In this document: one piece after another, positions 1 to 54,455 of the stretch
Position numbering within the stretch: position 1 is the stretch's first letter
Layout of the letters: each line of letters begins with the position of its first letter
Assembly (NCBI GenBank): GCA_964626665.1
Contig: CAZVGK010000025.1
Span: 1 to 54,455, forward strand
Reading direction: 5' to 3'
DNA: 54,455 nt
Origin: an uncultured Gemmatimonadota bacterium
GTDB lineage: Bacteria; SM23-81; DAOVCL01
Program-made: the position numbers and the translations under genes
The notes under the pieces: generated by a model
Databases searched by the model: none
What the model was told of the DNA's origin: nothing
The model's input: only the letters and a program-made list of their open reading frames with translations

Positions 1-146
1 CTTCTGCAGTTTCGGGCTCTAGGCTTTAATATACAAGGGACAAGTCTTTAGACTTGTCCGAGGGAGCGGACAGACCTGAAGGTCTGTCCCTACACGATAA
101 TACAGAATCCAACTGATCTCGGAGATTACCTCAATCCGCTATTAGT

Positions 147-452
147 TTATGAATAATTCAGGTCATAATCCTCCTTATCTTTTTTTCTCTTCTCAATTAT
201 CCCAAGAAATCCAGGTAAAATAATTACAGTTGTTAAAAAGCAGGCTCCCACGCCTATAAAGAGAGACTCACCAAACCATGCCCAAGCTGGGAATACGGAA
301 AAGACCATCGAGCCAAAAGCCAGCATGGTAGTGAGCGAAGTGAGCAGAATGGCTTTCCCTGTGCTGGAAAATATGGTTTTGATTTTCCCTCTTCCTTCAT
401 GCTGCCAGCGATGCATGATGTGGACACCATCATCAATGCCAGTACCAAATGT
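147..452 (-). pseudogene. C-terminal fragment of an RND/MMPL-family transporter
   Basis: Reading upstream of the ORF gives FGTGIDDGVHIMHR, then TGKAILLTSLTT..AFGS and a final TM helix, the typical MMPL/RND C-terminus. An in-frame TGA lies just upstream and the rest of the gene is absent. Confidence 0.75.
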
Positions 453-538
453 AATTCAATTTTACCTTGACCTTTACATTTATAATTATTACATTTCTAA
501 AAAATACTATTGATAACATCCCTAAGATAGGACTGATT

Positions 539-856
539 ATGCAATTATCGACTCAAACAACGACGACCATACCAAGTTCTTTAGCTCGACTTTTTCAGGA
601 GTACGCATTTGAAAGTATAGATATTAATCTGCATGCCGATACAATTATCGAACGTACCCTGGAGATGGGCACATGGGAAGAACTGCACTGGTTGTTTCAC
701 AATTATGGTGTGCAGCGAATTAGTGACTATCTACGTCGATTTGGCCATCGACGACTTTCAAAAATATCCTTCAATTACTGGTGTAAGCTCTTGCGTATCA
801 AAAACTTCCGTCATTCACCCTGGCCAGAGATTCGCAATGATGTATGGAGACCTTAA
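539..856 (+). CDS. DUF6922-like putative antitoxin partner of the AbiEii gene
   Basis: LFQEY..ID...HADTIIERTLEMGTWEELHWLF..YG pattern; overlaps the start of the downstream nucleotidyltransferase. Confidence 0.65.
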   Translation: MQLSTQTTTTIPSSLARLFQEYAFESIDINLHADTIIERTLEMGTWEELHWLFHNYGVQRISDYLRRFGHRRLSKISFNYWCKLLRIKNFRHSPWPEIRNDVWRP

Positions 857-1536
857 TCATGCAACCTCACTGGGAAGTATTGACCCGCGAAACAGAAAAA
901 CTATATAAGGCTGTCGCCAGATTACCGTTTATATCAGAATTCTATTTAGCCGGAGGAACAGGTCTTGCATTGCAAATCGGTCATCGTTTCTCAGTCGATT
1001 TGGATTTTTTTGGCGATTTACCTGAGGCTGTAGATCAAGAACAACGCAAAGCAATCTTGAATATCTTAATGAATGATCCTTCACTAATGGTGACCTGGGA
1101 TAAAGATGGAACTTTTGTGGCACATTGGCGAGGAGTGGGTGTAAGTTTTTTTCGATTGGATCGGCATCCTCTCACGAAACCTCCGATTTCGATCGGCGGC
1201 ATTCAAGTTGCTACTGTTGAGGAGATTGGGGCAATGAAGTTAGCAGCGATACTTTCCAGAGGTAACCGCAAGGATTATATTGATTTGTATTTTATCCTGC
1301 AACAGACAACCCTTACGCATCTATTCGAAATTTCTGCAATCAAATATCCCTACAACGCGGCTTTCCCCATCTTTGCTGTCCGAGCACTCGCTTATTTCGA
1401 CGATGCCGAGTCTGACCCCATGCCACGTATGATTAGGCCGGTTAAATGGGAACAGATTAAGGCCTATCTTGAAAAACAGGCTATTGACATTGGCCAGAAA
1501 CGATTGGAATTAGAAAAATTATGGCCTAAAAAATAG
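844..1536 (+). CDS. AbiEii/AbiGii-family nucleotidyltransferase (type IV TA toxin)
   Basis: FYLAGGTGLALQIGHRFSVDLDFF, AMKLAAILSR and KDYIDLYF motifs. Confidence 0.88.
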   Translation: METLIMQPHWEVLTRETEKLYKAVARLPFISEFYLAGGTGLALQIGHRFSVDLDFFGDLPEAVDQEQRKAILNILMNDPSLMVTWDKDGTFVAHWRGVGVSFFRLDRHPLTKPPISIGGIQVATVEEIGAMKLAAILSRGNRKDYIDLYFILQQTTLTHLFEISAIKYPYNAAFPIFAVRALAYFDDAESDPMPRMIRPVKWEQIKAYLEKQAIDIGQKRLELEKLWPKK

Positions 1537-1813
1537 GGACACTTCCCATTTTTAATCTACAAATCCTGTAGCCTTTAATAGGCTGTTCCCCTATACAGAG
1601 GATTACCGGAGATATTGGGATAGATTATCCTTACCTACTCGATGGGGAAACAACCAGCCACACGTATTCCTTGGAGGTCTCTCTCTAAGGGGGAGAGGGA
1701 TTTAGGAGAATATTTGAAAAGGAATTGATGGCGCAGCCACTTGGTATACCGCGGGGAAAAGCCTGAAAAATTATGAGAAGGGTCCCTATTCAATACCAGC
1801 GAAGCTTCTCTAT

Positions 1814-2470
1814 CTATCCTCTGCTTCCGAAGATCTTGGTTCCAATCCTGACGATGTTTGCCCCCTCCTCTATGGCCACCTTATAGGAGTTGGTCATCCC
1901 CATTGAGAGGTATCTGGTCTCTACCCCGGGGATCTGCAGGGATTTTATCCTTTCAAAGACCTTTTTGGTCTCCACAAAATAGGGCCGGGAATCCTCCGGG
2001 TCCCCAAACATCGGCCCCATAGTCATTAGCCCCATAACTTTTAAATGGGGATATTTTGAAATATCCTTAATAAGATCTTCTGCCTCCTCTGGCAGAACAC
2101 CCGCCTTCTGGGGCTCCCTGCCGCTGTTTATCTCCACTAAAACCGGCATAACCTTTTTTAGAGGAGCACATCTTTTCTCGATCTCTGCGGCGATCTCCAG
2201 GGAGTCAACCGTCTCTATCATATCAATAAACCGCACCAACTTTCTGATCTTGTTTCTTTGAGGACGACCGATGAAATGCCACTTTACTCTATCCCCAATC
2301 ACTTGATATTTGGCTTCCGCCTCCTGGGCATAGTTTTCTCCCACGATCTCAATCCCAGCCTCGACAGCCTCCCGGATTTCCTCTGGGCTCCTTTTCTTTG
2401 CTGCCGCCACCAGGGTAACCCCTGGAGGCAACTGGGAGAGTATCGCCCGCACATTCTCCTTTATCCCCAT
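1814..2470 (-). CDS. yggS: YggS-family PLP homeostasis protein
   Basis: GENYAQE, WHFIG, GLMTM, LSMGMT and GANIVRIGTKIFG motifs. Confidence 0.95.
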   Translation of the reverse strand: MGIKENVRAILSQLPPGVTLVAAAKKRSPEEIREAVEAGIEIVGENYAQEAEAKYQVIGDRVKWHFIGRPQRNKIRKLVRFIDMIETVDSLEIAAEIEKRCAPLKKVMPVLVEINSGREPQKAGVLPEEAEDLIKDISKYPHLKVMGLMTMGPMFGDPEDSRPYFVETKKVFERIKSLQIPGVETRYLSMGMTNSYKVAIEEGANIVRIGTKIFGSRG

Positions 2471-3813
2471 TATCCTACCTCCGGCTCATAATATCTTGCT
2501 CCCTCAAAGCTGCGCATCCTCACCTTCCCCTTCTCCTCCAAGACCTGGAGATATTTTATTACCTCATTCTCGTGCAGGCCCAAGGAATGGGATATGTCGG
2601 TGAGGGTAACCGGCCTTCTATGAACTAACTCTAAGATATCCCCCTCTATATCCTGAACATAGGCCTCTTCCCTCTTTCCCTTAAACCCAGCGATGATCTC
2701 ACATCTCTGATCAAAGAAAGCCCTTATCCTCTCTAACTCAGGGGTAGTGAGGGGGTGGGCATAATCCTCACTGGGTGGTCTGACCACAGTGTTCAGGTGG
2801 ACCTTATGTGGCTGCATTTCCTCCACTATCTTTACCATCTTTTCAATCTCTTCCTGGGTATCATTTATCCCCTTGACCAGCATTATCTCCAGCCATATCC
2901 TTCCCTTAAATTCCCTGCTGAACTGCAAAAGTCCTTGAGTTATCTTCCCCATATTTAAGGAGGGATGAGGCCTGTTTACCCTCTCCAGCGTTTCCTGGGT
3001 GGCTGCATCCAGGGAAGGGACCACCAGATCGGCGGCCAGAAGTTCCTCCCGGAGATCCTCCTTGAAGAGGAGAGAGCCATTAGTGAGCACGGCCACGGGA
3101 ATATCAGTGAACTTCTTTGCCTCCTCGATCAGCCAGCCAATCCTTGAATGGAGGGTAGGCTCTCCTGAACCGGAGAAGGTGAGGTAGTCTATCCTCCCCT
3201 TGGTGGCCAGGGCCTCCTTTATCTGGGAGAGGACCTCTCCCGGGGGGACCCATTCCTTCCTCTCCACTGTCTTATCAGTTGTCCTTCCCAGTTGACAATA
3301 TACGCAGTCGAAGCTACAGGCTTTGTAAGGAATAAGATCAATTCCCAAGGAGAAACCCAGCCTGCGGGAGGGGACGGGCCCATAGATATGGCTGAGGGTC
3401 AAGGGCTTGTTTATCTGCGGGATCTCCTGCGGTCTTTCGCCCCCTCTCCTTCTTTCCACCAGGTCAAAGAGATGAGGGAAGAAATTAGTCAATTCATTCA
3501 TAAAGTCTGCTATGGGCTCTATCTCCGTCACCACAGGTTGGAATTTGGTGTTGTCCCGGATCTCAGTGAAATTTGGGCTCATCCTTCTCCCTACGAAGAG
3601 GTCACAGTCCTGGAGTGTCTCCGTAATTGCCTTTCTCTTTACAGGATCTGCATGCTTCCTCTCCTGAGGGGATCTGTTCACCCGCTTTTCAATCAGTCTG
3701 TAATTGCCGTTTTCCCAAAGCTCATAGATATAGAAGATTTCTGCCATACCTAAGTGAGTGGGGGAGATGTTTGTTCCCTCCTTTGAGCCGAGGGCAATCC
3801 TTAACTTCCTCAT
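2470..3813 (-). CDS. Radical SAM protein (COG0731-like) with N-terminal NifX/NifB-like domain
   Basis: CSFDCVYC cluster motif, YGPVPSRRLG.SLGIDL and TFSGSGEPTL; N-terminal ~130 aa resembles the dinitrogenase FeMo-cofactor-binding domain (IA..S..G..IS..HLG.AE.F.IYE); C-terminal wHTH-like tail. Confidence 0.85.
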   Translation of the reverse strand: MRKLRIALGSKEGTNISPTHLGMAEIFYIYELWENGNYRLIEKRVNRSPQERKHADPVKRKAITETLQDCDLFVGRRMSPNFTEIRDNTKFQPVVTEIEPIADFMNELTNFFPHLFDLVERRRGGERPQEIPQINKPLTLSHIYGPVPSRRLGFSLGIDLIPYKACSFDCVYCQLGRTTDKTVERKEWVPPGEVLSQIKEALATKGRIDYLTFSGSGEPTLHSRIGWLIEEAKKFTDIPVAVLTNGSLLFKEDLREELLAADLVVPSLDAATQETLERVNRPHPSLNMGKITQGLLQFSREFKGRIWLEIMLVKGINDTQEEIEKMVKIVEEMQPHKVHLNTVVRPPSEDYAHPLTTPELERIRAFFDQRCEIIAGFKGKREEAYVQDIEGDILELVHRRPVTLTDISHSLGLHENEVIKYLQVLEEKGKVRMRSFEGARYYEPEVG

Positions 3814-3878
3814 CTGATCACCTCCTCAATCCTTTCTTGATTGTGGGTTAACTAAGAACAAGCTAAAGGTTTCACCTC

Positions 3879-3988
3879 TTACTCTATGACTACCCTCCTC
3901 CCGCATCCCAGGGGACATTGTTGTAGAGAATGGTGAAGGAGGAAGGTGAGCTAAGGGCAAGAGCTACAAATAGATATAGAAAAAACAT
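3879..3988 (-). pseudogene. Collapsed remnant of a secreted MBL-fold paralog
   Basis: RBS AAAGGAG then MFFLYLFVALALSSPSSFTILYNNVPWD, similar to ATITFNNVPFD of 5807..6493, joined out of frame to GRRVVIE* (cf. GVGSVIEI*). Confidence 0.45.
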
Positions 3989-4367
3989 TTCCGCTCCTTT
4001 CAAAGAAAGTCAGTTGTAGGGACCCCGAACTATCGGAGTCCGAGGAGAACGGAGGGACATCCCGACCTGCTTACTCCATGTCGGGACAGGTTCCTGTCTG
4101 TCCCTACAAAGCAAATACGTAAAGCTTTAAATCGGATAAAGATATGCCAATTCGTTATCAATTATGGATAATCCAGGCCAGCCAACCCAGGGCAGCAAAG
4201 CTGCAAAGAATTCAAAGAAGGCATAAAGGTCGCGCGATGTGCTTTTTTAGCATTCTCTCCGCCTACTTTACGAACTATGAGGTTACTTATGGGAAACTCT
4301 GCTCCGAAACAATATCTTGCCAAATTGTGATACATAATAAAAATCTGCTTTCGCCTGCCCCTATTTT

Positions 4368-4859
4368 TCAAAAGGCCTTTTCCAGCGCCTTCCGGAAACA
4401 GCCAAAATGGAGTTCTGGTTGCTCGTCTTTGTTGAAAAACCTTGTATCATCGGCATCATCGCCCGGTTGCAATTCCCCTCCGGTTATCTCTACCAGGTAG
4501 ACAATGACCAGGACTTCACCATATACCCTCGTCCTCTCTAAGTAGACCCCAAGAAGCCGTTTGATCATCCCCTCCATCCCTGTCTCCTCCTTTAACTCCC
4601 GCAGACAGGCCTCCTCAGGTGTCTCCCCCGCCTCCACAAAGCCGGAGGGTGGTGCCCAACTCCCCTTGCCTGGTTCCCTTCCCCTTTTCACTAAGAGGAT
4701 CTTTCCATCCATTATGCCAATGGCCCCCACGGAGGGGAGGGGGTTTTTGTAGGCTATAAACCCACACTGTGGGCAATATCCCCTCCTCTTCCCATCGATC
4801 TCGCCGCTTTGGAGGGGGGTTCCACAGAGGGGGCAAAATCTATAGTCCCTCATCTCCAC
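4368..4859 (-). CDS. NUDIX hydrolase with N-terminal zinc ribbon
   Basis: FCPLCG...CPQCG zinc ribbon and Nudix box GFVEAGETPEEACLRELKEETG. Confidence 0.93.
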   Translation of the reverse strand: MEMRDYRFCPLCGTPLQSGEIDGKRRGYCPQCGFIAYKNPLPSVGAIGIMDGKILLVKRGREPGKGSWAPPSGFVEAGETPEEACLRELKEETGMEGMIKRLLGVYLERTRVYGEVLVIVYLVEITGGELQPGDDADDTRFFNKDEQPELHFGCFRKALEKAF

Positions 4860-5236
4860 CTCTTAAATCCAAGTGATGCTAAGAAGCTCTCATCGGCCTC
4901 CCCGCTAAAGAGGTGTGCCTTATTTCTCTTGGTATCCGAGGAACCAAACCCCTGCACAGGTATCTTTAACCTTTGCTCTAAGTTCTCGGCCACATCCTCC
5001 TCCTCGGCCTCTCCGGTCCAGACATCATTTATGCTGCCATAGAGAAGGAGGTAATCTATATGCCAGAACCTCCTCTTTTTCTCCCTCAAATGCCTTTCGA
5101 TCCTTTGCCTTAAATTTTTCTTAGCAGAACCGACATAGAGATAACAGCCCTGGGGAAAGCGAAACCTCCCCAACTTGCCTATGCGGATCGTTTCCCCCCT
5201 CTCCAGCCATATCTCCAAGATGTAGGTCTTGTCCAC
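4850..5236 (-). CDS. GIY-YIG/Uri superfamily nuclease (DUF123-like)
   Basis: IGKLG..F..G.YLYVGSA, RIERH, WHIDYLL and GFGSSD motifs. Confidence 0.85.
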   Translation of the reverse strand: MDKTYILEIWLERGETIRIGKLGRFRFPQGCYLYVGSAKKNLRQRIERHLREKKRRFWHIDYLLLYGSINDVWTGEAEEEDVAENLEQRLKIPVQGFGSSDTKRNKAHLFSGEADESFLASLGFKRWR

Positions 5237-5237
5237 C

Positions 5238-5810
5238 TCACTCCTCCTCGATCAATTGGGCTCTTCCCCCCACATACCTCCCTAAGGAGACGTAAGAACC
5301 CCCCACATAGAAGATGGGATTGAGAAGTCCCTTCTGTCTCGGTAAGTTTTTTATATACAGTCCACTGGCCACCCTGATGCAGAGCGGAACTCCGACGATT
5401 ATCACCCTCTCCTCGCTGACCTCAAGCATCTCCTTAAGCTTACACTCAATATGGGCGCTGCATTCCTTGATCGATGGTGGATTTACCTTTAAGGAGGGAA
5501 GGGGGGTGAGCCGGGCCTTGGCGAATTCGTCTATCTGAGGGGGGAACCTGATCGCGGTAATCCTCAGCTTGTCAATCAACTCACCGGAGGCGAGGTTAAG
5601 GACAAATTCCTCGGTCTCCTTTATGTTCCTATAAGTATCCCGGGCCTTATCAGTGCCTATGGCAAAGATCAGGGGGTGGTAGGAGACGGGCATCACCATA
5701 CCATAGGGGGCGATATTCCTTACCCCCTTCTTATCCACCGTGGATATGAGGTAGACGGGGAGTGAAGGCGAGCTAATGTTATAATCCGAGAAGGGGATCT
5801 CAATCTTCAT
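5238..5810 (-). CDS. Flavin reductase-like (DIM6/NTAB) protein
   Basis: LISTVD..G.RNIAPY, DTYRNIKETEEFVLN and P.IKEC..HIEC motifs. Confidence 0.88.
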   Translation of the reverse strand: MKIEIPFSDYNISSPSLPVYLISTVDKKGVRNIAPYGMVMPVSYHPLIFAIGTDKARDTYRNIKETEEFVLNLASGELIDKLRITAIRFPPQIDEFAKARLTPLPSLKVNPPSIKECSAHIECKLKEMLEVSEERVIIVGVPLCIRVASGLYIKNLPRQKGLLNPIFYVGGSYVSLGRYVGGRAQLIEEE

Positions 5811-6493
5811 ATCTCGATAACGCTCCCTACTCCGGTCAACATATAATCCTCCCTATACTCCTCCCGAAAGAGCCTGAAGGCTGGCTCCCCCGTGCAATGG
5901 GATGGCGCCACCTTCTTTACCCCCGCCTCCCTAAATCTTCTGATTACGCCCTTGATAAACGATTCCTCATATCCGCCCAAGTGAAAACCGCCAATCACCA
6001 GATAGATCTCCCCTTTGGTTACCTCCTTTGCCCTGGTCACGATATTGGCCACATTGGAATGGGAACATCCCGTAAAGATAACCCAGCCCTTGGCCGTATT
6101 CACCAGAAGGGACTGCTCCTCTATGGTTGTCCCCATCTTGCCAGTGGAAAGAACCCCCTCGGTTAACTTCTGAGGTTGGTCGGAGACAACTTCTCTGTAA
6201 TCCTCGAACATAGAGGCAAAGGATGACAGGATGTATATGGTTATATCTGGGTTCTCCCTTAAGAAAGCCCCTGCTCCCCCCGTGTGATCCCAATGGGAGT
6301 GGGAGAAAAAGAGGAAATCGACAGATTTGGGATCTATGCCCAAAGCCTTCATATTGGAGAGGAGAATATCCCCATCTGCCCCTGTGTCGAAGAGTATCTT
6401 CTGGGGGAACCCCTCGATATAGGCCGAAAACCCCCAATCGGGCTGAAGCCTATGGTCGAAAGGGACGTTATTAAAGGTTATGGTTGCCTTCAT
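5807..6493 (-). CDS. MBL-fold metallo-hydrolase (COG1237-like)
   Basis: ILFDTG, SHSHWDHTGG, TGCSH, GGFHL and PSHCTG motifs; ATG at 6493 follows GGAGG. Confidence 0.9.
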   Translation of the reverse strand: MKATITFNNVPFDHRLQPDWGFSAYIEGFPQKILFDTGADGDILLSNMKALGIDPKSVDFLFFSHSHWDHTGGAGAFLRENPDITIYILSSFASMFEDYREVVSDQPQKLTEGVLSTGKMGTTIEEQSLLVNTAKGWVIFTGCSHSNVANIVTRAKEVTKGEIYLVIGGFHLGGYEESFIKGVIRRFREAGVKKVAPSHCTGEPAFRLFREEYREDYMLTGVGSVIEI

Positions 6494-6719
6494 CGTTCCT
6501 CCTATGTAATAATCCCCAAATTGCATAAACCGCGGGTGAACCCCGTTAAGTATACTTTCGTATTTCGCGGGGTGAACCCCGTTAAATAAAAACCATCTTA
6601 AGAATACAATGATGCCTATTTCTAAATTATTTCACGGGGTGAACGCAGATTTTCACAGATCATATAAGAACCTTCAAGAATATAGGCTTTCACCTTTCAG
6701 GTGAACAACGGGTTTAAAC

Positions 6720-7796
6720 TCATTTTTTGTGAGTTTCTAATGATAAAGGCATGGACTTTAGTTTCAGTTTTAACTCTCGCTCAGAGGGCAATGCTAATTT
6801 GTATTTTGAAGCAAATATCTTGTTGCTTAGCCCTCCTAAGACATACTTCGCAAAAATCTCGTCCTTCCTGGCACAGAGGATAAGACCAATGGGGTCATTT
6901 TCTCCCTCCGTTTTTTCATTCTCCTTAAAATAGTTAAGATAAAAATTCATCTGCCCTATATCAGAATGGTCAAGTTCACCGGTTTTCAGGTCTATTAAAA
7001 CAAAGCACTTCAGGATACGGTTATAGAAAACTAAATCAATGTAATAATGGCGGTTGGTAATTGTTATTCTTTTCTGACGAGCAACAAAGCTAAATCCCTT
7101 GCCCATCTCGAGGAGGAAAGACTGTAACTTATCAACAATTGCCTCTTCAAATTGAGTCTCAGTGTAAGACGCTTCTTCTTTGAGATTAAGAAATTCCAGA
7201 ATGTAAGGGTCTTTGATAGCATCCTCTGGCCTTTCTATTATCTGTCCTCTCTTTGCCATTCTCATTAGGGTTTCAGTATCCTTACTCAGAGCCAACCGTT
7301 CAAAAAGCATTGAGTTAATTTGTCTCTTCAATTCTCTCACAGACCAGTTATTCTGAACTGCTTCTTTCTCATAAAAAGAACGAGCAAGGGGCTCTTCTAC
7401 TTTTAGAAGTTCACAGTAATGAGACCACGATAAGATTGGTTCAAATTTGGTAGACAGCGTCTGGCTTTTTCCCTCTTCCACAGATTTGGCAGACAGTGTC
7501 TGCCAAATTGGAAAGTTGAGATAGAATGCCCTCATATTCCTCAAATTTCTTTCTGAAAAACCCCTCCCAAATCTGGCAGTCATGTCTGCCGAAAGTTTCT
7601 TAAGTAAATTTTCGCCATAAGCTGCTCGCACCTTACCCTTCTGTTCAAACTCTACAATCTCACGACCAATCTCCCAGTATGCTAAAACTTGGGTCCGATT
7701 TATCTGCCTGACCACATTATTTCTTGCCTCAACAAGAACTTTAGCAATTCTATCAACTAAATCAGGATAAGTTGATACACCTATAGCTTTATTCAT
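6720..7796 (-). CDS. yhcG: YhcG/DUF1016 PD-(D/E)XK nuclease-domain protein
   Basis: YWEIGREIV, GRGFSERNL, LSWSHY, IKDPYILEFL, IDLVFYNRIL.C..LIDLK and GQMNFYL motifs. Confidence 0.92.
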   Translation of the reverse strand: MNKAIGVSTYPDLVDRIAKVLVEARNNVVRQINRTQVLAYWEIGREIVEFEQKGKVRAAYGENLLKKLSADMTARFGRGFSERNLRNMRAFYLNFPIWQTLSAKSVEEGKSQTLSTKFEPILSWSHYCELLKVEEPLARSFYEKEAVQNNWSVRELKRQINSMLFERLALSKDTETLMRMAKRGQIIERPEDAIKDPYILEFLNLKEEASYTETQFEEAIVDKLQSFLLEMGKGFSFVARQKRITITNRHYYIDLVFYNRILKCFVLIDLKTGELDHSDIGQMNFYLNYFKENEKTEGENDPIGLILCARKDEIFAKYVLGGLSNKIFASKYKLALPSERELKLKLKSMPLSLETHKK

Positions 7797-8631
7797 AGAT
7801 TTACCTTTAAAACCTTATTCGTATCATTTCCAAAAACATCCACAACTTTCACCATTATTTGCCTTTCCCTCTTTCCTTGCTCCTGATTGTTCCCTACTAT
7901 ATTCTCGCTACTATCTACTTATGTTTTGCCTCATATTCCACTTTTGGATTCTTCTTTGTCCTGAAACTTTGCCATTGGTTGTGGAATGTGTCCTCCTTGT
8001 AATTCCAATCTATTGCCCAGTAATCAATGAGTTCCCGCGAATCCTTTACTTTGCTGGAAATCTCAGCAAGTTCTGCCGTTGGGGGTATTTGGAAATCAGT
8101 GATCTTGAAGGTTACTTCGTTGCTTTTAATCTTTGTTTCAATCTCCAAATAGGAAACTTCTGCAAACCTCACATAAGGCAAGAGGGCTTTTTCTACAACT
8201 TGATCAGGAATTTTAAACAACTTCAAATCAAAACCAATAAGTGCAGACTTAATCTCATTCACAGAAGGAATTTGAACAAGTCTCAAATCAACCCCATTCT
8301 TTCTGGCCAATACTTTGGCAAGTTCATTCACCTCATAACTCCATTCCCAACCTAAGACATCTGCTTTGTCGAAGTTGTTGGCTCTACATTCGATTACCAC
8401 CTTCTCAACCTCTTCCACTGTAATGGGAGCATTCAAAGGGCCTATATGGATTGCTTTTTCTCCTTTTCTTCCATGCAAATACCTAAAACCTCTTAAAGGT
8501 TGAGATTGATAGAGTTTGAGCATAAAGGTAAGATACTCATCCTGTTTTTCCTGCCAGTAAACGGTCTCGTAGTTACCGATGTTCCATATCTCAAAAGGTC
8601 TTGCGGGTTTACCATATTTCTTAGCTGGCAT
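7793..8631 (-). pseudogene. C-terminal half of a Mod-like site-specific DNA methyltransferase with disrupted tail
   Basis: PFEIWNIGNYE, IDYWAIDWNY and FHNQWQSFRTKK motifs; the expected tail IMVKVVDVFGNDT follows a stop at 7915 in another frame and ends ATGA-coupled to yhcG; no catalytic MTase motifs present. Confidence 0.65.
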
Positions 8632-8637
8632 CTTATT

Positions 8638-8904
8638 CTATTCCTCCATTATTGAAAGCATTTGTTCCTTTAGGCGAGGCAAATCTTTTCTTATAGCGTT
8701 CCAGACTCTATCAAGTTTTACTCCAAAAAATCGTCATCTACATTTTTTCACCGCCTCACCAATTATTTCTAATCTTCTCACAACGGCATCTTGAGCTTGG
8801 CGCTTTGAATAAAATTCATCTTCTGAGAGGTTCTGGGTATATTCCTCTATTGCTAAGACACTTTCCCATATATCTTGTAAATAGAGTTTCATGTTCCTTT
8901 TCAT
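8638..8904 (-). pseudogene. HEPN (DUF86/HepT-like) toxin with internal deletion and frameshift
   Basis: MKRNMKLYLQDIWES..AQDAVVRRLEIIGEAVK, then FGVKLDRVW..DLPRLK; the R-x4-6-H segment is missing; ATGA overlap with the MNT gene. Confidence 0.8.
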
Positions 8905-9182
8905 AAGATAACCACCTCTTCACTCAGTATTTGTTCCTTGATTATTGGCTTAATTGTCGAATATTCTCCCAAATCAACCTTTTTGCCAAGGGCTTCTTCA
9001 AGTTCCAATTTTAAACCGACGAAGTCAAGTAAACTCATCCTGGCATCAATCTCCACCAAAATATCCACATCGCTATCTGCCCTTGCCTCCCCTCTTACCA
9101 CTGAGCCGAAAATTCCAGCCCTTGTTATATCATATTTCTTAAAAACTGGCAGGATTTTCTTCTTAATCTCTTCTATATTCAC
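8901..9182 (-). CDS. Minimal nucleotidyltransferase (MntA-like antitoxin)
   Basis: IFGSVVRGEARADSDVDILV and LEEALGKKVDL motifs. Confidence 0.9.
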   Translation of the reverse strand: MNIEEIKKKILPVFKKYDITRAGIFGSVVRGEARADSDVDILVEIDARMSLLDFVGLKLELEEALGKKVDLGEYSTIKPIIKEQILSEEVVIL

Positions 9183-9333
9183 CTTTTACCTCCCTCATTA
9201 TTCAAAATATCCCTCACCTCTTCAAACTCAATGTTACCATTCCATATAACGGGTGGCAAATAAACGCAGTTCGTTGGAGGGAGCACGTGGGTTCACTCCT
9301 TAAGCAAATATGTTTAAGAAATAGCGGGGCCAT

Positions 9334-10080
9334 TTATTCACTGGTCTTTTCTGCCACCAATACGATCTTTCCCGATGAGTTCGGAACGAATGAATCGCCG
9401 GTGAAATTACCAAAGATACCTCTGAGGTCAAGGCCGGCATTGCTCACCAGCTCCACCAATTCTTCAACAGGGTATAGCCTCTGATACCTCTCAAATGTGG
9501 GTTCACCATCTCCGTCTGTGAAGCGCAATTTTTCCCTCATCGCTTTGCGGTTGGGTAAAAGGTTCCGCCTTATTTCGATGGTTAATCCATTTCGATCCAC
9601 CTGTTCAAGACCTCGAAAACTGTTCAGGATTCTGGTGCCATTTATGACGGCAATCACGAGTCTGGCTTCCGGTTTCAATGTTTTTGCCATCTCCAGAATG
9701 GTCCCTCGATTCTCGTAGTCATCTTCAAGAAAGCCAAAGGCATCCAGGGATGTAAGCCCATCAAACTTGCCCTGAAAAGGGATCCTTCTCACATCGGCAA
9801 GAACCCAATTTACAGGTAGCACCATCTCATTTGCAAGCCATTTTGCCTCAGAAAGGAGAACACCAGAAAAATCAAGTCCGGTAACTTTAAGGCCTTTTTT
9901 TGCAAAAGCTAAGCTATACCGGCCTTGCCCGCAGCCAACATCGAGCAGACTATTACCTTGGCCAATTTGAAGTAACTCCAGAATAAATGTGGCGCGTTCC
10001 TTCACTTTCTCATCGGATAGGCTAAGCCCCCACCTTCTTAGGTAGGCTTCATCGTAGTATCTCTTTGTCCACTCATTCAT
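9334..10080 (-). CDS. Class I SAM-dependent methyltransferase
   Basis: LLDVGCGQGR, VTGLDFS and ADVR motifs. Confidence 0.88.
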   Translation of the reverse strand: MNEWTKRYYDEAYLRRWGLSLSDEKVKERATFILELLQIGQGNSLLDVGCGQGRYSLAFAKKGLKVTGLDFSGVLLSEAKWLANEMVLPVNWVLADVRRIPFQGKFDGLTSLDAFGFLEDDYENRGTILEMAKTLKPEARLVIAVINGTRILNSFRGLEQVDRNGLTIEIRRNLLPNRKAMREKLRFTDGDGEPTFERYQRLYPVEELVELVSNAGLDLRGIFGNFTGDSFVPNSSGKIVLVAEKTSE

Positions 10081-10119
10081 CTCTACTTTTGCTCTGTCTC
10101 CTCAATGCCACACCATTCC

Positions 10120-11343
10120 CTAACCCTTAACCACCTTCAGGAACTTCCTCTTCCCCACCCTGAGAATGATCTCCCCCCCTAAGGGGACCTCTAGATCAAC
10201 ATCCTCTATCCTCTCCCCGTTAAGGTATATTCCGCCACTTCTGATCATCCTCTTGGCCTCGCCCCCGCTGGAGAGAAGGCCAGTGAGCGTAAGAAGCCTT
10301 ACTATCCAGATATTCGGTTTCTCCCATTTAAGCTGGAAAATAGGGATCTCCTCCGGGAGTCTCCTCCTCTGGAATACCCTCTCAAATTTTGCCTCCGCCT
10401 CCCCGGCTGCCTCCTGGCTATGGTAGAGGGAGACGATCTCAGAAGCCAGCCGTTTTTTGAGCTCCATAGGATTTCGTTGGGGGTCATTGAGTTGACCCCC
10501 TATCTCTGTGAGCTCTTGGGGAGAAAGGGGAAGAAGCAGTTCGAAGTAAGGGTAGATGAGCTCATCAGGGATGGACATCAGCTTGCCAAACATCTCTCCC
10601 GGTTCCTCAGCTACTCCTACATAGTTTCCCAGGCTTTTGCTCATCCTCCTCTTGCCATCCAGCCCCACCAGAACCGGCAGAGTTATAGTCACCTGAGACT
10701 CCTGACCATAGTCCTTCTGTAGGTCCCTGCCCACTAAGAGGTTAAACTTCTGCTCGGTAGCCCCGATCTCTACATCAGCCCTGATGGCTACCGAATCATA
10801 ACCTTGCATCAAGGGGTAAAAGAGCTCATGGATGCTTATAGGGTTCCCCTGAGCGTAACGGTTGGAGAAGTCATCCCTTTCCAATATCCGAGCTACGGTA
10901 TACTTGGCCCCCAACTTCATTATCTCCTCAAAGGACATCTGGGAGAACCACTCCCCATTGTAATGGACCTCGGTCTTTCCCTTGTCCACAACCTTGAAGA
11001 ACTGATCCAAATAGGTCTGTGCATTAAGGGTAACCTCCTCATGGGAGAGCTGGGGCCTGGTCTGGGAACGGCCGCTGGGGTCCCCCACCATCCCGGTATA
11101 ATCCCCCACGATGAGGATCACCTGATGTCCCAAATCCTGAAACTGCCTCAGCTTTCTTAGGCCTATGGTGTGGCCAAGGTGGATGTCGGGAGCGCTGGGG
11201 TCAAACCCTTGTTTCACCCGCAGTGGCCTGCCCTCCTGGAGGGATTTCTCGAGCTTTTTCAGCAGCTCCTCCTCCCTGATGATCTCCACCGTGCCCCCCT
11301 TGATGATCTCCAACTGCCCTTGTGCCTCTAACATTCTCTCCAT
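10120..11343 (-). CDS. tyrS: Tyrosine--tRNA ligase
   Basis: GFDPSAPDIHLGH, YPLMQGYDS, RMSKS and C-terminal S4 domain. Confidence 0.97.
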   Translation of the reverse strand: MERMLEAQGQLEIIKGGTVEIIREEELLKKLEKSLQEGRPLRVKQGFDPSAPDIHLGHTIGLRKLRQFQDLGHQVILIVGDYTGMVGDPSGRSQTRPQLSHEEVTLNAQTYLDQFFKVVDKGKTEVHYNGEWFSQMSFEEIMKLGAKYTVARILERDDFSNRYAQGNPISIHELFYPLMQGYDSVAIRADVEIGATEQKFNLLVGRDLQKDYGQESQVTITLPVLVGLDGKRRMSKSLGNYVGVAEEPGEMFGKLMSIPDELIYPYFELLLPLSPQELTEIGGQLNDPQRNPMELKKRLASEIVSLYHSQEAAGEAEAKFERVFQRRRLPEEIPIFQLKWEKPNIWIVRLLTLTGLLSSGGEAKRMIRSGGIYLNGERIEDVDLEVPLGGEIILRVGKRKFLKVVKG

Positions 11344-11951
11344 TCTTTCCCCCGAAAGAGCTTAGCCGTAAGCGGCGGGACTTTTTTGACAGGATGACAG
11401 GATTTACATGATTTTTATCTCAAATTATGCGAGAAAACACCGAATGACACCGAAGCTACCAAAAAATTATACCGCACATTCTTCCTTGGGAACTCTTGTT
11501 GTTTCAGTGATTTTCGGTGTTTAATGGATGAGGCTGTTTGTTCCGATCATCCTGTCAGTTCTGTCTAAAAATGGAAACCCTTATCTTTCCCAATGTGGAT
11601 GGGCCCAGAATTGGTATGATTAAGCCATTACAAGGATAACGCGGACAAGGCCAAAAAGCAAGCCTTTTTTCCTTCACTTAGGGTAGGCCTTAGCCCTCAA
11701 ATTTTCCCTCTTTGCTTATCAGCGGTTTACGGAATCCAGATTTAAGGGCATTGAGTTCACTGGAATGGCTCAATTTATCGGCCGCGGGGGATAAATTTGA
11801 CTCTCTTAAGTCCGAGGAGAGCGGAGAGGCAAAAGATCTACCCATCTCCGACTTCGTCAGGGCAGGAGCCCTGATGACACGGGAGAAAGGTGAAGAGCGA
11901 GGGTGTAAGGCCAAACAAATGGTTATCCGACCTAAATGGGAAAGAAATCGC

Positions 11952-11979
11952 TTGACAGGCGATGAATTTTTCATATTAT
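11952..11979 (+). promoter_or_regulatory. Putative sigma70 promoter of the 12000 gene
   Basis: TTGACA-16 nt-TATTAT, followed by GGAGG and ATG at 12000. Confidence 0.55.
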
Positions 11980-11999
11980 TTCCCATAATTGGAGGAAGG

Positions 12000-13127
12000 A
12001 TGGCACACGCATATACACCTGGACTGAAGGTTACCGAGAGGGAATTGGTGAGGAAGAAGAGGATCCTTCCCCTTAAGGGGGAGGTGGTGGTTAAGGAGGG
12101 GGATAAGGTCGAGCCCGATAAGGTGGTGGCTCGCACCCATCTCCCCGGCGATGTTATCCCCATCAATGTGGCCAATATCTTGGGCCTTCCCCCTGAAGAT
12201 GTTCCTGAATGTATGAAGAAGAAAGAGGGGGAGGAGGTGGAGAAGGGGGAGGTGATCGCTTCCAGCAAGAGCTTCTTTGGCCTTTTTAAATCTCAGGTAA
12301 AGGCCCCGGTAGGAGGAACGGTGGAGAGCATATCCAATGTCACCGGCCAGGTCCTCCTGAGGGGGGAACCTCTTCCGGTAGAGGTTAAAGCCTACCTGGA
12401 TGGGGAAGTGGTGGAGACCTATCCCCAGGAAGGAATCCTCGTCCAGACCTGGGCTACCTTTATCCAGGGGATATTTGGCATTGGCGGAGAGACCCACGGG
12501 GAGCTGGTCATCCTCTCCGGCAATCCCAGTGAGGTTCTTACCGAGAAGGAGATAGACAAAAACTGCCAGGGAAAGATCCTGGTGGGGGGCAATCTAGTCA
12601 CCTATCAAGCCCTAAAGAAGGCTATTGCGGTAGGCGCCAAAGGGGTAGTGGCCGGTGGATTTAACGACAAGGATCTAAGGGAATTCCTGGGCTATGACTT
12701 AGGGGTCGCCATCACTGGATCTGAGGAGTTAGGGATAACCTTGGTCATCACCGAGGGATTTGGGGAAATTAATATGGCCGAGAAGACATTTGAGCTCTTA
12801 AAATCTAAGGAAGGTAAACTAACCTGCATAAACGGCGCTACCCAGATAAGGGCTGGGGTTATCAGACCGGAGGTGGTTGTTCCCATTAAGGATGGGAAGG
12901 GTGTAGAGGCTAAGTCGGAGGCCGAGAAGGGTATGGGACTAAAGGTGGGAAGCCCGGTGAGGGTGATTAGAGAACCTTACTTCGGCAGGTTGGGCAAGGT
13001 TTCCGCTCTTCCTCCTCAACTGCAGAAGTTGGAAACAGAATCGAAGGCCCGGGTTCTGGAGGTGGAATTTGGGGATGGAAAGAAGGCCATTATCCCCCGA
13101 GCCAATGTGGAGACCATTGAGGAGTAA
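12000..13127 (+). CDS. Conserved hypothetical protein with barrel-sandwich (lipoyl/NqrA/RnfC-N-like) repeats and C-terminal KOW/SH3-like domain
   Basis: Start MAHAYTPGLKV after a strong RBS; VKEGDKVEPDKVVA and KKEGEEVEKGEVIA..VKAPVGGTV hybrid motifs; GLKVGSPVRVIREPYFGRLGKV. Confidence 0.75.
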   Translation: MAHAYTPGLKVTERELVRKKRILPLKGEVVVKEGDKVEPDKVVARTHLPGDVIPINVANILGLPPEDVPECMKKKEGEEVEKGEVIASSKSFFGLFKSQVKAPVGGTVESISNVTGQVLLRGEPLPVEVKAYLDGEVVETYPQEGILVQTWATFIQGIFGIGGETHGELVILSGNPSEVLTEKEIDKNCQGKILVGGNLVTYQALKKAIAVGAKGVVAGGFNDKDLREFLGYDLGVAITGSEELGITLVITEGFGEINMAEKTFELLKSKEGKLTCINGATQIRAGVIRPEVVVPIKDGKGVEAKSEAEKGMGLKVGSPVRVIREPYFGRLGKVSALPPQLQKLETESKARVLEVEFGDGKKAIIPRANVETIEE

Positions 13128-13633
13128 AATCAGAGGAAACTCATCTTTTTCCTATATTTCCTTGAAAGCAGAAAAGTCTATTTTTTGCTTGACAATTCTA
13201 TATCTTTGATGTTAACTTTATATTTTAAATAACAGGATTTCTTTATTTTTTTTGGACAGGCCTAAAGAATAGCGAAGCTTCGCCTTCCCGGCCCGGGACG
13301 AGCAAACCGTCGAGCTATGGCAGCATAAACTGGGCGAAGCTTCGAATGTAAAATTCACCCCGTTAAATTTTTGTAGGTTTCAAAAGGTTAAGTCCTTCTT
13401 CAATTTTTGTTTCGCCTCTAATTTTCTTGGTTGAACCTACTATTTAACGGGGTAAAGAATGTAGAATTAAGAATGAAAAAACCTGCAGCCAAGGGGCCTG
13501 GGTCTAAGCTCATTGTCCACCCTTTTCTCTCTGCCCCCAAAACTTGACATAAATTTTAAGACTTTGCCTTATGAAGATGAATAGTTCCCACATTTGGCTT
13601 CCTCCAACGCCATTTCAGATGTCCAGGCGAAAG

Positions 13634-13982
13634 CAGCTTTCCGAGGCTGCCCTGGAAATCTTGAGTAGGTATGGGAAAGAACATAAACCCTCCAGATCTT
13701 TATTCCCAGGCTCTAAGAAGGAAAAGCATATTACAATCAGAACTGTTCAGCGAATCTTTGAGTCTGCCCGCAAAAATTCAGGGGTCAGAAAAACACTAAG
13801 TGGCTATAGCTTAAGGCATTCATTTGCTATCCATCTACTGGAAAGCTGCATAGACCTTATATTCAAAAACTACAGAAATATATACACATGTTAGTAAAAA
13901 ATCTTTTGGGAACATCGTTAGTCCCTTAGATAATTTAGAGACTATGGGAGTTGAAAATAAATATGAGAAAGAGCAACTATAG
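13634..13982 (+). pseudogene. C-terminal remnant of a tyrosine recombinase (integron-associated/XerD-like)
   Basis: LFPG..HITIRTVQRIF..SG..YSLRHSFAIHLLE.. then a frameshifted SKTTEIYTHVS..IVSPLD; N-terminal half and the IQELLGH box are deleted; catalytic His of HxLR reads Tyr. Confidence 0.85.
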
Positions 13983-13987
13983 TGAAG

Positions 13988-14066
13988 TATATCCGAAGTT
14001 TACTTCGGATATAACACTATATTGGAGGTATATCCGCAGTTAACTGCGGATATAAACGAGTTAGGC
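13988..14066 (+). other. attI-like recombination site
   Basis: Two related 26-bp palindromes (13988-14013, 14029-14054) then core GTTAGGC at 14060, whose extension is complementary to the end of the first cassette. Confidence 0.65.
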
Positions 14067-14098
14067 AAAATAGCAAGGAATGAAAAGATAGAATCAAG

Positions 14099-14485
14099 AT
14101 GAAAGAAATTGATTACAGATTTATTGGCGCCTGTGGTCTATATTGTGGTGAATGTGATATATACCTCGCCTTCAAAAACAACGACCCTCAGCTCAAAGAA
14201 GAAATTGCCAAAGCTCACAATCTCAAAACCTCTTATGTTCATTGTGATGGTTGTTGGGGAGATTTTTCCAAAATATGGGGTATTGAATGGCAGGAAGGTG
14301 GCAAGACCTGCAAAATAAGAAAGTGTGCTGAAAGACATCATATTCATGTATGTATTGAATGTTCAAATTTCCCTTGCCAGATGCTTGATGAATTTCACAA
14401 AACGGGCTATCAGAAGGCAAGGAAAAACCTTTTCAGGATGAAAGAGATTGGCGTGGGGAAATGGCTCAGAGAGATACAGAAGTAA
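14099..14485 (+). CDS. DUF3795 Cys-rich protein (cassette 1)
   Basis: ACGLYCGEC, CDGC, CKIRKCA and CIECSNFPC motifs. Confidence 0.85.
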   Translation: MKEIDYRFIGACGLYCGECDIYLAFKNNDPQLKEEIAKAHNLKTSYVHCDGCWGDFSKIWGIEWQEGGKTCKIRKCAERHHIHVCIECSNFPCQMLDEFHKTGYQKARKNLFRMKEIGVGKWLREIQK

Positions 14486-14494
14486 TGCTACTTC

Positions 14495-14586
14495 GCCTAA
14501 CACAGCATAAAAGGTTCGTGCCTAAAGGCACTCACCCAAATCCTTCGCTAACGCTCATGACTTCTTTTATGCTGGGAACGTTATCT
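14495..14586 (+). other. attC-like site 1
   Basis: GCCTAAC ... GTTATCT with inner inverted repeat CAGCATAAAAG/CTTTTATGCTG. Confidence 0.75.
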
Positions 14587-14626
14587 GCTATTGGCTTAAA
14601 TACACATTAAAGCGCAGGGAGATCGA

Positions 14627-14824
14627 ATGAGGCAACAAGTGATATTTAATACAGATCGACTCGCCAAGCAATTCAAGATTGCAAAAAGCGATTATGAACA
14701 GCTCAAAAGCTCCGTTCGGGAAGAATTTCCTAATGATGAGATGATGTATCAACTACATCTCATGCGCTCTATTCGTTCGTTTGGAGCGAAAAAGAGAGAG
14801 GTAGTCAAGCAGGAAGCAATGTGA
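14627..14824 (+). CDS. Putative antitoxin (cassette 2)
   Basis: 65 aa; 4-bp overlap with the downstream PIN gene. Confidence 0.6.
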   Translation: MRQQVIFNTDRLAKQFKIAKSDYEQLKSSVREEFPNDEMMYQLHLMRSIRSFGAKKREVVKQEAM

Positions 14825-15282
14825 ATACAAGCATACCTCCTAAACGCCTATATCTTGATACATCTGTCATCAGTGCATTCTTTGATCAACGAGCACCTGA
14901 ACGCAAGCGGATGACTGAAGAGTTTTGGCAAAGTCTGAATATCCACAAAGTATTCATCTCAACTCTTGTTCTGGAGGAGTTGGATGCGACGCAGGACTAT
15001 CTACGCACAAAGATGCATGAAAAAGTCAAAGATTTTCCCGTGTTGGAAGTTACTCAAGCTGCAGATGAACTCGCTGAGAGATATATGGACGAAGGTATTT
15101 TCCCAGAAAGATACCGAGACGATGCTGTGCATGTAGCTGTGACGACACCTAACCACATTGGATTCATAGTTAGTTGGAATTTCAAACATTTAGTGAAAGT
15201 ACGGACGCGTAAGGCTGTTAATCTTGCGAATGCTCTGGCTGGTTATCCCTCAATTGAAATCATAGCGCCACCTGAGTTGTAG
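14821..15282 (+). CDS. PIN-domain (VapC-like) toxin (cassette 2)
   Basis: LYLDTSVISA, DDAVHVAV, IVSWNFKHLV and I.IIAPPEL motifs. Confidence 0.88.
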   Translation: MNTSIPPKRLYLDTSVISAFFDQRAPERKRMTEEFWQSLNIHKVFISTLVLEELDATQDYLRTKMHEKVKDFPVLEVTQAADELAERYMDEGIFPERYRDDAVHVAVTTPNHIGFIVSWNFKHLVKVRTRKAVNLANALAGYPSIEIIAPPEL

Positions 15283-15314
15283 GGATGACAGAACGGCGAA
15301 AGGAAGCCCACAGC

Positions 15315-15388
15315 ATCTAACAGCGTGTTTGCGGCTCGCTTCGTTCGCCCAAATGCTTCGCACGTCGCAAAGCCCGATACCGTTATCT
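15315..15388 (+). other. attC-like site 2
   Basis: ATCTAAC ... GTTATCT with inner TTTGCGGC/GTCGCAAA arms. Confidence 0.65.
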
Positions 15389-15429
15389 GACATCCGGCTT
15401 CATAGAGATAGTACAAATGCGGTGTTTTA

Positions 15430-15903
15430 ATGAAAGAATCAATATATCTTGAGACAACAGTTGTAAGCTATTATACTTCTAAACCCAACCGAGACATCAT
15501 AGCTCTTGCTCATCAGGAGATTACACGACAATGGTGGCCTATAGTTATAAGGCAATATAATTTTTTCATCTCTGAGGTTGTAGTTGAAGAAGCTGATTTT
15601 GGTGACGTAGAGGCAGCCAAAAAAAGACTGGAAGAACTAAAAGATATTCCTCATCTGGAATTAAACGATAAGGTTGAGGAAATGGCTCAAGTTTATATGG
15701 AAAGATTGGAGATTCCAGAAAAATCTTTTCGTGATGCTGCTCATCTTGCTGTTGCCTGTGTACATAACATTGATTATCTTGTAACCTGGAATTGTACTCA
15801 TCTTGCTAATGGTGAAGCTATTAAGAAATTGATGAAGATAAATGAATCCCTTGGTATTCATACACCAATTATTTGTACACCAGAAGAGTTAATGGAGGTG
15901 TAA
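15430..15903 (+). CDS. PIN-domain (VapC-like) toxin (cassette 3)
   Basis: IYLETTVVSY, DAAHLAVA, YLVTWNCTHLAN and IICTPEEL motifs. Confidence 0.88.
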   Translation: MKESIYLETTVVSYYTSKPNRDIIALAHQEITRQWWPIVIRQYNFFISEVVVEEADFGDVEAAKKRLEELKDIPHLELNDKVEEMAQVYMERLEIPEKSFRDAAHLAVACVHNIDYLVTWNCTHLANGEAIKKLMKINESLGIHTPIICTPEELMEV

Positions 15904-15906
15904 GCC

Positions 15907-16089
15907 ATGTGGAAAGATCCAATTATTCAAGATGTCCGCAAAGCAGGTGAAGAGCTTGCAAAACAAGCAAATTATGACCTGCACATCTTCTTTCAAAACT
16001 TGCGGAATAATGAAAAGAAACGGAACCCTAAAGTTATTTCAAAAGCGCCGGGTAAAGAGGTGCCTTTAAAGGCGCCAGACGTCAGATAA
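15907..16089 (+). CDS. Putative antitoxin (cassette 3)
   Basis: MWKDPIIQDVRKA..LA..ANYDL, the small-gene type that follows this PIN subfamily; GGAGG RBS. Confidence 0.7.
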   Translation: MWKDPIIQDVRKAGEELAKQANYDLHIFFQNLRNNEKKRNPKVISKAPGKEVPLKAPDVR

Positions 16090-16208
16090 CACAGCATATA
16101 CGCTACGGGCTAATGCCCTGGCCCTCCTGCCTGTGCCGTTGGCACGGCAGACAGGTCGGGACATTGTTCCCTTCGATCGCAACGTCATATATGCTGGAAA
16201 AGTTAGGC
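16084..16208 (+). other. attC-like site 3
   Basis: AGATAAC ... GTTAGGC with inner CAGCATATA/TATATGCTG arms; contains an inserted 30-bp palindrome. Confidence 0.75.
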
Positions 16209-16241
16209 GAAATTGCGTTTAAGTCATAGGATAAAATTATG

Positions 16242-16271
16242 TTGACAAGGCATCATTTGATGTCCTATAAT
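16242..16271 (+). promoter_or_regulatory. Cassette-borne sigma70 promoter with nearby operator-like inverted repeat
   Basis: Perfect TTGACA-18 nt-TATAAT; TGTTC-N9-GAACA just downstream. Confidence 0.65.
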
Positions 16272-16312
16272 ATAAGGCAGTTGTTCCATATAATAGAACA
16301 GAGGATGGGGAC

Positions 16313-16471
16313 ATGTTGATACCAGTTAGAAGAAAAAAAATATTGGAAGTTTTTTTGAAGAGTCCTTTTAAAGAAGTACACCTTAGAGAAATCGCTCGGT
16401 TATCAAAAGTTTCATTGAACAATGTGGACAATTCGCTGCATAAACATAGACATGTACGAAAAACTCTTTGA
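16313..16471 (+). pseudogene. Truncated winged-HTH protein
   Basis: KILEVFLKSPFKEVHLREIARLSKVSLNNV, resembling the wHTH N-terminus of wHTH-nucleotidyltransferase antitoxins; ends after 52 aa. Confidence 0.55.
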
Positions 16472-16742
16472 AGAGACAGGAGTTGACAATTTGCCCTTGG
16501 GTTTCGATTTGAGATTTTCTTTTCCTGCTACAAAACCTAAAGGAGCTGCGCATTTGAGATTTATAAGAGGGAAGAAAAGGGATGTAGATACTTTAATATG
16601 GGAAACCCAAGTTCAATTAGTTGGGGATGACGCACCCAAAGACAAAGATCAAATTATTGATTGGGGAGCTGAAGCACACATATTAACAGATGATTGGTTC
16701 TTTTGGATGATAGAAGGAGAACTATTAGAGAGGTTTGAATGA
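16422..16742 (+). CDS. Hypothetical protein, probably a 5'-truncated fragment
   Basis: 106-aa ORF ending LLERFE with 4-bp overlap into the next gene; no credible RBS. Confidence 0.4.
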   Translation: MWTIRCINIDMYEKLFEETGVDNLPLGFDLRFSFPATKPKGAAHLRFIRGKKRDVDTLIWETQVQLVGDDAPKDKDQIIDWGAEAHILTDDWFFWMIEGELLERFE

Positions 16743-17163
16743 TGCATGAACAAACAATACAAGTCATTACATACCCGGGTTATCCGATTCAATACCCATC
16801 CAGTCCAAGTACAGGTATGGAGGAAATAGATGCGGATATATGGGATAGTTTATTATCTATTTGGATTCGGGAGGATCGGCTTAAGAAACCCTTTTATTAT
16901 AGCTTGATTCCCTTGTTAAAAATTGATTGGTCGTCTGTTTGGCCAGATTTTGAAATAGAAAGCGAAACATCGCTCGAAGAAGTGACAAAAAAATTATCCC
17001 GGGATATATTTCTGAAGAAGATATTGCTATGGAAATGGTAGAACACGATTTCATTGTAAAGATACCACCAAAGAAGAAGTATAAAATACAAGTTCTTGTG
17101 AAAAGTATTAAAAAGGGAGAACCTAGGGTAATTGAATCTAATGAATTTTCGGTTATAGATTAA
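16739..17163 (+). pseudogene. Hypothetical gene, probably frameshifted at an A7 run
   Basis: A shift at 16987-16993 continues as YISEEDIAMEMVEHDFIVKIPPKKKY..ID*, ending 10 bp before the next ATG. Confidence 0.45.
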
Positions 17164-17173
17164 GATACATGCT

Positions 17174-17985
17174 ATGAAAGATTATCCATGGTATGAAGTG
17201 GTTGATGGTGATGAGCTTCTTCAAGGAGATATTATAAATTCATGTCCTCTAATAATCCCGCCAGCTATTTTAAAATCAAATAAATTAGGTTCATCTCCAT
17301 TTTAGTTGATGGCATAGATTATTTATTTACAGATAGTTGCCCAGAATGTGGAATTTGAAAATGGCCAGCTTTTGATCTTTAAAGTTACCTAAATCATTGT
17401 TTTTTAAATTCATAGAGCGGAGAATTTAGTGAAAATCATCAAATGCTAATTGTTTGATTAACACCTGTTTAGCGACCTACAGATTTTGCATCTTCGGGTA
17501 TTGCAAGCGAAATAGTTCGTCATACAACTCCCAATTACTTTATGAGTTACGAAAGATCTGATCAACTAAAATGGAGAAGAACCATAAATTACAGGTTGAG
17601 GTAATCGAATATGATGTAATAGTTATGAGCCAATCTGGCGATCTTGTCGAAAAGAAACTTGAGTCAGTTCTTGTTTGCCCAATCTGGAAGTTAAATGAAT
17701 TTGAAAACAAGAACCCATCTTATAAGAGTCCAAAAATGAAAGAATCATTAAGACGAGGGTATTTGCCAGGTTATCATCTTTTAAATAGATGGATTTGAAA
17801 CAGAGTATTTAGTGGTTGATTTTCGCGGTGTTTATAGTGTTACTTTTGATTTCCTTGTAGAATTAGCCCAAAAGAGGGATAAAAGACTACGTCTATTACC
17901 ACCTTACAGAGAACATTTATCTCAAGCTTTTGCAAGATTCTTTATGAGAGTTGGATTACCTGTTGATATACCTCCTTTCAAGTGA
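17174..17985 (+). pseudogene. Conserved hypothetical gene disrupted by a MITE and a later frameshift
   Basis: MKDYPWYEVV..LLQGD..KSNKL | QVEVIEYDVIVMSQSGDL rejoins in frame once the MITE and one TSD are removed; tail REHLSQAFARFFMRVGLPVDIP* lies in a shifted frame. Confidence 0.8.
17288..17583. mobile_element. 296-bp MITE / internally deleted IS
   Basis: 23-bp TIRs GGTTCATCTCCATTTTAGTTGAT / ATCAACTAAAATGGAGAAGAACC (1 mismatch); 8-bp TSD ATAAATTA at 17280-17287 and 17584-17591. Confidence 0.92.
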
Positions 17986-18006
17986 GGGATATGAAAGGCA
18001 TCACTT

Positions 18007-18089
18007 CAATAACAGAACGTGTCTGGCTACGACTGACCCTCTGCTCAAATTCCTCTTTGGGGAACTTCAATATGCTCGAAACGTTAGGA
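18007..18089 (+). other. Degenerate attC-like site 4
   Basis: CAATAAC ... ATATGCTCGAAACGTTAGGA; right end resembles sites 1 and 3; left arm decayed. Confidence 0.5.
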
Positions 18090-18248
18090 GACATTTTGGA
18101 AAGGGGAATTTGCTTTAGGTTTCACCTCCCCATAGGATTTACTACTCGAACTCCTTAGCTGTGGGAGTTGCCCTTCAGGCCAATTGGACTTGGATGATCA
18201 AACTTTTCAATCAAATTGGGAAAATCTTAATTGAAAGGATAGTATAGG

Positions 18249-19463
18249 ATGGAGAATTCCTTCAGATGGCCAACCATCGTTCTCCTATCATTTTTTGCCC
18301 TCTCAACCCTATTTCTTACCTATGAGGCCCCGGCTCAGATTCAACCGCCCGCCGGGGATAGGCCAGAGGTAGCAGACACCATCCCTCCTCTTCCCCCCAC
18401 CAATCTCCAGGCTGTGGATACCCCTAACGATGCGGGGAAAAGAATTACCCTCACCTGGACCAAATCCCCCGATGATGGCGCTGGAGCAAAGGATGTGAAG
18501 AATTACCAGATTCTAAGGGCAGAAAGGAGGGATGGCCCATACGAGATGATTGCCGAACTGGCCATCGGGGCGGTAAGGTATGTTGATACCACCGCAAAAG
18601 ACGGAGTTGACTACTACTACAAGGTAAGCGTCTCGGATGGAATAAATACCTCCGAGGCCCCTCCCAGCCAGGCGGTGTGCTCCAAAGCTCAGTGGTTTAA
18701 CCTCAAGAGGTTAAATATGCTGATTGCTGGTATTATCCTCTCTCTGGGCATAATCTATTTCATCAATAAGGCTAAAGCTGGAGGGGAACTCTATATCCGC
18801 AAGATAGCGGGACTGGATGCCGTAAATGAGGCCGTGGGACGGGCCACGGAGATGGGGAGAAAGGTATTTTTCATCCCTGGGATTATGGACTTGGACAATG
18901 TTCAGACCATAGCTGGGCTGAGCATTTTGGGGCAGGTGGCCAGGCTTACAGCTGAATACGGGACCGAATTGGAGGTGCCCGTCTGTAGGTCGGTGGTGAT
19001 GGTCACCGGAAGGGAGACGGTCAAGGAGGCCTACCTGGATACTGGCCATCCAGATGCCTACCACGATGAGATCGTTCATTATCTCACAGATGACCAATTC
19101 GGATATGCTGCCGGCGTAGATGGGTTGATGCTCAGGGAGAAGCCGGCAGCCATCTTTTATCAGGGAGCTTTCTATGCTGAATCCCTCATCTTAGCTGAGA
19201 CAGGTTTTTCTGTGGGGGCTATTCAGATCGCCGGGACGGGTATGCCCTCTCAACTGCCGTTTTTCATCACCGCTTGTGATTACACTCTGATAGGAGAGGA
19301 GCTTTTTGCCGCCTCTGCTTATCTCTCTCGGGAACCCAGGTCCCTGGGCAGTATCAAGGGACAGGATTTGGGCAAGGCAATTATTCTGGTAATCCTCATT
19401 TTGGGTGTGGTCCTGGAAACCTTCGGATTCACCGGATTTTCCCAACTTTTCACCACCCAATAG
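18249..19463 (+). CDS. Module gene A1: signal peptide + FN3 + TM + DUF6754-like domain + TM
   Basis: PPTNLQAVDTPNDAG..ITLTW..Y.I.R..YYYKV (FN3); IAGLDAVNEAVGRATEMG; QLPFFITACDYTLIGEE. Confidence 0.85.
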   Translation: MENSFRWPTIVLLSFFALSTLFLTYEAPAQIQPPAGDRPEVADTIPPLPPTNLQAVDTPNDAGKRITLTWTKSPDDGAGAKDVKNYQILRAERRDGPYEMIAELAIGAVRYVDTTAKDGVDYYYKVSVSDGINTSEAPPSQAVCSKAQWFNLKRLNMLIAGIILSLGIIYFINKAKAGGELYIRKIAGLDAVNEAVGRATEMGRKVFFIPGIMDLDNVQTIAGLSILGQVARLTAEYGTELEVPVCRSVVMVTGRETVKEAYLDTGHPDAYHDEIVHYLTDDQFGYAAGVDGLMLREKPAAIFYQGAFYAESLILAETGFSVGAIQIAGTGMPSQLPFFITACDYTLIGEELFAASAYLSREPRSLGSIKGQDLGKAIILVILILGVVLETFGFTGFSQLFTTQ

Positions 19464-19467
19464 CTTT

Positions 19468-19921
19468 AACCTGAATAATTTGTCTGCCACAAAGACACCA
19501 AGACCCAAAGTATTGATCAAGCAAATGTTTACAGATTAAGCAGTGAAACTCAGTTCAATAGATACTACTGGGGCCACTAAATAGGGTCTGTCTGAATTCG
19601 TCATTCCCGCACGCCGTTAGCGGGAATCCATTGCTGATTTTAAGTAGATTCCGGCTTAAAGATTGCCGGAATGACAAGAAATATGGGTATTTCCGGACAG
19701 ACACTAAAAGATTACATGTCATTGCGAGCGCAGCGAAGCAATCCAAACCTTTGAATGGGGGATTAAGACTGTGAGATTGCTTCGTCGCTACGCTCCTCGC
19801 AATGACCAATGAAGTACCAATGTGCAAACTATAATGTGATCTGAGTAATAAAGGTTTTTATGTTTGATTTTCTTAGTGACTTAGAGGCTTTGTGGCCAAA
19901 ATTTTCTGGGTAATTAGGATT
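19468..19921. repeat. Composite intergenic repeat element with nested palindromes
   Basis: AACCTGAATAA..GCCACAAAG.CACCAAG left end and TTTTTTATGTTTGAT..CTTAGTG right part shared with 48050-48443; nested GTCATTCCCGC..GCGGGAATCC and GTCATTGCGAG..CTCGCAATGAC palindromes. Confidence 0.7.
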
Positions 19922-19937
19922 AAGAAAGGGTCGGAAT

Positions 19938-20597
19938 ATGCGTAGGGAAATACCCCTTATTATCACAGGAATAACTGGGATAGCATTTATCATCGCCTAT
20001 TTCATCCCCCATCGCCCGTTCAATCTGATCCAGGACCTGTTCCAAACCTGGTTTCAAATCGTTGCTGCCTTTGCCATCATTTTGGGTGTATTAAACCTGA
20101 TAGTGGTAAATGGCAACAAAGTCTACAGGAAATCGAGAGGATGGGGCTATTCGGTGATTATCATCCTCAGTTTCTTGGTGATGGCAGGCATTGGCACATT
20201 CAATTTTGGGGGCAAGGCCTCCCCCTTAGAGGAGGGCACTCCCTTTATGTATCTTTTTCACAATGTCTATTACCCTCTAGGCAGCACGGTCTTTGCCCTT
20301 TTAGCCTTTTTTGTGGCCTCTGCTTCTTTCCGCGCCTTCAGGGCCCGTAATAAGGAGGCTGCCCTTCTCCTTGTGGCCGCCTTCTTTGTCATGCTGGGAC
20401 GGGTTCCCATAGGTGACTACTTAACCTCCTGGATACCTGTGAATTGGCTGCGGCTTTCTACTATAGCTAACTGGATTATGGCTTACCCCAATATGGCCGC
20501 CCAGAGGGCGATTATGATCGGCATAGCACTGGGAATTATCTCCACCTCCCTGAGGTTGATACTGGGGATAGAAAAATCCTATTTGGGTGGTGAATAG
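19938..20597 (+). CDS. Module gene B1: polytopic membrane protein
   Basis: About 6 hydrophobic helices; LLAFFVASASFRAFRAR, GRVPIG, YPNMAAQRAI and LILGIEKSYLGG motifs. Confidence 0.85.
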   Translation: MRREIPLIITGITGIAFIIAYFIPHRPFNLIQDLFQTWFQIVAAFAIILGVLNLIVVNGNKVYRKSRGWGYSVIIILSFLVMAGIGTFNFGGKASPLEEGTPFMYLFHNVYYPLGSTVFALLAFFVASASFRAFRARNKEAALLLVAAFFVMLGRVPIGDYLTSWIPVNWLRLSTIANWIMAYPNMAAQRAIMIGIALGIISTSLRLILGIEKSYLGGE

Positions 20598-20688
20598 GCA
20601 AAAGAATAACAGCCACCACGGAACCTCACGGAAAAAAGCAATTGAAAATTAAGAATTAAAAATGAGGTTTATGCTGATTCCTACTTTT

Positions 20689-20864
20689 CTGTGCTACAAC
20701 CTTGCAAGATCTTGTTTTTTGGACAAACTTTTTTAACCGCAAAGACGCTAAGATCGCGGAGAAAATAAAAAGCAAAAGAGAGATGAAATAAAACGATTAG
20801 TTAATATTCTTTAAACTTTGCGACTTTGCGGTTAATTATTTTATTGCGACTTTGCCGCGCTGTG
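20689..20864. repeat. Interspersed repeat (GCAAGATCTTGTTTTTT family)
   Basis: Related copies at 28403-28659 and, inverted, at 48115-48358. Confidence 0.7.
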
Positions 20865-20910
20865 CAAGTCCGTGGTTATAGGTGGTGAATAGGCAAAAGG
20901 AGAATAAGGG

Positions 20911-21753
20911 ATGAGAATTCTTGAAAAGACAATGGTTTTAGACCGTCGGATTATCTTTCTCTTAATTGCCGTGGCTGTGGTGGTGCCCCTGTTTATCCCC
21001 TTCCACCTGAAGATGCATCCCACCCCCGCTTCCCAAGGGCTCTATGATGCGGTTGAAAAACTCTCAAAGGGCTCAACAGTAATCATCTCCGGAGAGTATG
21101 ACCCAGGAACCGCACCGGAGATCCAACCGATGGTAAAGGGGGCTTTGAAGCATTGTTTCCGCAAGGGCATCAAAGTCATTCTCATGGGGTTGTGGCCACA
21201 GGGGCCAGCTCTGGAAGCACAAGCCCTACAGGAAGTGCTTGAGGAAACGGAGTTTGAGGAGATGAATCTCCAATATGGCCAGGACTATGTGAACTTGGGT
21301 TATAAGGCTGGTGGGCAAGTTGTTATCCAGTCAATGGGAACCAGCATACCCGCTACCTTTCCCACCGATATGGCAGGCACACCCATAGAGGAGTTATCCC
21401 TAATGAAGGAGATCCGTAACTTTGATGATATCACCTTCATATTGGACTTTTCTGCTGGAGATCCGGGAACGCCATTCTGGGTGATGTTCGCCCATGACAG
21501 ATTTCATGTCCCCATGGCCTCCGGGTGTACTGCGGTTAGTGCTCCTATGCTCTATCCTTACCTCCAGACCGGGCAATTGGCTGGCCTTTTAGGAGGATTA
21601 AAAGGGGCTGCAGATTATGAGTGGTTAACTAAATCACCGGGCACAGGGATTCAATATATGCCTTCCCAATCTATTGCCCATTTGGTTATTGTCATCTTCA
21701 TCATCCTCGGGAACATCGCCTTCTTTGTCACCAGGAAGAAGGGGGAAAGATGA
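20911..21753 (+). CDS. Module gene C1: membrane-anchored protein (N- and C-terminal TM)
   Basis: DRRIIFLL, YDP.T..E..PM, G.DYV.LGYK and LQTGQL.GLLGGLKGAA.YE motifs. Confidence 0.85.
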   Translation: MRILEKTMVLDRRIIFLLIAVAVVVPLFIPFHLKMHPTPASQGLYDAVEKLSKGSTVIISGEYDPGTAPEIQPMVKGALKHCFRKGIKVILMGLWPQGPALEAQALQEVLEETEFEEMNLQYGQDYVNLGYKAGGQVVIQSMGTSIPATFPTDMAGTPIEELSLMKEIRNFDDITFILDFSAGDPGTPFWVMFAHDRFHVPMASGCTAVSAPMLYPYLQTGQLAGLLGGLKGAADYEWLTKSPGTGIQYMPSQSIAHLVIVIFIILGNIAFFVTRKKGER

Positions 21754-22349
21754 GCACAAGTATCGAAGTATGGATTGCTGCTCTGCTAACCCTGGGGATA
21801 TTGAGTTTCCTATACAAAGACAACCCCTTTTATAAGGTCTCCGAATCAATCTTTATTGGGGTCTCCGCAGCATATTGGTTTGTCTATATGATCTATAATG
21901 TGATAAAACCAAACCTGATTGTTAACTTGAGGATGGGACAATGGTGGTATGCCTTTGCCGGCATCTTAGGGATAATGATGTTACTCCGTCTGGTTCCTAA
22001 AATTGGCTGGCTGAGTCGTTGGGCAGTTGCTTTTATGATCGGCACCGGAGCAGGCTTAAATTTCATCGTCTATCTGCAAAGTAATGTGATGAAACAGATA
22101 AAGGGAACTCTGGTCCCTCTCAATTCGATCGGAAATATCGTTATGATAGTCGGAGTAGTCACCGGATTGATCTACTTCTTCTTCTCTGCGGAGCACAAAG
22201 GCTTATTTGGCGGGGCGGCAAAGGTGGGGATTTGGTTCATTATGGTCTCCTTTGGAGCCTCCTTTGGCTATACGGTGATGGCCAGAATTTCCCTTCTCAT
22301 TGGAAGGATGCATTTCCTCTTTAGTGACTGGTTAAGACTTTTACACTGA
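21750..22349 (+). CDS. Module gene D1: polytopic membrane protein
   Basis: SFLYKDNPFYK, YFFFSAEHKG and FGASFGYTVMARISLLIGR motifs. Confidence 0.85.
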   Translation: MSTSIEVWIAALLTLGILSFLYKDNPFYKVSESIFIGVSAAYWFVYMIYNVIKPNLIVNLRMGQWWYAFAGILGIMMLLRLVPKIGWLSRWAVAFMIGTGAGLNFIVYLQSNVMKQIKGTLVPLNSIGNIVMIVGVVTGLIYFFFSAEHKGLFGGAAKVGIWFIMVSFGASFGYTVMARISLLIGRMHFLFSDWLRLLH

Positions 22350-22367
22350 GTCCGAATTATGCATTAG

Positions 22368-22441
22368 GTAGCCGCAACCTTTAGGTTGCGTAAATGGTTG
22401 ATTTATGAGGCATCTTTTCGCAGGCTAAAGCCTGCGACTAC
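22368..22441. repeat. REP-like inverted pair (GTAG type)
   Basis: GTAGCCGCAACCTTTAGGTTGCG ... CGCAGGCTAAAGCCTGCGACTAC. Confidence 0.65.
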
Positions 22442-22508
22442 CTATCCTATGGTTTTTGTAGTAGAACCATTATATCAACCGATAGAATAATCATTCGTGA
22501 ACCGATAA

Positions 22509-22568
22509 ACCTAAACAAGTCGCTGTAGCCGGCGGTGTTAGCTCCGCCGCCGAGCTTAATCGTTATAC
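22509..22568 (+). other. attC site (canonical type, slightly degenerate)
   Basis: ACCTAAAC-AAGTCGCTGTAGCCGGCGG..CCGCCGCCGAGCTTAATC-GTTATAC. Confidence 0.65.
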
Positions 22569-22599
22569 AATATGAGAATACCTATGAAAGGACTCACAG

Positions 22600-22938
22600 A
22601 TGAATGAGATGATAGCTTTTTGCGGTTCAGCCTGTCAGGAGTGTGAAGCGTTCGTGGCAACAAGAAATGACGATGACCAAAAGAGAGCGGAAATAGCACA
22701 GCTCTGGTCAAAGCAATATAATGCAGACATTAAATCTGAAGATATTAATTGTGACGGTTGCAAATCAGTGGGCACTCGTCATTTCAATTATTGCAATGTG
22801 TGCGAAATCAGGAAATGCGGAATGGGAAGAGGTGTCGAGAATTGTGCTTATTGCAATGACTATACCTGCGAAAGGCTCGAGAAGTTCTTTGAGATAGCAC
22901 CAGATAATAAAAAACGATTAGATGCGATAAGACGCTGA
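22600..22938 (+). CDS. DUF3795 Cys-rich protein (cassette)
   Basis: IAFCGSACQEC, INCDGC, CEIRKC and ENCAYCNDYTC motifs. Confidence 0.88.
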   Translation: MNEMIAFCGSACQECEAFVATRNDDDQKRAEIAQLWSKQYNADIKSEDINCDGCKSVGTRHFNYCNVCEIRKCGMGRGVENCAYCNDYTCERLEKFFEIAPDNKKRLDAIRR

Positions 22939-22964
22939 CGTTTGCTTCCAAGCAGATCACAATC

Positions 22965-23043
22965 GTCTAAAAAATCACTGAACTTGACGCGGTAGTGGTA
23001 AACGCTGGCGCGTTGACCCCACAAGTTAGTTCTGACGTTAGGC
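22965..23043 (+). other. attC site
   Basis: GTCTAAA..CACTGAACTTG ... CAAGTTAGTTCTGAC-GTTAGGC. Confidence 0.65.
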
Positions 23044-23096
23044 GGCTGGTTACCGTTGCACAAAAGGTTTGCATTGGAAGGAGCATAGATTGGGGT

Positions 23097-23369
23097 ATGG
23101 ATGTGAAAACAAAGGGACAGCTTAAATTGCTAGGGCGCTATATCGTCGCTGACCCTGAAATTTGTCACGGTCAGCCAACTTTTCGGGGCACACGCATCTT
23201 CGTAGCAGATGTTCTGGAGCAAGTCGCTAGCGGAATGGCTTGGGAGGCTATCATTGAGGAATGGAACGGTAGCATCACCAAAGAGGCCATTGCCGAGGTA
23301 GTGCAGTTAGCCAGCCAGGCGTTGCTCAAACACACGGACGAGTTTATATTGGAGCCAACGCCCGCTTGA
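23097..23369 (+). CDS. DUF433 antitoxin (cassette)
   Basis: IVADPEICHGQPTFRGTRI motif. Confidence 0.9.
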   Translation: MDVKTKGQLKLLGRYIVADPEICHGQPTFRGTRIFVADVLEQVASGMAWEAIIEEWNGSITKEAIAEVVQLASQALLKHTDEFILEPTPA

Positions 23370-23755
23370 ACATTCTGGACGAGAACATCATCAAGAGTCA
23401 ACGCCAATTGTTGAAAAGCTGGCGGATTCCAATTCGTCAAATCGGCTACGAGGTAGGACGGAAGGGAATGAAAGATGATGAAATTATCCCCTTTGTGCTC
23501 CGACTACGCCGTGCCACTTTCTTCACACGTGACTTAGGTTTTTATGAGCGCAGTTTATGCCACAACCGATATTGCTTGGTCTGCATGGCTGTTGAGAAGC
23601 ACGAAGCGGCTGTTTTTGTACGGCGCTTGCTTGGTCACGGGGACTTTGACACACAAGCGAAACGAATGGGCACAGTCATCCGCGTCTCTCGAAAAGGTCT
23701 TTCGGTATGGCGTCTCCACGCAGAAACAGAACAATTCCTTGACTGGGCTGAGTAG
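23366..23755 (+). CDS. PIN-like (DUF5615/Mut7-C type) toxin
   Basis: ILDENI, G.KDDEII and TFFTRD.GF motifs; 4-bp overlap with the DUF433 gene. Confidence 0.78.
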   Translation: MNILDENIIKSQRQLLKSWRIPIRQIGYEVGRKGMKDDEIIPFVLRLRRATFFTRDLGFYERSLCHNRYCLVCMAVEKHEAAVFVRRLLGHGDFDTQAKRMGTVIRVSRKGLSVWRLHAETEQFLDWAE

Positions 23756-23919
23756 CAGACGGGAGCCGCAGGGCATCTGCCTGCCGACCTACGAAACGCG
23801 GCGGGATGCCTTATCCTTTACACCATCACATAAGTAGAGCGTCACATTTGAAGCAAGCCGCCTAAGTGAAAAATAGAGCAAATATGGAGGGATCACACCT
23901 TTCGCTTGCGGGAAAGAAA

Positions 23920-24355
23920 ATGAGAGTGTACCTGGACAACTGTTGCTTCAACCGCCCTTTCGATGATCAAAGCAAGATCAGAACCAGGCTCGAAGCAGAG
24001 GCCAAGCTTCATATTCAAGAAAAGATTCAGCAGAAACGATTGGAGCTTGTATGGTCATATATCCTGGATTATGAGAACCTGATGAATCCGTTTGCTGAAA
24101 GGAAGAATGCAATCCAGAAATGGAAACAGCATGCGACAGTTGACACAGGAGAGACACAGGACATTCTGGACAAGGCGAAAACACTGAAGGAGCGAGGACT
24201 GAAAAGCAAAGATGCCCCTACACATCGCCTGCGCCATTTACACGAAGTGTGAATACTTCCTGACCACCGATGACGCAGTGCTCAAGAAAACACGAGATTT
24301 TGACGAGATCCGAGTGGTTGATCCACCTACGTTCGTCCGCGAGGTAAACCTATGA
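23920..24355 (+). pseudogene. PIN-domain toxin with +1 frameshift
   Basis: RVYLDNCCFNRPFDDQS; an extra C in the C4 run at 24215-24218 breaks DALHIACA..YFLTTDD, whose frame ends ATGA-coupled to the antitoxin. Confidence 0.85.
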
Positions 24356-24561
24356 TAACAGATACAGAAATCAAGCTAAGAGGCCTGAGGGCCCTTGCAG
24401 ACGCCCTCGGAGAGGTCCACGCAGAGAGATTTATTACTCTAATCATGCGTGAGCCTTTTAACTACACAGAATGGCAGAAGCAACTTTGGCCGGACAGAGG
24501 TGTCGAAGATATCAGTAAGTTTGCCATGCAGAGTCGCCATTCTGAAGTCCGCAAAGACTAA
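24352..24561 (+). CDS. Putative antitoxin
   Basis: MITDTEIK..G..AL...LG.V.AERFI.LI.REPF.YT.W pattern; coupled to the PIN gene. Confidence 0.75.
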   Translation: MITDTEIKLRGLRALADALGEVHAERFITLIMREPFNYTEWQKQLWPDRGVEDISKFAMQSRHSEVRKD

Positions 24562-24572
24562 TTTGTCCGTTT

Positions 24573-24647
24573 GCCGAACAAGAGCATGCAGGCCGACGTG
24601 GTGTTCCGCTCTGCTCCACACCACGCGGCTGATGCTCGACGTTGAGC
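24573..24647 (+). other. attC site (canonical, 75 bp)
   Basis: GCCGAAC-AAGAGCATGCAGGCCGACGTGGTG ... CACCACGCGGCTGATGCTCGAC-GTTGAGC: R''/R' cores and near-perfect arms with unpaired extra bases. Confidence 0.85.
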
Positions 24648-24710
24648 CGCTTCGGACGGTTGCTCAAGCGCTGGGTAAGGAAATTGAGGACTGCTTTAAG
24701 AGTTAACCCC

Positions 24711-24833
24711 TGGATTTTGGTGATCGCCTTCGGCTTCGGGGCATCCTTTGACTTCGCCGTTATGTCCAGGATATCGCTTTTAATTGGCCGCATCCAATTT
24801 CTGATGGCAGACTGGCTGGGGATATTACACTGA
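24711..24833 (+). pseudogene. 3' remnant of a fourth module gene D
   Basis: WILVIAFGFGASFDFAVMSRISLLIGRIQFLMADWLGILH*, nearly identical to the D2 C-terminus. Confidence 0.85.
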
Positions 24834-25060
24834 GCCCGAATTATTAATGGGTTTTAGCCACCAAGTCACTAAGGATATGATGACTGAGCGGTCAGATGCC
24901 CTCGCCTGACCGTCTCCTGCCGAGCCGTCAGGTGCCCTCACCTGACGGTAGGAGAGGAGGGCGGCAGAATAGGGGTTCTGCCACCTCGCTTTTGAGATTT
25001 TATTAGATCTTAGTGCCTTTGTGGCACATGGATTACTCAGGTAAGGAAGGAGGAATTTAG

Positions 25061-26266
25061 TTGAACAAGAAACTTCAGACTAGAGACAAGGGCTGTCTGA
25101 GATGGTGGATACTACCACTGGCAGCCCTCATCTTTTTGTTGGCTCTTGGTGGAGGAGTTTGGGCACAATCCCCAGGGGATACCCTTCCCCCTTCCCCCCC
25201 TTCAGGGGTGACTGCCTTCGACACCCCCAACGATGCAGGGAGAAACATCACCATCGATTGGCAGCTCTCCCCAGATGATGTGAGGGGGGGGAAAACGGTT
25301 AAGGGGTATGACATCCTCAGGTCAGAGTCTCAGGAAGGGGAGTTCGAAGTGGTAGGCTCTGTGGTTGCCGGTATCTCCACCTTCCAGGATGACAAGGTTG
25401 ACAACCATAAAGGTTACTTCTACAAGGTGAAGGCCAAGGATCACCTCTTCTCTGAATCCGAGATAGTTGGTCCTGTTGAGACCAGTGGTCAATGGTATAA
25501 CACCAACAGGACAGTGGTATTGATTTTTGTGGTTCTTTTCACCACCTTGGTCATCTATTTTGTGAGTAGTGCCAAGAAGGGGAAAAAGCTCTATGTGAGG
25601 CCCATACCAGGGATGGATGCGGTGGATGAGGCCGTGGGAAGGGCCACGGAGATGGGTCGGCCTATCCTTTACATCCTGGGTCTGAGCACTATATCAGATG
25701 TAGCCACCATAGCCTCCTTAACCATCTTGGGGAGGGTGGCCAAAAAGGTAGCCGAGTTTCAAAGCAAGCTTATAGTTCCCTGCTATGACCCCATTGTGAT
25801 GACCGTGGCCCAGGAGGTGGTGAAGAACGCTTACCTGGATGCCGGTAGGCCAGATGCTTATGACGAAAGCAACATCTGGTTTCTCTCCCAATCTCAGTTC
25901 GCCTATGCCGCGGGGGTAAATGGGATAATGCTCAGGGAAAGGACAGCCACCAACTTCTACCTCGGTATGTTCTACGCCGAATCCCTCATCTTAGCTGAGA
26001 CCGGCAATATCGCCGGTTCCATCCAGATCGCCGGAACTGATGCGGTGGTTCAGTTACCCTTCTTCATTACCTCGTGCGATTATACTCTAATTGGAGAGGA
26101 ATTCTATGCCGCCTCTGCTTACCTCTCTCGGGAGCCGAAGCTTTTGGGTTCCATCAAGGCCCAGGACTGGGGTAAGTTGGGGCTCATTACCCTCATCATA
26201 TTGGGAGGCTTCTTTGCCAGTTTACACATTGATGCTTTTGTGAACCTCTTCACCGTGGGGCATTAA
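25061..26266 (+). CDS. Module gene A2 (FN3 + DUF6754-like)
   Basis: Paralog of A1: DTPNDAG, EAVGRATEMG and AESLILAETG motifs. Confidence 0.85.
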   Translation: MNKKLQTRDKGCLRWWILPLAALIFLLALGGGVWAQSPGDTLPPSPPSGVTAFDTPNDAGRNITIDWQLSPDDVRGGKTVKGYDILRSESQEGEFEVVGSVVAGISTFQDDKVDNHKGYFYKVKAKDHLFSESEIVGPVETSGQWYNTNRTVVLIFVVLFTTLVIYFVSSAKKGKKLYVRPIPGMDAVDEAVGRATEMGRPILYILGLSTISDVATIASLTILGRVAKKVAEFQSKLIVPCYDPIVMTVAQEVVKNAYLDAGRPDAYDESNIWFLSQSQFAYAAGVNGIMLRERTATNFYLGMFYAESLILAETGNIAGSIQIAGTDAVVQLPFFITSCDYTLIGEEFYAASAYLSREPKLLGSIKAQDWGKLGLITLIILGGFFASLHIDAFVNLFTVGH

Positions 26267-26280
26267 GCCAAGGGGGCTCT

Positions 26281-26901
26281 ATGAGGAGACAGATTCCACT
26301 GGCGATTACCTTTATCTGTGGAGTAGTAATGGCTATTCAGTTCTTTATCCCCCACCAGATCTCTCTTGAGGTATACCGTGGGGCCTTAGATTGGCTGATG
26401 ATCATCGCCGGCTTCACTATGGTTCTGGGGATTGGAAGCTTGATCATCCATCACACAAACAAACTGAAACATCAAGGGGAGGGATGGGGATATAGCGTGG
26501 TTACCCTGTTAGGGCTGGTTGTGATGGCCATTGCCGGGGTTCGCGGGATGGGAATCGACACGCCATTTATGCAGATCTTCATCTATGCCCAAAACCCCAT
26601 CCAGGCGACTATGTTCTCCCTCCTGGCTTTCTTTATCGCCTCGGCGGCCTATCGGGCCTTTAGGGCCAGATCGTTTGTAGCTACCCTACTCCTATTGGCA
26701 GCTATCATTGTAATGATTGGCCGGGTTCCCATTGGGGCTAAAATCTGGCCCCCTATTCGCGATATTTCCAACTGGCTGCTTGACTATCCCAATATGGTGG
26801 CCAAGAGGGCCATCGTCCTGGGAGTGGGGTTAGGAATGATCTCCACCGCCCTGAAGATAATCTTAGGCATTGAGAGATCCTACCTCGGTGGGGGAAAGTA
26901 A
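26281..26901 (+). CDS. Module gene B2
   Basis: Paralog of B1: LLAFFIASAAYRAFRAR and ILGIERSYLGG motifs. Confidence 0.85.
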   Translation: MRRQIPLAITFICGVVMAIQFFIPHQISLEVYRGALDWLMIIAGFTMVLGIGSLIIHHTNKLKHQGEGWGYSVVTLLGLVVMAIAGVRGMGIDTPFMQIFIYAQNPIQATMFSLLAFFIASAAYRAFRARSFVATLLLLAAIIVMIGRVPIGAKIWPPIRDISNWLLDYPNMVAKRAIVLGVGLGMISTALKIILGIERSYLGGGK

Positions 26902-26912
26902 GGAGAGAAATT

Positions 26913-27755
26913 ATGAATATATATGAAAAGATGATGTCCATAGATCGGAGGATTCTCTTTGTTTTAATTGCCCTTTCAGTGATTATCCCTCTACTTAAAC
27001 CCTTGTTGCTCCCAATAAATGTGACTAAAGAGGCCAAGCACCTTTACGAGTTTGTTGATGAGCTAAAGCCAGGCGATGTAGTTCTCCTCTCTTTGGATTA
27101 CGACCCATCCACGATGGCCGAATGCCATCCAATGGCTCTAAGCATCCTCAGGCAGTGTTTCAGTAGGGGGATAAAGGTAATCGTCACCAGCCTGGCCCGG
27201 CCAGAGGGGTTGGGAACCGCAGAGATGGCCCTTACTCAGGCGGCCAAGGAGTATCGGAAGAAGAACGGGGAGGACTATGTCTTTCTGGGTTATAAACCCA
27301 ATGCAGCAGCAGTGGTATTGGCTATGGGGGAAAATTTCAGATTAGCCTTTCCCAACGACTTCTACGGCAGCGATTTGGAGAATATCCCAATGATCAAGGG
27401 GCTAAAAAACTATAAGAACATTAGGATAGTAGTAACAGTTTCCGGATCAGCTATCATTGACACCTGGGTGATCTATGCTGGGGGGAGATATGGAGTTCCT
27501 ATCGGAGCTGGCGTCACCGCGGTTATGGCCACAGACTACTATAAATACCTCCAGTCTGGACAGTTGGTGGGACTCCTGGGAGGACTGAAGGGAGCTGCCG
27601 AATACGAGAAGCTGATCAAACACCCGGATATGGCTACCAAGGGGATGGATGGGCAGAATATAGCGCACTTAATGATTGTCTTTTTCATCATCATTGGAAA
27701 TATAGGCTATTTTTTAGGCAAAAAAGCCAAGGCCTCGAAAGGAATGGGAGGTTAA
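26913..27755 (+). CDS. Module gene C2
   Basis: Paralog of C1: LQSGQLVGLLGGLKGAAEYE motif. Confidence 0.85.
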   Translation: MNIYEKMMSIDRRILFVLIALSVIIPLLKPLLLPINVTKEAKHLYEFVDELKPGDVVLLSLDYDPSTMAECHPMALSILRQCFSRGIKVIVTSLARPEGLGTAEMALTQAAKEYRKKNGEDYVFLGYKPNAAAVVLAMGENFRLAFPNDFYGSDLENIPMIKGLKNYKNIRIVVTVSGSAIIDTWVIYAGGRYGVPIGAGVTAVMATDYYKYLQSGQLVGLLGGLKGAAEYEKLIKHPDMATKGMDGQNIAHLMIVFFIIIGNIGYFLGKKAKASKGMGG

Positions 27756-27756
27756 G

Positions 27757-28380
27757 ATGCATATCTCATCAAGCATAGGGATCTGGATAGCTGCCTTTTT
27801 GACCCTTTTTGTCTATTCCTTCCTTTACAAGGATAACCCCTTTTACAAGTTCGCCGAACATCTGGTGATTGGACTTTCCGGAGGATATTACATTGTGACA
27901 GTCTGGACTCAAATCCTTAAGCCAAAACTCTTTACTCCTCTCTTACAGCAGGGGAATCTTATCCTGATTTTCCCATTGATTCTGGGGCTTTTTATGTGGG
28001 CAAGGTTTATTCCCAAATACTCCTGGATTAGTCGCTGGGCCATAGCATTCACTCTGGGAGTAGGTTCTGGTATTTCCATCCCGTCTGTAATGCAAGCTAT
28101 GATAATAAGACAAATACAAGCCACTATGCTACCGGTTGGTTTCCACTCCTATATCGGATGGATGAATCTTTTCATCATAGTTGGGGTGTTGACTTCCCTT
28201 ATCTATTTCTTCTTCTCCGCCGAGCACAAAGGCTTCCTGGGTGTCTCAGCCAAGATAGGTATCTGGTTTATTATGATCGGATTTGGGGCCACCTTCGGCT
28301 ATACGGTAATGTCCAGGATATCCCTTCTAATTGGGCGGATCCAATTCCTGATGACCGACTGGCTGGGGGTTTTGCATTGA
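27757..28380 (+). CDS. Module gene D2
   Basis: Paralog of D1: SFLYKDNPFYK and FGYTVMSRISLLIGR motifs. Confidence 0.85.
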   Translation: MHISSSIGIWIAAFLTLFVYSFLYKDNPFYKFAEHLVIGLSGGYYIVTVWTQILKPKLFTPLLQQGNLILIFPLILGLFMWARFIPKYSWISRWAIAFTLGVGSGISIPSVMQAMIIRQIQATMLPVGFHSYIGWMNLFIIVGVLTSLIYFFFSAEHKGFLGVSAKIGIWFIMIGFGATFGYTVMSRISLLIGRIQFLMTDWLGVLH

Positions 28381-28402
28381 GGAAATAACCTTCACAGGAG
28401 CA

Positions 28403-28659
28403 GTTTACCACAATCTTGCAAGATCTTGTTTTTTTGACAAAGTTTTTTCAGACCACCTTGAGTTGCAGACTTCTACCGCATTTTAGTGCGGGTCACTATG
28501 GAGTACCCTAACACGGTCACAGCACTCCAAACGGGCTAAAGCCCTATCAACCCCGGCTAAAGCCGGGTAGAAGAAGACTTGAACGTTGAGTAGTTTTTTT
28601 GGTCTGTGTAATCCGTGTAATCTGTGGCCCTTGTTTGGTTGCGGCTTTGCTGCACTTTG
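28403..28659. repeat. Interspersed repeat with nested TTCTACC..GGTAGAA element (28471-28572)
   Basis: Outer element matches 20689-20864 and 48115-48358; inner element matches 32122-32174, 35391-35509 and 48202-48291. Confidence 0.7.
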
Positions 28660-28752
28660 AACTGTTATAAGGGAACATTACAGTCTTATGAGGAATTATC
28701 AAGATAATTCCAGAGCAGCCGCCCAAGGCTTTTTCCAACGATTATATTAAAA

Positions 28753-29904
28753 GTGAAAGACACATTGTCTAAAATTGTAATGGGGCTGATCCTCATTCTA
28801 TTTCTTCTTCCTTTGCACCTCTATGGAGAAGAAATTGCCCCACCCTTAACCGTAAAGGCCTTCGATACTCCCAATGATGGGGGTGGGTCTATAACAATCA
28901 CCTGGGAGTTATCTCCGGATGATAGCATACTTTCAGGCTATGAGATATGGAGGTCAGATCATCCAGATACAGGCTATACAATGGTTGGATATGTGGGAAG
29001 AGGAATAAAAAGTTATAAGGATGATAAAAAGGTAACAAATGGAGTAAGTTATCATTACAGAGTAAGAGGAAGAACAAGGGGGTACGAAATCTCTGCCTTC
29101 ACGGAAGCTCCCTCTCCTGTCGTATCGAGTTATCAATGGTACCACAAAGGCAAAACGAATGTCCTTGTGGCTATAATAGTATTTACTGGATTTTTGCTCT
29201 ATTTTATATTTAGTGCCAGGAAGGGAAAACCTTTGTTTATCCGCCAGATAGCAGGTCTTGATGCCCTTGATGAGGCGGTTGGTCGGGCTACAGAGATGGG
29301 GAAGCCCCTTCTCTATGTGCCCGGATTAGGGTATCTGGATGAGATAGCCACTATTGCGTCTATGAATATACTGGGCCGAATAGCGAAGAAAGTTGCGCAA
29401 TATAATACCCCCATAATGGTGCCGGTTGCCGATCCCATTGAAATGATGGTAGCGCGTCAGGTGGTTAAGCAGGGTTATCTTGAAGCGGGAAGACCAGATG
29501 CCTATAAGGAGGAAAGCGTTTTCTTCATCACCACATCACAATTTGCTTTTGCCGCCGCCGTAGCTGGTATTATGGTTCGTGAGAAACCAGCAACAAATCT
29601 ATTTCTGGGATGGTTTCGGGCGGAATCTTTGTTACTCGCCGAAACAGGCAATATGACGGGGGCTATCCAGATCGCTGGCACCGATCAGGTCTCACAGTTG
29701 CCGTTTTTTGTTACTGCCTGTGATTACACCATCATTGGTGAGGAGTTATATGCAGCCAGTGCCTATCTGGCAAAAGACCCCGTTCTCCTTGGTTCAATCA
29801 AGGCTCAGGATTGGCTAAAATTTATTATTCTTGTATTTATCGTAACTGGGACAGTAACAACTCTCCTTGGCATACCTTTTATTCGAATCCTGTTTAATAT
29901 CTAA
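28753..29904 (+). CDS. Module gene A3 (FN3 + DUF6754-like)
   Basis: Paralog of A1/A2: DTPNDGG, EAVGRATEMG and QLPFFVTACDYT motifs. Confidence 0.85.
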   Translation: MKDTLSKIVMGLILILFLLPLHLYGEEIAPPLTVKAFDTPNDGGGSITITWELSPDDSILSGYEIWRSDHPDTGYTMVGYVGRGIKSYKDDKKVTNGVSYHYRVRGRTRGYEISAFTEAPSPVVSSYQWYHKGKTNVLVAIIVFTGFLLYFIFSARKGKPLFIRQIAGLDALDEAVGRATEMGKPLLYVPGLGYLDEIATIASMNILGRIAKKVAQYNTPIMVPVADPIEMMVARQVVKQGYLEAGRPDAYKEESVFFITTSQFAFAAAVAGIMVREKPATNLFLGWFRAESLLLAETGNMTGAIQIAGTDQVSQLPFFVTACDYTIIGEELYAASAYLAKDPVLLGSIKAQDWLKFIILVFIVTGTVTTLLGIPFIRILFNI

Positions 29905-29914
29905 GGAAGAGACT

Positions 29915-30538
29915 ATGAGACTACGAATACCCCTAATAATCGCCTTTATATGTGGCTTTGGTATGATTGCACAATTTTTTATCCCACATCCACAATCACA
30001 GAAGATCTACACAACTGCACTTGATTGGGTACAAATCATATACATCTTTATGCTTGTATTTGGTGTCAGGTCCTTATGTATTTCGCATATTCGCAAGATA
30101 AAAAAACAGAAGGAAGGCTGGGCTTACAGTGTAATTACCCTTCTTGCCCTGGCAGTTACTACCGGGATAGGAGTACGCGGAGGCGTTGGGGAGGGTGCAC
30201 CAATCTCAAAGATATTCACCTATATGCAAATGCCAATGCAGGCAACGATGTTTTCATTGCTTGCCTTCTTCATCACTTCAGCGGCTTTTCGGGCCTTCAA
30301 GGCCAGAACATTAGAGGCAACCCTCCTTCTCGTCATCGCGGTAATCGTTATGTTCGGAAGAATACCGGTAGGAGAGCGACTCTTCCCAAAGCTCCCTGGT
30401 ATAGTTGAGTGGTTGTTGATGTATCCAAATATGGCTGCCCAGCGTGGAATCCTGATCGGCATTGGGCTGGGAGCAATAGGCACTGCTTTGAAGATAATAC
30501 TTGGTATTGAAAAGGGATACTTAGGGGGAGGAGGGTAA
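29915..30538 (+). CDS. Module gene B3
   Basis: Start MRLRIPL aligns with the B1/B2 starts; same conserved motifs. Confidence 0.85.
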   Translation: MRLRIPLIIAFICGFGMIAQFFIPHPQSQKIYTTALDWVQIIYIFMLVFGVRSLCISHIRKIKKQKEGWAYSVITLLALAVTTGIGVRGGVGEGAPISKIFTYMQMPMQATMFSLLAFFITSAAFRAFKARTLEATLLLVIAVIVMFGRIPVGERLFPKLPGIVEWLLMYPNMAAQRGILIGIGLGAIGTALKIILGIEKGYLGGGG

Positions 30539-31371
30539 TGCTCAAGCAATTTATGGAGATGGATAGAAGGTATATATTCCTCCTTGTGGGGATCTGTGTG
30601 CTCATTCCCCTTCTCCTGCCTATCGGGCTTCCTACCTTTACCACCAAACATGTGCTTAACCTTTACAAGGCTATTGATGCTATTCCTCCGGAGGGGCCTG
30701 CACTTCTCCTCGCCATTGATTTTGATGCCTCCACAGCAGCAGAGCTAATGCCTATGGCAAAGGCCATCCTTCGTCAATGCTTTGCCAAGAAGACAAGAGT
30801 TCTTGTCCTATCTCTATTTCCTGCGTGCTTAGGCATGGCTGAAATAGCAGTGCGGGAGGTATCCCAGGAGTTCGATGTAAAAAACGGTGTAGATTATGTG
30901 CTTTTATCTTATAAACCCGGTGTAACCGCTATAATGCTCTCCATAGGTGAGGATATATGCAAGACGCTGGAAACAGATTATTATGGAAATGATCTTAAGG
31001 ATCTCCCTATGATGGAAGATATTCATAATTATGATGATATTCCACTGTTGGTGTCCCTTGCAGGTAGTGATCTACCTACATATTGGGTAATCTATGTTGG
31101 TACTACTTATCATCAAAGGGTGGGTTGTGGCACCACTGCGGTTTCCGCCGCCCAATATTATCCCTGGCTCCAGACAGGTCAATTCGTGGGTATGCTGGGA
31201 GGGCTTAAGGGAGCGGCTGAGTATGAAAATTTAGTAGAGCGCGCTGGATATACCAGAGCAAGGAAGGTAGCTTCCATTGGAATGGAGGCCCAATCTATAG
31301 CCCATTTGTTATTGATTACACTTATAATACTGGGCAATATTGCTTATTTCACCTCAAGAAGGAAGGAATAA
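30538..31371 (+). CDS. Module gene C3
   Basis: LQTGQFVGMLGGLKGAAEYE motif; TAATG coupling. Confidence 0.85.
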   Translation: MLKQFMEMDRRYIFLLVGICVLIPLLLPIGLPTFTTKHVLNLYKAIDAIPPEGPALLLAIDFDASTAAELMPMAKAILRQCFAKKTRVLVLSLFPACLGMAEIAVREVSQEFDVKNGVDYVLLSYKPGVTAIMLSIGEDICKTLETDYYGNDLKDLPMMEDIHNYDDIPLLVSLAGSDLPTYWVIYVGTTYHQRVGCGTTAVSAAQYYPWLQTGQFVGMLGGLKGAAEYENLVERAGYTRARKVASIGMEAQSIAHLLLITLIILGNIAYFTSRRKE

Positions 31372-31973
31372 TGTCCCCAGATCCCTGGATATGGATAGCA
31401 GCGCTTTTGACTTTGTGTATATTCTCTTTCCTATATAAGGACAACCCATTTTATAAGTTTGCGGAACATTTACTTGTTGGCGTTTCAGTAGGTTATGCAA
31501 TTACCTTTTACTACCATAATGCGCTCATACCAAAGGTGTGGAAACCTCTGGTAATAAGAGGTGAATATCGGGTAATCTTCCCATTTATATTGGGCCTTTT
31601 GTGCTTTTCCATATTTTGGCCAAAAATCTCCTGGCTTATCAGATATCCACTTGCCTTTACTATGGGAACCTATTGTGGGATGGCTGTGCCTCGTCACTTT
31701 CAAGCTCGCATATTCCAACAACTACAGGGAACAATGATTACATCACTCAGTCTAAGCAATATCATAATGGTTGTCGGGGTAATTGCAACGCTTACCTATT
31801 TCTTCTTCTCCTTGGAGCATAAAGGAGTGGTTGGGAAAGTTGCCAAGTTAGGTATCTGGTATATAATGCTGGCCTTCGGGGCCGCCTTTGGCTATACAGT
31901 TATGGCAAGAATATCCCTGTTCATTGGGCGGCTTCAGTTCCTTCTCCATGATTGGTTGGGGTTGATCCATTGA
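31371..31973 (+). CDS. Module gene D3
   Basis: SFLYKDNPFYK and FGYTVMARISLFIGR motifs; TAATG coupling. Confidence 0.85.
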   Translation: MSPDPWIWIAALLTLCIFSFLYKDNPFYKFAEHLLVGVSVGYAITFYYHNALIPKVWKPLVIRGEYRVIFPFILGLLCFSIFWPKISWLIRYPLAFTMGTYCGMAVPRHFQARIFQQLQGTMITSLSLSNIIMVVGVIATLTYFFFSLEHKGVVGKVAKLGIWYIMLAFGAAFGYTVMARISLFIGRLQFLLHDWLGLIH

Positions 31974-32037
31974 AAAAGTAATAAGTTGTGGTTTCCCTCG
32001 TTGAGGTGGCAAAGCCTGATTGCGCCCACGCTTCTTG

Positions 32038-32310
32038 TGTAGGGGCTCGATTTATCAAGCCCACGAGATCCGGGTCGCATAAATGCGACCCCTACATACG
32101 CTCACAGTAGATCAGAAATCTTTCTACCCGGCTTTAGCCGAGAGTCCCTCACCCTGCACTAAAGTGCGGTAGAAAACCAGACCCTCACCACGGATCATCA
32201 CGGACCAACCCTGAAAAGGATTTGTATTAGTCACGTTCCGTGAATTTCCGTGATACTCCGTGGTAATCCGTCGTCTCCTACTGAGGTGGCAGAACCCCGG
32301 TTCTGCCACC
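32038..32310. repeat. Cluster of REP-like palindromes
   Basis: GTAGGGGC..GGGTCGCATAAATGCGACCCCTAC (also ~35336-35390 and ~53188); TTCTACC..GGTAGAA; GGTGGCAGAAC..GTTCTGCCACC (also ~24960 and ~53286). Confidence 0.7.
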
Positions 32311-32464
32311 TTTCTCTTTTGCCGTCAGAATTGGGATTCCGACGGCTCGGCGGGGGCAGTGTTTTTGCCCTCAGATGAAGGCATCTGACAGTTCTTCTCA
32401 TCTTCAGAGCTCACCTTCCCAAAAATCACTTGATTTTTCCAATCCTTACCGTTAAAATAAACCC

Positions 32465-33829
32465 ATGATGTCCATTCCCACCTTAAAATACGAAGCCGGA
32501 ACCATAATCCTGGAGAACCCAGGAAGGGTGAAGCTTCCCCCATTCTTTCTCTGGGACAAAAGGGAGAAAAAGTGGAGGGCAATGGCCCTCTACTATCAGG
32601 AGGCGATTAACTTTTTCCGCCTTCAGGGGATGGAAATCGTTAATAGGATTCCTCAATTCCCCCGGCTGGGTCTGAAGCTTCGCTCCCACTTTGATCTCAG
32701 ACCCTACCAGAGGGAGGCCATCGAGGCTTGGAGAAGGGTTGGCTATCGGGGGACGGTCGTTCTCCCCACCGGGGCAGGAAAGAGCTACTTAGCCTTAAAG
32801 GCTATATCCTTGCTGGATAGGAGCACTCTAATTATCCTTCCCACTATAGATCTAATGAACCAGTGGTATGGCCTCCTCAGGGATGGCTTTGGGATGGAAG
32901 TGGGCATCTTGGGGGGAGGCTACCATCAGATAGAGAAGGTAACAGTAGCCACCTATGATAGCGGCTATATCCATATAGACCGTTATGGGGATAGATTTGC
33001 CCTCCTTGTCTTCGATGAGGTGCATCACCTCCCTTCCCCCAAGTATTCCCACATCCCCCAGATGTCCATAGCCCCCTATAGGCTGGGCCTCACCGCTACC
33101 TATCGCAGGCCGGATGAGCTCCATCGTCGGTTGGGGGAGTTGGTGGGAAGGGTGGTCTACCAGAAGAGGGTTGCCGATCTAAAAGGTGAACACCTCTCGG
33201 ATTATGAGATCATCAGGCTGAGGGTGGGTTTAGCCTCTCAGGAAAGGAAGGAGTATGAGAGGAGCTTGCAGGATTATACAGGCTATGTGCGGGAGAAAAA
33301 GGTGAGATATTATGGCACAAGATGGGAGGATTTCATCAGGGAGAGTTCTTATAACGGCGAGGCGAGAAAGGCCCTTTTGGCCAGAAAAAAGGTTCACCAG
33401 ATAATCTACCATGCTCAGAGGAAATTGGAGATCTTGGAGGCCCTGATCAAACAACACCACCGGGAGAGGATGATCATCTTTACCCAGGACAACGAGTTCG
33501 TTTACCGCATCTCCCAGGCATTCCTTATCCCCTGTATAACCCATCAGACCAAAACCATAGAGAGGAAAGCCATCTTAGACCATTTCCGAAATGGGGATTA
33601 CCCCATCATCTGCACCTCAAAGGTTTTGAACGAGGGGATAGATGTCCCTGAGGCCAAGGTTGCCGTTATCCTCAGCGGAAGCGCAGCCCCCAGGGAACAC
33701 CTTCAAAGGTTGGGCAGGATACTGAGGAAAAGCTCAGGCAAGAAAGCCTTGCTTTATGAGGTGGTAGTCAAAGGGACAAAGGAGGTCCAGATCTCCTATC
33801 ACCGTCGGGGGAAGGATGCTCACCTCTGA
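32465..33829 (+). CDS. SF2 DEAH helicase, XPB/SSL2-like
   Basis: LRPYQREA, LPTGAGKS, DEVHH, GLTAT, LNEGIDVP and QRLGRILR motifs. Confidence 0.92.
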   Translation: MMSIPTLKYEAGTIILENPGRVKLPPFFLWDKREKKWRAMALYYQEAINFFRLQGMEIVNRIPQFPRLGLKLRSHFDLRPYQREAIEAWRRVGYRGTVVLPTGAGKSYLALKAISLLDRSTLIILPTIDLMNQWYGLLRDGFGMEVGILGGGYHQIEKVTVATYDSGYIHIDRYGDRFALLVFDEVHHLPSPKYSHIPQMSIAPYRLGLTATYRRPDELHRRLGELVGRVVYQKRVADLKGEHLSDYEIIRLRVGLASQERKEYERSLQDYTGYVREKKVRYYGTRWEDFIRESSYNGEARKALLARKKVHQIIYHAQRKLEILEALIKQHHRERMIIFTQDNEFVYRISQAFLIPCITHQTKTIERKAILDHFRNGDYPIICTSKVLNEGIDVPEAKVAVILSGSAAPREHLQRLGRILRKSSGKKALLYEVVVKGTKEVQISYHRRGKDAHL

Positions 33830-35045
33830 CCTTATCCGATATAGGATCATAGATGATCAGATAATCCCGGCCTACATCGCCAGAAAGGAGGCAGCAAGAT
33901 ACCTGAGGGTGGGTGAGGATCTTATCCAAATCTATAAAAGCTCCATTGGCCACCCTCGCGGGGAGATAAAGAGGAAACTGGAGGATTATGAGTCGTCCAG
34001 CACAGACTACAGGATATTCCGGGGACTCTCCAAGCTACTGGAGGAGAAGGCCACCTTTTCGCCTCCCGCGGGCTGGGACTACCCCCGACTCCGGGAAGAG
34101 GTTTTCCGCCAAGCAACCAAGGCATATCCTATAGTCACCCAGCCGGACCTAATATATCAAACAAGAAGGGAGAATGTCTTAGAATCCATTGCCCAAAGGT
34201 TGGGGGTAGCACCCCAAGAGCTTGGCGAGGGCCTTTATGGGGACCTCCTCCAAAATCATATCCTCACCAATATGGAGGAGATCACCCCAGAGGGACTTTT
34301 ACGCAGGTATAACCTTGCTTTGGCTCAAGGGATACTCTACCGAGCTCTGAGGATGAGGATTGAGCTTTCCTCCAACTACAAGGCGGTATTTAGATACATC
34401 AAGCTGGCCGGGCTCATCTATCTTATTGAAAAAAATCCTCAGGGTGTTTATTCGATCACCCTCACTGGCCCTGCCTCCCTCCTGCGGCGCACCCAAAAGT
34501 ATGGGGTTAATATGGCTCGCTTCCTCCCTGGCCTTCTTTTGGCCTCTAAGTGGAGGATGTGGGCCGATGTCTCCACCCCCGCTGGGATGAAGGTCTTCTC
34601 CTTGGATCAGGACTGTGGCCTCCACTCCCATTACCATCCAGAGAAGTTATTCGATTCTAAATTGGAAGAGATTTTTGCCCGTAAGTTTAAAAAGAGGCAA
34701 ACGGAGTGGAAAATGGAGAGGGAAGGTGAGGTAATTGACCTGGTGGGAAGGGTGTTTATCCCAGACTTTACCTTCACTCATCGGGATGGCCGGGAGGCCT
34801 CCTTGGAGATAGTCGGCTTCTGGACCCCAGAGTATCTGGAGAAAAAGTTGGAGAAGCTGCGGGCCGCGGGAAGGAGAAACCTCATCGTGGCTGTAAACCA
34901 GACCCTCAACTGTTCTTCCGATGATTTCTCTGGCCCGGTCATCTTCTTCAAATACGCGCTCCAGCCATCCCAGGTCTTAGAAAAGCTAAAGGAGATAGGA
35001 AAAGTGCCTGAAAAGGAGGAAATCCCTGGCTTTATAAGTGACTGA
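33816..35045 (+). CDS. DUF790 (Bax1-like) nuclease
   Basis: RYNLALAQG.LY, LTGPASL, FDSKLEE.FA and FIPDF..LEIVGFWTPEYL motifs; overlaps the helicase. Confidence 0.88.
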   Translation: MLTSDLIRYRIIDDQIIPAYIARKEAARYLRVGEDLIQIYKSSIGHPRGEIKRKLEDYESSSTDYRIFRGLSKLLEEKATFSPPAGWDYPRLREEVFRQATKAYPIVTQPDLIYQTRRENVLESIAQRLGVAPQELGEGLYGDLLQNHILTNMEEITPEGLLRRYNLALAQGILYRALRMRIELSSNYKAVFRYIKLAGLIYLIEKNPQGVYSITLTGPASLLRRTQKYGVNMARFLPGLLLASKWRMWADVSTPAGMKVFSLDQDCGLHSHYHPEKLFDSKLEEIFARKFKKRQTEWKMEREGEVIDLVGRVFIPDFTFTHRDGREASLEIVGFWTPEYLEKKLEKLRAAGRRNLIVAVNQTLNCSSDDFSGPVIFFKYALQPSQVLEKLKEIGKVPEKEEIPGFISD

Positions 35046-35130
35046 GATTTGGTAAATGCCCCCATTGAAAGGCTCAGTCCTACATTAAAAATACAGGAAT
35101 CTCACCTCATCAGAAGACCTGCATCGCGAA

Positions 35131-35180
35131 TAGCTCCCCTTCAAATAAGCTTGACCGAAGGGGGTTATTTTATTATCTTT
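35131..35180 (+). terminator. Possible intrinsic terminator
   Basis: TAGCTCCCCTTC / GAAGGGGGTTA stem followed by a T-rich tract; loop is long (14 nt). Confidence 0.4.
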
Positions 35181-35882
35181 AGGGTAACACCAGGGTGACA
35201 ATTCAGGGGGGCAGGGATCAGGAGTAAGATATTTCGGCGAAGCTTCAGATGAAGAATGTAATTAAGGTTGAATCAAGGCGAGGCGGCAGAACCTCGATTC
35301 TACTACAGTTAGATCAGGTAAATTCCTTTGTTCCTTGTAGGGGCTTGATTTATCAAGCCCCTACGGGTCGCATAAATGCGACCCCTACATTTCTACCGGG
35401 TTCCCCTGGTTCGGGACGGGTAGCCGGGGTGGAGAAGGCTTTAGTCCGTTCTCTGGACTCGACCTCAAAGGGCCAGAAGGCCCTTAATTCGTACTAAAAT
35501 GTGGTAAAAGTTGGTGATTGCTTCGGCTTGCCACTTCGCTGCCGTTCAGGGCAAGCCTCGCAGTGGCAGGCAAAGAGTTCCGTCATTGCGAGGAGCGAAG
35601 CGACGAAGCAATCTCATTCTCCCCGGCTTTAGCCCTGCCCGCAAGAGCCGGAGGGACATCCCGACCATTTGCTTGGTCGGGACAGGTTCCTGTTTGTTCC
35701 TACGCGCCCTCCGTCAGGGCAGAGCCCTGACGGAACAATATTCGTGTGGTTCTGTAGTGAATTGGAGCGCGACGGTCAGATGAGGGTATCTGACCGCTCG
35801 ACTAAATTTCTATTTTCAGTACTTTAGAGGAAAGATTTTGTGGTGAACTGCTGCCTTTAAGCCAACACTGGGAGATAAAAAA

Positions 35883-38800
35883 GTGAAGAAGATAATTTTT
35901 CTAAGCTTAATTCTAATGGCTACTCTTGCTGGGGATGCTTTTGCCCAGCCAGGAGCTAAAGTTACTTTTCCCCAGGGAGATATAAGTTTTTCTTCCCGAA
36001 AAGGATATGATTTAGTCAGCTTCCCTGGATGTGAATTTACCTCTAAGGTTGGGGAGCCAAAGCTTCCTGTTAAGCAACTCTCCTTTGTCCTGCCGCCTTA
36101 TCAAAGGGTAAAAGGAGTTGTGGTAAGATCCAAACATCAGGTGGAGTTAAAGGGAGAGTTCCTTATCTTTCCTGTTCAGCAACCTATTCCTGTAGGCCCC
36201 CAGGCGCAGAGCCAAGAGTTCGTTCTTCCTAAACCGGAGATTTACAATTCCCACAAACTTTATCCCTCAGAAGCAATAAGAATTACATCTAATGGTTACT
36301 CCTTTGGCTACCACTTGGTCAGCATAGAGGTTTATCCCCTTCAGTATATCCCAGGTGAGAAGAAACTATTTCTGAATGAGGAGATTGATTTCTCCTTTGA
36401 AATGGGTGAAAATGAAGTGGGGCCAGCTCCCGTTATGAAGAGGAGGTTAAGAACCCAGAGGCAAATTGAGAAGATGATCAAGGGCCTGGTTTACAACCCT
36501 AACGATGTTGATATATATTCTAATCCCCCCCTCCATTTAGTTGGGGAGATAAAAAAGATAGAGGGATTTAATTTGGAGAAGGTGAAGTCTTCCCCTGATT
36601 TAGTGGCAGAGTATGTGATCATTACCGCTGATTCTTTAGTCGATCAATTTCAGCCTTTAGCCGACTGGAGAATGAGGGAGGGTATCCCGGCTGCTATTGT
36701 AACTCTCTCCTGGATTGAGTCTCTCTATCGAGGATGCGATTTGCAGGAGAAGATAAGAAATTTCATCAAGGATGCCTATAGTAATCTGGGAACGTCATAT
36801 GTGCTTTTAGGGGGGGATACGGAGATCGTCCCGGTGCGAATGGGATGGGCGAAGAATCAGGCGATTCCTACTGATCTCTACTATTCTGCTATTGATGGCA
36901 ACTGGAATTGGGATGGAGATTCCCAATTTGGGGAAAGTAGTCAGGATGATAAGTCGCCAGATCTCTTTGTGGGCAGATTACCAGTTAGAGATAGGGGAGA
37001 TGGGGCGAACTTAGTAAGAAAAACATTGAGATATGAGCGCAATCCAGATATGAGTTATCTAAGGAAGATGCTATTCTTGGGGGCATCAGTGACGCTAGAT
37101 ACTACCGAACACATAGGGCAGGACACTAAGGATACCATTTCCCTTTACCCTGATATCTTTAATGAAATGAAGATTTGTAAACTTTATTCTCGTTTTGCAC
37201 AGACAGGAGGAGATGCAGAGCTAAATAGTCAAAATGTAGTTGATTCCTTAAATAGCGGGTATGGGATTGTCAACCATTATGATCATGGGGCAAAATATGA
37301 GATAGATACTGGGTATAGAACAGGTGGGGGGAAGTTGGAAATTACGGATGTTGATAGTTTGCATAACGATTACAAACCTTTTATTATCTTTTCCTTCTCC
37401 TGTTATTGTGCGGCTTTTGATTATGACTGCATTGCCGAGCACTTCCTCCTCCATCCTACAGGTGGTGCTTTAGCTTTTATTGGCCATTCCAGGAGTGCGA
37501 CTACAAATCAGGACTATGATGACAAATATTTCTTTCAAGCCCTGTTTGATAGTTTGTATCCCAGGATAGGCCAGGCCTTTTTGAACACCCAAACAAGAAT
37601 TTCAGACAGTTATGTTATTTACAACCTTACCTTTTTGGGAGATCCTGGGATGCCAGTCTGGACCCATCCCCCCGAGAGCTTATCCGTTGATTACTCTCCT
37701 ACTATCTTTACCGAGGATTCAAACTTCGTCGTCACTGTGAAGGATTTGACAACTTCTGTCCCTCTTGAGGGGGCTTTAGTCTGCCTAAAGAAAGGGGATG
37801 AGAATTACAACTTTGGCTACACAGATGTCACCGGAAAGGCGGACTTTAGCCTCACCCCAGATACCCCCGGAACACTTCTGGTAACTGTGACCGCCTTCTG
37901 TAGGGATGTGGGGGGAGATACTAAAAGCTATTTGCCTCATCAAGGCTGTTGCATTGTAGAGAGTTCAGAACAGGCTCATCTATATCTGGAAGATTTCACG
38001 ATCTACGACAGTGTCTCCCTTGGGTTTGATGGAAATGGTGATGGCTTGGCAAACGCCGGGGAAACCATAGGCTTGATTATATCCCTGGGGAATAGTGGCC
38101 TGGTTGCTGCCGATAGTGTCTGGGCCCTTTTTTCCACCGCATCTGATTCGGTTGATTTGATAGATTCAACCGCCTTTTTCAGAAACTTGCCGTCAGGGGT
38201 TGTGGTAACTTCATTGGATACAGTCGTATTGAACATAAAGAAGGATTGCCCAGATAGAGAGCTTCTTAAGTTTCAAATATGGATCACGGATGACTCGAAC
38301 AATGTCTGGGATGACAGCTTGAAGCTGAAGGCTTATGCTCCGGAGCTTTCCCACATCGGCCACTTTGTAGATGATGGATCAAACCATCAGGCTGATCCAG
38401 GGGATACTATTAGGCTGCCCATAAGAGTGGCCAACTATGGCTGGGGATCTGCAAGGGATGTGGTGGCGATGTTGAGCACTAGAAGTTCCCATATTTCCAT
38501 CTTCAGCGACAGCATCTACTTGGGGGATATTCCCTCAAATTCAGTCATGGAGAGAGACAGCGGTTTCAGGTTTTATTTGCTCGCAGATTATGATGCCCAG
38601 AAGGATAGCCTGGAACTTTCCATGAGAGACCATTACGGAAGAATCTGGGATTCAGGTTTTGAGCTCTCTCCTCCTGATACTGTGAGGAGTTTGGAGGTAA
38701 CGGGAGGGACGGATTTTATAGACCTAAAATGGACACCCAATTCAGATGTGGATCTGATGGGATATAATGTTTACCGAAGTGACTCCTTGGATGGCCCTTT

Positions 38801-40559
38801 TGAGAGAGTCACACGTTTTCCCATAGGTGGCGTTTCGTATTATAAGGATGAGGGACTGGAGAGGATGAAAACCTACTTCTATCTGGTTACCTCTGTTGAC
38901 TCGTCGGGAAATGAGAGCAAACCAACATCCCCTGAAAAAGCCTGGACATCGATGGACAACTTAGAGGGATGGCCTATCGATGTAACCCCGGGCAGACCGC
39001 ACTTTTCCTCTCCCGTTATCTCTGATGTGGACAGCATTCCTGGGATGGAGATATTCATCGGCTGTTATTTGTCAGATAGGCTATATGGCTGGCATCATAC
39101 CGGGGTAGAGATCTATGACCTGGATAATGATCCTAATACGGTAAGTGGATTTGCCCCTACAGATGGTGATATATGGGACTCACCTGCCCTTGGCGATCTG
39201 GATGGAGATGGGAAAATGGAGGTAGTGGTTAGCAGTGGAGATAAACTCTATGCCTGGCATATAGATGACAGAAATGGTGACGGTAGGCCAGACTCTTTAT
39301 CTGGTTGGCCAGTGGCTTGCCCCAGTATGATTGCCTCTCCCGTGATTGCTGACTTAGATGGAGATGGAGATGCAGAGGTGGTCTGTGAAACGAAGAATGG
39401 AAGCGTGTATGTGTTTGACCATAATGGTAATATCCTCCCTGGATGGCCTAAGACTGGTTTAGGGGAGGTTGCATACTCAACACCTGCTGTAGCCGATCTT
39501 GATGGGGATAACCATTTGGAGATCATAGCTGCGGTAAGGGAGTCTGTATATGTCTGGAGAGATAATGGGGAAAAATTTCCTGGAGATTGGCCTTTCTATG
39601 CCGGATCATACACTACCCCATCTCCAGCCGTTGGTGATTTGAATAAGGACGGAACTTTGGAGATCGTCTGTGCCAGCCTGTATAAGGTTTATGTTCTGGA
39701 GCCGGATGGTTCCCCTATGTCGGGATGGGAGGAAGGGAGAAGTGCTTACCTTGATTTAGGGTATGGAAATGCCTCTTCTCCTGTGATTGGTGACATCATC
39801 GACGATGATTGCTTAGAGGTAGTTATCAGCGGGAAGAACTATCTCTACGCCTGGGACTGTCACGGTGACCCCTTGCCCGGATGGCCAATTAAATTTAAAG
39901 GCTCCTGGTCCAGCCCTGCCTTGGGGGATATCGATGGGGATGGGGAGGTGGAGATCATAGTGGGTTCTGGAGAAAAGAATGTATATGCCTTCCACAGCGA
40001 CGGCAGCCTTCTCGAGGGATTCCCCCTCATTACTTGGGATGTCGTGAACAACTCCCCGGCCATAGGGGATTTAGATGGGGATGGAGATATGGAGATCGTG
40101 GCGGGGAGTCATAACTATTTGGTGTATATCTGGGACTGTCAGGGGGACTCATCATCTCATAGGATAGAATGGGGGATGTTTCATCACGATTATCAACATA
40201 CAGGTTGGTATGAATTTGTCCCACCGAATGGGATTCCTGAGTCCCCATCTCACAACCTGAGCCTATCTAAGAGGGCTGAGCTATACCAGAACTATCCCAA
40301 TCCGTTTAATGCAAATACTGCGATCAGCTATCAGTTGTCAGCGGTTGGCGGTCAGCGGTCAGAAGTCAGCTTAAGGATTTATAATATTCTGGGTCAGAAG
40401 GTGAAAACCCTGGTGGAGGCGAAGCAGGGGCCAGGCCATTATAGGGTAATCTGGGATGGCAGGAACGATAGGGAGAAGACAGTGGCCAGTGGGATCTACC
40501 TCTTCAGGTTAAAATTGGGCAAATTTGAATCCTTGAAGAAGGGGGTGTTAATCCGATGA
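35883..40559 (+). CDS. Secreted C25 (gingipain-family) cysteine peptidase with FN3, FG-GAP/VCBS repeats and FlgD-Ig-like C-terminal domain
   Basis: Signal peptide; GEPKLP propeptide; YVLLGGD, TDLYY, FVGRLP, NHYDHG, FSCYC and LGDP motifs; repeated SPA.GDLDGDG; QNYPNPFN..IYNILGQKV..WDG..ASGIY. Confidence 0.9.
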   Translation: MKKIIFLSLILMATLAGDAFAQPGAKVTFPQGDISFSSRKGYDLVSFPGCEFTSKVGEPKLPVKQLSFVLPPYQRVKGVVVRSKHQVELKGEFLIFPVQQPIPVGPQAQSQEFVLPKPEIYNSHKLYPSEAIRITSNGYSFGYHLVSIEVYPLQYIPGEKKLFLNEEIDFSFEMGENEVGPAPVMKRRLRTQRQIEKMIKGLVYNPNDVDIYSNPPLHLVGEIKKIEGFNLEKVKSSPDLVAEYVIITADSLVDQFQPLADWRMREGIPAAIVTLSWIESLYRGCDLQEKIRNFIKDAYSNLGTSYVLLGGDTEIVPVRMGWAKNQAIPTDLYYSAIDGNWNWDGDSQFGESSQDDKSPDLFVGRLPVRDRGDGANLVRKTLRYERNPDMSYLRKMLFLGASVTLDTTEHIGQDTKDTISLYPDIFNEMKICKLYSRFAQTGGDAELNSQNVVDSLNSGYGIVNHYDHGAKYEIDTGYRTGGGKLEITDVDSLHNDYKPFIIFSFSCYCAAFDYDCIAEHFLLHPTGGALAFIGHSRSATTNQDYDDKYFFQALFDSLYPRIGQAFLNTQTRISDSYVIYNLTFLGDPGMPVWTHPPESLSVDYSPTIFTEDSNFVVTVKDLTTSVPLEGALVCLKKGDENYNFGYTDVTGKADFSLTPDTPGTLLVTVTAFCRDVGGDTKSYLPHQGCCIVESSEQAHLYLEDFTIYDSVSLGFDGNGDGLANAGETIGLIISLGNSGLVAADSVWALFSTASDSVDLIDSTAFFRNLPSGVVVTSLDTVVLNIKKDCPDRELLKFQIWITDDSNNVWDDSLKLKAYAPELSHIGHFVDDGSNHQADPGDTIRLPIRVANYGWGSARDVVAMLSTRSSHISIFSDSIYLGDIPSNSVMERDSGFRFYLLADYDAQKDSLELSMRDHYGRIWDSGFELSPPDTVRSLEVTGGTDFIDLKWTPNSDVDLMGYNVYRSDSLDGPFERVTRFPIGGVSYYKDEGLERMKTYFYLVTSVDSSGNESKPTSPEKAWTSMDNLEGWPIDVTPGRPHFSSPVISDVDSIPGMEIFIGCYLSDRLYGWHHTGVEIYDLDNDPNTVSGFAPTDGDIWDSPALGDLDGDGKMEVVVSSGDKLYAWHIDDRNGDGRPDSLSGWPVACPSMIASPVIADLDGDGDAEVVCETKNGSVYVFDHNGNILPGWPKTGLGEVAYSTPAVADLDGDNHLEIIAAVRESVYVWRDNGEKFPGDWPFYAGSYTTPSPAVGDLNKDGTLEIVCASLYKVYVLEPDGSPMSGWEEGRSAYLDLGYGNASSPVIGDIIDDDCLEVVISGKNYLYAWDCHGDPLPGWPIKFKGSWSSPALGDIDGDGEVEIIVGSGEKNVYAFHSDGSLLEGFPLITWDVVNNSPAIGDLDGDGDMEIVAGSHNYLVYIWDCQGDSSSHRIEWGMFHHDYQHTGWYEFVPPNGIPESPSHNLSLSKRAELYQNYPNPFNANTAISYQLSAVGGQRSEVSLRIYNILGQKVKTLVEAKQGPGHYRVIWDGRNDREKTVASGIYLFRLKLGKFESLKKGVLIR

Positions 40560-40674
40560 AGAGGCTAACCTCTTTTTTTGTATTTTCTTTCTCCTGGCTC
40601 ATCACTTCCAACCTCTCTTTCTGTATGTTTCAAAACCATAAGAGAAGATTTGCCAGGAGGATGGTTTTTATCAA

Positions 40675-41640
40675 GTGATCCCTCGTTTTGATGTCCAGAA
40701 TTACACCCCGGACTTGCGGGGGGAATGGGAGGATTTCGTGCAGGGAGCGGACAATGGCACCATCTTCCACCTGCAGAGGTTCTTTGACTACCATCCCGCA
40801 GGGAGGTTCGCCCATCGCCATCTCATCTTTAGGAGGGATGGGAAGATCTTCGCCCTTTTCCCAGTTGCCTTCCAAGATGGTGTCCTCTCCTCCCATTCCG
40901 GTGCCTCCTATGGGGGGTTTGTGGTGAAGAGAGGGTTGGGGATCAGGGAAGCCCTGGGCTTGGTCCGGGGCCTTTTGGAATATGCTCAGGATCAGGGGAT
41001 AAAGGGGATTAGACTTACTATTCCTCCGCTTATCTATTGGACCCATCAAAACAACTATTTAGACTTTGCCCTCTTAAGAAATGGCTTTGGCTATGAGAAG
41101 AGGGAGTTGACCAGTGTCATTGGGCTTTCCTATAAATCGGAGGAGGAGATACTCTCCACTTTCAAGAATGAGGCCAGAACTGCAGTGAGAAAGGCCCAGA
41201 AGTCTGGGGTTCTGGTAACCGAATCCGATGACCTGCCGGCCTTCTATCAGATCCTCAAAAAAAACCTCTGGCTGAGACACAATGTTACCCCCACCCATTC
41301 CCTGGATGAGCTCATTCTCTTAAAAAAACTTTTCCCTAAAAGGATTAAGCTATTTTCTGCCTTTTACCAGGGGAAACAGGTGGCTGGTGTGGTGCTCTTT
41401 GTCTGTAACCAAAAGGTTGTTTTGGCCTTTTATATCAGTCACGATCAGGATTACCAGCATCTACGGTCGGTGAACCTCCTCTTCTATGATTCCCTGAGTT
41501 GGGCCTGGAAAAAGGGGTTCCAGTGGTTTGACCTGGGAACATTCACCTTAAATATGGAACCCAACATTGGGCTGGGGAGATTTAAGGAGAATTTTGGGGC
41601 CCAGGGCTATTTTCGGGATACCCTTAGCTGGGGGATATGA
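40675..41640 (+). CDS. GNAT/FemAB-like acyltransferase
   Basis: W..FV....NGTIFH..FFDYH, SHSGASYGG, RTAVRKA.K.GV and GL.RFKENFGA motifs. Confidence 0.82.
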   Translation: MIPRFDVQNYTPDLRGEWEDFVQGADNGTIFHLQRFFDYHPAGRFAHRHLIFRRDGKIFALFPVAFQDGVLSSHSGASYGGFVVKRGLGIREALGLVRGLLEYAQDQGIKGIRLTIPPLIYWTHQNNYLDFALLRNGFGYEKRELTSVIGLSYKSEEEILSTFKNEARTAVRKAQKSGVLVTESDDLPAFYQILKKNLWLRHNVTPTHSLDELILLKKLFPKRIKLFSAFYQGKQVAGVVLFVCNQKVVLAFYISHDQDYQHLRSVNLLFYDSLSWAWKKGFQWFDLGTFTLNMEPNIGLGRFKENFGAQGYFRDTLSWGI

Positions 41641-42344
41641 AGAGAAGAGCTCTTCGGCTACAGGAAAGGGCCAAATGGGCGAAGGGAAAAATCAGGCAGA
41701 TTGAGGGCTCTTACCGCTTTACCAGCGAGTTGTTCGATGAGTTGATCAAGGAAAACAGGGGTAAGGGTAAGGTCTGGCTGGATGCCGGTTGCGGGAGAAA
41801 TGGGCTCATAGAAGAGTTTAAGGGTGGTTATGGCCTGGCCGTAGGGGTGGATCGAAGAGAAGAGGGATCAGGGAAATTTGTCAGGGCTGATCTCTCTTGC
41901 CTTCCCTTTAAAGAGAGCAGATTTGATTTCATCACCTGCAAATGGGTCGTGGAACATCTCGCCTATCCCCAAAAGGTGATAGATGAACTAAGGAGGGTCT
42001 TAGTCCCCAGGGGTAGGCTCCTTATTCAGACTCCCAACCGCAATCACTTCCTCCTCCTTGGTTCGAGGTTGCTCCCTTCTTTTCTCAAGTCTTGGTTGAT
42101 AGCATTTTTCTTCGGCTCCCATAAAGAGCGATTTCCTACCTTTTACCGGGCGAATACCCCATCGAAGCTGAGAGGATTCATTGAAAATGGCGGGCTCAAG
42201 GTGGAGAGGATGGTTCTCAATGAGGATCTGTTTTGCTTCTCCAAACTTGCCTTCTGGTTTTCCTACCTTTTTCTGAGATTGACCCAGAGGAGAGGATGGC
42301 AGGGGTTAAGGTCCAGCATTCTCCTCTTGGCCCGGCGCAGGTAA
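41637..42344 (+). CDS. Class I SAM-dependent methyltransferase
   Basis: WLDAGCGRNG, LPF....FD, VVEHL and RVL.P.G motifs. Confidence 0.85.
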   Translation: MKRRALRLQERAKWAKGKIRQIEGSYRFTSELFDELIKENRGKGKVWLDAGCGRNGLIEEFKGGYGLAVGVDRREEGSGKFVRADLSCLPFKESRFDFITCKWVVEHLAYPQKVIDELRRVLVPRGRLLIQTPNRNHFLLLGSRLLPSFLKSWLIAFFFGSHKERFPTFYRANTPSKLRGFIENGGLKVERMVLNEDLFCFSKLAFWFSYLFLRLTQRRGWQGLRSSILLLARRR

Positions 42345-42351
42345 TATAAGT

Positions 42352-43425
42352 ATGCGTAAGATCCTTCACATCGCCGTCTCCAACATCGCCGGTGTCCCCT
42401 TGGAGTTTGTGCGGGCGGAGAGGGCCCGCGGTTACTATTCTCGCCTGATTACATTTACCCCTAACCCCTATGGGTTTGGGGAGGATATCTGCTTGAATCT
42501 TCCCTGGTTGTCGGATCCTACCCAACGGTTCCTTAAGAGGCTACTTGGATATAAGGGCCCCACCGTGGCCAACCTGAGGGCCAAACCATCTCGGATCCCC
42601 CCAGTTTGGAGCCCCTCAAATCGGCTTGTATCCTGGTTGTTCGATCTCAGAGATCTAATCTGGAAGAATAAGATTAGAAGGTTTTCCCAGGGATTTGACC
42701 TTTTCGGATTCGATGTCTACCAACTTGATGGGGGTTTAGGTTTTACCCGCAGGGGGGAGATTATCAGAAGGCTAAAACAAAAGGGGAAAAAGATAGTCTG
42801 TTGCTACTTGGGAAGTGACCTGAGGTCCCGCGGGGTAATCCCAGAGATCGATAGGCTTAGCGACCTCAATTTGACCCTGGAGTTCGATCACCTGAGCCTG
42901 CATCCCAATATCCATCACATCTTCTTCCCCTTTAACCCCTGGAAGTATAGGCCGAGGGAGAGGAGGAATCGGAGGTTACGGATCTGCCATTCCCCCAGCC
43001 AGAGGAAGGCTAAGGGGACGGAGAAGATCATCTCCACGGTCAAGGAGTTGGAGAAGGATTACCCGGTTGAGCTTGTTCTCATTGAAAGCCTTTCCCATAA
43101 CAGGGCCATGGCACTTCTCTCCTCCTGCGATATTGCCATAGACCAATTAGGTGAGCTCGGTTATGGGATCAGCTCCTTAGAGACCCTCTCTATGGGTATC
43201 CCCACTTGCACCTGTCTTTTGCCTGATTATGAGAGTTACATACCAGATCATCCTTTTGTAAATGTCAACGAGGGCAATCTAAGGAAAAGGTTGATTGAAC
43301 TCATTGAGAATGAGAACTACCGGCGGCGAAAGGGGTTGGAGGGAAGATATTGGGTGGAGAGCCATCACGACTCCCGCCAGGTAGTGAAGGGAATCTATGA
43401 GCTATTGGCCAAAGAGACTTCTTAA
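42352..43425 (+). CDS. GT-B glycosyltransferase
   Basis: GSDLR, ICHSPSQRKAKGT and CDIAIDQL..GYGISSLETLSMGIP motifs. Confidence 0.82.
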   Translation: MRKILHIAVSNIAGVPLEFVRAERARGYYSRLITFTPNPYGFGEDICLNLPWLSDPTQRFLKRLLGYKGPTVANLRAKPSRIPPVWSPSNRLVSWLFDLRDLIWKNKIRRFSQGFDLFGFDVYQLDGGLGFTRRGEIIRRLKQKGKKIVCCYLGSDLRSRGVIPEIDRLSDLNLTLEFDHLSLHPNIHHIFFPFNPWKYRPRERRNRRLRICHSPSQRKAKGTEKIISTVKELEKDYPVELVLIESLSHNRAMALLSSCDIAIDQLGELGYGISSLETLSMGIPTCTCLLPDYESYIPDHPFVNVNEGNLRKRLIELIENENYRRRKGLEGRYWVESHHDSRQVVKGIYELLAKETS

Positions 43426-44812
43426 ACAGAGCCTCATCTATGGAATGGGAGATGTGGCCGGCAAGCTCCTCAAGTTTCTCCTTATCCCGGTGTATACCGC
43501 CTACCTTCTGCCCTCTGAATATGGGATTTTGAACCTCTGTTTGCTCTACTCCGGTTTTGCCGCAGTCTTCTGCTTTTGGGGGGTGAACTCGGCCTTCTTC
43601 CGCTACTTTGTTCCCCAGGAAAGGGAGAAGGGAAACTCAGATAGTTTCAGCAATGTCTTCCTGCTGGTCACCATATTCTCCCTGCTGGTTTTTTTCCTCT
43701 CTTACCTTTTTTCCCGTTCCCTCTCCTGGTTTCTTTTGGGTTCGGCCTCAGAGGCCTATCTCATCAGGATTACCGCCATCTCCGTTTTGGTGAACTCGCC
43801 TTTGGCCACCCTCCTCCTGCTCTACAGGGCGGAGGGGAAACCCATCTCCTATGTAAAGGTAACCGTCGCTAAGCTCTTTGTCGCCCTCCTCTGCAACCTC
43901 TATCTGGTTGTCGGCCTAAAGATGGGGGTGAGAGGGGTTCTTTACAGCGACATTATCTCCAGTGCCCTTCTTCTCCTCTTCCTTTTGATCAAACTTTTCC
44001 CTTACCTTAGTCTCCACATCTCTTTAAACCTGTCCAGGAAACTCCTTAGTTATGGAATCCCTCTCGTCCCGGCCGTTCTCTCCGGGGTGGTTATTATGCT
44101 CTCCGACAGGTATTTTATAGAGCTGTATCAAGGGGCAAAGGCGGTGGGGATATACTCCTTGGGATATAGGGTGGGCATAGTGGTCAATTTGGCGGTGATG
44201 GCTTTTAACTTCTCCTGGTCACCGGCGATCTTTAGGATTGTGAAGGAGGAGGGGGCGAAGAGGATATTTTCCGATGTCTTAAACCATTATGTGGCCCTGG
44301 TGGGTTTGATCCTTCTGGGTCTATACCTCTTCCAGAAAGAGATATTTTCCCTTTTTGTAAACGCCAGCTACCATCAGGGATTGGAGGTGGTCGTCCTTAT
44401 CGCCATCTCCTACTTCATCTATGGGCTCTATCTCAACTTTGAGGTGGGCTTGTATCTCAAGGACAAGACCCCTTATGTGACTTTGATTAGCTTGCTTGCA
44501 GCGAGCTTAAACATTGGCCTGAATCTCCTCCTTATCCCTCGGATGGGGATAAAGGGAGCGGCCTGGGCCACCCTCCTTTCCTATCTTTTTATGGCTGGTT
44601 TGGGGCTCTACCTCTCCCAGAGCCAATATCGGGTGAGATACGATCTGCGGAGGCTGGCGACAAATATCCTCCTGCTGGGTGGGATATGCTACCTCTCCTC
44701 TTTCTTCACCCTTCTAATCTATCGCGCCCTTCTCTTCCTCCCCTACCTTTTCTGGGTCCTGAAAGCCGAGTGGCCGCTGTTTCAGGGGGAGATATCGTTC
44801 GGCAATAAATAG
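43397..44812 (+). CDS. Wzx-like oligosaccharide flippase
   Basis: 12+ TM helices; P.YT.YL.PSEYG, SDRYFI, VGIYSLGY and LIP.MGI.GAAWATL motifs. Confidence 0.9.
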   Translation: MSYWPKRLLKQSLIYGMGDVAGKLLKFLLIPVYTAYLLPSEYGILNLCLLYSGFAAVFCFWGVNSAFFRYFVPQEREKGNSDSFSNVFLLVTIFSLLVFFLSYLFSRSLSWFLLGSASEAYLIRITAISVLVNSPLATLLLLYRAEGKPISYVKVTVAKLFVALLCNLYLVVGLKMGVRGVLYSDIISSALLLLFLLIKLFPYLSLHISLNLSRKLLSYGIPLVPAVLSGVVIMLSDRYFIELYQGAKAVGIYSLGYRVGIVVNLAVMAFNFSWSPAIFRIVKEEGAKRIFSDVLNHYVALVGLILLGLYLFQKEIFSLFVNASYHQGLEVVVLIAISYFIYGLYLNFEVGLYLKDKTPYVTLISLLAASLNIGLNLLLIPRMGIKGAAWATLLSYLFMAGLGLYLSQSQYRVRYDLRRLATNILLLGGICYLSSFFTLLIYRALLFLPYLFWVLKAEWPLFQGEISFGNK

Positions 44813-44832
44813 GGACAATTCACGAGTTGCCC

Positions 44833-45903
44833 CTACCTTTGGATGATCTTCTGAACCTCCTTTTCGTCCAATTTCCTTAACACCTCCACCAAAAGCTTGA
44901 CGGCGTTCTCATAGTCATCCCGATGGAGGATGCCCACATGGCCGTGGATATACCTGGTGGGTATCCCCATAGTGAGGGTGGGCACGCCAAATTTGTTCAG
45001 GTGGATCCTCCCCCCATTCGTTCCTCCTCCCTCAATGGAGGTGAAGTGATAGGGGATCTTATGGGCCTCAGCGGTGTCCACCACCAGATCCCGCAGCCTA
45101 CAGTTGGGGATCATACTCCCATCGTAAACCAAGATCGATGGCCCTCCCCCCAACTTCTCCGGTTTGTCCTCAAAATCGGGCATATCCCTTGCCAGGCTGA
45201 CATCAAGGGCAAAGGCCAAATCCGGGCTTACCTGGTTGGAGCTGGTGATGGCTCCCCTTAATCCCACCTCTTCCTGCACGGTGCCCACCCCGTAGATGGT
45301 GTTGGGATGGGGGATCTGGGTCATTTTCTCCAAGACCTGGATCACCAGGGCACAGCCGATACGGTTGTCCCAGGCCTTGGCCATGTATGCCTTTTTGTTG
45401 TTCATCACCGTAAAAGGACTTAGCGGGGTGATGGGATCTCCCGGGCGGATTCCCAACCTCTTCTTTACATCGAAGTCGGATGATGCCCCCACATCGATAT
45501 ACATATCCTTGATGGGGAGGACCTTCTTCTTCTCCTCAGCCTCGAGCTCATGGGGCGGTTTAGAGCCCACCACCCCAACCACACCCCCTTGGGATGTCCT
45601 GATGCTCACCCTCTGAGAGAGAATAACATGGCCCCACCAGCCACCCAGAGGGAGGAATCTGACAAAGCCCCCCTTGGTTATCTCCTTCACCATAAACCCC
45701 ACCTCATCCATATGCCCGGCCAGCATCACCTTGGGATGTGCGGAGGTTCCTTTCTGTTCGGCAATCAGGCTTCCTAAGTTATCATAAGAGATCTCAGCCA
45801 CCGCGGAGAGGCGCTTAGCCATTATGCGGGAAACCTCCTCCTCGTGCCCAGAAACCCCGTGGGCCTCGGTCAATTCCTTGAATAGTTCCTCAGTTTGGTC
45901 CAA
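44833..45903 (-). CDS. M42 family metallo-aminopeptidase
   Basis: AGHMDEVG, KAWDNRIG, TVQEEVGLRGA and PTRYIH motifs. Confidence 0.93.
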   Translation of the reverse strand: MDQTEELFKELTEAHGVSGHEEEVSRIMAKRLSAVAEISYDNLGSLIAEQKGTSAHPKVMLAGHMDEVGFMVKEITKGGFVRFLPLGGWWGHVILSQRVSIRTSQGGVVGVVGSKPPHELEAEEKKKVLPIKDMYIDVGASSDFDVKKRLGIRPGDPITPLSPFTVMNNKKAYMAKAWDNRIGCALVIQVLEKMTQIPHPNTIYGVGTVQEEVGLRGAITSSNQVSPDLAFALDVSLARDMPDFEDKPEKLGGGPSILVYDGSMIPNCRLRDLVVDTAEAHKIPYHFTSIEGGGTNGGRIHLNKFGVPTLTMGIPTRYIHGHVGILHRDDYENAVKLLVEVLRKLDEKEVQKIIQR

Positions 45904-46882
45904 CTTGTCCTCCTTTTTTTAGGGCTAGCTTAATTATCCTTTCCACCAATTGGTCAAAGCCTATCCCTGCTGCCTGGGCGGCCATGGGAACCAGGCTGGT
46001 GGGGGTCATTCCGGGCAGGGTGTTTACCTCTAAGCAATAGAGCTCCCCATCATCGCCGTAGCGAAAGTCGCCCCGGGCATAACCCTCACACCTCAAGAGC
46101 TCAAAGGCCTGAAGGGCCAACTCTTTTATCCTCTTGGTCACTTGAGGTGGGATATGAGCCGGGACTACATAGCGGCTTTTCCCCTTTGTATATTTGTGTT
46201 GGTAATCATAAAAGCCCTCCTGAGGAATAACCTCCACCACAGGTAGAGGCTCCTTGTCCAAAATGCCCACGGTTAACTCCCTTCCTGCGATATACTTTTC
46301 TATGAGGGTTTCCTGGTCAAACCGCTGGGCAAAGTTCAGGGCCTCTTCAAGTCCCCCCTCTTCTTTAATTATGCTTGTCCCCACCGTTGACCCCTGGGAT
46401 GCCGGCTTGACCACTACGGGGAAGCCAAACCCATCCCTTATCTTTTCTGCTATCTTTTCCTTCCCCTCCTTGATGACAAACCAGGCAGGTGTGCTGATGC
46501 CCGCCCCCTGGAAGAGGAGCTTGGCCGTGGGCTTGTGCATGGCCAGAGCGCTGGCCAAAAGGCCGGAGCCGGTGTAGGGGATACCAGCGAGATCCAGTAA
46601 GGATTGGATGGTGCCATCCTCTCCCTTTCCCCCGTGAAGGGCCAAAAAGACCACCTCCGCCTGGGCTAAGGCCGGGGATTTGACCATCTCCCGGATGGGG
46701 AGTAGAGATTTTGACCTGTGCTCTAAAGGTTTGGTCCCCCCCGGCAAAGGCCCACCTGAAGCTGGGTCCAAGCCCATCACCTCGTAGCCCAACCTTCTCA
46801 GGGCATCCATCACCCCCTTTGCGGTGGAGAGGGAGATCTCCCTCTCTGCGGAATCCCCACCCATAAGGACTAATACCTTCAT
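45890..46882 (-). CDS. ddl: D-alanine--D-alanine ligase
   Basis: GGDSAEREIS, LHGGKGEDGTIQ and LEVNTLPGMT motifs. Confidence 0.96.
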   Translation of the reverse strand: MKVLVLMGGDSAEREISLSTAKGVMDALRRLGYEVMGLDPASGGPLPGGTKPLEHRSKSLLPIREMVKSPALAQAEVVFLALHGGKGEDGTIQSLLDLAGIPYTGSGLLASALAMHKPTAKLLFQGAGISTPAWFVIKEGKEKIAEKIRDGFGFPVVVKPASQGSTVGTSIIKEEGGLEEALNFAQRFDQETLIEKYIAGRELTVGILDKEPLPVVEVIPQEGFYDYQHKYTKGKSRYVVPAHIPPQVTKRIKELALQAFELLRCEGYARGDFRYGDDGELYCLEVNTLPGMTPTSLVPMAAQAAGIGFDQLVERIIKLALKKGGQVGPN

Positions 46883-47358
46883 TCTCCTTTTTCAGTTAAG
46901 AGGGCAACGGCCATAGCCTCCATCCCCTCCTCCCGGCCACTGAACCCCAGCCCCTCTGTGGTGGTGGCCTTCACCGATACCCTCCCCTTTTCAACCCCCA
47001 CGGAGGCGGCTACCTTTTCCCTCATCCGCGCAATATATTTAGCCAGCTTTGGTTCTTGGGCAATGATTACCGAGTCAATATAAGAGATGGAGAATCCCTG
47101 GGCAATCACCATCTGTCTTACCTCCTGCAGAAGTTTTAAGCTGGAAATCCCCTTATATTTGGGGTCATTGGCTGGGAAGTGTTGCCCTAAGTCACCCAGT
47201 CCAGAGGCCCCTAAAAGGGCATCGGCTATGCTGTGGCAGAGGAGATCAGCATCGGAATGACCCAAGAGACCTTTGGGGAAGTCAATCTCTTCCCCTCCCA
47301 GTACCAACTTCCTCCCCTCTACCAGGGGATGGGCATCATAACCTATTCCCACCCTCAT
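46879..47358 (-). CDS. ispF: 2-C-methyl-D-erythritol 2,4-cyclodiphosphate synthase
   Basis: GIGYDAH, GHSDAD and VKATTTEGLG motifs. Confidence 0.97.
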   Translation of the reverse strand: MRVGIGYDAHPLVEGRKLVLGGEEIDFPKGLLGHSDADLLCHSIADALLGASGLGDLGQHFPANDPKYKGISSLKLLQEVRQMVIAQGFSISYIDSVIIAQEPKLAKYIARMREKVAASVGVEKGRVSVKATTTEGLGFSGREEGMEAMAVALLTEKGE

Positions 47359-48047
47359 GGGATCTCTCCTCTCTTTCGCAGGATGGCCTCTACAAGGGGG
47401 AGATCCTCAGGTGAGGTCAGCTTCAGGTTTTCGCAGGAACCCTCCATAATCTTTACCCTCTGCCCAATTCTCTCCACTAAGGCCGAATCATCACTGGCCC
47501 CATATCCATCCTCATAGGCCCTTTTGTATGCTGAGAGGATCAGATTATAGGCAAAGGTCTGGGGGGTTTGGGCGGCCCAGAGAAAGGTCCGATCCAGGGT
47601 GCGGAAGACAAATCCCCCTTCCTCCCTCTTCACCGTATCGGTTATCCTCACTGCGGTGACCACCGCCTTATATCTCTGGCAGAGCTTAATGGACTCTTCC
47701 AGAAGTTTCGTGGTGATCAGGGGACGAGCCCCGTCGTGAATGAGAACAAGATCACAGTCACCTTCGATGGCCAGAATCCCTTGATAAACGGAGTCCTGTC
47801 TCCTCTTGCCCCCAGGGATTACCTTCTCTACCTTCCTCAGGCCAAACTTCTCCACTACCTCATTACGGATAAACCCTAAGTCCTTCTGGGGACTAACCAG
47901 GATGATCCCATCCACCAGGGAGGACTGCTCAAATGGCCCAAGGGTATAAACAATCAAGGGTTTCCCCCCAATGGAGAGAAACTGTTTCTTCTCTCCCATC
48001 CTCCTCCCCTCCCCGGCAGCGGCAATAATGGCTACATTCCTTCCCAT
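47355..48047 (-). CDS. ispD: 2-C-methyl-D-erythritol 4-phosphate cytidylyltransferase
   Basis: AAGEGRRMG..KQF, GG..RQDSV, IHDGARP and AQTPQ motifs. Confidence 0.96.
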   Translation of the reverse strand: MGRNVAIIAAAGEGRRMGEKKQFLSIGGKPLIVYTLGPFEQSSLVDGIILVSPQKDLGFIRNEVVEKFGLRKVEKVIPGGKRRQDSVYQGILAIEGDCDLVLIHDGARPLITTKLLEESIKLCQRYKAVVTAVRITDTVKREEGGFVFRTLDRTFLWAAQTPQTFAYNLILSAYKRAYEDGYGASDDSALVERIGQRVKIMEGSCENLKLTSPEDLPLVEAILRKRGEIP

Positions 48048-48049
48048 CT

Positions 48050-48443
48050 AACCTGAATAATTAGTGGGCCACAAAGGCACCAAGTTCTGATTAAATGTAG
48101 ACTAAACAAATGTTCAGAGCGCGGCAAAGCCGCAACCAAAAATCATCGTGTATCCTTCCCGTAGCTCGTTGCCCATTACTCGTTCCCCCCGCTTCCTACA
48201 CTTCTACCCGGCTTTAGCCGGGGTTGCGAGGGCTTTAGCCCTTGTTAAGAAGGGCCTAAAGGCCCTAAACCCGCACTGAAGTGCGGTAGAAGTTGGCTGC
48301 TCAAGCCTACCTAAGAAACTTTGCTCAAAAAACAAGATCTTGCCAAATCGTAGCACAGGGGGCGAGCGGAATTTAGTTGAATAAACAGGATTTTTTATGT
48401 TTGATCCTCTTAGTGGCTAAATTTATGAATGAATAGTTCGAGC
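48050..48443. repeat. Three-level nested repeat element between queA and ispD
   Basis: Outer element like 19468-19921, middle 48115-48358, inner 48202-48291. Confidence 0.7.
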
Positions 48444-49465
48444 TAAAGAATTAGCATGGCGTCGCCATAAGAATAGAACCTATACCCCTCCCTGATAGCC
48501 TCAGCATAGGCCGTGAGCACCCTCTCCCTGCCAGCAAAGGCGGAAACAAGCATCAGAAGGGAAGTGCGAGGGAGGTGAAAGTTGGTGATCAGCCCATCTA
48601 CTACCTTAAAGTTGAAGGGCGGATAGATAAATAGAGATGTCCATCCCTCTCTGGGATTCTCCTCTTGGCCCCAGCTCTCTAAGGCCCTTACCGTAGTGGT
48701 CCCCACGGCATAGATTTTTCCCCTATTGGATTTTACCTTCCTGATAGCTGAGCAAACCTCTGAGGGAATGTGGTAATATTCCGCCTCCATTCTGTGTTCG
48801 GAGATCTCTTCTGACTTTATCGGTCTGAAAGTTCCCCAACCAACATGGAGAATAAGTGAGGCAGTTTTCACTCCTTTGGCTCCGATCCTTTCCAGAAGCT
48901 CCTCGGTGAAATGGAGGCCAGCGGTGGGGGCAGCAACCGCCCCCTCGGTTTGAGCATATACGGTCTGATACCTCAGCCTGTCCACTGGTTCAGGTTTCCT
49001 CTTTATATAAGGGGGGAGCGGAACCTCTCCTAACTCCTGAAGTATTTGCCAAAAATCTCCCTCAGCGGTGAATCTAACACCCCTATACCCATCCTGACCT
49101 CCATCGGTTATCTGGGCCCTGAGCCTTCCCCCTCCAATTGAGATCTTGGTCCCTGGCCTGACCCTCTTTCCTGGCCTGACCAGAACCCTCCATTCATCTC
49201 CCCTCACCTGGTTTAAGAGGAAGATCTCCACCTTACCCCCTGTCCCCACCTTAACTCCTTTAAGTCGGGCCGGGATGACCTTTGTCTGGTTCAAGACGAG
49301 CAAATCTCCTGCGCTAAGATAAGAAGGTAGCTGGGAGAATATGCGGTGCTCTACCCCTTCCTCCCTCCTGTTGAGGACTAACAGCCTTGACCTATCCCTC
49401 TGCCGGGAGGGGTGCTGGGCTATCAATTGAGGTGGTAGATCATAGTCGAAGTTGGAGAGCTTCAT
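48443..49465 (-). CDS. queA: S-adenosylmethionine:tRNA ribosyltransferase-isomerase
   Basis: PLPPYI, YQTVYA..GAVAAPTAGLHF, TNFHLP and YRFYSYGDAM motifs. Confidence 0.97.
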   Translation of the reverse strand: MKLSNFDYDLPPQLIAQHPSRQRDRSRLLVLNRREEGVEHRIFSQLPSYLSAGDLLVLNQTKVIPARLKGVKVGTGGKVEIFLLNQVRGDEWRVLVRPGKRVRPGTKISIGGGRLRAQITDGGQDGYRGVRFTAEGDFWQILQELGEVPLPPYIKRKPEPVDRLRYQTVYAQTEGAVAAPTAGLHFTEELLERIGAKGVKTASLILHVGWGTFRPIKSEEISEHRMEAEYYHIPSEVCSAIRKVKSNRGKIYAVGTTTVRALESWGQEENPREGWTSLFIYPPFNFKVVDGLITNFHLPRTSLLMLVSAFAGRERVLTAYAEAIREGYRFYSYGDAMLIL

Positions 49466-49689
49466 CTTCTCCTCAGAAATAGATTGACGATAATAATCAG
49501 AATGATGCTCACTACCAAGGAGGAGGCTAAGGGAATATAGATGTTTACCCCTCTTCTCTGGATGTTTATATCTCCCGGGAGTCGGGCTAAAAAGGGGAGA
49601 TGGCCGAATAGGATGAAAAATCCCCCTAAGAGAACGAGGAAGAGCCCCAAAGTGATGAGGGCCTTCCCTATGGAGGATAACTCAATCAT
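49462..49689 (-). CDS. DUF2905 small membrane protein
   Basis: GK.LI..G...RLPGDI.I......YIPLASS pattern; ATGA-coupled on both sides. Confidence 0.85.
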   Translation of the reverse strand: MIELSSIGKALITLGLFLVLLGGFFILFGHLPFLARLPGDINIQRRGVNIYIPLASSLVVSIILIIIVNLFLRRR

Positions 49690-50198
49690 CGCCTTGCCCC
49701 CTTTAGCTTCTCTACCAAGGGGGGGATGAATATTATCTGGATGATCATCCCGGGCCAACCCGCCACCAGGGCAGCCAGGGCTATTGGGAGGGGCCTGATC
49801 CTTATCCCTAAGAGAGGGGAGGAGACCAAACAAGCCATCAAAACCCAGATTATCCTTCCCCCTAACATCGCCCCGATTAGGGAGACCCAAAGGTTCAGCT
49901 TTAGTTGGCAATAGAGGAACCCGGTAAGGAGGCCATAGCTAAGGAGTTCGGGGATCATCAAGGCTGTCAGGGGCAGGGGGGGCATGCCGGTGAGCAGAAA
50001 GCTGAGAGATGGACTTAGTGCTCCCACCAACGCTCCGCTTGCCGGCCCCACCAAGAGCCCGGCAATGAGCACGGGGATATGCATAGGGAGAAATATCCGT
50101 CCCGCCATGCCAAATTGATGGAAGGAGAGGGGGAAGAGCACTCCCAGAGCCAAGAGCAGAGCTGAGTGGGTGAGAAATTTGGCTTCAAGATGCCTCAT
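49686..50198 (-). CDS. ECF transporter S component
   Basis: FLPMHIPVL.AG, SP.LSFLLTGMPP and PG.IIQ motifs. Confidence 0.85.
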   Translation of the reverse strand: MRHLEAKFLTHSALLLALGVLFPLSFHQFGMAGRIFLPMHIPVLIAGLLVGPASGALVGALSPSLSFLLTGMPPLPLTALMIPELLSYGLLTGFLYCQLKLNLWVSLIGAMLGGRIIWVLMACLVSSPLLGIRIRPLPIALAALVAGWPGMIIQIIFIPPLVEKLKGARR

Positions 50199-50595
50199 AG
50201 TCGAATAACTCCTCAGGTGTCATCTTCCAGATCCTTAGGGCTAATTCTTCTTCGTTTTCAGAGGTGCAGTTAGTCTTTATCTCCCTGGCGATCTTCTCTC
50301 TCAAGCCAAGTAGAATTCTTCTTTCGTTCATTCTACCCTCCACCTTTGCCTTGCCTTGTTCCCGGATGGAGATTCTCCCATTGCCCACCGTACAGGAGGT
50401 GGAAAGTTGCAATCCGTCTATCGAACAGGAGACGGGCGGGGTGCTCCCTGTGTAGGAGATCATCTTCAGAGTGGATGAGGCATCATTCAATTCCTTGGTG
50501 AGGAACTTGCCCATCTTCAGTCCAACCGTCAGATATGGGCCTAGATGAGAGTGGAACTCCTTAGCCAATTGCAGCTCTGAGGGAAGTTCTGCCAT
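50185..50595 (-). CDS. FmdE (formylmethanofuran dehydrogenase subunit E-like) family protein
   Basis: FHSHLGPY..VG.KMG and SCSIDGLQ..T.CTVGNG motifs. Confidence 0.85.
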   Translation of the reverse strand: MAELPSELQLAKEFHSHLGPYLTVGLKMGKFLTKELNDASSTLKMISYTGSTPPVSCSIDGLQLSTSCTVGNGRISIREQGKAKVEGRMNERRILLGLREKIAREIKTNCTSENEEELALRIWKMTPEELFDYEAS

Positions 50596-51419
50596 AGCTT
50601 CCTCCTTTTAGGGTCTTTCTATAGGGAGTGGCTCAATTTTGATGAAATATAATAATTTTGGTAGAGAAAAGCCAATGTTTTTATCCCTCAGATTGGAATT
50701 TCTGGAGTGACCTTTGGAAACCTCTAAGATACCCCCAAAGGTCGAGGCGTAGTTTGTAGGGGATAGACCCCCTTGGACAGCGGAACAAATGCGAGCGAGC
50801 GCTTGTCTGCGTGCTCCGCACAGGCAGATAGGATTGTGGGGCACCAATCTTTGCAGGGGCCGGATTTATCCGACCCGTTTTCAGAGCGACCGAAGGAAGC
50901 TAAGTTCAAATGTAGGTTGCAATAATAGATGGGGTAGAGGGGATGAATAAAAATCCTGTTATCCTGTCAAAAAATTCCTGCAGCAGACAGCTAAGTGGTC
51001 TGTTTCATAAGTTCTGTTACGTATCACTGTAGACAGTTAACCTACATAACTTTTAGATGAGTTAGGGTTAAGCAAATCCTAAATTCTAAATCCAAATGAC
51101 CGAAACAGGACTTGTTTTGAACATTTGAATTTTGGCCATTCCTGCCTGTGCGGATCACGCAGACAGGTGGTATCGTTTTGTATTTAGAGTTTCGTGCTTC
51201 GGGTTTTAACTCATGTCTACCATTTACATCGTTAACTTTGCCAACTTCTCAAAATGCGTCACCGCAATTATGAAATAAAACACTAAGTACAAGGCAGGTC
51301 GGTTTTTGTTTGGGTTCCGACCCAAAGGTCAGGGGACGTTACCTATTTTGTTGAGCAATCGGGAGGCGTTCAGTAAATTGTGGTGGGTGAAAAAATGGGA
51401 AGTGTTCCTATTTTTCCTA

Positions 51420-52464
51420 TATGAATATAAATTTAGCTCATTCTCACCACCATAGCTAATGTAAATGGCCCAATGGCCAAACAAGCATGGACAAGATGCT
51501 CAAAAAGATCTGCCTCGTGATACCGACGGTTTAAGCGATAACAGAACTCTCCCACATACCTACTCAGGTGCTTGCGGCTCACCCAGTGATGTGTTCCCAA
51601 TAGGAAACGCTTCAGATTCGCTATCACCACATGAACCCAGGGGAAGAGATCACAGGCCTCCTTACCCCCACCAGTGATACTCATCTCATGCTGGTAACCC
51701 TCTTTGGCCAATACCCCATAGGAAGGAAACCCATCTGTTTTTACCCGTGCCCTCTGAGAGATTTTTGCCTGAGCAAACTCCTTCACCGCCTGAGCTGAAA
51801 CCTGCGATACTACTTTTATCGCCACATATCCAGGCTTCACTTTCTGCTTTCCCTTTCCCTTGCCATCTTTACTCTTCCTCTCTTCTACTCCCACTAATAT
51901 CGGAGTCTTCTCCTCAACACCACGCCCCATCCGTCCCTCCTCTTCACCTCCCACAAATGCATCATCAAGCTCAATAACACCTCCTAACAGATATTGAGCA
52001 TCCCTTTTCTGCATCGCTTGCCGCAACTTCTGCATCATCAACCAGGCCGTGGGATAGGAGACAGCAATCTCCTTCATCAACTGTACCGCTGAGAGCCCTT
52101 TCTTGCCCTGAGCCATACGGTAGATAGCCCAAAACCACTTCCACAAAGGAAGATGAGTCTTATGAAATATAGTGCCCGCTGTCACAGAAACCTGATATCC
52201 GCATCCCCGACACCACCAGAGATCACGACACTTTTGATGATATGCCTCCTTACAGCCACAGCGGGGACAGACAAACCCCTCAGGCCAACGCTGCCTAAAG
52301 AGGTATCCTCGGCAATCCTGCTCAGAACTGAATTGCTTACGAAAATCATCTATACTCATCCCCTCAAAACGCTTCAGAGAAGCCATGGCATACCTCCTAA
52401 CTCTAAAGGTTGTCCCAATATAAGACAGATTGCTTGAAAGTCAAGAGAAATCTTTATATTCATA
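51420..52464 (-). mobile_element. IS1595-family insertion sequence (1045 bp)
   Basis: 12-bp TIR TATGAATATAAA / TTTATATTCATA; 8-bp TSD TTTTCCTA at 51412-51419 and 52465-52472. Confidence 0.9.
51433..52386 (-). CDS. IS1595-family (ISXO2-like) DDE transposase
   Basis: RWPEGFVCPRCG..CRGC zinc ribbon, TAGTIFH, IELDDAFVGG, TDGFPSY and YVGEFCYRLNRR motifs. Confidence 0.95.
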   Translation of the reverse strand: MASLKRFEGMSIDDFRKQFSSEQDCRGYLFRQRWPEGFVCPRCGCKEAYHQKCRDLWWCRGCGYQVSVTAGTIFHKTHLPLWKWFWAIYRMAQGKKGLSAVQLMKEIAVSYPTAWLMMQKLRQAMQKRDAQYLLGGVIELDDAFVGGEEEGRMGRGVEEKTPILVGVEERKSKDGKGKGKQKVKPGYVAIKVVSQVSAQAVKEFAQAKISQRARVKTDGFPSYGVLAKEGYQHEMSITGGGKEACDLFPWVHVVIANLKRFLLGTHHWVSRKHLSRYVGEFCYRLNRRYHEADLFEHLVHACLAIGPFTLAMVVRMS

Positions 52465-52665
52465 TTTTCCTATTTTCCCTCCAATCGCGCCCACCAACGT
52501 TCCTACTATCACCACCTCCAACATACCCCTTAGACTTAGATTCAGGGCATTGCCAGTGACGAGCGTAAGACCGGAGGTGGCTCCGCGTCCAGCGATCCCC
52601 AAAACCAGTGCACCCGTAACAGCACCTGCGATCAAAGCCAACGGGGCCTCACGGTAATAGCTCAT
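52465..52665 (-). pseudogene. 3'-truncated membrane protein gene
   Basis: Two hydrophobic helices, after which the reading runs into the IS1595 end. Confidence 0.5.
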
Positions 52666-52680
52666 CTTCTACCCTTCGTC

Positions 52681-52755
52681 CGTTAAATGTCGCACGGATC
52701 AGCTGCAGTCTCTTGTTTCCAGTACATCCCCTGCCGCGCTCGGGCATTGTTAGAT
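52681..52755 (-). other. Degenerate attC-like site
   Basis: On the minus strand ATCTAAC-AATGCC..GCAGCTGATCC.. lies between two small genes; the right core is decayed. Confidence 0.35.
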
Positions 52756-52777
52756 AGGCAGCAGGTAGCCACTCTGG

Positions 52778-52972
52778 TCATATTCCTTGCCTCTTGTGCT
52801 TACCCAAGTATGCCAGACCGAGAACTACAAGGCCCACGGCACTCGATACTGCAAACCAGAGGGTTGCGGTTCTACCCCAGTGGAATACAAATTCATTCGC
52901 AAGCAGCCCGACTGTACCCACGGCTATGAGTACGAAGGCACTCGCTCGAATCGCTTCTGGAAACTCCGTCAT
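52778..52972 (-). CDS. Small two-TM membrane protein
   Basis: 64 aa, two hydrophobic segments, GGAG RBS. Confidence 0.55.
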   Translation of the reverse strand: MTEFPEAIRASAFVLIAVGTVGLLANEFVFHWGRTATLWFAVSSAVGLVVLGLAYLGKHKRQGI

Positions 52973-54036
52973 GGTTGTCTCTCCCTCGGAAAATAGGGGA
53001 CAGTGGTGCAGAAATTGCCAAGCATTTTCGGTGCCTTCCTCTATGTCCCTAAATTTTTCAGCCTGACCCCATTGACCAAATAAATGGACAAACTAAAGCA
53101 CTTTCTGCCCCACCGTCCCCTCCTCAAATATCCCGATAGAATCGGGATTGGAAGTTAGTGAACAAAGTGAACTAACTTGGGAGGGTATGTAGGGGTCGCA
53201 TTTATGCGACCTGAATCTTACGGGGCTCCGCTTTGGAATTCATGAATGGATCAGGTTATTAAGGCTGCCATTGGAGGGCAAAAAAGGTGGCAGAACTGGT
53301 GTTCTGCCACCTTTTTTTACGAACGTCCTCTCTTATGCTCTAAGAATCAGTCAAACGTTTAGTGGCCCGGGAACAAAGATTAGTAAACTTAGCCCGATCA
53401 CTGACACACGAATCCACAAATATGAGTATAAAGTTCCCTCTCAATCATAATAGGGTTTCTCCAAATACTATATGAGTTTTGGGTACCCTGTGTGATTTAG
53501 ACTTCTAATGTCTCGGGCGAGGGTAAAAGGGGTCACACCTTTATTCTTGATTTTTTGCAGGGAAAGGCTGCTTGATGCTTATTATAGTTTAAGATATCGG
53601 AAAGTCAAACGACCCTCTTCCTACCCCCCCTTCCTACCTTAGTATATTTCTTGCCGACACCCAGCTCAGGCTGGAGGACAAGATAAACAAGCTCTTCAAA
53701 TGGGAGCTGGAAAAGAGGGGTGAGGGCCAGTAAAGATAAAGAAGCTCAGGGAGGGCATCTTCTCCCTGGGGAAGGAAGTTATGATCATCAACAGCAAGCC
53801 GGATCTAATAGCCAGCCTGGCCTTTTGCCTCAGATATCTCTTCGGGTTTATGGAGAGGTAAAAGCGACAAGAGTAGTTTCACCTTCGCAGGATAAGCAGA
53901 CCAAACGGGGCAAGTAGGGAAATCCTAAATCCTAATGACGAAATCCGAAACAACCGCCAATGGCCAAGTTTTCTAAGGGTTTTTAAATAGCCCGAGTTGG
54001 CATAGGATGACTAACCAACAGTTGTGAAAAAACGGG

Positions 54037-54064
54037 TTGACAATGGGGATAAGATGGCTATAAT
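54037..54064 (+). promoter_or_regulatory. sigma70 promoter
   Basis: Perfect TTGACA-16 nt-TATAAT upstream of the 54162 ORF. Confidence 0.6.
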
Positions 54065-54161
54065 ATGGATCAGTAGCACTTTGCTCTTCTGAGGGAACCA
54101 GATCATAAAGAAGATGAAACCTCACTCAATACTGAGGTTTTGAGTGAATGGAGAATTGGTT

Positions 54162-54455
54162 TTGGGATATCATATCTTTCTTGCTGCAGAAAACAACTTC
54201 AACATTTGTATTAAGAGGGGAGTTTATGGCGGCATCCAATCAAGCGGTTCAAGGAAATCAGAGCAAATGAATTCAGAAGTTATAGCGGGCTTTGCAGGTA
54301 TCAGAGTCGGGGATCTCATATTCTTTTATGTGAAGAATAAAGGTATCTATGGATTGTGGAAAATAATCAGTGAACCATTTTACGATACAATCCCTATTTG
54401 CAGACCTCGTCAAATTAGCTCAAAATTGTGCCACTTTTTTGGACACTTTGCTGAT
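54162..54455 (+). CDS. EVE/PUA-like domain protein (partial, runs off the window)
   Basis: GGAG plus TTG start; MGYHIFL..NNF.ICIKRGVYG..IRVGDLIFFYV..GIYGLWKIISEPFYD; open to the window end and absent from the ORF track. Confidence 0.6.
   Translation, partial: MGYHIFLAAENNFNICIKRGVYGGIQSSGSRKSEQMNSEVIAGFAGIRVGDLIFFYVKNKGIYGLWKIISEPFYDTIPICRPRQISSKLCHFFGHFAD

Follow-up and report, generated by a model that had tools for sequence, protein, structure and literature searches.

Can cassettes of the integron type be gathered by a tyrosine recombinase that is not a canonical integron integrase? The question was raised by one locus in the window (the whole stretch of 54,455 nucleotides that was analysed, from an uncultured Gemmatimonadota bacterium), in which a cassette array follows the remnant of a recombinase. 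In passages of three papers (PMC4889954, PMC9024848, PMC9668308), the additional domain of IntI was held to be defining and essential, and detection tools were described as requiring it. The original prediction proposed a cassette-capture system driven by an Xer-like recombinase clade and decayed at this locus. In our study, the window was found quite probably to contain an integron-like cassette platform in a decayed state, the recombinase of which is a member of a separate clade that has IntI and XerA as relatives and is devoid of the I2 insertion.

The recombinase of the window was found to be a pseudogene on the + strand, upstream of the array and co-oriented with the cassettes. When an intact homolog (P0001) was used as the tblastn query, its residues 240–318 matched nucleotides 13622–13858 at 76% identity and its residues 330–354 matched nucleotides 13863–13937, in the +1 frame, at 68% identity; no counterparts of residues 1–239 and 319–329 were present. 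The first piece (13622–13858) contained the HxxR box LRHSFAIHLLE and matched PF00589 (E 5e-12). The second piece (13863–13982) was preceded by the loss of the 11 residues 319–329, the LLGH histidine among them, and contained the catalytic tyrosine motif TEIYTHV, followed by the SPLD tail and a stop codon at 13980–13982. As read from the sequence, the stop codon is 78 nt upstream of the G of GTTAGGC at 14060. A MITE-like repeat of about 310 nt (13270–13579, no strand assigned) abuts the truncated 5' end of the remnant. The blastn query covering this repeat region (13150–13620) gave 63 matches over the contigs of the genome, and the depth of the region in metagenome contigs was 15–25 times that of the flanks. 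Residues 1–239 have been lost next to this MITE copy, in addition to the 11 residues with the LLGH histidine. The gene was decayed as predicted, yet the same genome contained, on contig C52, an intact paralog with an attI-like site near-identical to that of the window; no overlap of the C52 contig end with other contigs was found. The genome also held, on C33, C19, and C41, attI-plus-cassette loci without a recombinase, in agreement with the platform. Given the losses in the window, any remaining cassette traffic would therefore rely on the C52 paralog, acting in trans.

The absence of the IntI insertion had been claimed from the remnant, and it was confirmed in intact homologs, which are about 363 aa long. 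In the alignment of P0001 with VchIntIA (2a3v), query residues 88–248 corresponded to chain residues 10–172 and query residues 273–353 to chain residues 239–319; therefore, 24 query residues are present where IntI has 66, and about 42 VchIntIA residues of the I2 region (chain 173–238) were missing from the intact homologs. The intact homologs scored 229–231 bits with the IntI model TIGR02249 (cut-off 265), in which model positions 180–236 were skipped, and 144–175 with PRK15417 (cut-off 435). The family matched PF00589, and the catalytic R, K, HxxR, H, and Y were invariant across 46 homologs. The cut-off of the XerA model NF040815 (220 bits) was passed by P0001 (251.2), the C52 protein (238.6), and P0013 (230.4). 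The best PDB sequence match for the family was XerA of P. abyssi (4a8e), and the best structural match of the AF2 model (pLDDT 89.6) was VchIntIA 2a3v (E 1e-16), followed by XerA. Most intact homologs were extended at the N-terminus by a further domain, about 80 aa long, which was tentatively assigned as HARP-like. Of 31 N-terminal segments, 16 matched HARP (PF07443) at E ≤ 1 (best 8e-6); the score of the C52 protein was 16.3 bits, against a cut-off of 25, and the top Foldseek match was the HARP domain of SMARCAL1 (4o66; E 0.11, TM about 0.5). Some members with arrays, e.g., L056 and L068, do not have the domain, and it is therefore not essential to array linkage.

The family could be kept as a single clade separate from IntI (p-AU 0.88), and the tree constrained in this way was 43.75 lnL better. 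A free quick tree had nested IntI among the family members, but it was the poorer of the two; therefore, it is not claimed that IntI arose within the family. The predicted Xer-like affinity needs correction, as the recombinase is nearer to IntI and XerA than it is to the XerC/D of bacteria. Unlike XerA, the resolvase of archaeal chromosome dimers, the family occurred in bacteria with XerC/D-like genes of their own, was multi-copy or pseudogenised, carried the N-terminal extension, and always lay beside attI-like repeats and cassette arrays. One Methanosarcinales genome was found to hold a separate 282-aa XerA besides its family member. The context argues against a single-copy dimer-resolvase role at dif for the family.

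Downstream of the recombinase stop codon, the window contained two 26-nt palindromes at 13988–14013 and 14029–14054 (repeat families D3 and I1, no strand assigned), which were read as putative attI-like accessory binding sites. The ssDNA fold of the region 13988–14054 gave a z of −7.4, and the same palindrome layout was present on contigs C33, C52, C19, and C41 and at loci of other phyla. The palindromes were followed by an attI-like core, AACGA-GTTAGGC (14055–14066, + strand), in which GTTAGGC exactly matches the reverse complement of GCCTAAC, the R'' of the first attC. The crossover would be located between G14060 and T14061; contigs of four metagenome runs part ways directly past GTTA(G) at 14063/14064.

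The cassette array was found from nucleotide 14060 to 18089 and contained four hairpin sites of the attC type, each on the + strand, which together with the tblastn placement of the pseudogene bore out the predicted position of the array, 3' of the recombinase on the same strand. No attC site was found by the covariance model in the rest of the window. Cassette 1 (14061–14580, + strand) contained a DUF3795 ORF (14099–14485; Pfam E 9e-17) and attC1 (14495–14586). Cassette 2 (14581–15382, + strand) contained a 65-aa ORF (14627–14824), a PIN-like 153-aa ORF (14821–15282; PIN match E 5e-4, under the Pfam cut-off), and attC2 (15315–15388); the ORF pair is likely a toxin-antitoxin. Cassette 3 (15383–16202, + strand) contained a PIN-like 157-aa ORF (15430–15903; PIN match E 1e-4, also under the cut-off), a 60-aa ORF (15907–16089), and attC3 (16084–16208). 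The terminal composite region (16203–18089, + strand) contained several short ORFs, a perfect sigma-70-like promoter (16242–16271), a TIGR04255-family fragment (16422–16742), a MITE insertion (17288–17583), and a degenerate attC4 (18007–18089, + strand). Except for the TIGR04255 fragment, the cassette proteins had no named match in NCBIfam. Complementary ends had been claimed for each cassette. Both of the quoted pairs were present: GTTAGGCAAAATAGCA (14060–14075) complements TGCTACTTCGCCTAAC (14486–14501) at 88% over 16 nt (pair I22), and GTTATCTGACATCCGGC (15382–15398) complements GCCAGACGTCAGATAAC (16074–16090) at 88% over 17 nt (pair I13), the latter at the ends of cassette 3. The claim did not extend fully to the others, as the ends of cassette 2 were only partly complementary (R' GTTATCT vs. 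GTTAGAT, the reverse complement of the next R'') and attC4 was degenerate.

The attC covariance model was trained on 14 attC-like sites, two of them from the window. The training sequences attC1 and attC3 gave E 1e-11 (71.4 bits) and E 1e-6 (47.3 bits), respectively; attC2 (E 0.005) and the weak attC4 (E 0.14) were independent of the training set. The fold of attC4, the last site, was no better than that of shuffles (z = +0.56). In Rfam no relevant family was found, the sole match being a chance miRNA (E 0.15). The family-linked attCs were imperfect hairpins with RYYYAAC and GTTRRRY ends and an asymmetric spacer of 1–2/5–6 nt, an internal loop between the R and L helices. A heuristic scan put the spacer difference at +3 or +4 nt in 45 of the 65 sites that follow family genes, with no (5,5) site among them, whereas the attCs beside true IntI genes were near-symmetric, mostly (5,5), (5,6), or (2,3). 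The attC lengths ranged from 64 to about 184 nt. In an alignment fitted to the model, the stems were paired in 92.1% of the cells, against 64.9% in shuffles and 24–38% in slid controls, and 12 of 12 L-stem pairs varied on both sides. The compensatory stem changes, the variable length, and the conserved spacer asymmetry are hallmarks of structure-specific sites.

These properties bear on a variant of the proposed platform in which the recombined sites are double-stranded, as in Xer/dif systems and pdif modules; we considered this variant unlikely. The I2 element of VchIntIA reads extrahelical bases. The enzyme without this element passes the XerA family model, and the palindromes of the attI-like site look like core-type binding sites in pairs, as double-stranded recombination would have it; however, the attC stem pairing is kept by compensatory changes with little sequence conservation over the whole range of lengths, the asymmetry of the spacer is maintained, the closest fold is that of an IntI, and the N-terminal domain resembles branched/forked-DNA-binding domains. 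We infer that the sites of the integron-like platform would be used as folded single strands and that the N-terminal domain would have a role in the system.

The related loci were the best 80 of at least 585 loci and not a random sample, and the covariance model, which detects the attC class of about 130 nt weakly, was trained on sites from the same loci as were later searched. In 727,464 nt searched on both strands, all of the 51 model matches (37 outside the training set) were on the + strand, downstream of the recombinase. Among the best 80 loci, 47 model matches were found in 23 loci, all 47 downstream and on the recombinase strand. The independent heuristic scan gave 0.375 matches/kb downstream on the + strand vs. 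0.060 and 0.050 upstream. Of the 30 loci in which 3 kb or more of sequence lay downstream, 24 had attC-like sites by model or scan and the remaining six (L021, L026, L037, L051, L067, L074) had none by either, so that the arrays were found to follow intact homologs systematically, as predicted. The array-bearing homologs span many bacterial and archaeal phyla and were followed by palindromic repeats and a GTTRRRY core. The predicted attI-like site 3' of the homologs was also recovered: in 23 of 24 loci, the stretch from the stop codon to the first attC contained the reverse complement of the R'' of this attC, at +27 to +138 from the stop codon in 17 of those. In 16 of 27 pairs of adjacent attCs (5/5 in L031 and 3/3 in L038), the R' of one equalled the reverse complement of the R'' that followed. 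The contigs L013, L028, L043, L061, L086, and L088 ended 0–2 nt past a GTT, and L078 ended 6 nt past one. Repeated 9-mers past the stop codon (47 of 72 loci vs. 22 control segments) were only weakly discriminating and were set aside. A heuristic that demanded R''/R' complementarity was rejected; it missed the window's own sites and gave 32 matches vs. 24 in shuffles. The identity of an IS91-associated integrase was also rejected, as no IS91 transposase was found downstream of the homologs examined; ISVsa3 was present only in the tet(X3) plasmid context. In the complete genome G007, about 30 of the 46 model matches formed one + strand run from 2394209 to 2438539, an array of about 44 kb that begins about 0.9 kb past the recombinase gene (2392490–2393305).

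In IntegronFinder, CALIN denotes clustered attC sites with no integron integrase (PMC4889954, PMC9024848), and by this definition the arrays, including that of the window, would most likely be scored as CALIN. The window could hold an ordinary CALIN, its cassettes left behind or serviced by a canonical IntI, with the recombinase remnant as an unrelated neighbour, e.g., the relic of an integrative element. Such a history would agree with the pseudogenised true, insertion-bearing IntI genes found in the window's genome on contigs C59, C47, C5, C2, C4, and C28; therefore, a canonical IntI may have acted there in trans in the past. As an account of the array it was improbable: the same family occurred in the same position and orientation in the 23 loci (of the best 80) from many phyla, the core beside the stop codon complemented the first attC, a canonical IntI above the TIGR02249 cut-off was found in none of five array-bearing genomes, and the attCs near true IntI genes had the other, near-symmetric spacer geometry. 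Unlike CALINs, the arrays are headed by a specific recombinase gene and an attI-like site and are not orphans.

The recombinase and palindromes could also be a selfish module that targets GTTRRRY/attC sites, an integron parasite like IS1111-attC elements or group IIC-attC introns. The family is patchy across Bacteria and Archaea with about 60% identity across domains, and plasmid-borne copies exist. In the window's genome, several copies were found, and orphan attI-like sites were present directly behind chromosomal genes. All this would suit a parasite, but at the loci examined the module invariably headed the array at its promoter-proximal end and was never internal or distal, no second module boundary and no target duplication were seen, and the five genomes offered no other candidate recombinase for the arrays, which left this reading slightly less probable still than that of a CALIN. 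With regard to the cassette platform itself, excision at the window's array had no support among the metagenome contigs; the sole cassette-sized joint, from 14583 to 15318 (one run, side 24 nt), was off the expected G|TT and, like depth differences, was not counted.

Co-oriented integrons had been noted as known from Treponema, and PMC3607928 and PMC9668308 describe them also from Archaea, with attI just 3' of intI; therefore, co-orientation is not the novel part. The family resembles these integrons in the gene read toward attI, the attI immediately 3', the co-oriented cassettes, and the GTTRRRY junctions, and remnants of the reverse type were present in the window's genome. However, the IntIs of Treponema and Archaea possess the IntI-specific additional domain (PMC3607928, PMC9668308, PMC4889954), whereas the present family lacks it, forms its own clade, mostly contains the extra N-terminal domain, and has the 1–2/5–6 spacer. 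With canonical integrons (IntI1, VchIntIA), the family shares the catalytic residues, the SPLD-type C-terminal tail, RYYYAAC/GTTRRRY attC hairpins, an attI with accessory repeats, toxin-antitoxin cassettes, IS110 and group II intron guests, and VchIntIA as the best fold match; it differs in the missing I2 insertion, the scores below the TIGR02249 and PRK15417 cut-offs, the co-oriented rather than divergent gene, and the asymmetric attC spacer. In the sense of IntegronFinder (Cury 2016), the integron components PF00589, an attC cluster, and an attI near the gene (with a putative crossover) were present; the IntI additional domain (by TIGR02249, PRK15417, and VchIntIA alignment) and, by heuristic scan, the canonical attC geometry, which combines a near-symmetric unpaired spacer with extrahelical bases on the R''-L'' arm, were absent. 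Of the reverse-integron features, co-orientation and the attI immediately downstream were found, and a bona fide IntI with the additional domain was not.

In an intact platform, two or three palindromic binding-site repeats would be followed by a core (AACGA)G|TTRRRY, 27–138 nt past the stop codon. Cassettes would enter at this core by recombination with their own attC, catalysed at G|TT, and an active platform would extend its arrays co-oriented with the recombinase gene. The evidence leans, by a small measure, toward a second ancient integron-type lineage without I2, often with a HARP-like domain that would bind DNA structures and with asymmetric-spacer attCs, which builds and runs large chromosomal and plasmid arrays. 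With the extra spacer bases on the top strand's 3' arm, the lineage may read the strand opposite to that read by IntI. As part of the same reading, its arrays would be present in Bacillota, Bacteroidota, Nitrospirota, Spirochaetota, Thermodesulfobacteriota, and Archaea, where they are now scored as orphan CALINs although these phyla are regarded as almost free of integrons, and the 'xerD/tpnF' gene next to tet(X3) would represent a truncated form of the recombinase, the attI-like junction of which is occupied by tet(X3). No description of a lineage combining an insertion-less recombinase with attC arrays was found in the literature, and the lineage is widespread and apparently undescribed.

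If a clade without the insertion runs attC arrays, many CALINs would need re-reading, as would the apparent near-absence of integrons in Firmicutes and Bacteroidetes. The I2 insertion would then not be the sole solution to structure-specific attC recombination, and the family would offer a comparative route to the origin of integron recombination from Xer-like enzymes. The system is open to direct testing with existing integron assays. It would also represent a further route of cassette capture in phyla that serve as a reservoir for genes of clinical relevance.

The tyrosine recombinase gene of the window was found to be a pseudogene (13622–13982, plus strand). In a tblastn search with P0001 (363 aa), the nearest intact homolog, nucleotides 13622–13858 corresponded to residues 240–318 and nucleotides 13863–13937, in the next frame, to residues 330–354, including the catalytic tyrosine motif; residues 1–239 and 319–329 were absent. 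The fragment shared 80% identity with P0001, and its stop codon was located at 13980–13982 (plus strand). A MITE-like repeat of approximately 310 nucleotides (13270–13579) adjoined the 5′ break; it had 63 BLAST matches in the genome and very high depth in metagenome contigs, and variants lacking approximately 100 nucleotides (13351–13456) were found. Two 26-nucleotide palindromes (13988–14013 and 14029–14054) were present 3′ of the stop, followed by a core containing AACGA and then GTTAGGC at 14060. The single-stranded DNA fold of the palindrome and core stretch had a z of −7.4.

The covariance model of attC-like sites identified four attC-type sites 3′ of this attI-like core, all on the plus strand: attC1 (14495–14586, E 1e-11), attC2 (15315–15388, E 0.005), attC3 (16084–16208, E 1e-6), and a degenerate attC4 (18007–18089, E 0.14). 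No attC beyond these four was found by the model in the 54 kb window. The original prediction of an integron-like array was confirmed, and the cassette end complementarities that it quoted were present as the inverted-repeat pairs I22 and I13; its description of the locus as decayed was likewise upheld. Cassette 1 encoded a DUF3795 protein, and cassettes 2 and 3 each carried a pair of genes, one of them for a PIN-like protein (PIN scores below the Pfam cut-off). Short ORFs and a sigma-70-like promoter were found in the terminal 1.9 kb stretch, as were a fragment of the TIGR04255 family and a MITE with 23-nucleotide inverted ends. The promoter-like site (16242–16271), at the start of the fourth cassette region, was a perfect TTGACA-18-TATAAT and the sole 12/12 match in 5.2 kb. 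The element of approximately 300 nucleotides (17288–17583; inverted ends 96% complementary) interrupted a cassette ORF, and the genome contained seven further copies or relatives, of which two showed 89–92% identity; a contig joint bypassing 17310–17561 was found in two metagenome runs.

The recombinase family of P0001 was found to lack the I2 insertion of IntI. The intact members scored above the cut-off of NF040815, the XerA type (231–251 bits vs. 220), but below that of TIGR02249, the integron integrase (223–231 bits vs. 265), and their TIGR02249 matches fell in two stretches with the middle of the model skipped. P0001 could be aligned to the VchIntIA structure (2a3v) on either side of the I2 region, where it contained 24 residues vs. 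66 in IntI, so that the absence of the insertion claimed for the window holds for intact homologs as well. A C-terminal SPLD tail was common to P0001 and IntI. The same genome contained an intact paralog on contig C52 (363 aa, 50% identity to the window fragment), followed by three palindromes and AACGAGTTAGGCGAAATT, 330 nucleotides from the contig end. The nearest structure to the AF2 model of the C52 protein (pLDDT 89.6) was VchIntIA (E 1e-16), followed by XerA, and the catalytic R, K, HxxR, H, and Y residues were invariant among 46 aligned members. In the predicted structure, residues 1–78 formed a separate beta-beta-alpha-beta-beta-alpha-beta domain (pLDDT 88). Its best fold matches, to SMARCAL1 HARP (E 0.11), the XPB damage-recognition domain, and the N-terminal domains of T4 MotA and UvsW, were weak, and Pfam HARP matched 16 of 31 N-terminal segments at E ≤ 1 (best 8e-6), with none of those checked reaching the gathering score; therefore, we call the domain HARP-like only tentatively. 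It was absent from some array-linked members, such as those of loci L056 and L068. At two other loci, L014 (4827–5096) and L093, an HTH_17-type helix-turn-helix was present ahead of the HARP-like domain, and the Bacteroidota members had open frames of 450–610 aa, which suggests further N-terminal additions or miscalled starts.

A quick IQ-TREE analysis was conducted with 99 proteins (75 of the family, 14 IntI, 9 bacterial XerC/D-like, and 1 archaeal XerA), omitting 15 of the 80 loci analysed, with ORFs below 300 aa. The bacterial Xer proteins were split from the remainder with an SH-aLRT of 99, and IntI was monophyletic on a long stem with a support of 100. The free tree nested IntI and XerA within the family with weak support, but the tree in which the family was held as a single clade was 43.75 lnL better (p-AU 0.88); accordingly, the family forms a separate clade, closer to IntI and XerA than to XerC/D.

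At least 585 relatives were found among species-representative genomes. The best 80 of these were analysed and belonged to Nitrospirota, Bacillota, Bacteroidota, Spirochaetota, Thermodesulfobacteriota, Ignavibacteriota, Chlorobiota, and five archaeal lineages. Most of the 80 loci contained an attI-like layout, with 2–4 palindromic or direct repeats 3′ of the stop followed by a GTTRRRY core. A simple hairpin scan gave 0.375 (plus strand) and 0.284 (minus strand) matches per kb downstream of the genes, and 0.060 and 0.050 upstream. When the covariance model, built from 14 sites, was searched against both strands of 727,464 nucleotides (E ≤ 1), all 51 sites found were downstream and on the recombinase strand, 37 of them outside the training set. 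Of the 30 loci whose contigs extended 3 kb or more past the gene, 24 contained attC-like sites by model or scan and six did not. These arrays support the original reading of a non-canonical cassette-capture system, in which cassettes would systematically follow a recombinase without the insertion. The attC stem pairing was maintained through compensatory changes. In 23 of 24 loci, the interval separating the stop codon from the first attC contained the reverse complement of the R″ box (RYYYAAC) of this attC (at +27 to +138 in 17); the number of GTT sites gives a chance expectation of approximately 3–23% per locus. The circular-cassette rule was kept in 16 of 27 neighbouring attC pairs; most exceptions spanned long gaps, in which a site had probably escaped detection.

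Five array-bearing genomes, Desulfitobacterium sp. Sab5 (complete), Halanaerobacter, Arundinibacter, Algoriphagus, and Halonatronum, were searched for a canonical IntI; none had a TIGR02249 match above the cut-off, and the top match in each was the family gene. Desulfitobacterium sp. Sab5 contained approximately 30 model matches in one co-oriented run of approximately 44 kb, starting 0.9 kb 3′ of the recombinase gene, and Halanaerobacter contained 67 across many small contigs. The contig ended within 500 nucleotides downstream of the gene in 31 of the 80 loci and, as read from the locus table, within 500 nucleotides upstream in only 7, and several contigs stopped 0–6 nucleotides past a GTT. 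In four metagenome runs, contigs with a common attI-like region parted right after GTTA(G), which fits variable first cassettes, although paralogous attI sites could produce this pattern as well.

The spacers of the attCs 3′ of family genes, scanned with wide offsets, were 1–2 nucleotides from the AAC of R″ to the stem and 5–6 nucleotides from the stem to the GTT of the R′ box (GTTRRRY). The most frequent combinations were (1,5) in 17 sites, (2,5) in 12, (5,9) in 7, and (3,6) in 4; the difference was +3 or +4 in 45 of 65 sites, and (5,5) was found in none of the 65. An identical scan of 80 metagenome loci of insertion-bearing IntI genes gave mostly (5,5), (5,6)/(6,5), and (2,3)/(3,2). The (6,9) spacers at one such locus (L154) were due to a duplicated AAC anchor. 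Since the longer spacer lies between the stem and the GTT of R′, the extra bases of the family sites are on the 3′ arm of the top strand; one may speculate that the top strand is the recombination substrate.

The arrays beside remnants of true IntI in the window's own genome also looked canonical. These pseudogenised C-terminal remnants of insertion-bearing IntI were present on six contigs (C59: 361–591, C47: 3254–3445, C5: 14167–14632, C2: 187319–187507, C4: 42347–42502, and C28: 42374–42487), each co-oriented with attI-like direct repeats (GTTATAnGGAAACCATATAA-like) and a GTTAGGC-type (GTTRGSC) core, followed by cassettes with attCs of canonical geometry. Among seven species genomes of the phylum in the collection, one contained an intact canonical IntI. 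Family-type attI-like sites (palindromes and core) without a recombinase gene were found directly 3′ of chromosomal genes on contigs C33 (approximately 18150–18260, minus strand), C41 (21389–21470, plus strand; a large methyltransferase-like gene next), and C19 (4432–4524, minus strand; core mutated to GAGATAGGC), and family-type attCs were also present on C33, C22, and C13. Because of these sites, the C52 enzyme may serve several platforms, including that of the window.

Relatives were also found on plasmids. A tet(X3) plasmid of Acinetobacter indicus (NZ_CP041297.1, 4046–6200) contained a truncated family relative upstream of tet(X3), a 221-aa 'tyrosine-type recombinase' with 54.5% identity to P0001 residues 121–352. 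Approximately 170 nucleotides past its stop was a palindrome, then CCACTT-GTTATGT, 13 nucleotides before the tet(X3) start codon; the layout was similar to the attI-like layout of another relative's locus (L026). Thus, tet(X3) may lie at an attI-like junction. An imperfect hairpin starting from TACTAAC, 3′ of the tet(X3) stop, gave no score with the covariance model. A Chryseobacterium plasmid (NZ_CP041688.1, 5980–13020) contained a full-length family member followed by co-oriented small genes, with attC matches at E 0.0015, 0.05, and 1.0; genes for an IS110-family transposase and for a group II intron RT, both of them customary guests in arrays of integrons, were present there as well.

Our non-exhaustive literature search found no work tying attC arrays to a recombinase without the insertion, and no report of a tyrosine recombinase with a HARP-like domain. 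Previous work argued that such recombinase neighbours are not IntI and described, in Supplementary Fig. S1, four recombinases as 'intermediate between IntI and Xer', accompanied by fewer than 3 attCs (Cury 2016; PMC4889954). The insertion was described as 'not fully conserved' within an 'integron-like' subgroup (Smyshlyaev 2021), complete integrons were reported to be nearly absent from Firmicutes (IntegronFinder 2.0; PMC9024848), and attI sites were displayed in fig. S2 of Ghaly 2022. Family members may already be included in Fig. S1 of Cury 2016, the datasets of Smyshlyaev 2021, or fig. S2 of Ghaly 2022. The co-oriented gene is a known form and not new, since co-oriented intI with attI downstream was already known from Treponema and Archaea (PMC3607928, PMC9668308). 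Apart from the missing insertion, the system matches integrons in every architectural feature tested except gene orientation and attC spacer geometry. The sequence evidence supports the window locus as a decayed member of an integron-like system, for which we infer recombination, whose enzyme lacks the insertion that defines IntI.

What the first reader, a model, noticed from the sequence alone, without database searches (positions are those of the whole stretch)
13634..18089. Integron-like array downstream of a co-oriented tyrosine recombinase lacking the IntI insertion
Seen: each cassette's left end complements its right end (GTTAGGCAAAATAGCA vs TGCTACTTCGCCTAAC; GTTATCTGACATCCGGC vs GCCAGACGTCAGATAAC), as expected for units inserted as circles at G/TT. 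The array lies 3' of the recombinase on the same strand. Established: canonical integrons have a divergent intI whose protein carries an extra insertion (I2 helix region) needed for ssDNA attC recombination, and co-oriented 'reverse' integrons are known from Treponema. Here the stretch LEILSRYGKEHKPSRSLFPG..HITIRTVQ shows no such insertion. Inference: a non-canonical cassette-capture system driven by an Xer-like recombinase clade, decayed at this locus.
Basis: partly seen in the sequence, partly recalled or inferred. Interest (0 to 1): 0.8.

Follow-up and report, generated by a model that had tools for sequence, protein, structure and literature searches.

The report
Integron-like array with HARP-domain recombinase
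This is a decayed copy of an integron-like gene-cassette platform whose recombinase belongs to a widespread, apparently undescribed clade that lacks the hallmark integron-integrase insertion but carries an extra DNA-structure-binding (HARP-like) domain, which could explain many "orphan" cassette arrays.

Summary
Window 14060-18089 is a real array of four attC-bounded cassettes, directly 3' of, and co-oriented with, the C-terminal remnant of a tyrosine recombinase (13616-13979).

Intact homologs (80 loci, many phyla) lack the IntI insertion: 58-65 residues between two catalytic motifs in 75 of 80 measured, against 100 in a canonical IntI. Instead they carry an N-terminal ~85-aa HARP-like domain.

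They are followed on the same strand by palindromes, a conserved ...AACGA|GTTAGGC-type junction, and attC arrays:
- Covariance-model hits: 43 of 44 outside the window lie downstream on the + strand.
- Model-free cassette test: 29 of 53 loci positive, against 5 of 71 controls.
- attC stems covary (11 of 11 pairs).
- 0 of 5 genomes with large arrays encode a canonical IntI.

Relatives without the HARP domain sit beside IS91-type transposases.

I read this as a new variant of the integron. Catalysis by this recombinase is inferred, not shown. The window copy is dead: its 5' two-thirds are missing next to a repeat element, and it is frameshifted. One intact paralog exists elsewhere in the genome. 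Seven literature searches found no description.

The parts
13270..13579 (.). About 310-bp dispersed repeat element lying where the 5' two-thirds of the recombinase gene should be
   Evidence: window 13270-13579 (query 1371-1680) matches 81-90% on 11 other contigs of the same genome and in two same-genus genomes. The recombinase similarity starts only at 13622.
13616..13891 (+). Tyrosine recombinase remnant, first frame. It corresponds to residues 240-318 of the intact homolog P0001 and includes the HxLRH motif
   Evidence: Pfam PF00589 E 3e-12. 76% identity to P0001 residues 240-318, 80%. No insertion: TIGR02249 matches only profile positions 230-279.
13854..13979 (+). C-terminal end of the same recombinase in another frame (…TTEIYTHV…SPLDNL), reached after a frameshift and a small deletion
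   Evidence: Translations. Matches TIGR02249 profile positions 292-315. tblastn 13863-13937 matches P0001 residues 330-354, so residues about 319-329 are missing.
13988..14013 (.). Palindrome 1 of the attI-like region (TATATCCGAAGTTTACTTCGGATATA)
   Evidence: The DNA fold of 13975-14075 gives -21.7 kcal/mol, z = -7.4. Equivalent palindromes follow the intact homologs.
14029..14054 (.). Palindrome 2 of the attI-like region (TATATCCGCAGTTAACTGCGGATATA)
14052..14066 (+). attI-like junction ATAAACGA|GTTAGGC. The inferred crossover is G|TT at 14060/14061
   Evidence: The same 15-mer (up to 2 mismatches), preceded by palindromes, occurs at 6 places in this genome, including after the intact paralog on C52. 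Near-identical junctions follow homologs in L009, L010, L011, L013, L082 and a Chryseobacterium plasmid.
14061..14580 (+). Cassette 1: DUF3795 Cys-rich protein (ORF 14099-14485)
   Evidence: Pfam PF12675 E 9e-17. The unit 14060-14503 recurs at 86% identity in a same-genus genome, starting exactly at GTTAGGC but behind a different neighbour.
14495..14586 (+). attC1 (R'' GCCTAAC … R' GTTATCT)
   Evidence: Covariance-model score 74.1 / 71.7 bits. The stem CAGCATAAAAG/CTTTTATGCTG is seen.
14581..15382 (+). Cassette 2: a 65-aa ORF plus a 153-aa PIN-like protein (toxin-antitoxin-like pair)
   Evidence: ORFs. PIN PF01850 scores 21.1 bits, below the 23.6 cut-off.
15315..15388 (+). attC2
   Evidence: Covariance-model score 50.9 / 47.3 bits.
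15383..16202 (+). Cassette 3: a 157-aa PIN-like protein plus a 60-aa ORF
   Evidence: ORFs. PIN scores 23.1 bits, just below the cut-off. End complementarity is 15 of 17.
16084..16208 (+). attC3 (long form, 125 nt)
   Evidence: This site was not in the training set of model R1 and was still found, at 29.1 bits, E 0.003. It scores 37.6 bits with R2.
16203..18083 (+). Cassette 4: compound or decayed, holding several short ORFs and a C-terminal fragment of a TIGR04255-family protein
   Evidence: No further attC was found inside it at E <= 5.
17282..17584 (.). Second dispersed repeat, inserted inside cassette 4
   Evidence: 89-92% identical copies on C11 and C3 of the same genome.
18007..18089 (+). 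attC4, the last site of the array. The core genome resumes after it (GC rises from about 0.35 to about 0.52)
   Evidence: Covariance-model score 51.4 / 45.6 bits. Composition.

Best explanation
The window holds a dead copy of an integron-like cassette platform. In its intact form the platform has three parts:
- a tyrosine recombinase made of an N-terminal HARP-like domain plus a core-binding and a catalytic domain, without the IntI-specific insertion;
- immediately 3' of the gene and on the same strand, an attI-like site of two or three palindromes followed by …AACGA|GTTAGGC;
- an array of promoter-less cassettes, each ending in an attC-like imperfect inverted repeat (R'' YTAAC – L stem … L stem – GRAAC – R' GTTA).

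Shown here: the anatomy; the systematic linkage across phyla; structural conservation of the attC stems; the absence of the insertion; and the absence of a canonical IntI from five array-bearing genomes.

Inferred: the recombinase excises cassettes by attC x attC recombination and inserts them by attI x attC recombination at G|TT, as IntI does. I also infer that the HARP-like domain (HARP domains bind branched ss/ds DNA; this is recalled, not taken from a call) takes over recognition of the folded attC that the I2 insertion performs in IntI. It may read the conserved 4-5-nt asymmetric bulge of these sites.

In the window, the recombinase lost its 5' two-thirds next to a repeat element and is frameshifted. 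Any remaining cassette movement would therefore need the intact paralog on contig C52 acting in trans.
For: Anatomy in the window.

Intact homolog L009 (Nitrospirae MAG): the gene, two palindromes, AAACGAGTTAGGCAA and five cassettes all lie on one strand, ending at core genes.

Model R1 was trained only on window and L009 sites. 23 of its 24 hits are on the + strand downstream of the recombinase. Of the 16 hits outside the training loci, 15 are. With model R2, 47 of 48 hits are, and 43 of 44 outside the window, although upstream flanks total 558 kb against 282 kb downstream.

Model-free cassette-circle test: 29 of 53 downstream flanks are positive (13 with at least 2 cassettes; up to 12 in Desulfitobacterium sp. 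Sab5 and 10 in Flavobacterium enshiense), against 5 of 71 controls.

Covariation on 36 distinct sites: 91% of cells paired, against 20-40% in slid controls. 11 of 11 L-stem pairs show compensatory changes.

No insertion.

Catalytic residues R, K, H-x-x-R, H and Y are invariant in 32 of 32 full-length homologs.

HARP: PF07443 scores 26.5 bits (cut-off 25) in P0004. phmmer with the N-terminal domain reaches SNF2 helicases carrying 3 HARP repeats. In the fold search, 4o66 (SMARCAL1 HARP) has probability 0.82. A HARP-like N-terminus is present in 26 of 29 array-positive loci.

0 of 5 genomes with large arrays have a TIGR02249 hit over the cut-off.

Cassette 1 recurs as a unit that starts at G|TTAGGC in another genome.
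Against: No recombination was observed; everything rests on linkage.

In IntI the insertion is reported as necessary for activity (Messier & Roy 2001, as cited in PMC9668308 passages; Escudero 2016 abstract).

Cury et al. 2016 looked at tyrosine recombinases lacking intI_Cterm near attC sites and concluded they are not IntI (PMC4889954 passages).

This genome also holds canonical IntI pseudogene pieces (C5 with the insertion signature; C59 and C47), and canonical IntIs occur in its phylum. Trans action by an IntI, past or present, therefore cannot be excluded here.

24 of 53 loci gave no cassette by the chain test, including 12 with the HARP domain.

Four attI-like sites in this genome have no recombinase remnant within 2.5 kb.

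The HARP assignment is weak for most members (16 bits, E 0.008, for the C52 protein; Foldseek E 0.17).

The models and the chain test were designed by me on these data. The R2 training set overlaps the loci that were counted.
Confidence: 0.7

Rival explanations
1. The array is an ordinary CALIN, or the remains of a canonical integron, built by an insertion-bearing IntI that has since been lost. The neighbouring recombinase remnant would be an unrelated Xer-type gene.
For: Canonical IntI pseudogene fragments exist in this genome (C5, with the LPDALDRKYP…WRWQWVFP insertion signature; C59 and C47). Full canonical IntIs occur in the same phylum (G004 at 485 bits; G005). The R''/R' cores (YTAAC / GTTA) are the same as in class 1 attC sites. 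The literature treats the insertion as required.
Against: The recombinase-palindromes-GTTA-array order, on one strand, recurs in dozens of loci from unrelated phyla, with no attC upstream. 0 of 5 genomes with large arrays have a canonical IntI. No attC of this type was found next to the canonical IntI loci or fragments searched (0 hits in 8 loci). The attC geometry differs from the class 1 site examined: spacers of 1-3 and 5-6 nt, against 6 and 6-7 nt.
Confidence: 0.13
2. The recombinase belongs to a separate mobile element, such as an IS91-type transposon or an integrative element, that merely targets the attI or attC end of cassette arrays.
For: Close relatives lacking the N-terminal domain sit directly upstream of IS91-type zinc-finger transposases (5 of 53 loci). 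RefSeq annotates such a pair in a Chryseobacterium plasmid. Many contigs end just after the gene: 24 of 80 loci have less than 500 nt downstream. Other mobile elements do target this spot: a group II intron sits just after the C52 attI.
Against: The array-linked loci have no transposase motif downstream. The gene is always at the 5' boundary of the array and co-oriented, never inside or at the far end. Upstream neighbours are unrelated core genes.
Confidence: 0.1
3. The recombinase acts only on the double-stranded palindromes, as a resolvase, invertase or regulator, and has no role in cassette movement.
For: The palindromes look like classical inverted-arm core sites. The protein scores above the cut-off of the XerA model NF040815.
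Against: The spacer length between palindrome arms varies (4, 5 or 8 nt), unlike true core sites. This reading does not explain the conserved GAAC(GA)GTTA shared by the junction and by attC R' ends, nor the linkage to arrays.
Confidence: 0.05

Closest known systems
Reverse (inverted-integrase) chromosomal integrons, e.g. Treponema denticola. Archaeal integrons likewise have attI immediately downstream of intI.
   Same: The tyrosine recombinase gene is co-oriented with, and directly upstream of, an attI site and an array of attC-bounded, mostly promoter-less cassettes. The crossover core is G|TT. Cassettes include toxin-antitoxin-like pairs (literature passages).
   Different: Those integrases carry the IntI-specific additional domain and pass IntI profiles. 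This clade lacks it, has an N-terminal HARP-like domain, and its attC sites have asymmetric R-L spacers.
Canonical integron integrase IntI (TIGR02249; VchIntIA/IntI4, PDB 2a3v; IntI1)
   Same: Among named profiles, IntI is second only to XerA (229 bits). The core-binding domain, catalytic residues and the …IYTHV…SPLD C-terminal tail are shared. In a quick tree, IntI falls inside the same superclade, separate from this genome's own Xer proteins (SH-aLRT 100).
   Different: About 40 residues, including the I2 region, are missing. The score is below the family cut-off. There is an extra N-terminal domain.
IS91-family-associated tyrosine recombinases
   Same: They have the same catalytic core without the insertion, were retrieved by the same search, and are 47-50% identical to P0001.
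   Different: They lack the HARP-like N-terminus and are followed by an IS91-type transposase instead of attI and cassettes. In the quick tree they group with IntI (SH-aLRT 96).
XerA/XerC/XerD chromosome-dimer resolvases
   Same: The overall two-domain fold is shared, the alignment across the catalytic domain is continuous, and P0001 passes the NF040815 cut-off.
   Different: The clade has the extra HARP-like domain and occurs in multiple, decaying copies per genome. It sits at cassette arrays rather than serving a dif site. This genome has separate Xer paralogs on C3 and C23.
CALIN (cluster of attC sites lacking an integron integrase)
   Same: By the IntegronFinder definition, this array and those of the related loci would probably be scored as CALINs, since no intI_Cterm-bearing gene is adjacent.
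   Different: Here a specific recombinase family is adjacent at a fixed position. IntegronFinder itself could not be run.

Membership tests
Integron integrase (IntI) | Tyrosine-recombinase catalytic residues (R, K, H-x-x-R, H/W, Y) | tested here: met
   The residues are invariant in 32 of 32 full-length homologs. The window remnant keeps only the HxLRH and Y regions; the rest is deleted.
Integron integrase (IntI) | IntI-specific additional domain (about 35 aa near patch III, including the I2 helix) | tested here: not met
   The TIGR02249 match is split into profile positions 2-179 and 233-314. The 2a3v alignment leaves 24 query residues against 66 in the chain. PF00589 spans 162 aa, against 200 aa in a canonical IntI. 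The motif distance is 58-65 aa in 75 of 80 homologs, against 100 in a canonical IntI; 5 could not be measured.
Integron integrase (IntI) | Score at or above the curated cut-off of TIGR02249 (265 bits) | tested here: not met
   Seven homologs score 167-229 bits. No hit in this genome is over the cut-off.
Integron integrase (IntI) | Recombines folded single-stranded attC with double-stranded attI | not testable with these tools
   This needs a recombination assay.
Integron (the system) | Array of cassettes separated by attC sites with R''-L''…L'-R' imperfect inverted repeats, variable in sequence but conserved in structure | tested here: met
   There are four sites in the window. Across 36 distinct sites from many taxa, 91% of cells pair and 11 of 11 L-stem pairs have compensatory changes, while TAAC/GTTA is nearly invariant. 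The spacer geometry differs from the one class 1 attC examined. The official attC model of IntegronFinder was not available.
Integron (the system) | attI site next to the integrase gene where cassettes enter, with crossover at G|TT | tested here: inconclusive
   A conserved junction plus palindromes lies directly after the gene, and the first cassette starts at its GTT. The function of the site was not tested.
Integron (the system) | Cassette promoter Pc in or near intI/attI | not tested
   No promoter analysis was made. Co-orientation would allow read-through from the recombinase gene (inference).
XerA-type recombinase (NF040815) | Score at or above the curated cut-off (220 bits) | tested here: met
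   P0001 scores 251, P0002 239 and P0005 221. Four others score 204-220 and fall below. NCBI's product name for this model is 'site-specific tyrosine recombinase/integron integrase'.
XerA-type recombinase (NF040815) | Housekeeping dimer resolution at dif, with a plain CB+CAT architecture | tested here: not met
   There is an extra N-terminal domain. The genes occur as multiple and decayed copies and lie at cassette arrays. The dif function itself is not testable here.
IS91-associated tyrosine recombinase | Adjacent IS91-family (HUH Y2, zinc-finger) transposase gene | tested here: not met
   There is no such ORF in window 9000-22000. The motif is found downstream in only 5 of 53 loci, all lacking the HARP domain.
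HARP domain (PF07443) | Pfam score at or above the gathering cut-off (25 bits) | tested here: inconclusive
   P0004 scores 26.5 bits (met). The C52 protein and P0133 score 16.1, P0131 scores 15.1 and P0141 scores 12.8 (below). phmmer links the domain to SNF2 proteins with 3 HARP repeats at 49.5 bits.
HARP domain (PF07443) | Fold like the SMARCAL1 HARP substrate-recognition domain | tested here: inconclusive
   The model has pLDDT 83 and a ββαββα fold. Foldseek gives 4o66 probability 0.82, TM 0.43/0.53 and E 0.17, and the XPB damage-recognition domain probability 0.80-0.87. No hit reaches E <= 0.001.

The most novel reading that the evidence does not exclude
Integrons as currently defined are only one branch of a much larger and taxonomically wider family of cassette platforms. 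In the other branches, HARP-domain tyrosine recombinases without the I2 insertion capture and shuffle attC cassettes in Firmicutes, Bacteroidota, Spirochaetota, Nitrospirota, Ignavibacteriota and some Archaea. That would turn many 'CALINs' into complete systems. The HARP-like domain would be an independent solution to recognising folded single-stranded attC DNA. Canonical IntI and the IS91-linked recombinases would be derived offshoots of this radiation.
Probability: 0.45. Interest if true: 0.9.

Novelty: new variant of a known kind. Interest (0 to 1): 0.8.

Why it matters
The IntI-specific insertion is the operational definition of an integron integrase. IntegronFinder requires it, and a 2016 survey explicitly discarded recombinases without it. 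Conclusions such as 'Firmicutes lack complete integrons' and 'most attC clusters are orphan CALINs' rest on that filter.

If a second recombinase architecture serves attC arrays, three things follow:
- The known distribution and age of cassette-capture systems would widen considerably.
- A large share of CALINs would gain a cognate enzyme.
- The field would have a natural experiment on how a tyrosine recombinase can read folded single-stranded DNA without the I2 helix, which a standard attI x attC assay can test directly.

For this window alone the finding is modest: a dead platform with four cassettes.

Tried and rejected
- Rfam at gathering thresholds found nothing in the window. Rfam apparently has no attC family, so this says nothing either way.
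- A strict regular-expression attC finder gave 12 scattered hits and was abandoned.
- A motif search for the L'-R' end found that attC type only in the window's own array, plus chance-like hits.
- MAFFT aligned the four window sites badly until they were trimmed to R''…R' and combined with L009 sites.
A 16-hit alignment was used instead.
- An automatic 'palindrome + GTTR' junction finder was too crude. The junctions quoted come from reading.
- Model R2 on a class 1 integron gave only weak end-matches at true attC sites. Whether these sites would pass the standard attC model therefore stays open.
- No attC of this type was found near the canonical IntI loci or fragments. Those loci are short, so this is weak evidence.
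- The chain test at the other attI-like sites of this genome found little: 1 cassette at C14 and none at C19, C33, C52 and C57, two of which sit at contig ends.
- The same locus in a same-genus genome carries a paralogous four-gene operon instead of the island. The island is therefore strain-specific, but no clean empty site was seen.
- Supplementary files of Cury 2016 (its tree of recombinases lacking intI_Cterm) could not be seen. They may include members of this clade.

Full report
**1. What is in the window**

Between two core genes (a 471-aa ORF ending at 13127 and a 404-aa ORF starting at 18249) lies a low-GC island: GC is 0.32-0.44 against 0.50-0.55 in the flanks. The island contains, in order on the + strand:
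- a ~310-bp dispersed repeat at 13270-13579, with copies on 11 other contigs of this genome;
- the last third of a tyrosine recombinase gene, read in two frames (13616-13891 and 13854-13979), with a frameshift and a small deletion between them;
- two 26-bp palindromes at 13988-14013 and 14029-14054 (the fold of 13975-14075 has z = -7.4);
- the junction ATAAACGA|GTTAGGC at 14052-14066;
- four cassettes separated by attC-like sites at 14495-14586, 15315-15388, 16084-16208 and 18007-18089.

The cassettes encode:
- a DUF3795 protein;
- two PIN-like proteins (just below the Pfam cut-off), each with a small partner ORF;
- a decayed mixture that includes a TIGR04255-family fragment and a second repeat insertion at 17282-17584.

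**2. The recombinase has no IntI insertion**

The remnant matches Xer profiles through the region where IntI carries its extra domain. It matches the IntI profile only downstream of that region, plus the extreme C-terminal tail.

The closest intact protein is P0001 (363 aa, 80% identical to the remnant).
- It hits TIGR02249 in two stretches (profile 2-179 and about 233-314), at 229 bits against a cut-off of 265. It passes the XerA model NF040815 at 251 bits against 220.
- Against solved structures it aligns in one piece to XerA (4a8e). It aligns in two pieces to VchIntIA/IntI4 (2a3v), with 24 residues where the structure has 66.
- PF00589 spans 162 residues in P0001, against 200 in a canonical IntI from the same phylum.

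Across 80 homologous loci, the distance between the KGxKxR-type motif and HxLRH is 58-65 residues in the 75 that could be measured. It is 62-65 in this genome's own Xer paralogs and 100 in the canonical IntI. Five loci could not be measured by my patterns.

The catalytic R, K, H-x-x-R, H and Y are invariant in 32 of 32 full-length members.

**3. An extra N-terminal domain**

Residues 1-84 have no Pfam hit at E <= 0.01 in P0001. They are nevertheless conserved, with two invariant Trp in 34 sequences.
- phmmer with this domain against 1.84 billion representatives gave 619 proteins at E <= 0.001 and 39 at E <= 1e-10. Many are contig-end fragments. Some are recombinases with three or four tandem copies of the domain, and some are SNF2 helicases.
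- Pfam HARP (PF07443) passes its cut-off in P0004 (26.5 against 25) and is sub-threshold in others (12.8-16.1 bits). One of the SNF2 hits carries three clear HARP repeats at 49.5 bits.
- An AlphaFold model of the domain (pLDDT 83, ββαββα) found no PDB match at E <= 0.001. The SMARCAL1 HARP domain (4o66: probability 0.82, TM 0.43/0.53) and the XPB damage-recognition domain (probability 0.80-0.87) were nevertheless among the top hits.

I call the domain HARP-like, with moderate confidence.

**4. Is the recombinase systematically followed by arrays?**

L009 (a Nitrospirae MAG) shows the intact arrangement: gene, two palindromes, AAACGA|GTTAGGCAA and five cassettes with attC sites, then core genes, all on one strand.

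*Covariance models.* Model R1 was built from 3 window sites and 4 L009 sites and searched over 82 sources (976 kb).
- It gave 24 hits, 23 of them on the recombinase strand and downstream of the gene.
- 16 hits lie in loci that contributed nothing to the model, and 15 of these are downstream on the + strand.
- The refined model R2 gave 48 hits at E <= 5, of which 47 are downstream on the + strand (43 of 44 outside the window).
- Upstream flanks sum to 558 kb and downstream flanks to 282 kb.
- The one exception, L073, is a divergently oriented site upstream of its gene.
- By my own arithmetic, 9 of 10 independent loci falling in a compartment that is 15% of the search space has a probability of about 4e-7. 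Hits within one array are not independent.

*Model-free test.* A cassette must start at a GTTR within 300 nt of the stop codon. Its first 12 nt must be at least 9 of 12 complementary to an R'' further on, and that R'' must belong to a hairpin ending in the next GTTR.
- The test was positive in 29 of 53 loci with at least 800 nt downstream (13 with two or more cassettes).
- It was positive in 5 of 71 reverse-complemented upstream flanks (1 with two or more).

Array-positive loci come from:
- Nitrospirae, Thermodesulfobacterium, Spirochaetota and Ignavibacteriota;
- Clostridia/Bacillota, including a complete Desulfitobacterium genome with 12 cassettes, as well as Paenibacillus and Saccharibacillus;
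- Bacteroidota (Flavobacterium, Algoriphagus, Aquiflexum);
- Latescibacterota;
- a Methanoperedenaceae archaeon (record titles).

The HARP-like N-terminus is present in 26 of the 29. Of the three without it, one is a truncated gene.

Five loci instead have an IS91-type zinc-finger transposase motif directly downstream. All five lack the N-terminal domain. RefSeq annotates just such an IS91 transposase plus recombinase pair on a Chryseobacterium plasmid. The same plasmid also carries a HARP-type recombinase followed by ATATAAACAA|GTTAGCGG and one cassette.

24 of 53 loci were negative in the chain test, 12 of them with the HARP domain. Reading, several of these show a GTTA junction after palindromes, so my detectors are probably incomplete. 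I did not prove that.

**5. Are the sites attC-like?**

On 36 distinct sites:
- 91% of cells form standard pairs, against 20-40% when the partner is slid by 1-3 columns.
- 11 of 11 L-stem pairs show compensatory changes.
- The covariation score is 0.55, against 0.16 in shuffles (0 of 500 shuffles reach it).
- The TAAC/GTTA core hardly varies.

The alignment was fitted to the model, which favours the structure. The slid controls keep that bias.

The layout is YTAAC–(1-3 nt)–stem…stem–(5-6 nt, usually GRAAC)–GTTA. The one class 1 site I read (aadA1) has spacers of 6 and 6-7 nt. Model R2 matched true class 1 attC sites only weakly, and only at their ends (11.3 bits, E 0.41).

So the sites have the attC architecture and core but a distinct, asymmetric geometry. 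I could not run the standard attC model.

**6. Could a canonical IntI be the real enzyme?**

In favour of that possibility:
- This genome has no TIGR02249 hit over the cut-off. It does have IntI pseudogene pieces: one on C5 with the insertion signature, and two near-identical C-terminal fragments on C59 and C47 with an in-frame stop.
- Canonical IntIs occur in 2 of 7 genomes of the phylum at full score.

Against it:
- 0 of 5 genomes carrying the largest arrays have any hit over the IntI cut-off. Their best hits are all split, insertion-less proteins.
- No attC of this type was found in the 8 short loci around canonical IntIs or fragments.

**7. State of the system in this genome**
- An intact paralog lies on contig C52 (479-1552, minus strand). 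It is followed by three palindromes and ATAAACGA|GTTAGGCG. About 45 nt further on is a group II intron (RF02005, 125 bits), and then the contig ends.
- Six attI-like junctions exist, on C14, C19, C25, C33, C52 and C57. Only C52 and the window show recombinase sequence within 2.5 kb upstream.
- Further attC sites lie on C22, C33 and C13.
- Cassette 1 of the window recurs at 86% identity in a same-genus genome. There it starts exactly at GTTAGGC but lies behind a different cassette remnant. This is what cassette-wise movement predicts.
- The orthologous position in another same-genus genome has no island.

**8. Phylogeny (tentative)**

This is a quick IQ-TREE run (LG+G4, SH-aLRT support only) on 92 rows. 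I dropped partial (<270 aa) and internally interrupted genes. The outgroup was this genome's two Xer paralogs.
- All homologs plus IntI fall in one group (support 100).
- The 9 IntI rows form one clade (100), and it groups with the 5 IS91-linked recombinases (96).
- Array-linked HARP recombinases are spread through an unresolved backbone.

The tree is compatible with IntI being an offshoot of this radiation but does not establish it. IntI sampling was narrow: seven close relatives, IntI1 and one cyanobacterial IntI.

**9. Literature**

Seven full-text searches found no paper that links a HARP-type or insertion-less recombinase to attC arrays. What I saw:
- Cury et al. 2016 (passages) found 50 PF00589 proteins without intI_Cterm near attC sites, four of them 'intermediate between IntI and Xer', and concluded that such proteins are not IntI.
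- Smyshlyaev et al. 2021 (passages) note that the insertion is 'not fully conserved' in their integron-like subgroup.
- Ghaly et al. 2022 (passages) describe archaeal integrons with attI downstream of intI, but with the IntI domain, and mostly CALINs.
- Escudero et al. 2016: abstract only.

Subscription journals are not covered, so 'not found' is limited to this library.

**10. Verdict**

The best reading is a new variant of the integron: the same logic (attI, attC, cassettes, tyrosine recombinase, G|TT crossover), but a different recombinase architecture and a modified attC geometry. It appears widespread across phyla that are thought to lack complete integrons. The copy in the window is dead. 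Catalysis, the role of the HARP-like domain and strand choice are all inferred.

Noticed in passing
window 13270-13579: A ~310-bp dispersed repeat (MITE-like, with an internal inverted repeat ccccgttaaat…atttaacgggg). Copies at 81-90% identity lie on 11 other contigs of this genome and in two same-genus genomes. It abuts the truncated 5' end of the recombinase remnant.
   Followed up: partly
window 17282-17584: A second ~300-bp repeat, inserted inside cassette 4. Copies at 89-92% identity lie on contigs C11 and C3.
   Followed up: no
window 19466-19560: A short (~95 nt) sequence just after the 404-aa gene recurs at 78-79% identity in a same-genus genome and in a distant genome, G008. Its nature is unknown.
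   Followed up: no
L001 (G000:C52) 33-266, minus strand: A group II intron (Rfam RF02005, 125 bits) starts about 45 nt after the attI-like junction of the intact recombinase paralog, in the array's orientation. The contig ends inside it. Group II introns that target attC sites are known (recalled; the listing of PMC7923331 appears).
   Followed up: partly
G000:C5 ~14100-14650; C59:361-591; C47:3254-3445: Canonical IntI pseudogene pieces. The C5 piece keeps the insertion signature but is truncated and frameshifted. C59 and C47 are near-identical C-terminal fragments with an in-frame TAG in the catalytic Y-T-H-V region, embedded in a repeated sequence.
   Followed up: partly
P0141 (789 aa), P0153 (656 aa); loci L038, L043, L044, L054, L061 (539-610 aa): Some members of the family have three or four tandem copies of the HARP-like domain, or long N-terminal extensions, before the recombinase core.
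   Followed up: no
tree: Canonical IntI groups with the IS91-linked tyrosine recombinases (SH-aLRT 96) rather than with Xer. If this holds up, it is of interest for the origin of IntI.
   Followed up: no
L104 (G002:C101), reverse complement 2257-5476: At the position of the window's island, a same-genus genome carries a paralogous copy of the four-gene membrane operon that follows the island in the window.
   Followed up: no
G008 (several contigs: C82, C29, C53, C27, C36): A distantly related genome holds at least five sequences 82-83% identical to attC1 of the window, and others similar to attC3. It probably has large arrays of the same attC type.
   Followed up: no
plasmids collection: 38 plasmid records encode a protein covering at least 80% of P0001 (Chryseobacterium, Sphingobium, Persicobacter, Rufibacter and others), so the platform also occurs on plasmids. 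Acinetobacter plasmids carry a shorter relative, named TnpF in one record.
   Followed up: partly

Follow-up and report, generated by a model that had tools for sequence, protein, structure and literature searches.

The window analysed here, 54,455 nucleotides of a contig from an uncultured Gemmatimonadota bacterium, carries a four-gene unit, A-B-C-D, in three diverged copies. The sequence-only reading had described these copies as complete and consecutive, and the ORF list and the translations bear this out: 12 out of 12 open reading frames are intact and all lie on the forward strand (Table 1). The motifs that it had singled out as invariant (EAVGRATEMG, RAF.AR, YPNM, GGLKGAA.YE, and SFLYKDNPFYK) are likewise found in the translations of all three copies, RAF.AR reading RAFKAR in B3. 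The genome to which the contig belongs, which occurs in salt-marsh sediments, has exactly three DUF6754 genes, which are those of the window.

Genes of units 2 and 3 follow one another closely, with intergenic gaps of -1 to +14 nt, and C1 shares 4 nt with D1. In unit 1, the A1-B1 and B1-C1 spacers (474 and 313 nt) are occupied by dispersed repeats matching 55 and 48 sites of the same genome, respectively. Since these repeats fill both gaps, the translational coupling proposed for the units stands for seven of the nine within-unit junctions, and fails for A1-B1 and B1-C1. The junction between units 2 and 3 (about 28.44-28.62 kb) also lies inside a repeat; none of the listed contigs from four public runs spans positions 28439-28623 when mapped onto the window, and the read depth is equal on both sides of the junction in all four runs (about 70, 36, 5-16, and 20). 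No Rfam family was found in the window, nor any riboswitch or other regulatory pointer to a substrate, and a promoter and terminator scan performed no better than chance (27 versus 32.6 expected from shuffles); a promoter-like site before gene X (11952-11979) comes from this same scan.

Table 1. Genes of the three units and of their proposed partners. Positions refer to the window unless another contig or locus is named.
Gene	Position	Strand	Description
A1	18249-19463	+	Signal peptide, FN3, membrane helix, DUF6754 alpha/beta domain, C-terminal helix (layout transferred by alignment with modelled A2); PF20539, E 3.3e-122, 407 bits
B1	19938-20597	+	Polytopic all-helical membrane protein; 48-50% identity to B2/B3
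C1	20911-21753	+	Helix, roughly 215-aa external domain (predicted), helix; 40-43% identity to C2/C3
D1	21750-22349	+	Polytopic membrane protein; 50-54% identity to D2/D3
A2	25061-26266	+	PF20539, E 7.3e-120, 399 bits
B2	26281-26901	+	AF2 model with eight helices, pLDDT 80
C2	26913-27755	+	More than 2,396 relatives; Atlas model pTM 0.86
D2	27757-28380	+	No family match; Atlas neighbours unnamed
A3	28753-29904	+	PF20539, E 1.1e-115
B3	29915-30538	+	Start ATG at 29915, in line with B1 and B2 on alignment
C3	30538-31371	+	Homologous to C1/C2
D3	31371-31973	+	Homologous to D1/D2
X	12000-13127	+	375-aa cytoplasmic protein; N-terminal barrel-sandwich hybrid, Gly-rich central alpha/beta region, KOW-like C-terminus
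Y	contig C9: 63227-65026		Long GlmL-like actin-fold ATPase; PF13941, 435 bits
S	contig C9: 62822-63223		Small membrane protein
R	locus L043: 6483-6917		Small membrane protein of the same genome (order R-S-Y on contig C9)

For B3, an alternative start is listed, a TTG at 29867 that overlaps A3. The ORF listed for X (11712-13127) has its start called too early.

Proteins of the unit

Protein A is the only one of the four that matches a curated family. A1 to A3 match Pfam DUF6754 (PF20539) end to end, with E-values of 1e-115 to 1e-122 and scores far above the gathering score of 27 bits. The Pfam entry names the domain only, with no function given, and no paper of the library searched contains the term DUF6754. 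The AF2 model of A2 (pLDDT 87) places an FN3 domain at residues 48-141, a helix at 148-172, six beta-alpha units at 183-356, and a last helix at 359-387. Together with the signal peptide, this layout fits the topology proposed earlier, with the FN3 domain outside and DUF6754 inside the cell. The FN3 domain of A2 has structural matches up to Z 12.7, and it takes up the result lists of fold searches made with full-length A; a profile search of the PDB with A gave FN3 matches only, and a Nir2 LNS2 row obtained for the full-length protein was not trusted (TM 0.21-0.31, rmsd 26). The ectodomains of the long A proteins match no Pfam family except for weak fn3.

Proteins B, C, and D have no match in the curated families searched (Pfam and NCBIfam), the Pfam scan covering those of units 1 and 2. 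Neither X nor S matches a Pfam, NCBIfam, or PADLOC family of its own, and R matches none in Pfam. Profile searches of the PDB with B, C, and D found nothing at E<=1. The B2 model, whose pTM is only 0.58, has no Foldseek match at E<=0.001 (best E 2.4), and a VIA search placed none of 48,161 chains at Z>=8, the best reaching Z 5.8 over 67 residues. The relatives of C2 are all named "hypothetical protein" among the 120 matches listed, except for one "acylphosphatase" (P0090), and the ESM Atlas neighbours of C2 and D2 are unnamed only. In C, the K/R-rich ends of two helices flank a 217-residue domain, an arrangement that is consistent with this domain being external, as had been suggested. Cross-family comparisons between A, B, C, and D align only 12-114 residues, and the notion that A/C and B/D are pairs of ancient duplicates was rejected, hhalign giving probabilities of 0.8% and 0.7% with no detectable relation.

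Each unit most likely encodes a four-subunit complex of the cytoplasmic membrane. Rare B-C and C-D fusion proteins were found. A complex prediction combining A (residues 142-401), B, C, and D speaks neither for nor against assembly: the ipSAE values of the partner were 0.69-0.71 and those of two partner-replaced controls 0.00, but a C-replaced control reached 0.75. In agreement with the earlier reading, the Pfam scan of A-D in units 1 and 2 revealed no ABC family, and the same negative result was obtained for X of the window, for S, and for X and Y orthologues from other loci; Rnf-Nqr, FMN-binding, and Fe-S families are also missing from A-D in Pfam at E<=0.1. PADLOC defence models gave no match for A2, B2, C2, D2, X, Y, or S, and a reading of the units as anti-phage defence was therefore dropped.

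The partner proteins X, Y, R, and S

The four-gene module is only half of a larger set of eight genes, which includes X, Y, R, and S besides A-D; the sequence-only reading had overlooked these four. All four partners are present in the genome under study, X as a single copy inside the window and the long Y, R, and S outside of it, where an LpoA-like lipoprotein gene precedes R-S-Y. X is 87% identical to the product of a gene located directly upstream of the array, 199 nt before the first unit, in a genome of the same genus. True Y-X fusion ORFs, of 958 and 979 aa, exist in two genomes, and R and S are found directly before Y or A in 13 and 11 loci.

In Y, the ASKHA phosphate and adenosine motifs are invariant among 11 orthologues, and the protein retains 48-89% identity across the sampled genomes. 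A PDB profile search with Y gave nothing at E<=1, and a literature search on the term PF13941 was equally empty. An RnfC_N-type hybrid barrel was detected in 12 of 15 X orthologues and KOW in two of the 15; since Biotin_lipoyl and M23 also score, the hybrid-barrel match must be regarded as generic, and a PDB profile search with X returned only generic barrel and KOW matches at E>=0.03. X has no conserved phosphocarrier His or Cys. A kinship of its central domain with DUF6754 or with C was considered and discarded (probability <=0.2%).

These features bear on a reading, in our opinion quite unlikely, where the units would be membrane-bound enzymes or ion-translocating energy converters, loosely Rnf/Nqr- or decarboxylase-pump-like, in which a catalytic DUF6754 would couple its reaction, or ATP hydrolysis, to ion movement. 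DUF6754 is indeed the most conserved part of the unit, with about 14 invariant charged or polar residues and one invariant Cys among 29 sequences, and these polar residues would be as compatible with the active site of an enzyme as with a docking surface; moreover, X begins with an RnfC_N/NqrA_N-type hybrid barrel, and the subunit pattern, with two polytopic proteins of roughly 200 aa and a bitopic one with an external domain, superficially recalls RnfA/E and RnfG. However, this barrel match is the generic one, there are no conserved Cys pairs, the redox families mentioned above are missing from A-D, and between one and five diverged copies with variable ectodomains would not be expected of a housekeeping energy converter.

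Conservation and co-occurrence across genomes

The order A-B-C-D is kept in 25 complete units beside 27 A genes from 11 related genomes, and in 108 complete units from 69 of 80 loci of uncultured bacteria, the other 11 loci ending at contig ends. These 80 loci belong to MAGs labelled Zixibacteria, Ignavibacteria, WOR-3, Poribacteria, Eisen-, Stahl-, Coates-, and Latescibacteria, and they often hold two or three units in an array. Overall, species-representative genomes contain at least 593 loci of the DUF6754 system. The sequence-only claim of a conserved, uncharacterised module is thus upheld, as gene order and co-occurrence persist over hundreds of loci, with no match to a characterised complex.

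Among 121 genomes, DUF6754 is present in 33 and X in 32, all of them DUF6754 holders (32/33 versus 0/88 in non-holders). The long Y (>880 bits) is also found in 32 of the 121 genomes, 30 of which are among the 33 holders, and a divergent Y is present in a further genome (G076). The same genomes contain 64 DUF6754 genes and 34 X matches, which amounts to one cytoplasmic set per about two membrane units.

The question of whether the units depend on Y and X at all leads to a second alternative, in which A-B-C-D would be an autonomous secondary transporter or channel, and the co-occurrence would reflect a shared pathway instead of a physical machine. The coupling to the ATPase is indeed not absolute: G071, a single contig of 5.0 Mb, has an intact unit and yielded neither X nor Y when searched, whereas in G022, a genome of 100% completeness according to its markers, X and three units were found but no Y. 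Besides, X (with or without Y) adjoins the array in only 10 of the 80 loci, the other 70 having neither gene within 8 kb of it, and in the genome studied here Y lies on another contig. On the other hand, such independence is difficult to reconcile with the near-perfect phyletic coupling between X and DUF6754, and the high conservation of the cytoplasmic domain would be difficult to account for if it had no partner in the cytoplasm, so that we regard this alternative as very unlikely.

Gene neighbourhoods are relevant to a third possibility, namely that the units form a cell-envelope export or assembly machine that would move or anchor a surface polymer, a lipid-linked precursor, or a protein outward, with the paralogues serving different products and the FN3 and C domains acting outside the cell. 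Envelope-assembly proteins often contain FN3 and large external domains, and Hsp70-type actin-fold ATPases power protein translocation in other systems. The window encodes polysaccharide genes (FemAB-like, methyltransferase, and Polysacc_synt flippase; 40675-44812) as well as a T9SS cargo protein, and ExbB-type genes adjoin the units in five WOR-3/Stahlbacteria loci. Nevertheless, the polysaccharide genes lie 9 kb from the units and do not recur beside them in the 80 loci. Bacillota appear among the taxa given for related clusters in the ESM Atlas, so that the system would not depend on a single envelope type, and several copies per small genome suit nutrient uptake better; we consider this possibility unlikely. 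Recurrent neighbours (PPDK, ADP-forming acyl-CoA synthetase, and ExbB) are each confined to single lineages. Only a single Zixi/Ignavi-labelled group (10-11 loci) has PPDK, the acyl-CoA synthetase, and a 105-aa Lys-rich protein downstream of its arrays; the last of these was not found in the genome under study.

Divergence between the copies

Overall identity between the copies is 40-59% in pairwise alignments (A, 46.8-52.8%; B, 48.5-59.2%; C, 39.6-45.6%; D, 49.7-54.3%). Synonymous differences are saturated (pS 0.6-1.07) with a pN of 0.22-0.56, or 0.24-0.43 once the short signal-peptide and helix segments are removed, and the copies are therefore old and under purifying selection. Across the copies of the window, the external domains diverge most and the cytoplasmic DUF6754 domain least: identity among the three copies is 57-64% in DUF6754, 41-46% in the FN3 domain of A, and 36-46% in the external domain of C. 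Positions conserved at >=93% across 136 units number 59 in A, 29 in B, 17 in C, and 29 in D, and the 59 positions of A all fall within its helix/DUF6754 part.

Genomes carry between one and five diverged copies of the unit. Units 1 and 2 each belong to a subtype clade with one unit per locus: that of unit 1 comprises 19 units from 19 loci (support 0.94), 18 of them being the first unit of their array, and that of unit 2 comprises 30 units from 30 loci (support 1.0). Unit 3 clusters with units from WOR-3/Stahlbacteria-type lineages. Comparison with a genome of the same genus shows that units have been both gained and lost. The earlier suggestion that the paralogues differ in specificity is compatible with the greater divergence of the external parts and with the one-unit-per-locus clades of units 1 and 2, both read from sequence comparison.

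A layout that is variable outside and conserved inside is also shared by receptors, and the units might accordingly be viewed as sensor or signalling complexes, whose external FN3 and C domains would sense ligands and signal to the cytoplasmic DUF6754. This reading seems highly improbable, since scans of A-D, X, Y, and S, and of R in Pfam only, revealed no domain of the kinase, cyclase, HAMP, PAS, or DNA-binding type, and four membrane subunits plus an ATPase exceed the needs of a sensor.

A proposed shared ATPase with cargo-specific membrane modules

What was computed directly is the gene set, its conservation and co-occurrence, the layout of its domains, and the way in which the copies diverge. 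On this basis, our tentative preference is for the units being paralogous, substrate-specific translocation modules that have one ATPase in common. A would supply an exported FN3 domain and the highly conserved cytoplasmic DUF6754, C would supply a large external domain, and B and D would make up the membrane-embedded core. The common parts, encoded once per genome, would be the ATPase Y, its partner X, and the membrane proteins R and S, the last two holding Y-X at the membrane. Y-X would then dock on the conserved DUF6754 of any available unit, and a conformational cycle in B/D would be powered by ATP turnover. Under this mechanism, the choice of cargo would depend on the variable external parts, that is, the FN3 domain of A and the domain of C. 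By analogy with known systems, nutrient uptake would be the most likely direction and cargo of this putative transport. Against a transport role, the families and structures searched showed no likeness between any part of the system and known transporters, channels, or substrate-binding proteins.

A broader proposal, which we hold as possible though doubtful, is that the units represent interchangeable cargo-specific modules of an undescribed class of primary-active transporters, widespread in uncultured anaerobes, whose motor would consist of the GlmL-like actin-fold ATPase and X, and would be unrelated to ABC, P-type, and rotary ATPases. If true, a whole class of ATP-coupled membrane machine would exist without a characterised member, and its description would partly close the "unknown transporter" gap that metabolic models have for Zixibacteria, WOR-3, Poribacteria, Marinimicrobia, and comparable uncultured lineages. 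The "glutamate mutase L" annotation routinely given to the ATPase Y would be corrected as well. The DUF6754 system is present, often in multiple copies, in a quarter of the related genomes sampled, and the contribution of this window is to bring together three units, the contrast between external divergence and a constant cytoplasmic domain, and unit gain and loss within a genus.

Comparison with known systems

The closest named relatives of Y are GlmL/MutL, the accessory protein of the B12-dependent glutamate mutase, and its Or-4 relative from ornithine degradation (PF13941; NF040745 and NF040744), with which it shares the PF13941 actin-fold domain. Contrary to GlmL/MutL, whose partner is the mutase, the partners of Y are X, R, and S; Y is also about 150 residues longer, and it scores below the NCBIfam GlmL/MutL cut-offs (232 versus 475, 222 versus 600, and 180 versus 204 bits). 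The glutamate mutase E subunit (PF06368) was not found in the genome under study, which is 99.65% complete, and none of its seven B12-binding domains is encoded on contig C9. A tentative candidate for a cultured carrier of the system is Dictyoglomus turgidum, whose genes Dtur_1345-1347 bear the name "glutamate mutase" in PMC5167688.

The likeness to Rnf/Nqr would be limited to the hybrid barrel of X and to the pattern of two polytopic subunits and a bitopic one, since A-D, unlike those complexes, show neither Rnf-Nqr, FMN_bind, or Fe-S families nor any motif for a redox cofactor.

ECF transporters and multi-EII phosphotransferase systems combine a singly encoded, shared energising module with several membrane paralogues of different substrate specificity. 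ECF transporters use an ABC ATPase, whereas Y has an actin fold, and X differs from the phosphotransferase systems in its want of a conserved phosphocarrier residue. There is no sequence or fold relationship between either of them and the A-D system, and the resemblance would thus be one of organisation only, with a single Y-X set serving several A-B-C-D units.

The tandem units

Twelve intact ORFs on the + strand make up three units, each in the order A (the DUF6754 protein), B and its fellow genes C and D, and the genome holds just these three DUF6754 genes. The sequence-only reading had described three intact copies of the same order and strand, clearly diverged and sharing five motifs (EAVGRATEMG, RAF.AR, YPNM, GGLKGAA.YE and SFLYKDNPFYK). 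The ORF list bears out this arrangement, the translations of each copy contain all five motifs, and the divergence is borne out by the pN/pS comparison. Identity between copies is 46.8-52.8% for A, 48.5-59.2% for B, 39.6-45.6% for C and 49.7-54.3% for D. Synonymous sites are saturated (pS 0.60-1.07), and pN is lower, at 0.22-0.56 overall and 0.24-0.43 once the short signal-peptide and helix segments are set aside; the units are thus old paralogues under purifying selection, neither recent duplicates nor decaying. Cross-family comparisons (A vs B vs C vs D) give alignments of merely 12-114 residues. Internal duplication, with A related to C and B to D, was also considered, and such a relation was undetectable.

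The genes of units 2 and 3 are closely packed. In unit 1, gaps of 474 nt (A1-B1) and 313 nt (B1-C1) hold small dispersed repeats; for the two tested, the genome has 55 and 48 matches. A stretch of about 19 nt across the B1 end recurs just 5' of the C1 start, bracketing the second insert. The whole window is covered at 95-100% identity by contigs from four public salt-marsh DNA runs, and these contigs break at repeats; no listed contig of these runs bridges the unit 2/unit 3 junction, and read depth is equal on either side of it in all four. Between units 1 and 2, where arrays usually carry a middle unit, the window instead has 2.7 kb of inserted small genes (DUF3795, DUF433). The DUF433 gene and the ORF overlapping it look like a toxin-antitoxin pair. 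G+C falls to 36-41% at 14-18 kb.

Features of the window and of other loci
Feature	Sequence	Positions (nt)
X gene	window	12000-13127
Dispersed hairpin-rich repeats, in unit 1 gaps and between units	window	~13300-13990, 19464-19937, 20598-20910, ~28440-28620
Breaks of public contigs	window	13.3-14.0, 19.62-19.82, 20.68-20.78, 28.44-28.62 kb
Small-gene block, X-to-array spacing	window	14099-17041
Small-gene block, unit 1-to-unit 2 spacing	window	22600-24252
DUF3795 paralogues	window	14099-14485, 22600-22938
PIN-domain ORFs	window	14821-15282, 15430-15903
DUF433 gene overlapping 129-aa ORF	window	22995-23755
Units 1-3	window	18249-31973
XPB-type helicase and DUF790 genes	window	32465-35045
C25 peptidase protein	window	35883-40559
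LpoA-like lipoprotein	L043 (G000:C9)	4482-6278
Two sorting-domain proteins	L043 (G000:C9)	10367-14726
Two A genes ahead of single B-C-D	L027 (G028:C38)	7406-10057
Orphan A	L029 (G039:C5)	4481-5206
Genes 3' of triple array	L051	12940-16334
Y-X fusion, 958 aa	L042 (G028:C35)	5083-7959
Y-X fusion, 979 aa	L130 (G098:C1)	3049-5988
Unit with neither X nor Y in genome	L128 (G071:C1)	7855-10981

Directly 3' of unit 3, an XPB-type helicase gene (ResIII/Helicase_C/XPB_DRD) overlaps one for a DUF790 (Bax1-like nuclease) protein, forming an archaeal-type XPB-Bax1 pair. Further on, a 1,558-aa protein combines a C25 (gingipain-type) peptidase domain, FG-GAP repeats and, at its C-terminus, a sorting domain for type IX secretion; two more proteins with such tails are encoded on contig C9 of the same genome, next to the R, S and Y genes described below.

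Subunit anatomy

Among A-D, a curated family is found for A only (Pfam DUF6754, E 1e-115 to 1e-122). The AF2 model of A2 (pLDDT 87) starts with a signal-peptide helix and an FN3 domain (48-141) and continues, past a membrane helix (148-172) and KKGKK, with six beta-alpha units (183-356) and a final helix (359-387). Its FN3 part matches titin-type FN3 by structure comparison (Z 12.7, rmsd 2.2, 94 residues), and the domain is also recovered by sequence profile. In C, two hydrophobic helices bracket a 217-residue domain which, since the short ends carry 3 and 4 K/R, should be external. The proposed FN3 plus DUF6754 layout of A fits the predicted model, and the large external domain proposed for C is consistent with its helices and charged ends.

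The AF2 model of B2 has eight helices (pLDDT 80, pTM 0.58); with it, Foldseek gave no match at E<=0.001 and VIA none at Z>=8 among 48,161 chains. Searches with B, C and D found no Pfam family at E<=0.1 (units 1 and 2), no NCBIfam family (all three units) and no match at E<=1 in PDB profile searches.

Conservation and subtypes

The co-occurrence of the four genes elsewhere, which the same reading had proposed to check by synteny, was found in 11 related genomes: of their 27 A genes, 25 head an ordered B-C-D set, which leaves one orphan A (241 aa, DUF6754 alone) and one A-A-B-C-D arrangement. At least 593 loci occur in species-representative genomes, of which 80, all from MAGs, were kept, with labels including Zixibacteria, Ignavibacteria, WOR-3, Poribacteria, and Eisen-, Stahl-, Coates-, Edwards- and Latescibacteria. 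Counted within 8-kb flanks, these hold 108 complete units (one in 44 loci, two in 11, three in 14; the other 11 are cut by contig ends), and no order other than A-B-C-D was seen in the 80. Relatives of C number more than 2,396; the 120 matches listed are all named 'hypothetical protein', except for one 'acylphosphatase' (P0090).

At L051 and 10 similar loci, a ~105-aa Lys-rich protein and pyruvate phosphate dikinase follow triple arrays, with an ADP-forming acyl-CoA synthetase also downstream in four. This context is confined to one Zixibacteria/Ignavibacteria-labelled group, and the Lys-rich protein was not found in the window's own genome.

When the three copies are compared, identity is highest in the cytoplasmic DUF6754 domain (57-64%) and lowest in the external FN3 (41-46%) and C domain (36-46%). 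Across 136 units, positions at least 93% conserved number 59 in A, 29 in B, 17 in C and 29 in D, and all 59 of A fall in its helix/DUF6754 part. In a midpoint-rooted FastTree phylogeny of concatenated A(DUF6754)+B+C+D with SH-like supports, unit 1 belongs to a clade of 19 units from 19 loci (support 0.94), 18 of them first in their array, and unit 2 to one of 30 units from 30 loci (support 1.0). Unit 3 forms a clade of four with one Stahlbacteria-labelled and two unlabelled MAGs, within a mostly WOR-3 group. The same-genus genome G002 has orthologues of units 1 and 2 at 84-85% identity, and its third unit, at the array front, is of a different subtype. From these sequences, we infer long-standing, specialised subtypes and a history of unit gain and loss.

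Partner proteins

Two recurrent upstream genes, X and Y, emerged when the flanks of the first loci were clustered. In X (~375 aa), Gly-rich motifs in the centre lie between an RnfC_N-type hybrid barrel and a KOW-like end; the window's X is 87% identical to a same-genus gene that lies 199 nt ahead of that genome's first unit. Y (~605 aa), encoded on contig C9, has a PF13941 'MutL/GlmL' actin-fold ATPase domain and retains the motifs DxGSTxTK, DIGGATTD and GSGG; its identity to sampled orthologues is 48-89%. Genes for two small membrane-associated proteins come ahead of Y: R (144 aa, two helices), which precedes S in 11 other loci, and S (120 aa), which lies directly 5' of Y in 13 loci and, in two divergent systems, directly 5' of A. 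G041 has the genes in the order Y-X-R-S-A-B-C-D. Two genomes, G028 and G098, carry divergent second copies of Y and X fused into single ORFs. Directly upstream of R-S-Y in the window's own genome lies an LpoA-like lipoprotein gene (TPR plus Peripla_BP_6/LppC).

Across 121 genomes (E<=1e-20), DUF6754 occurs in 33 (64 copies), X in 32 (34 matches) and long Y in 32; these genomes are related rather than independent samples, so counts are given without statistics. All 32 holders of X also hold DUF6754, and X was found in none of the 88 genomes lacking it. The exceptions are G071, a complete 5.0-Mb genome with an intact unit, where the searches found no X and no Y; G022, with X and three units, in which Y was not found; and G001 and G102 (completeness 90% and 85%), with Y alone.

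Relation to known systems

Two catalogued items come closest. Pfam DUF6754 supplies only a name; the GlmL family shares its domain with Y, but Y falls under all three NCBIfam GlmL cut-offs and has a different genomic context, and no glutamate mutase E subunit was found in the genome. Neither DUF6754 nor PF13941 was mentioned in the literature searched. In the Dictyoglomus turgidum genome paper (PMC5167688), Dtur_1345-1347 are labelled 'glutamate mutase'; they may be a counterpart of this system.

Membrane units outnumber the single ATPase set by about two to one. Together with the variable outside, the invariant cytoplasmic domain and the Y-X fusions, this ratio tentatively favours a translocation machine driven by ATP, with uptake as its likeliest role. 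The pattern is that expected of cargo-specific membrane modules with a common energising module, where assembly, ATP coupling, direction and cargo are all putative. ECF transporters and the PTS have this kind of organisation too, and A-B-C-D with Y-X would resemble them in that respect, as an analogy rather than a claim of membership.
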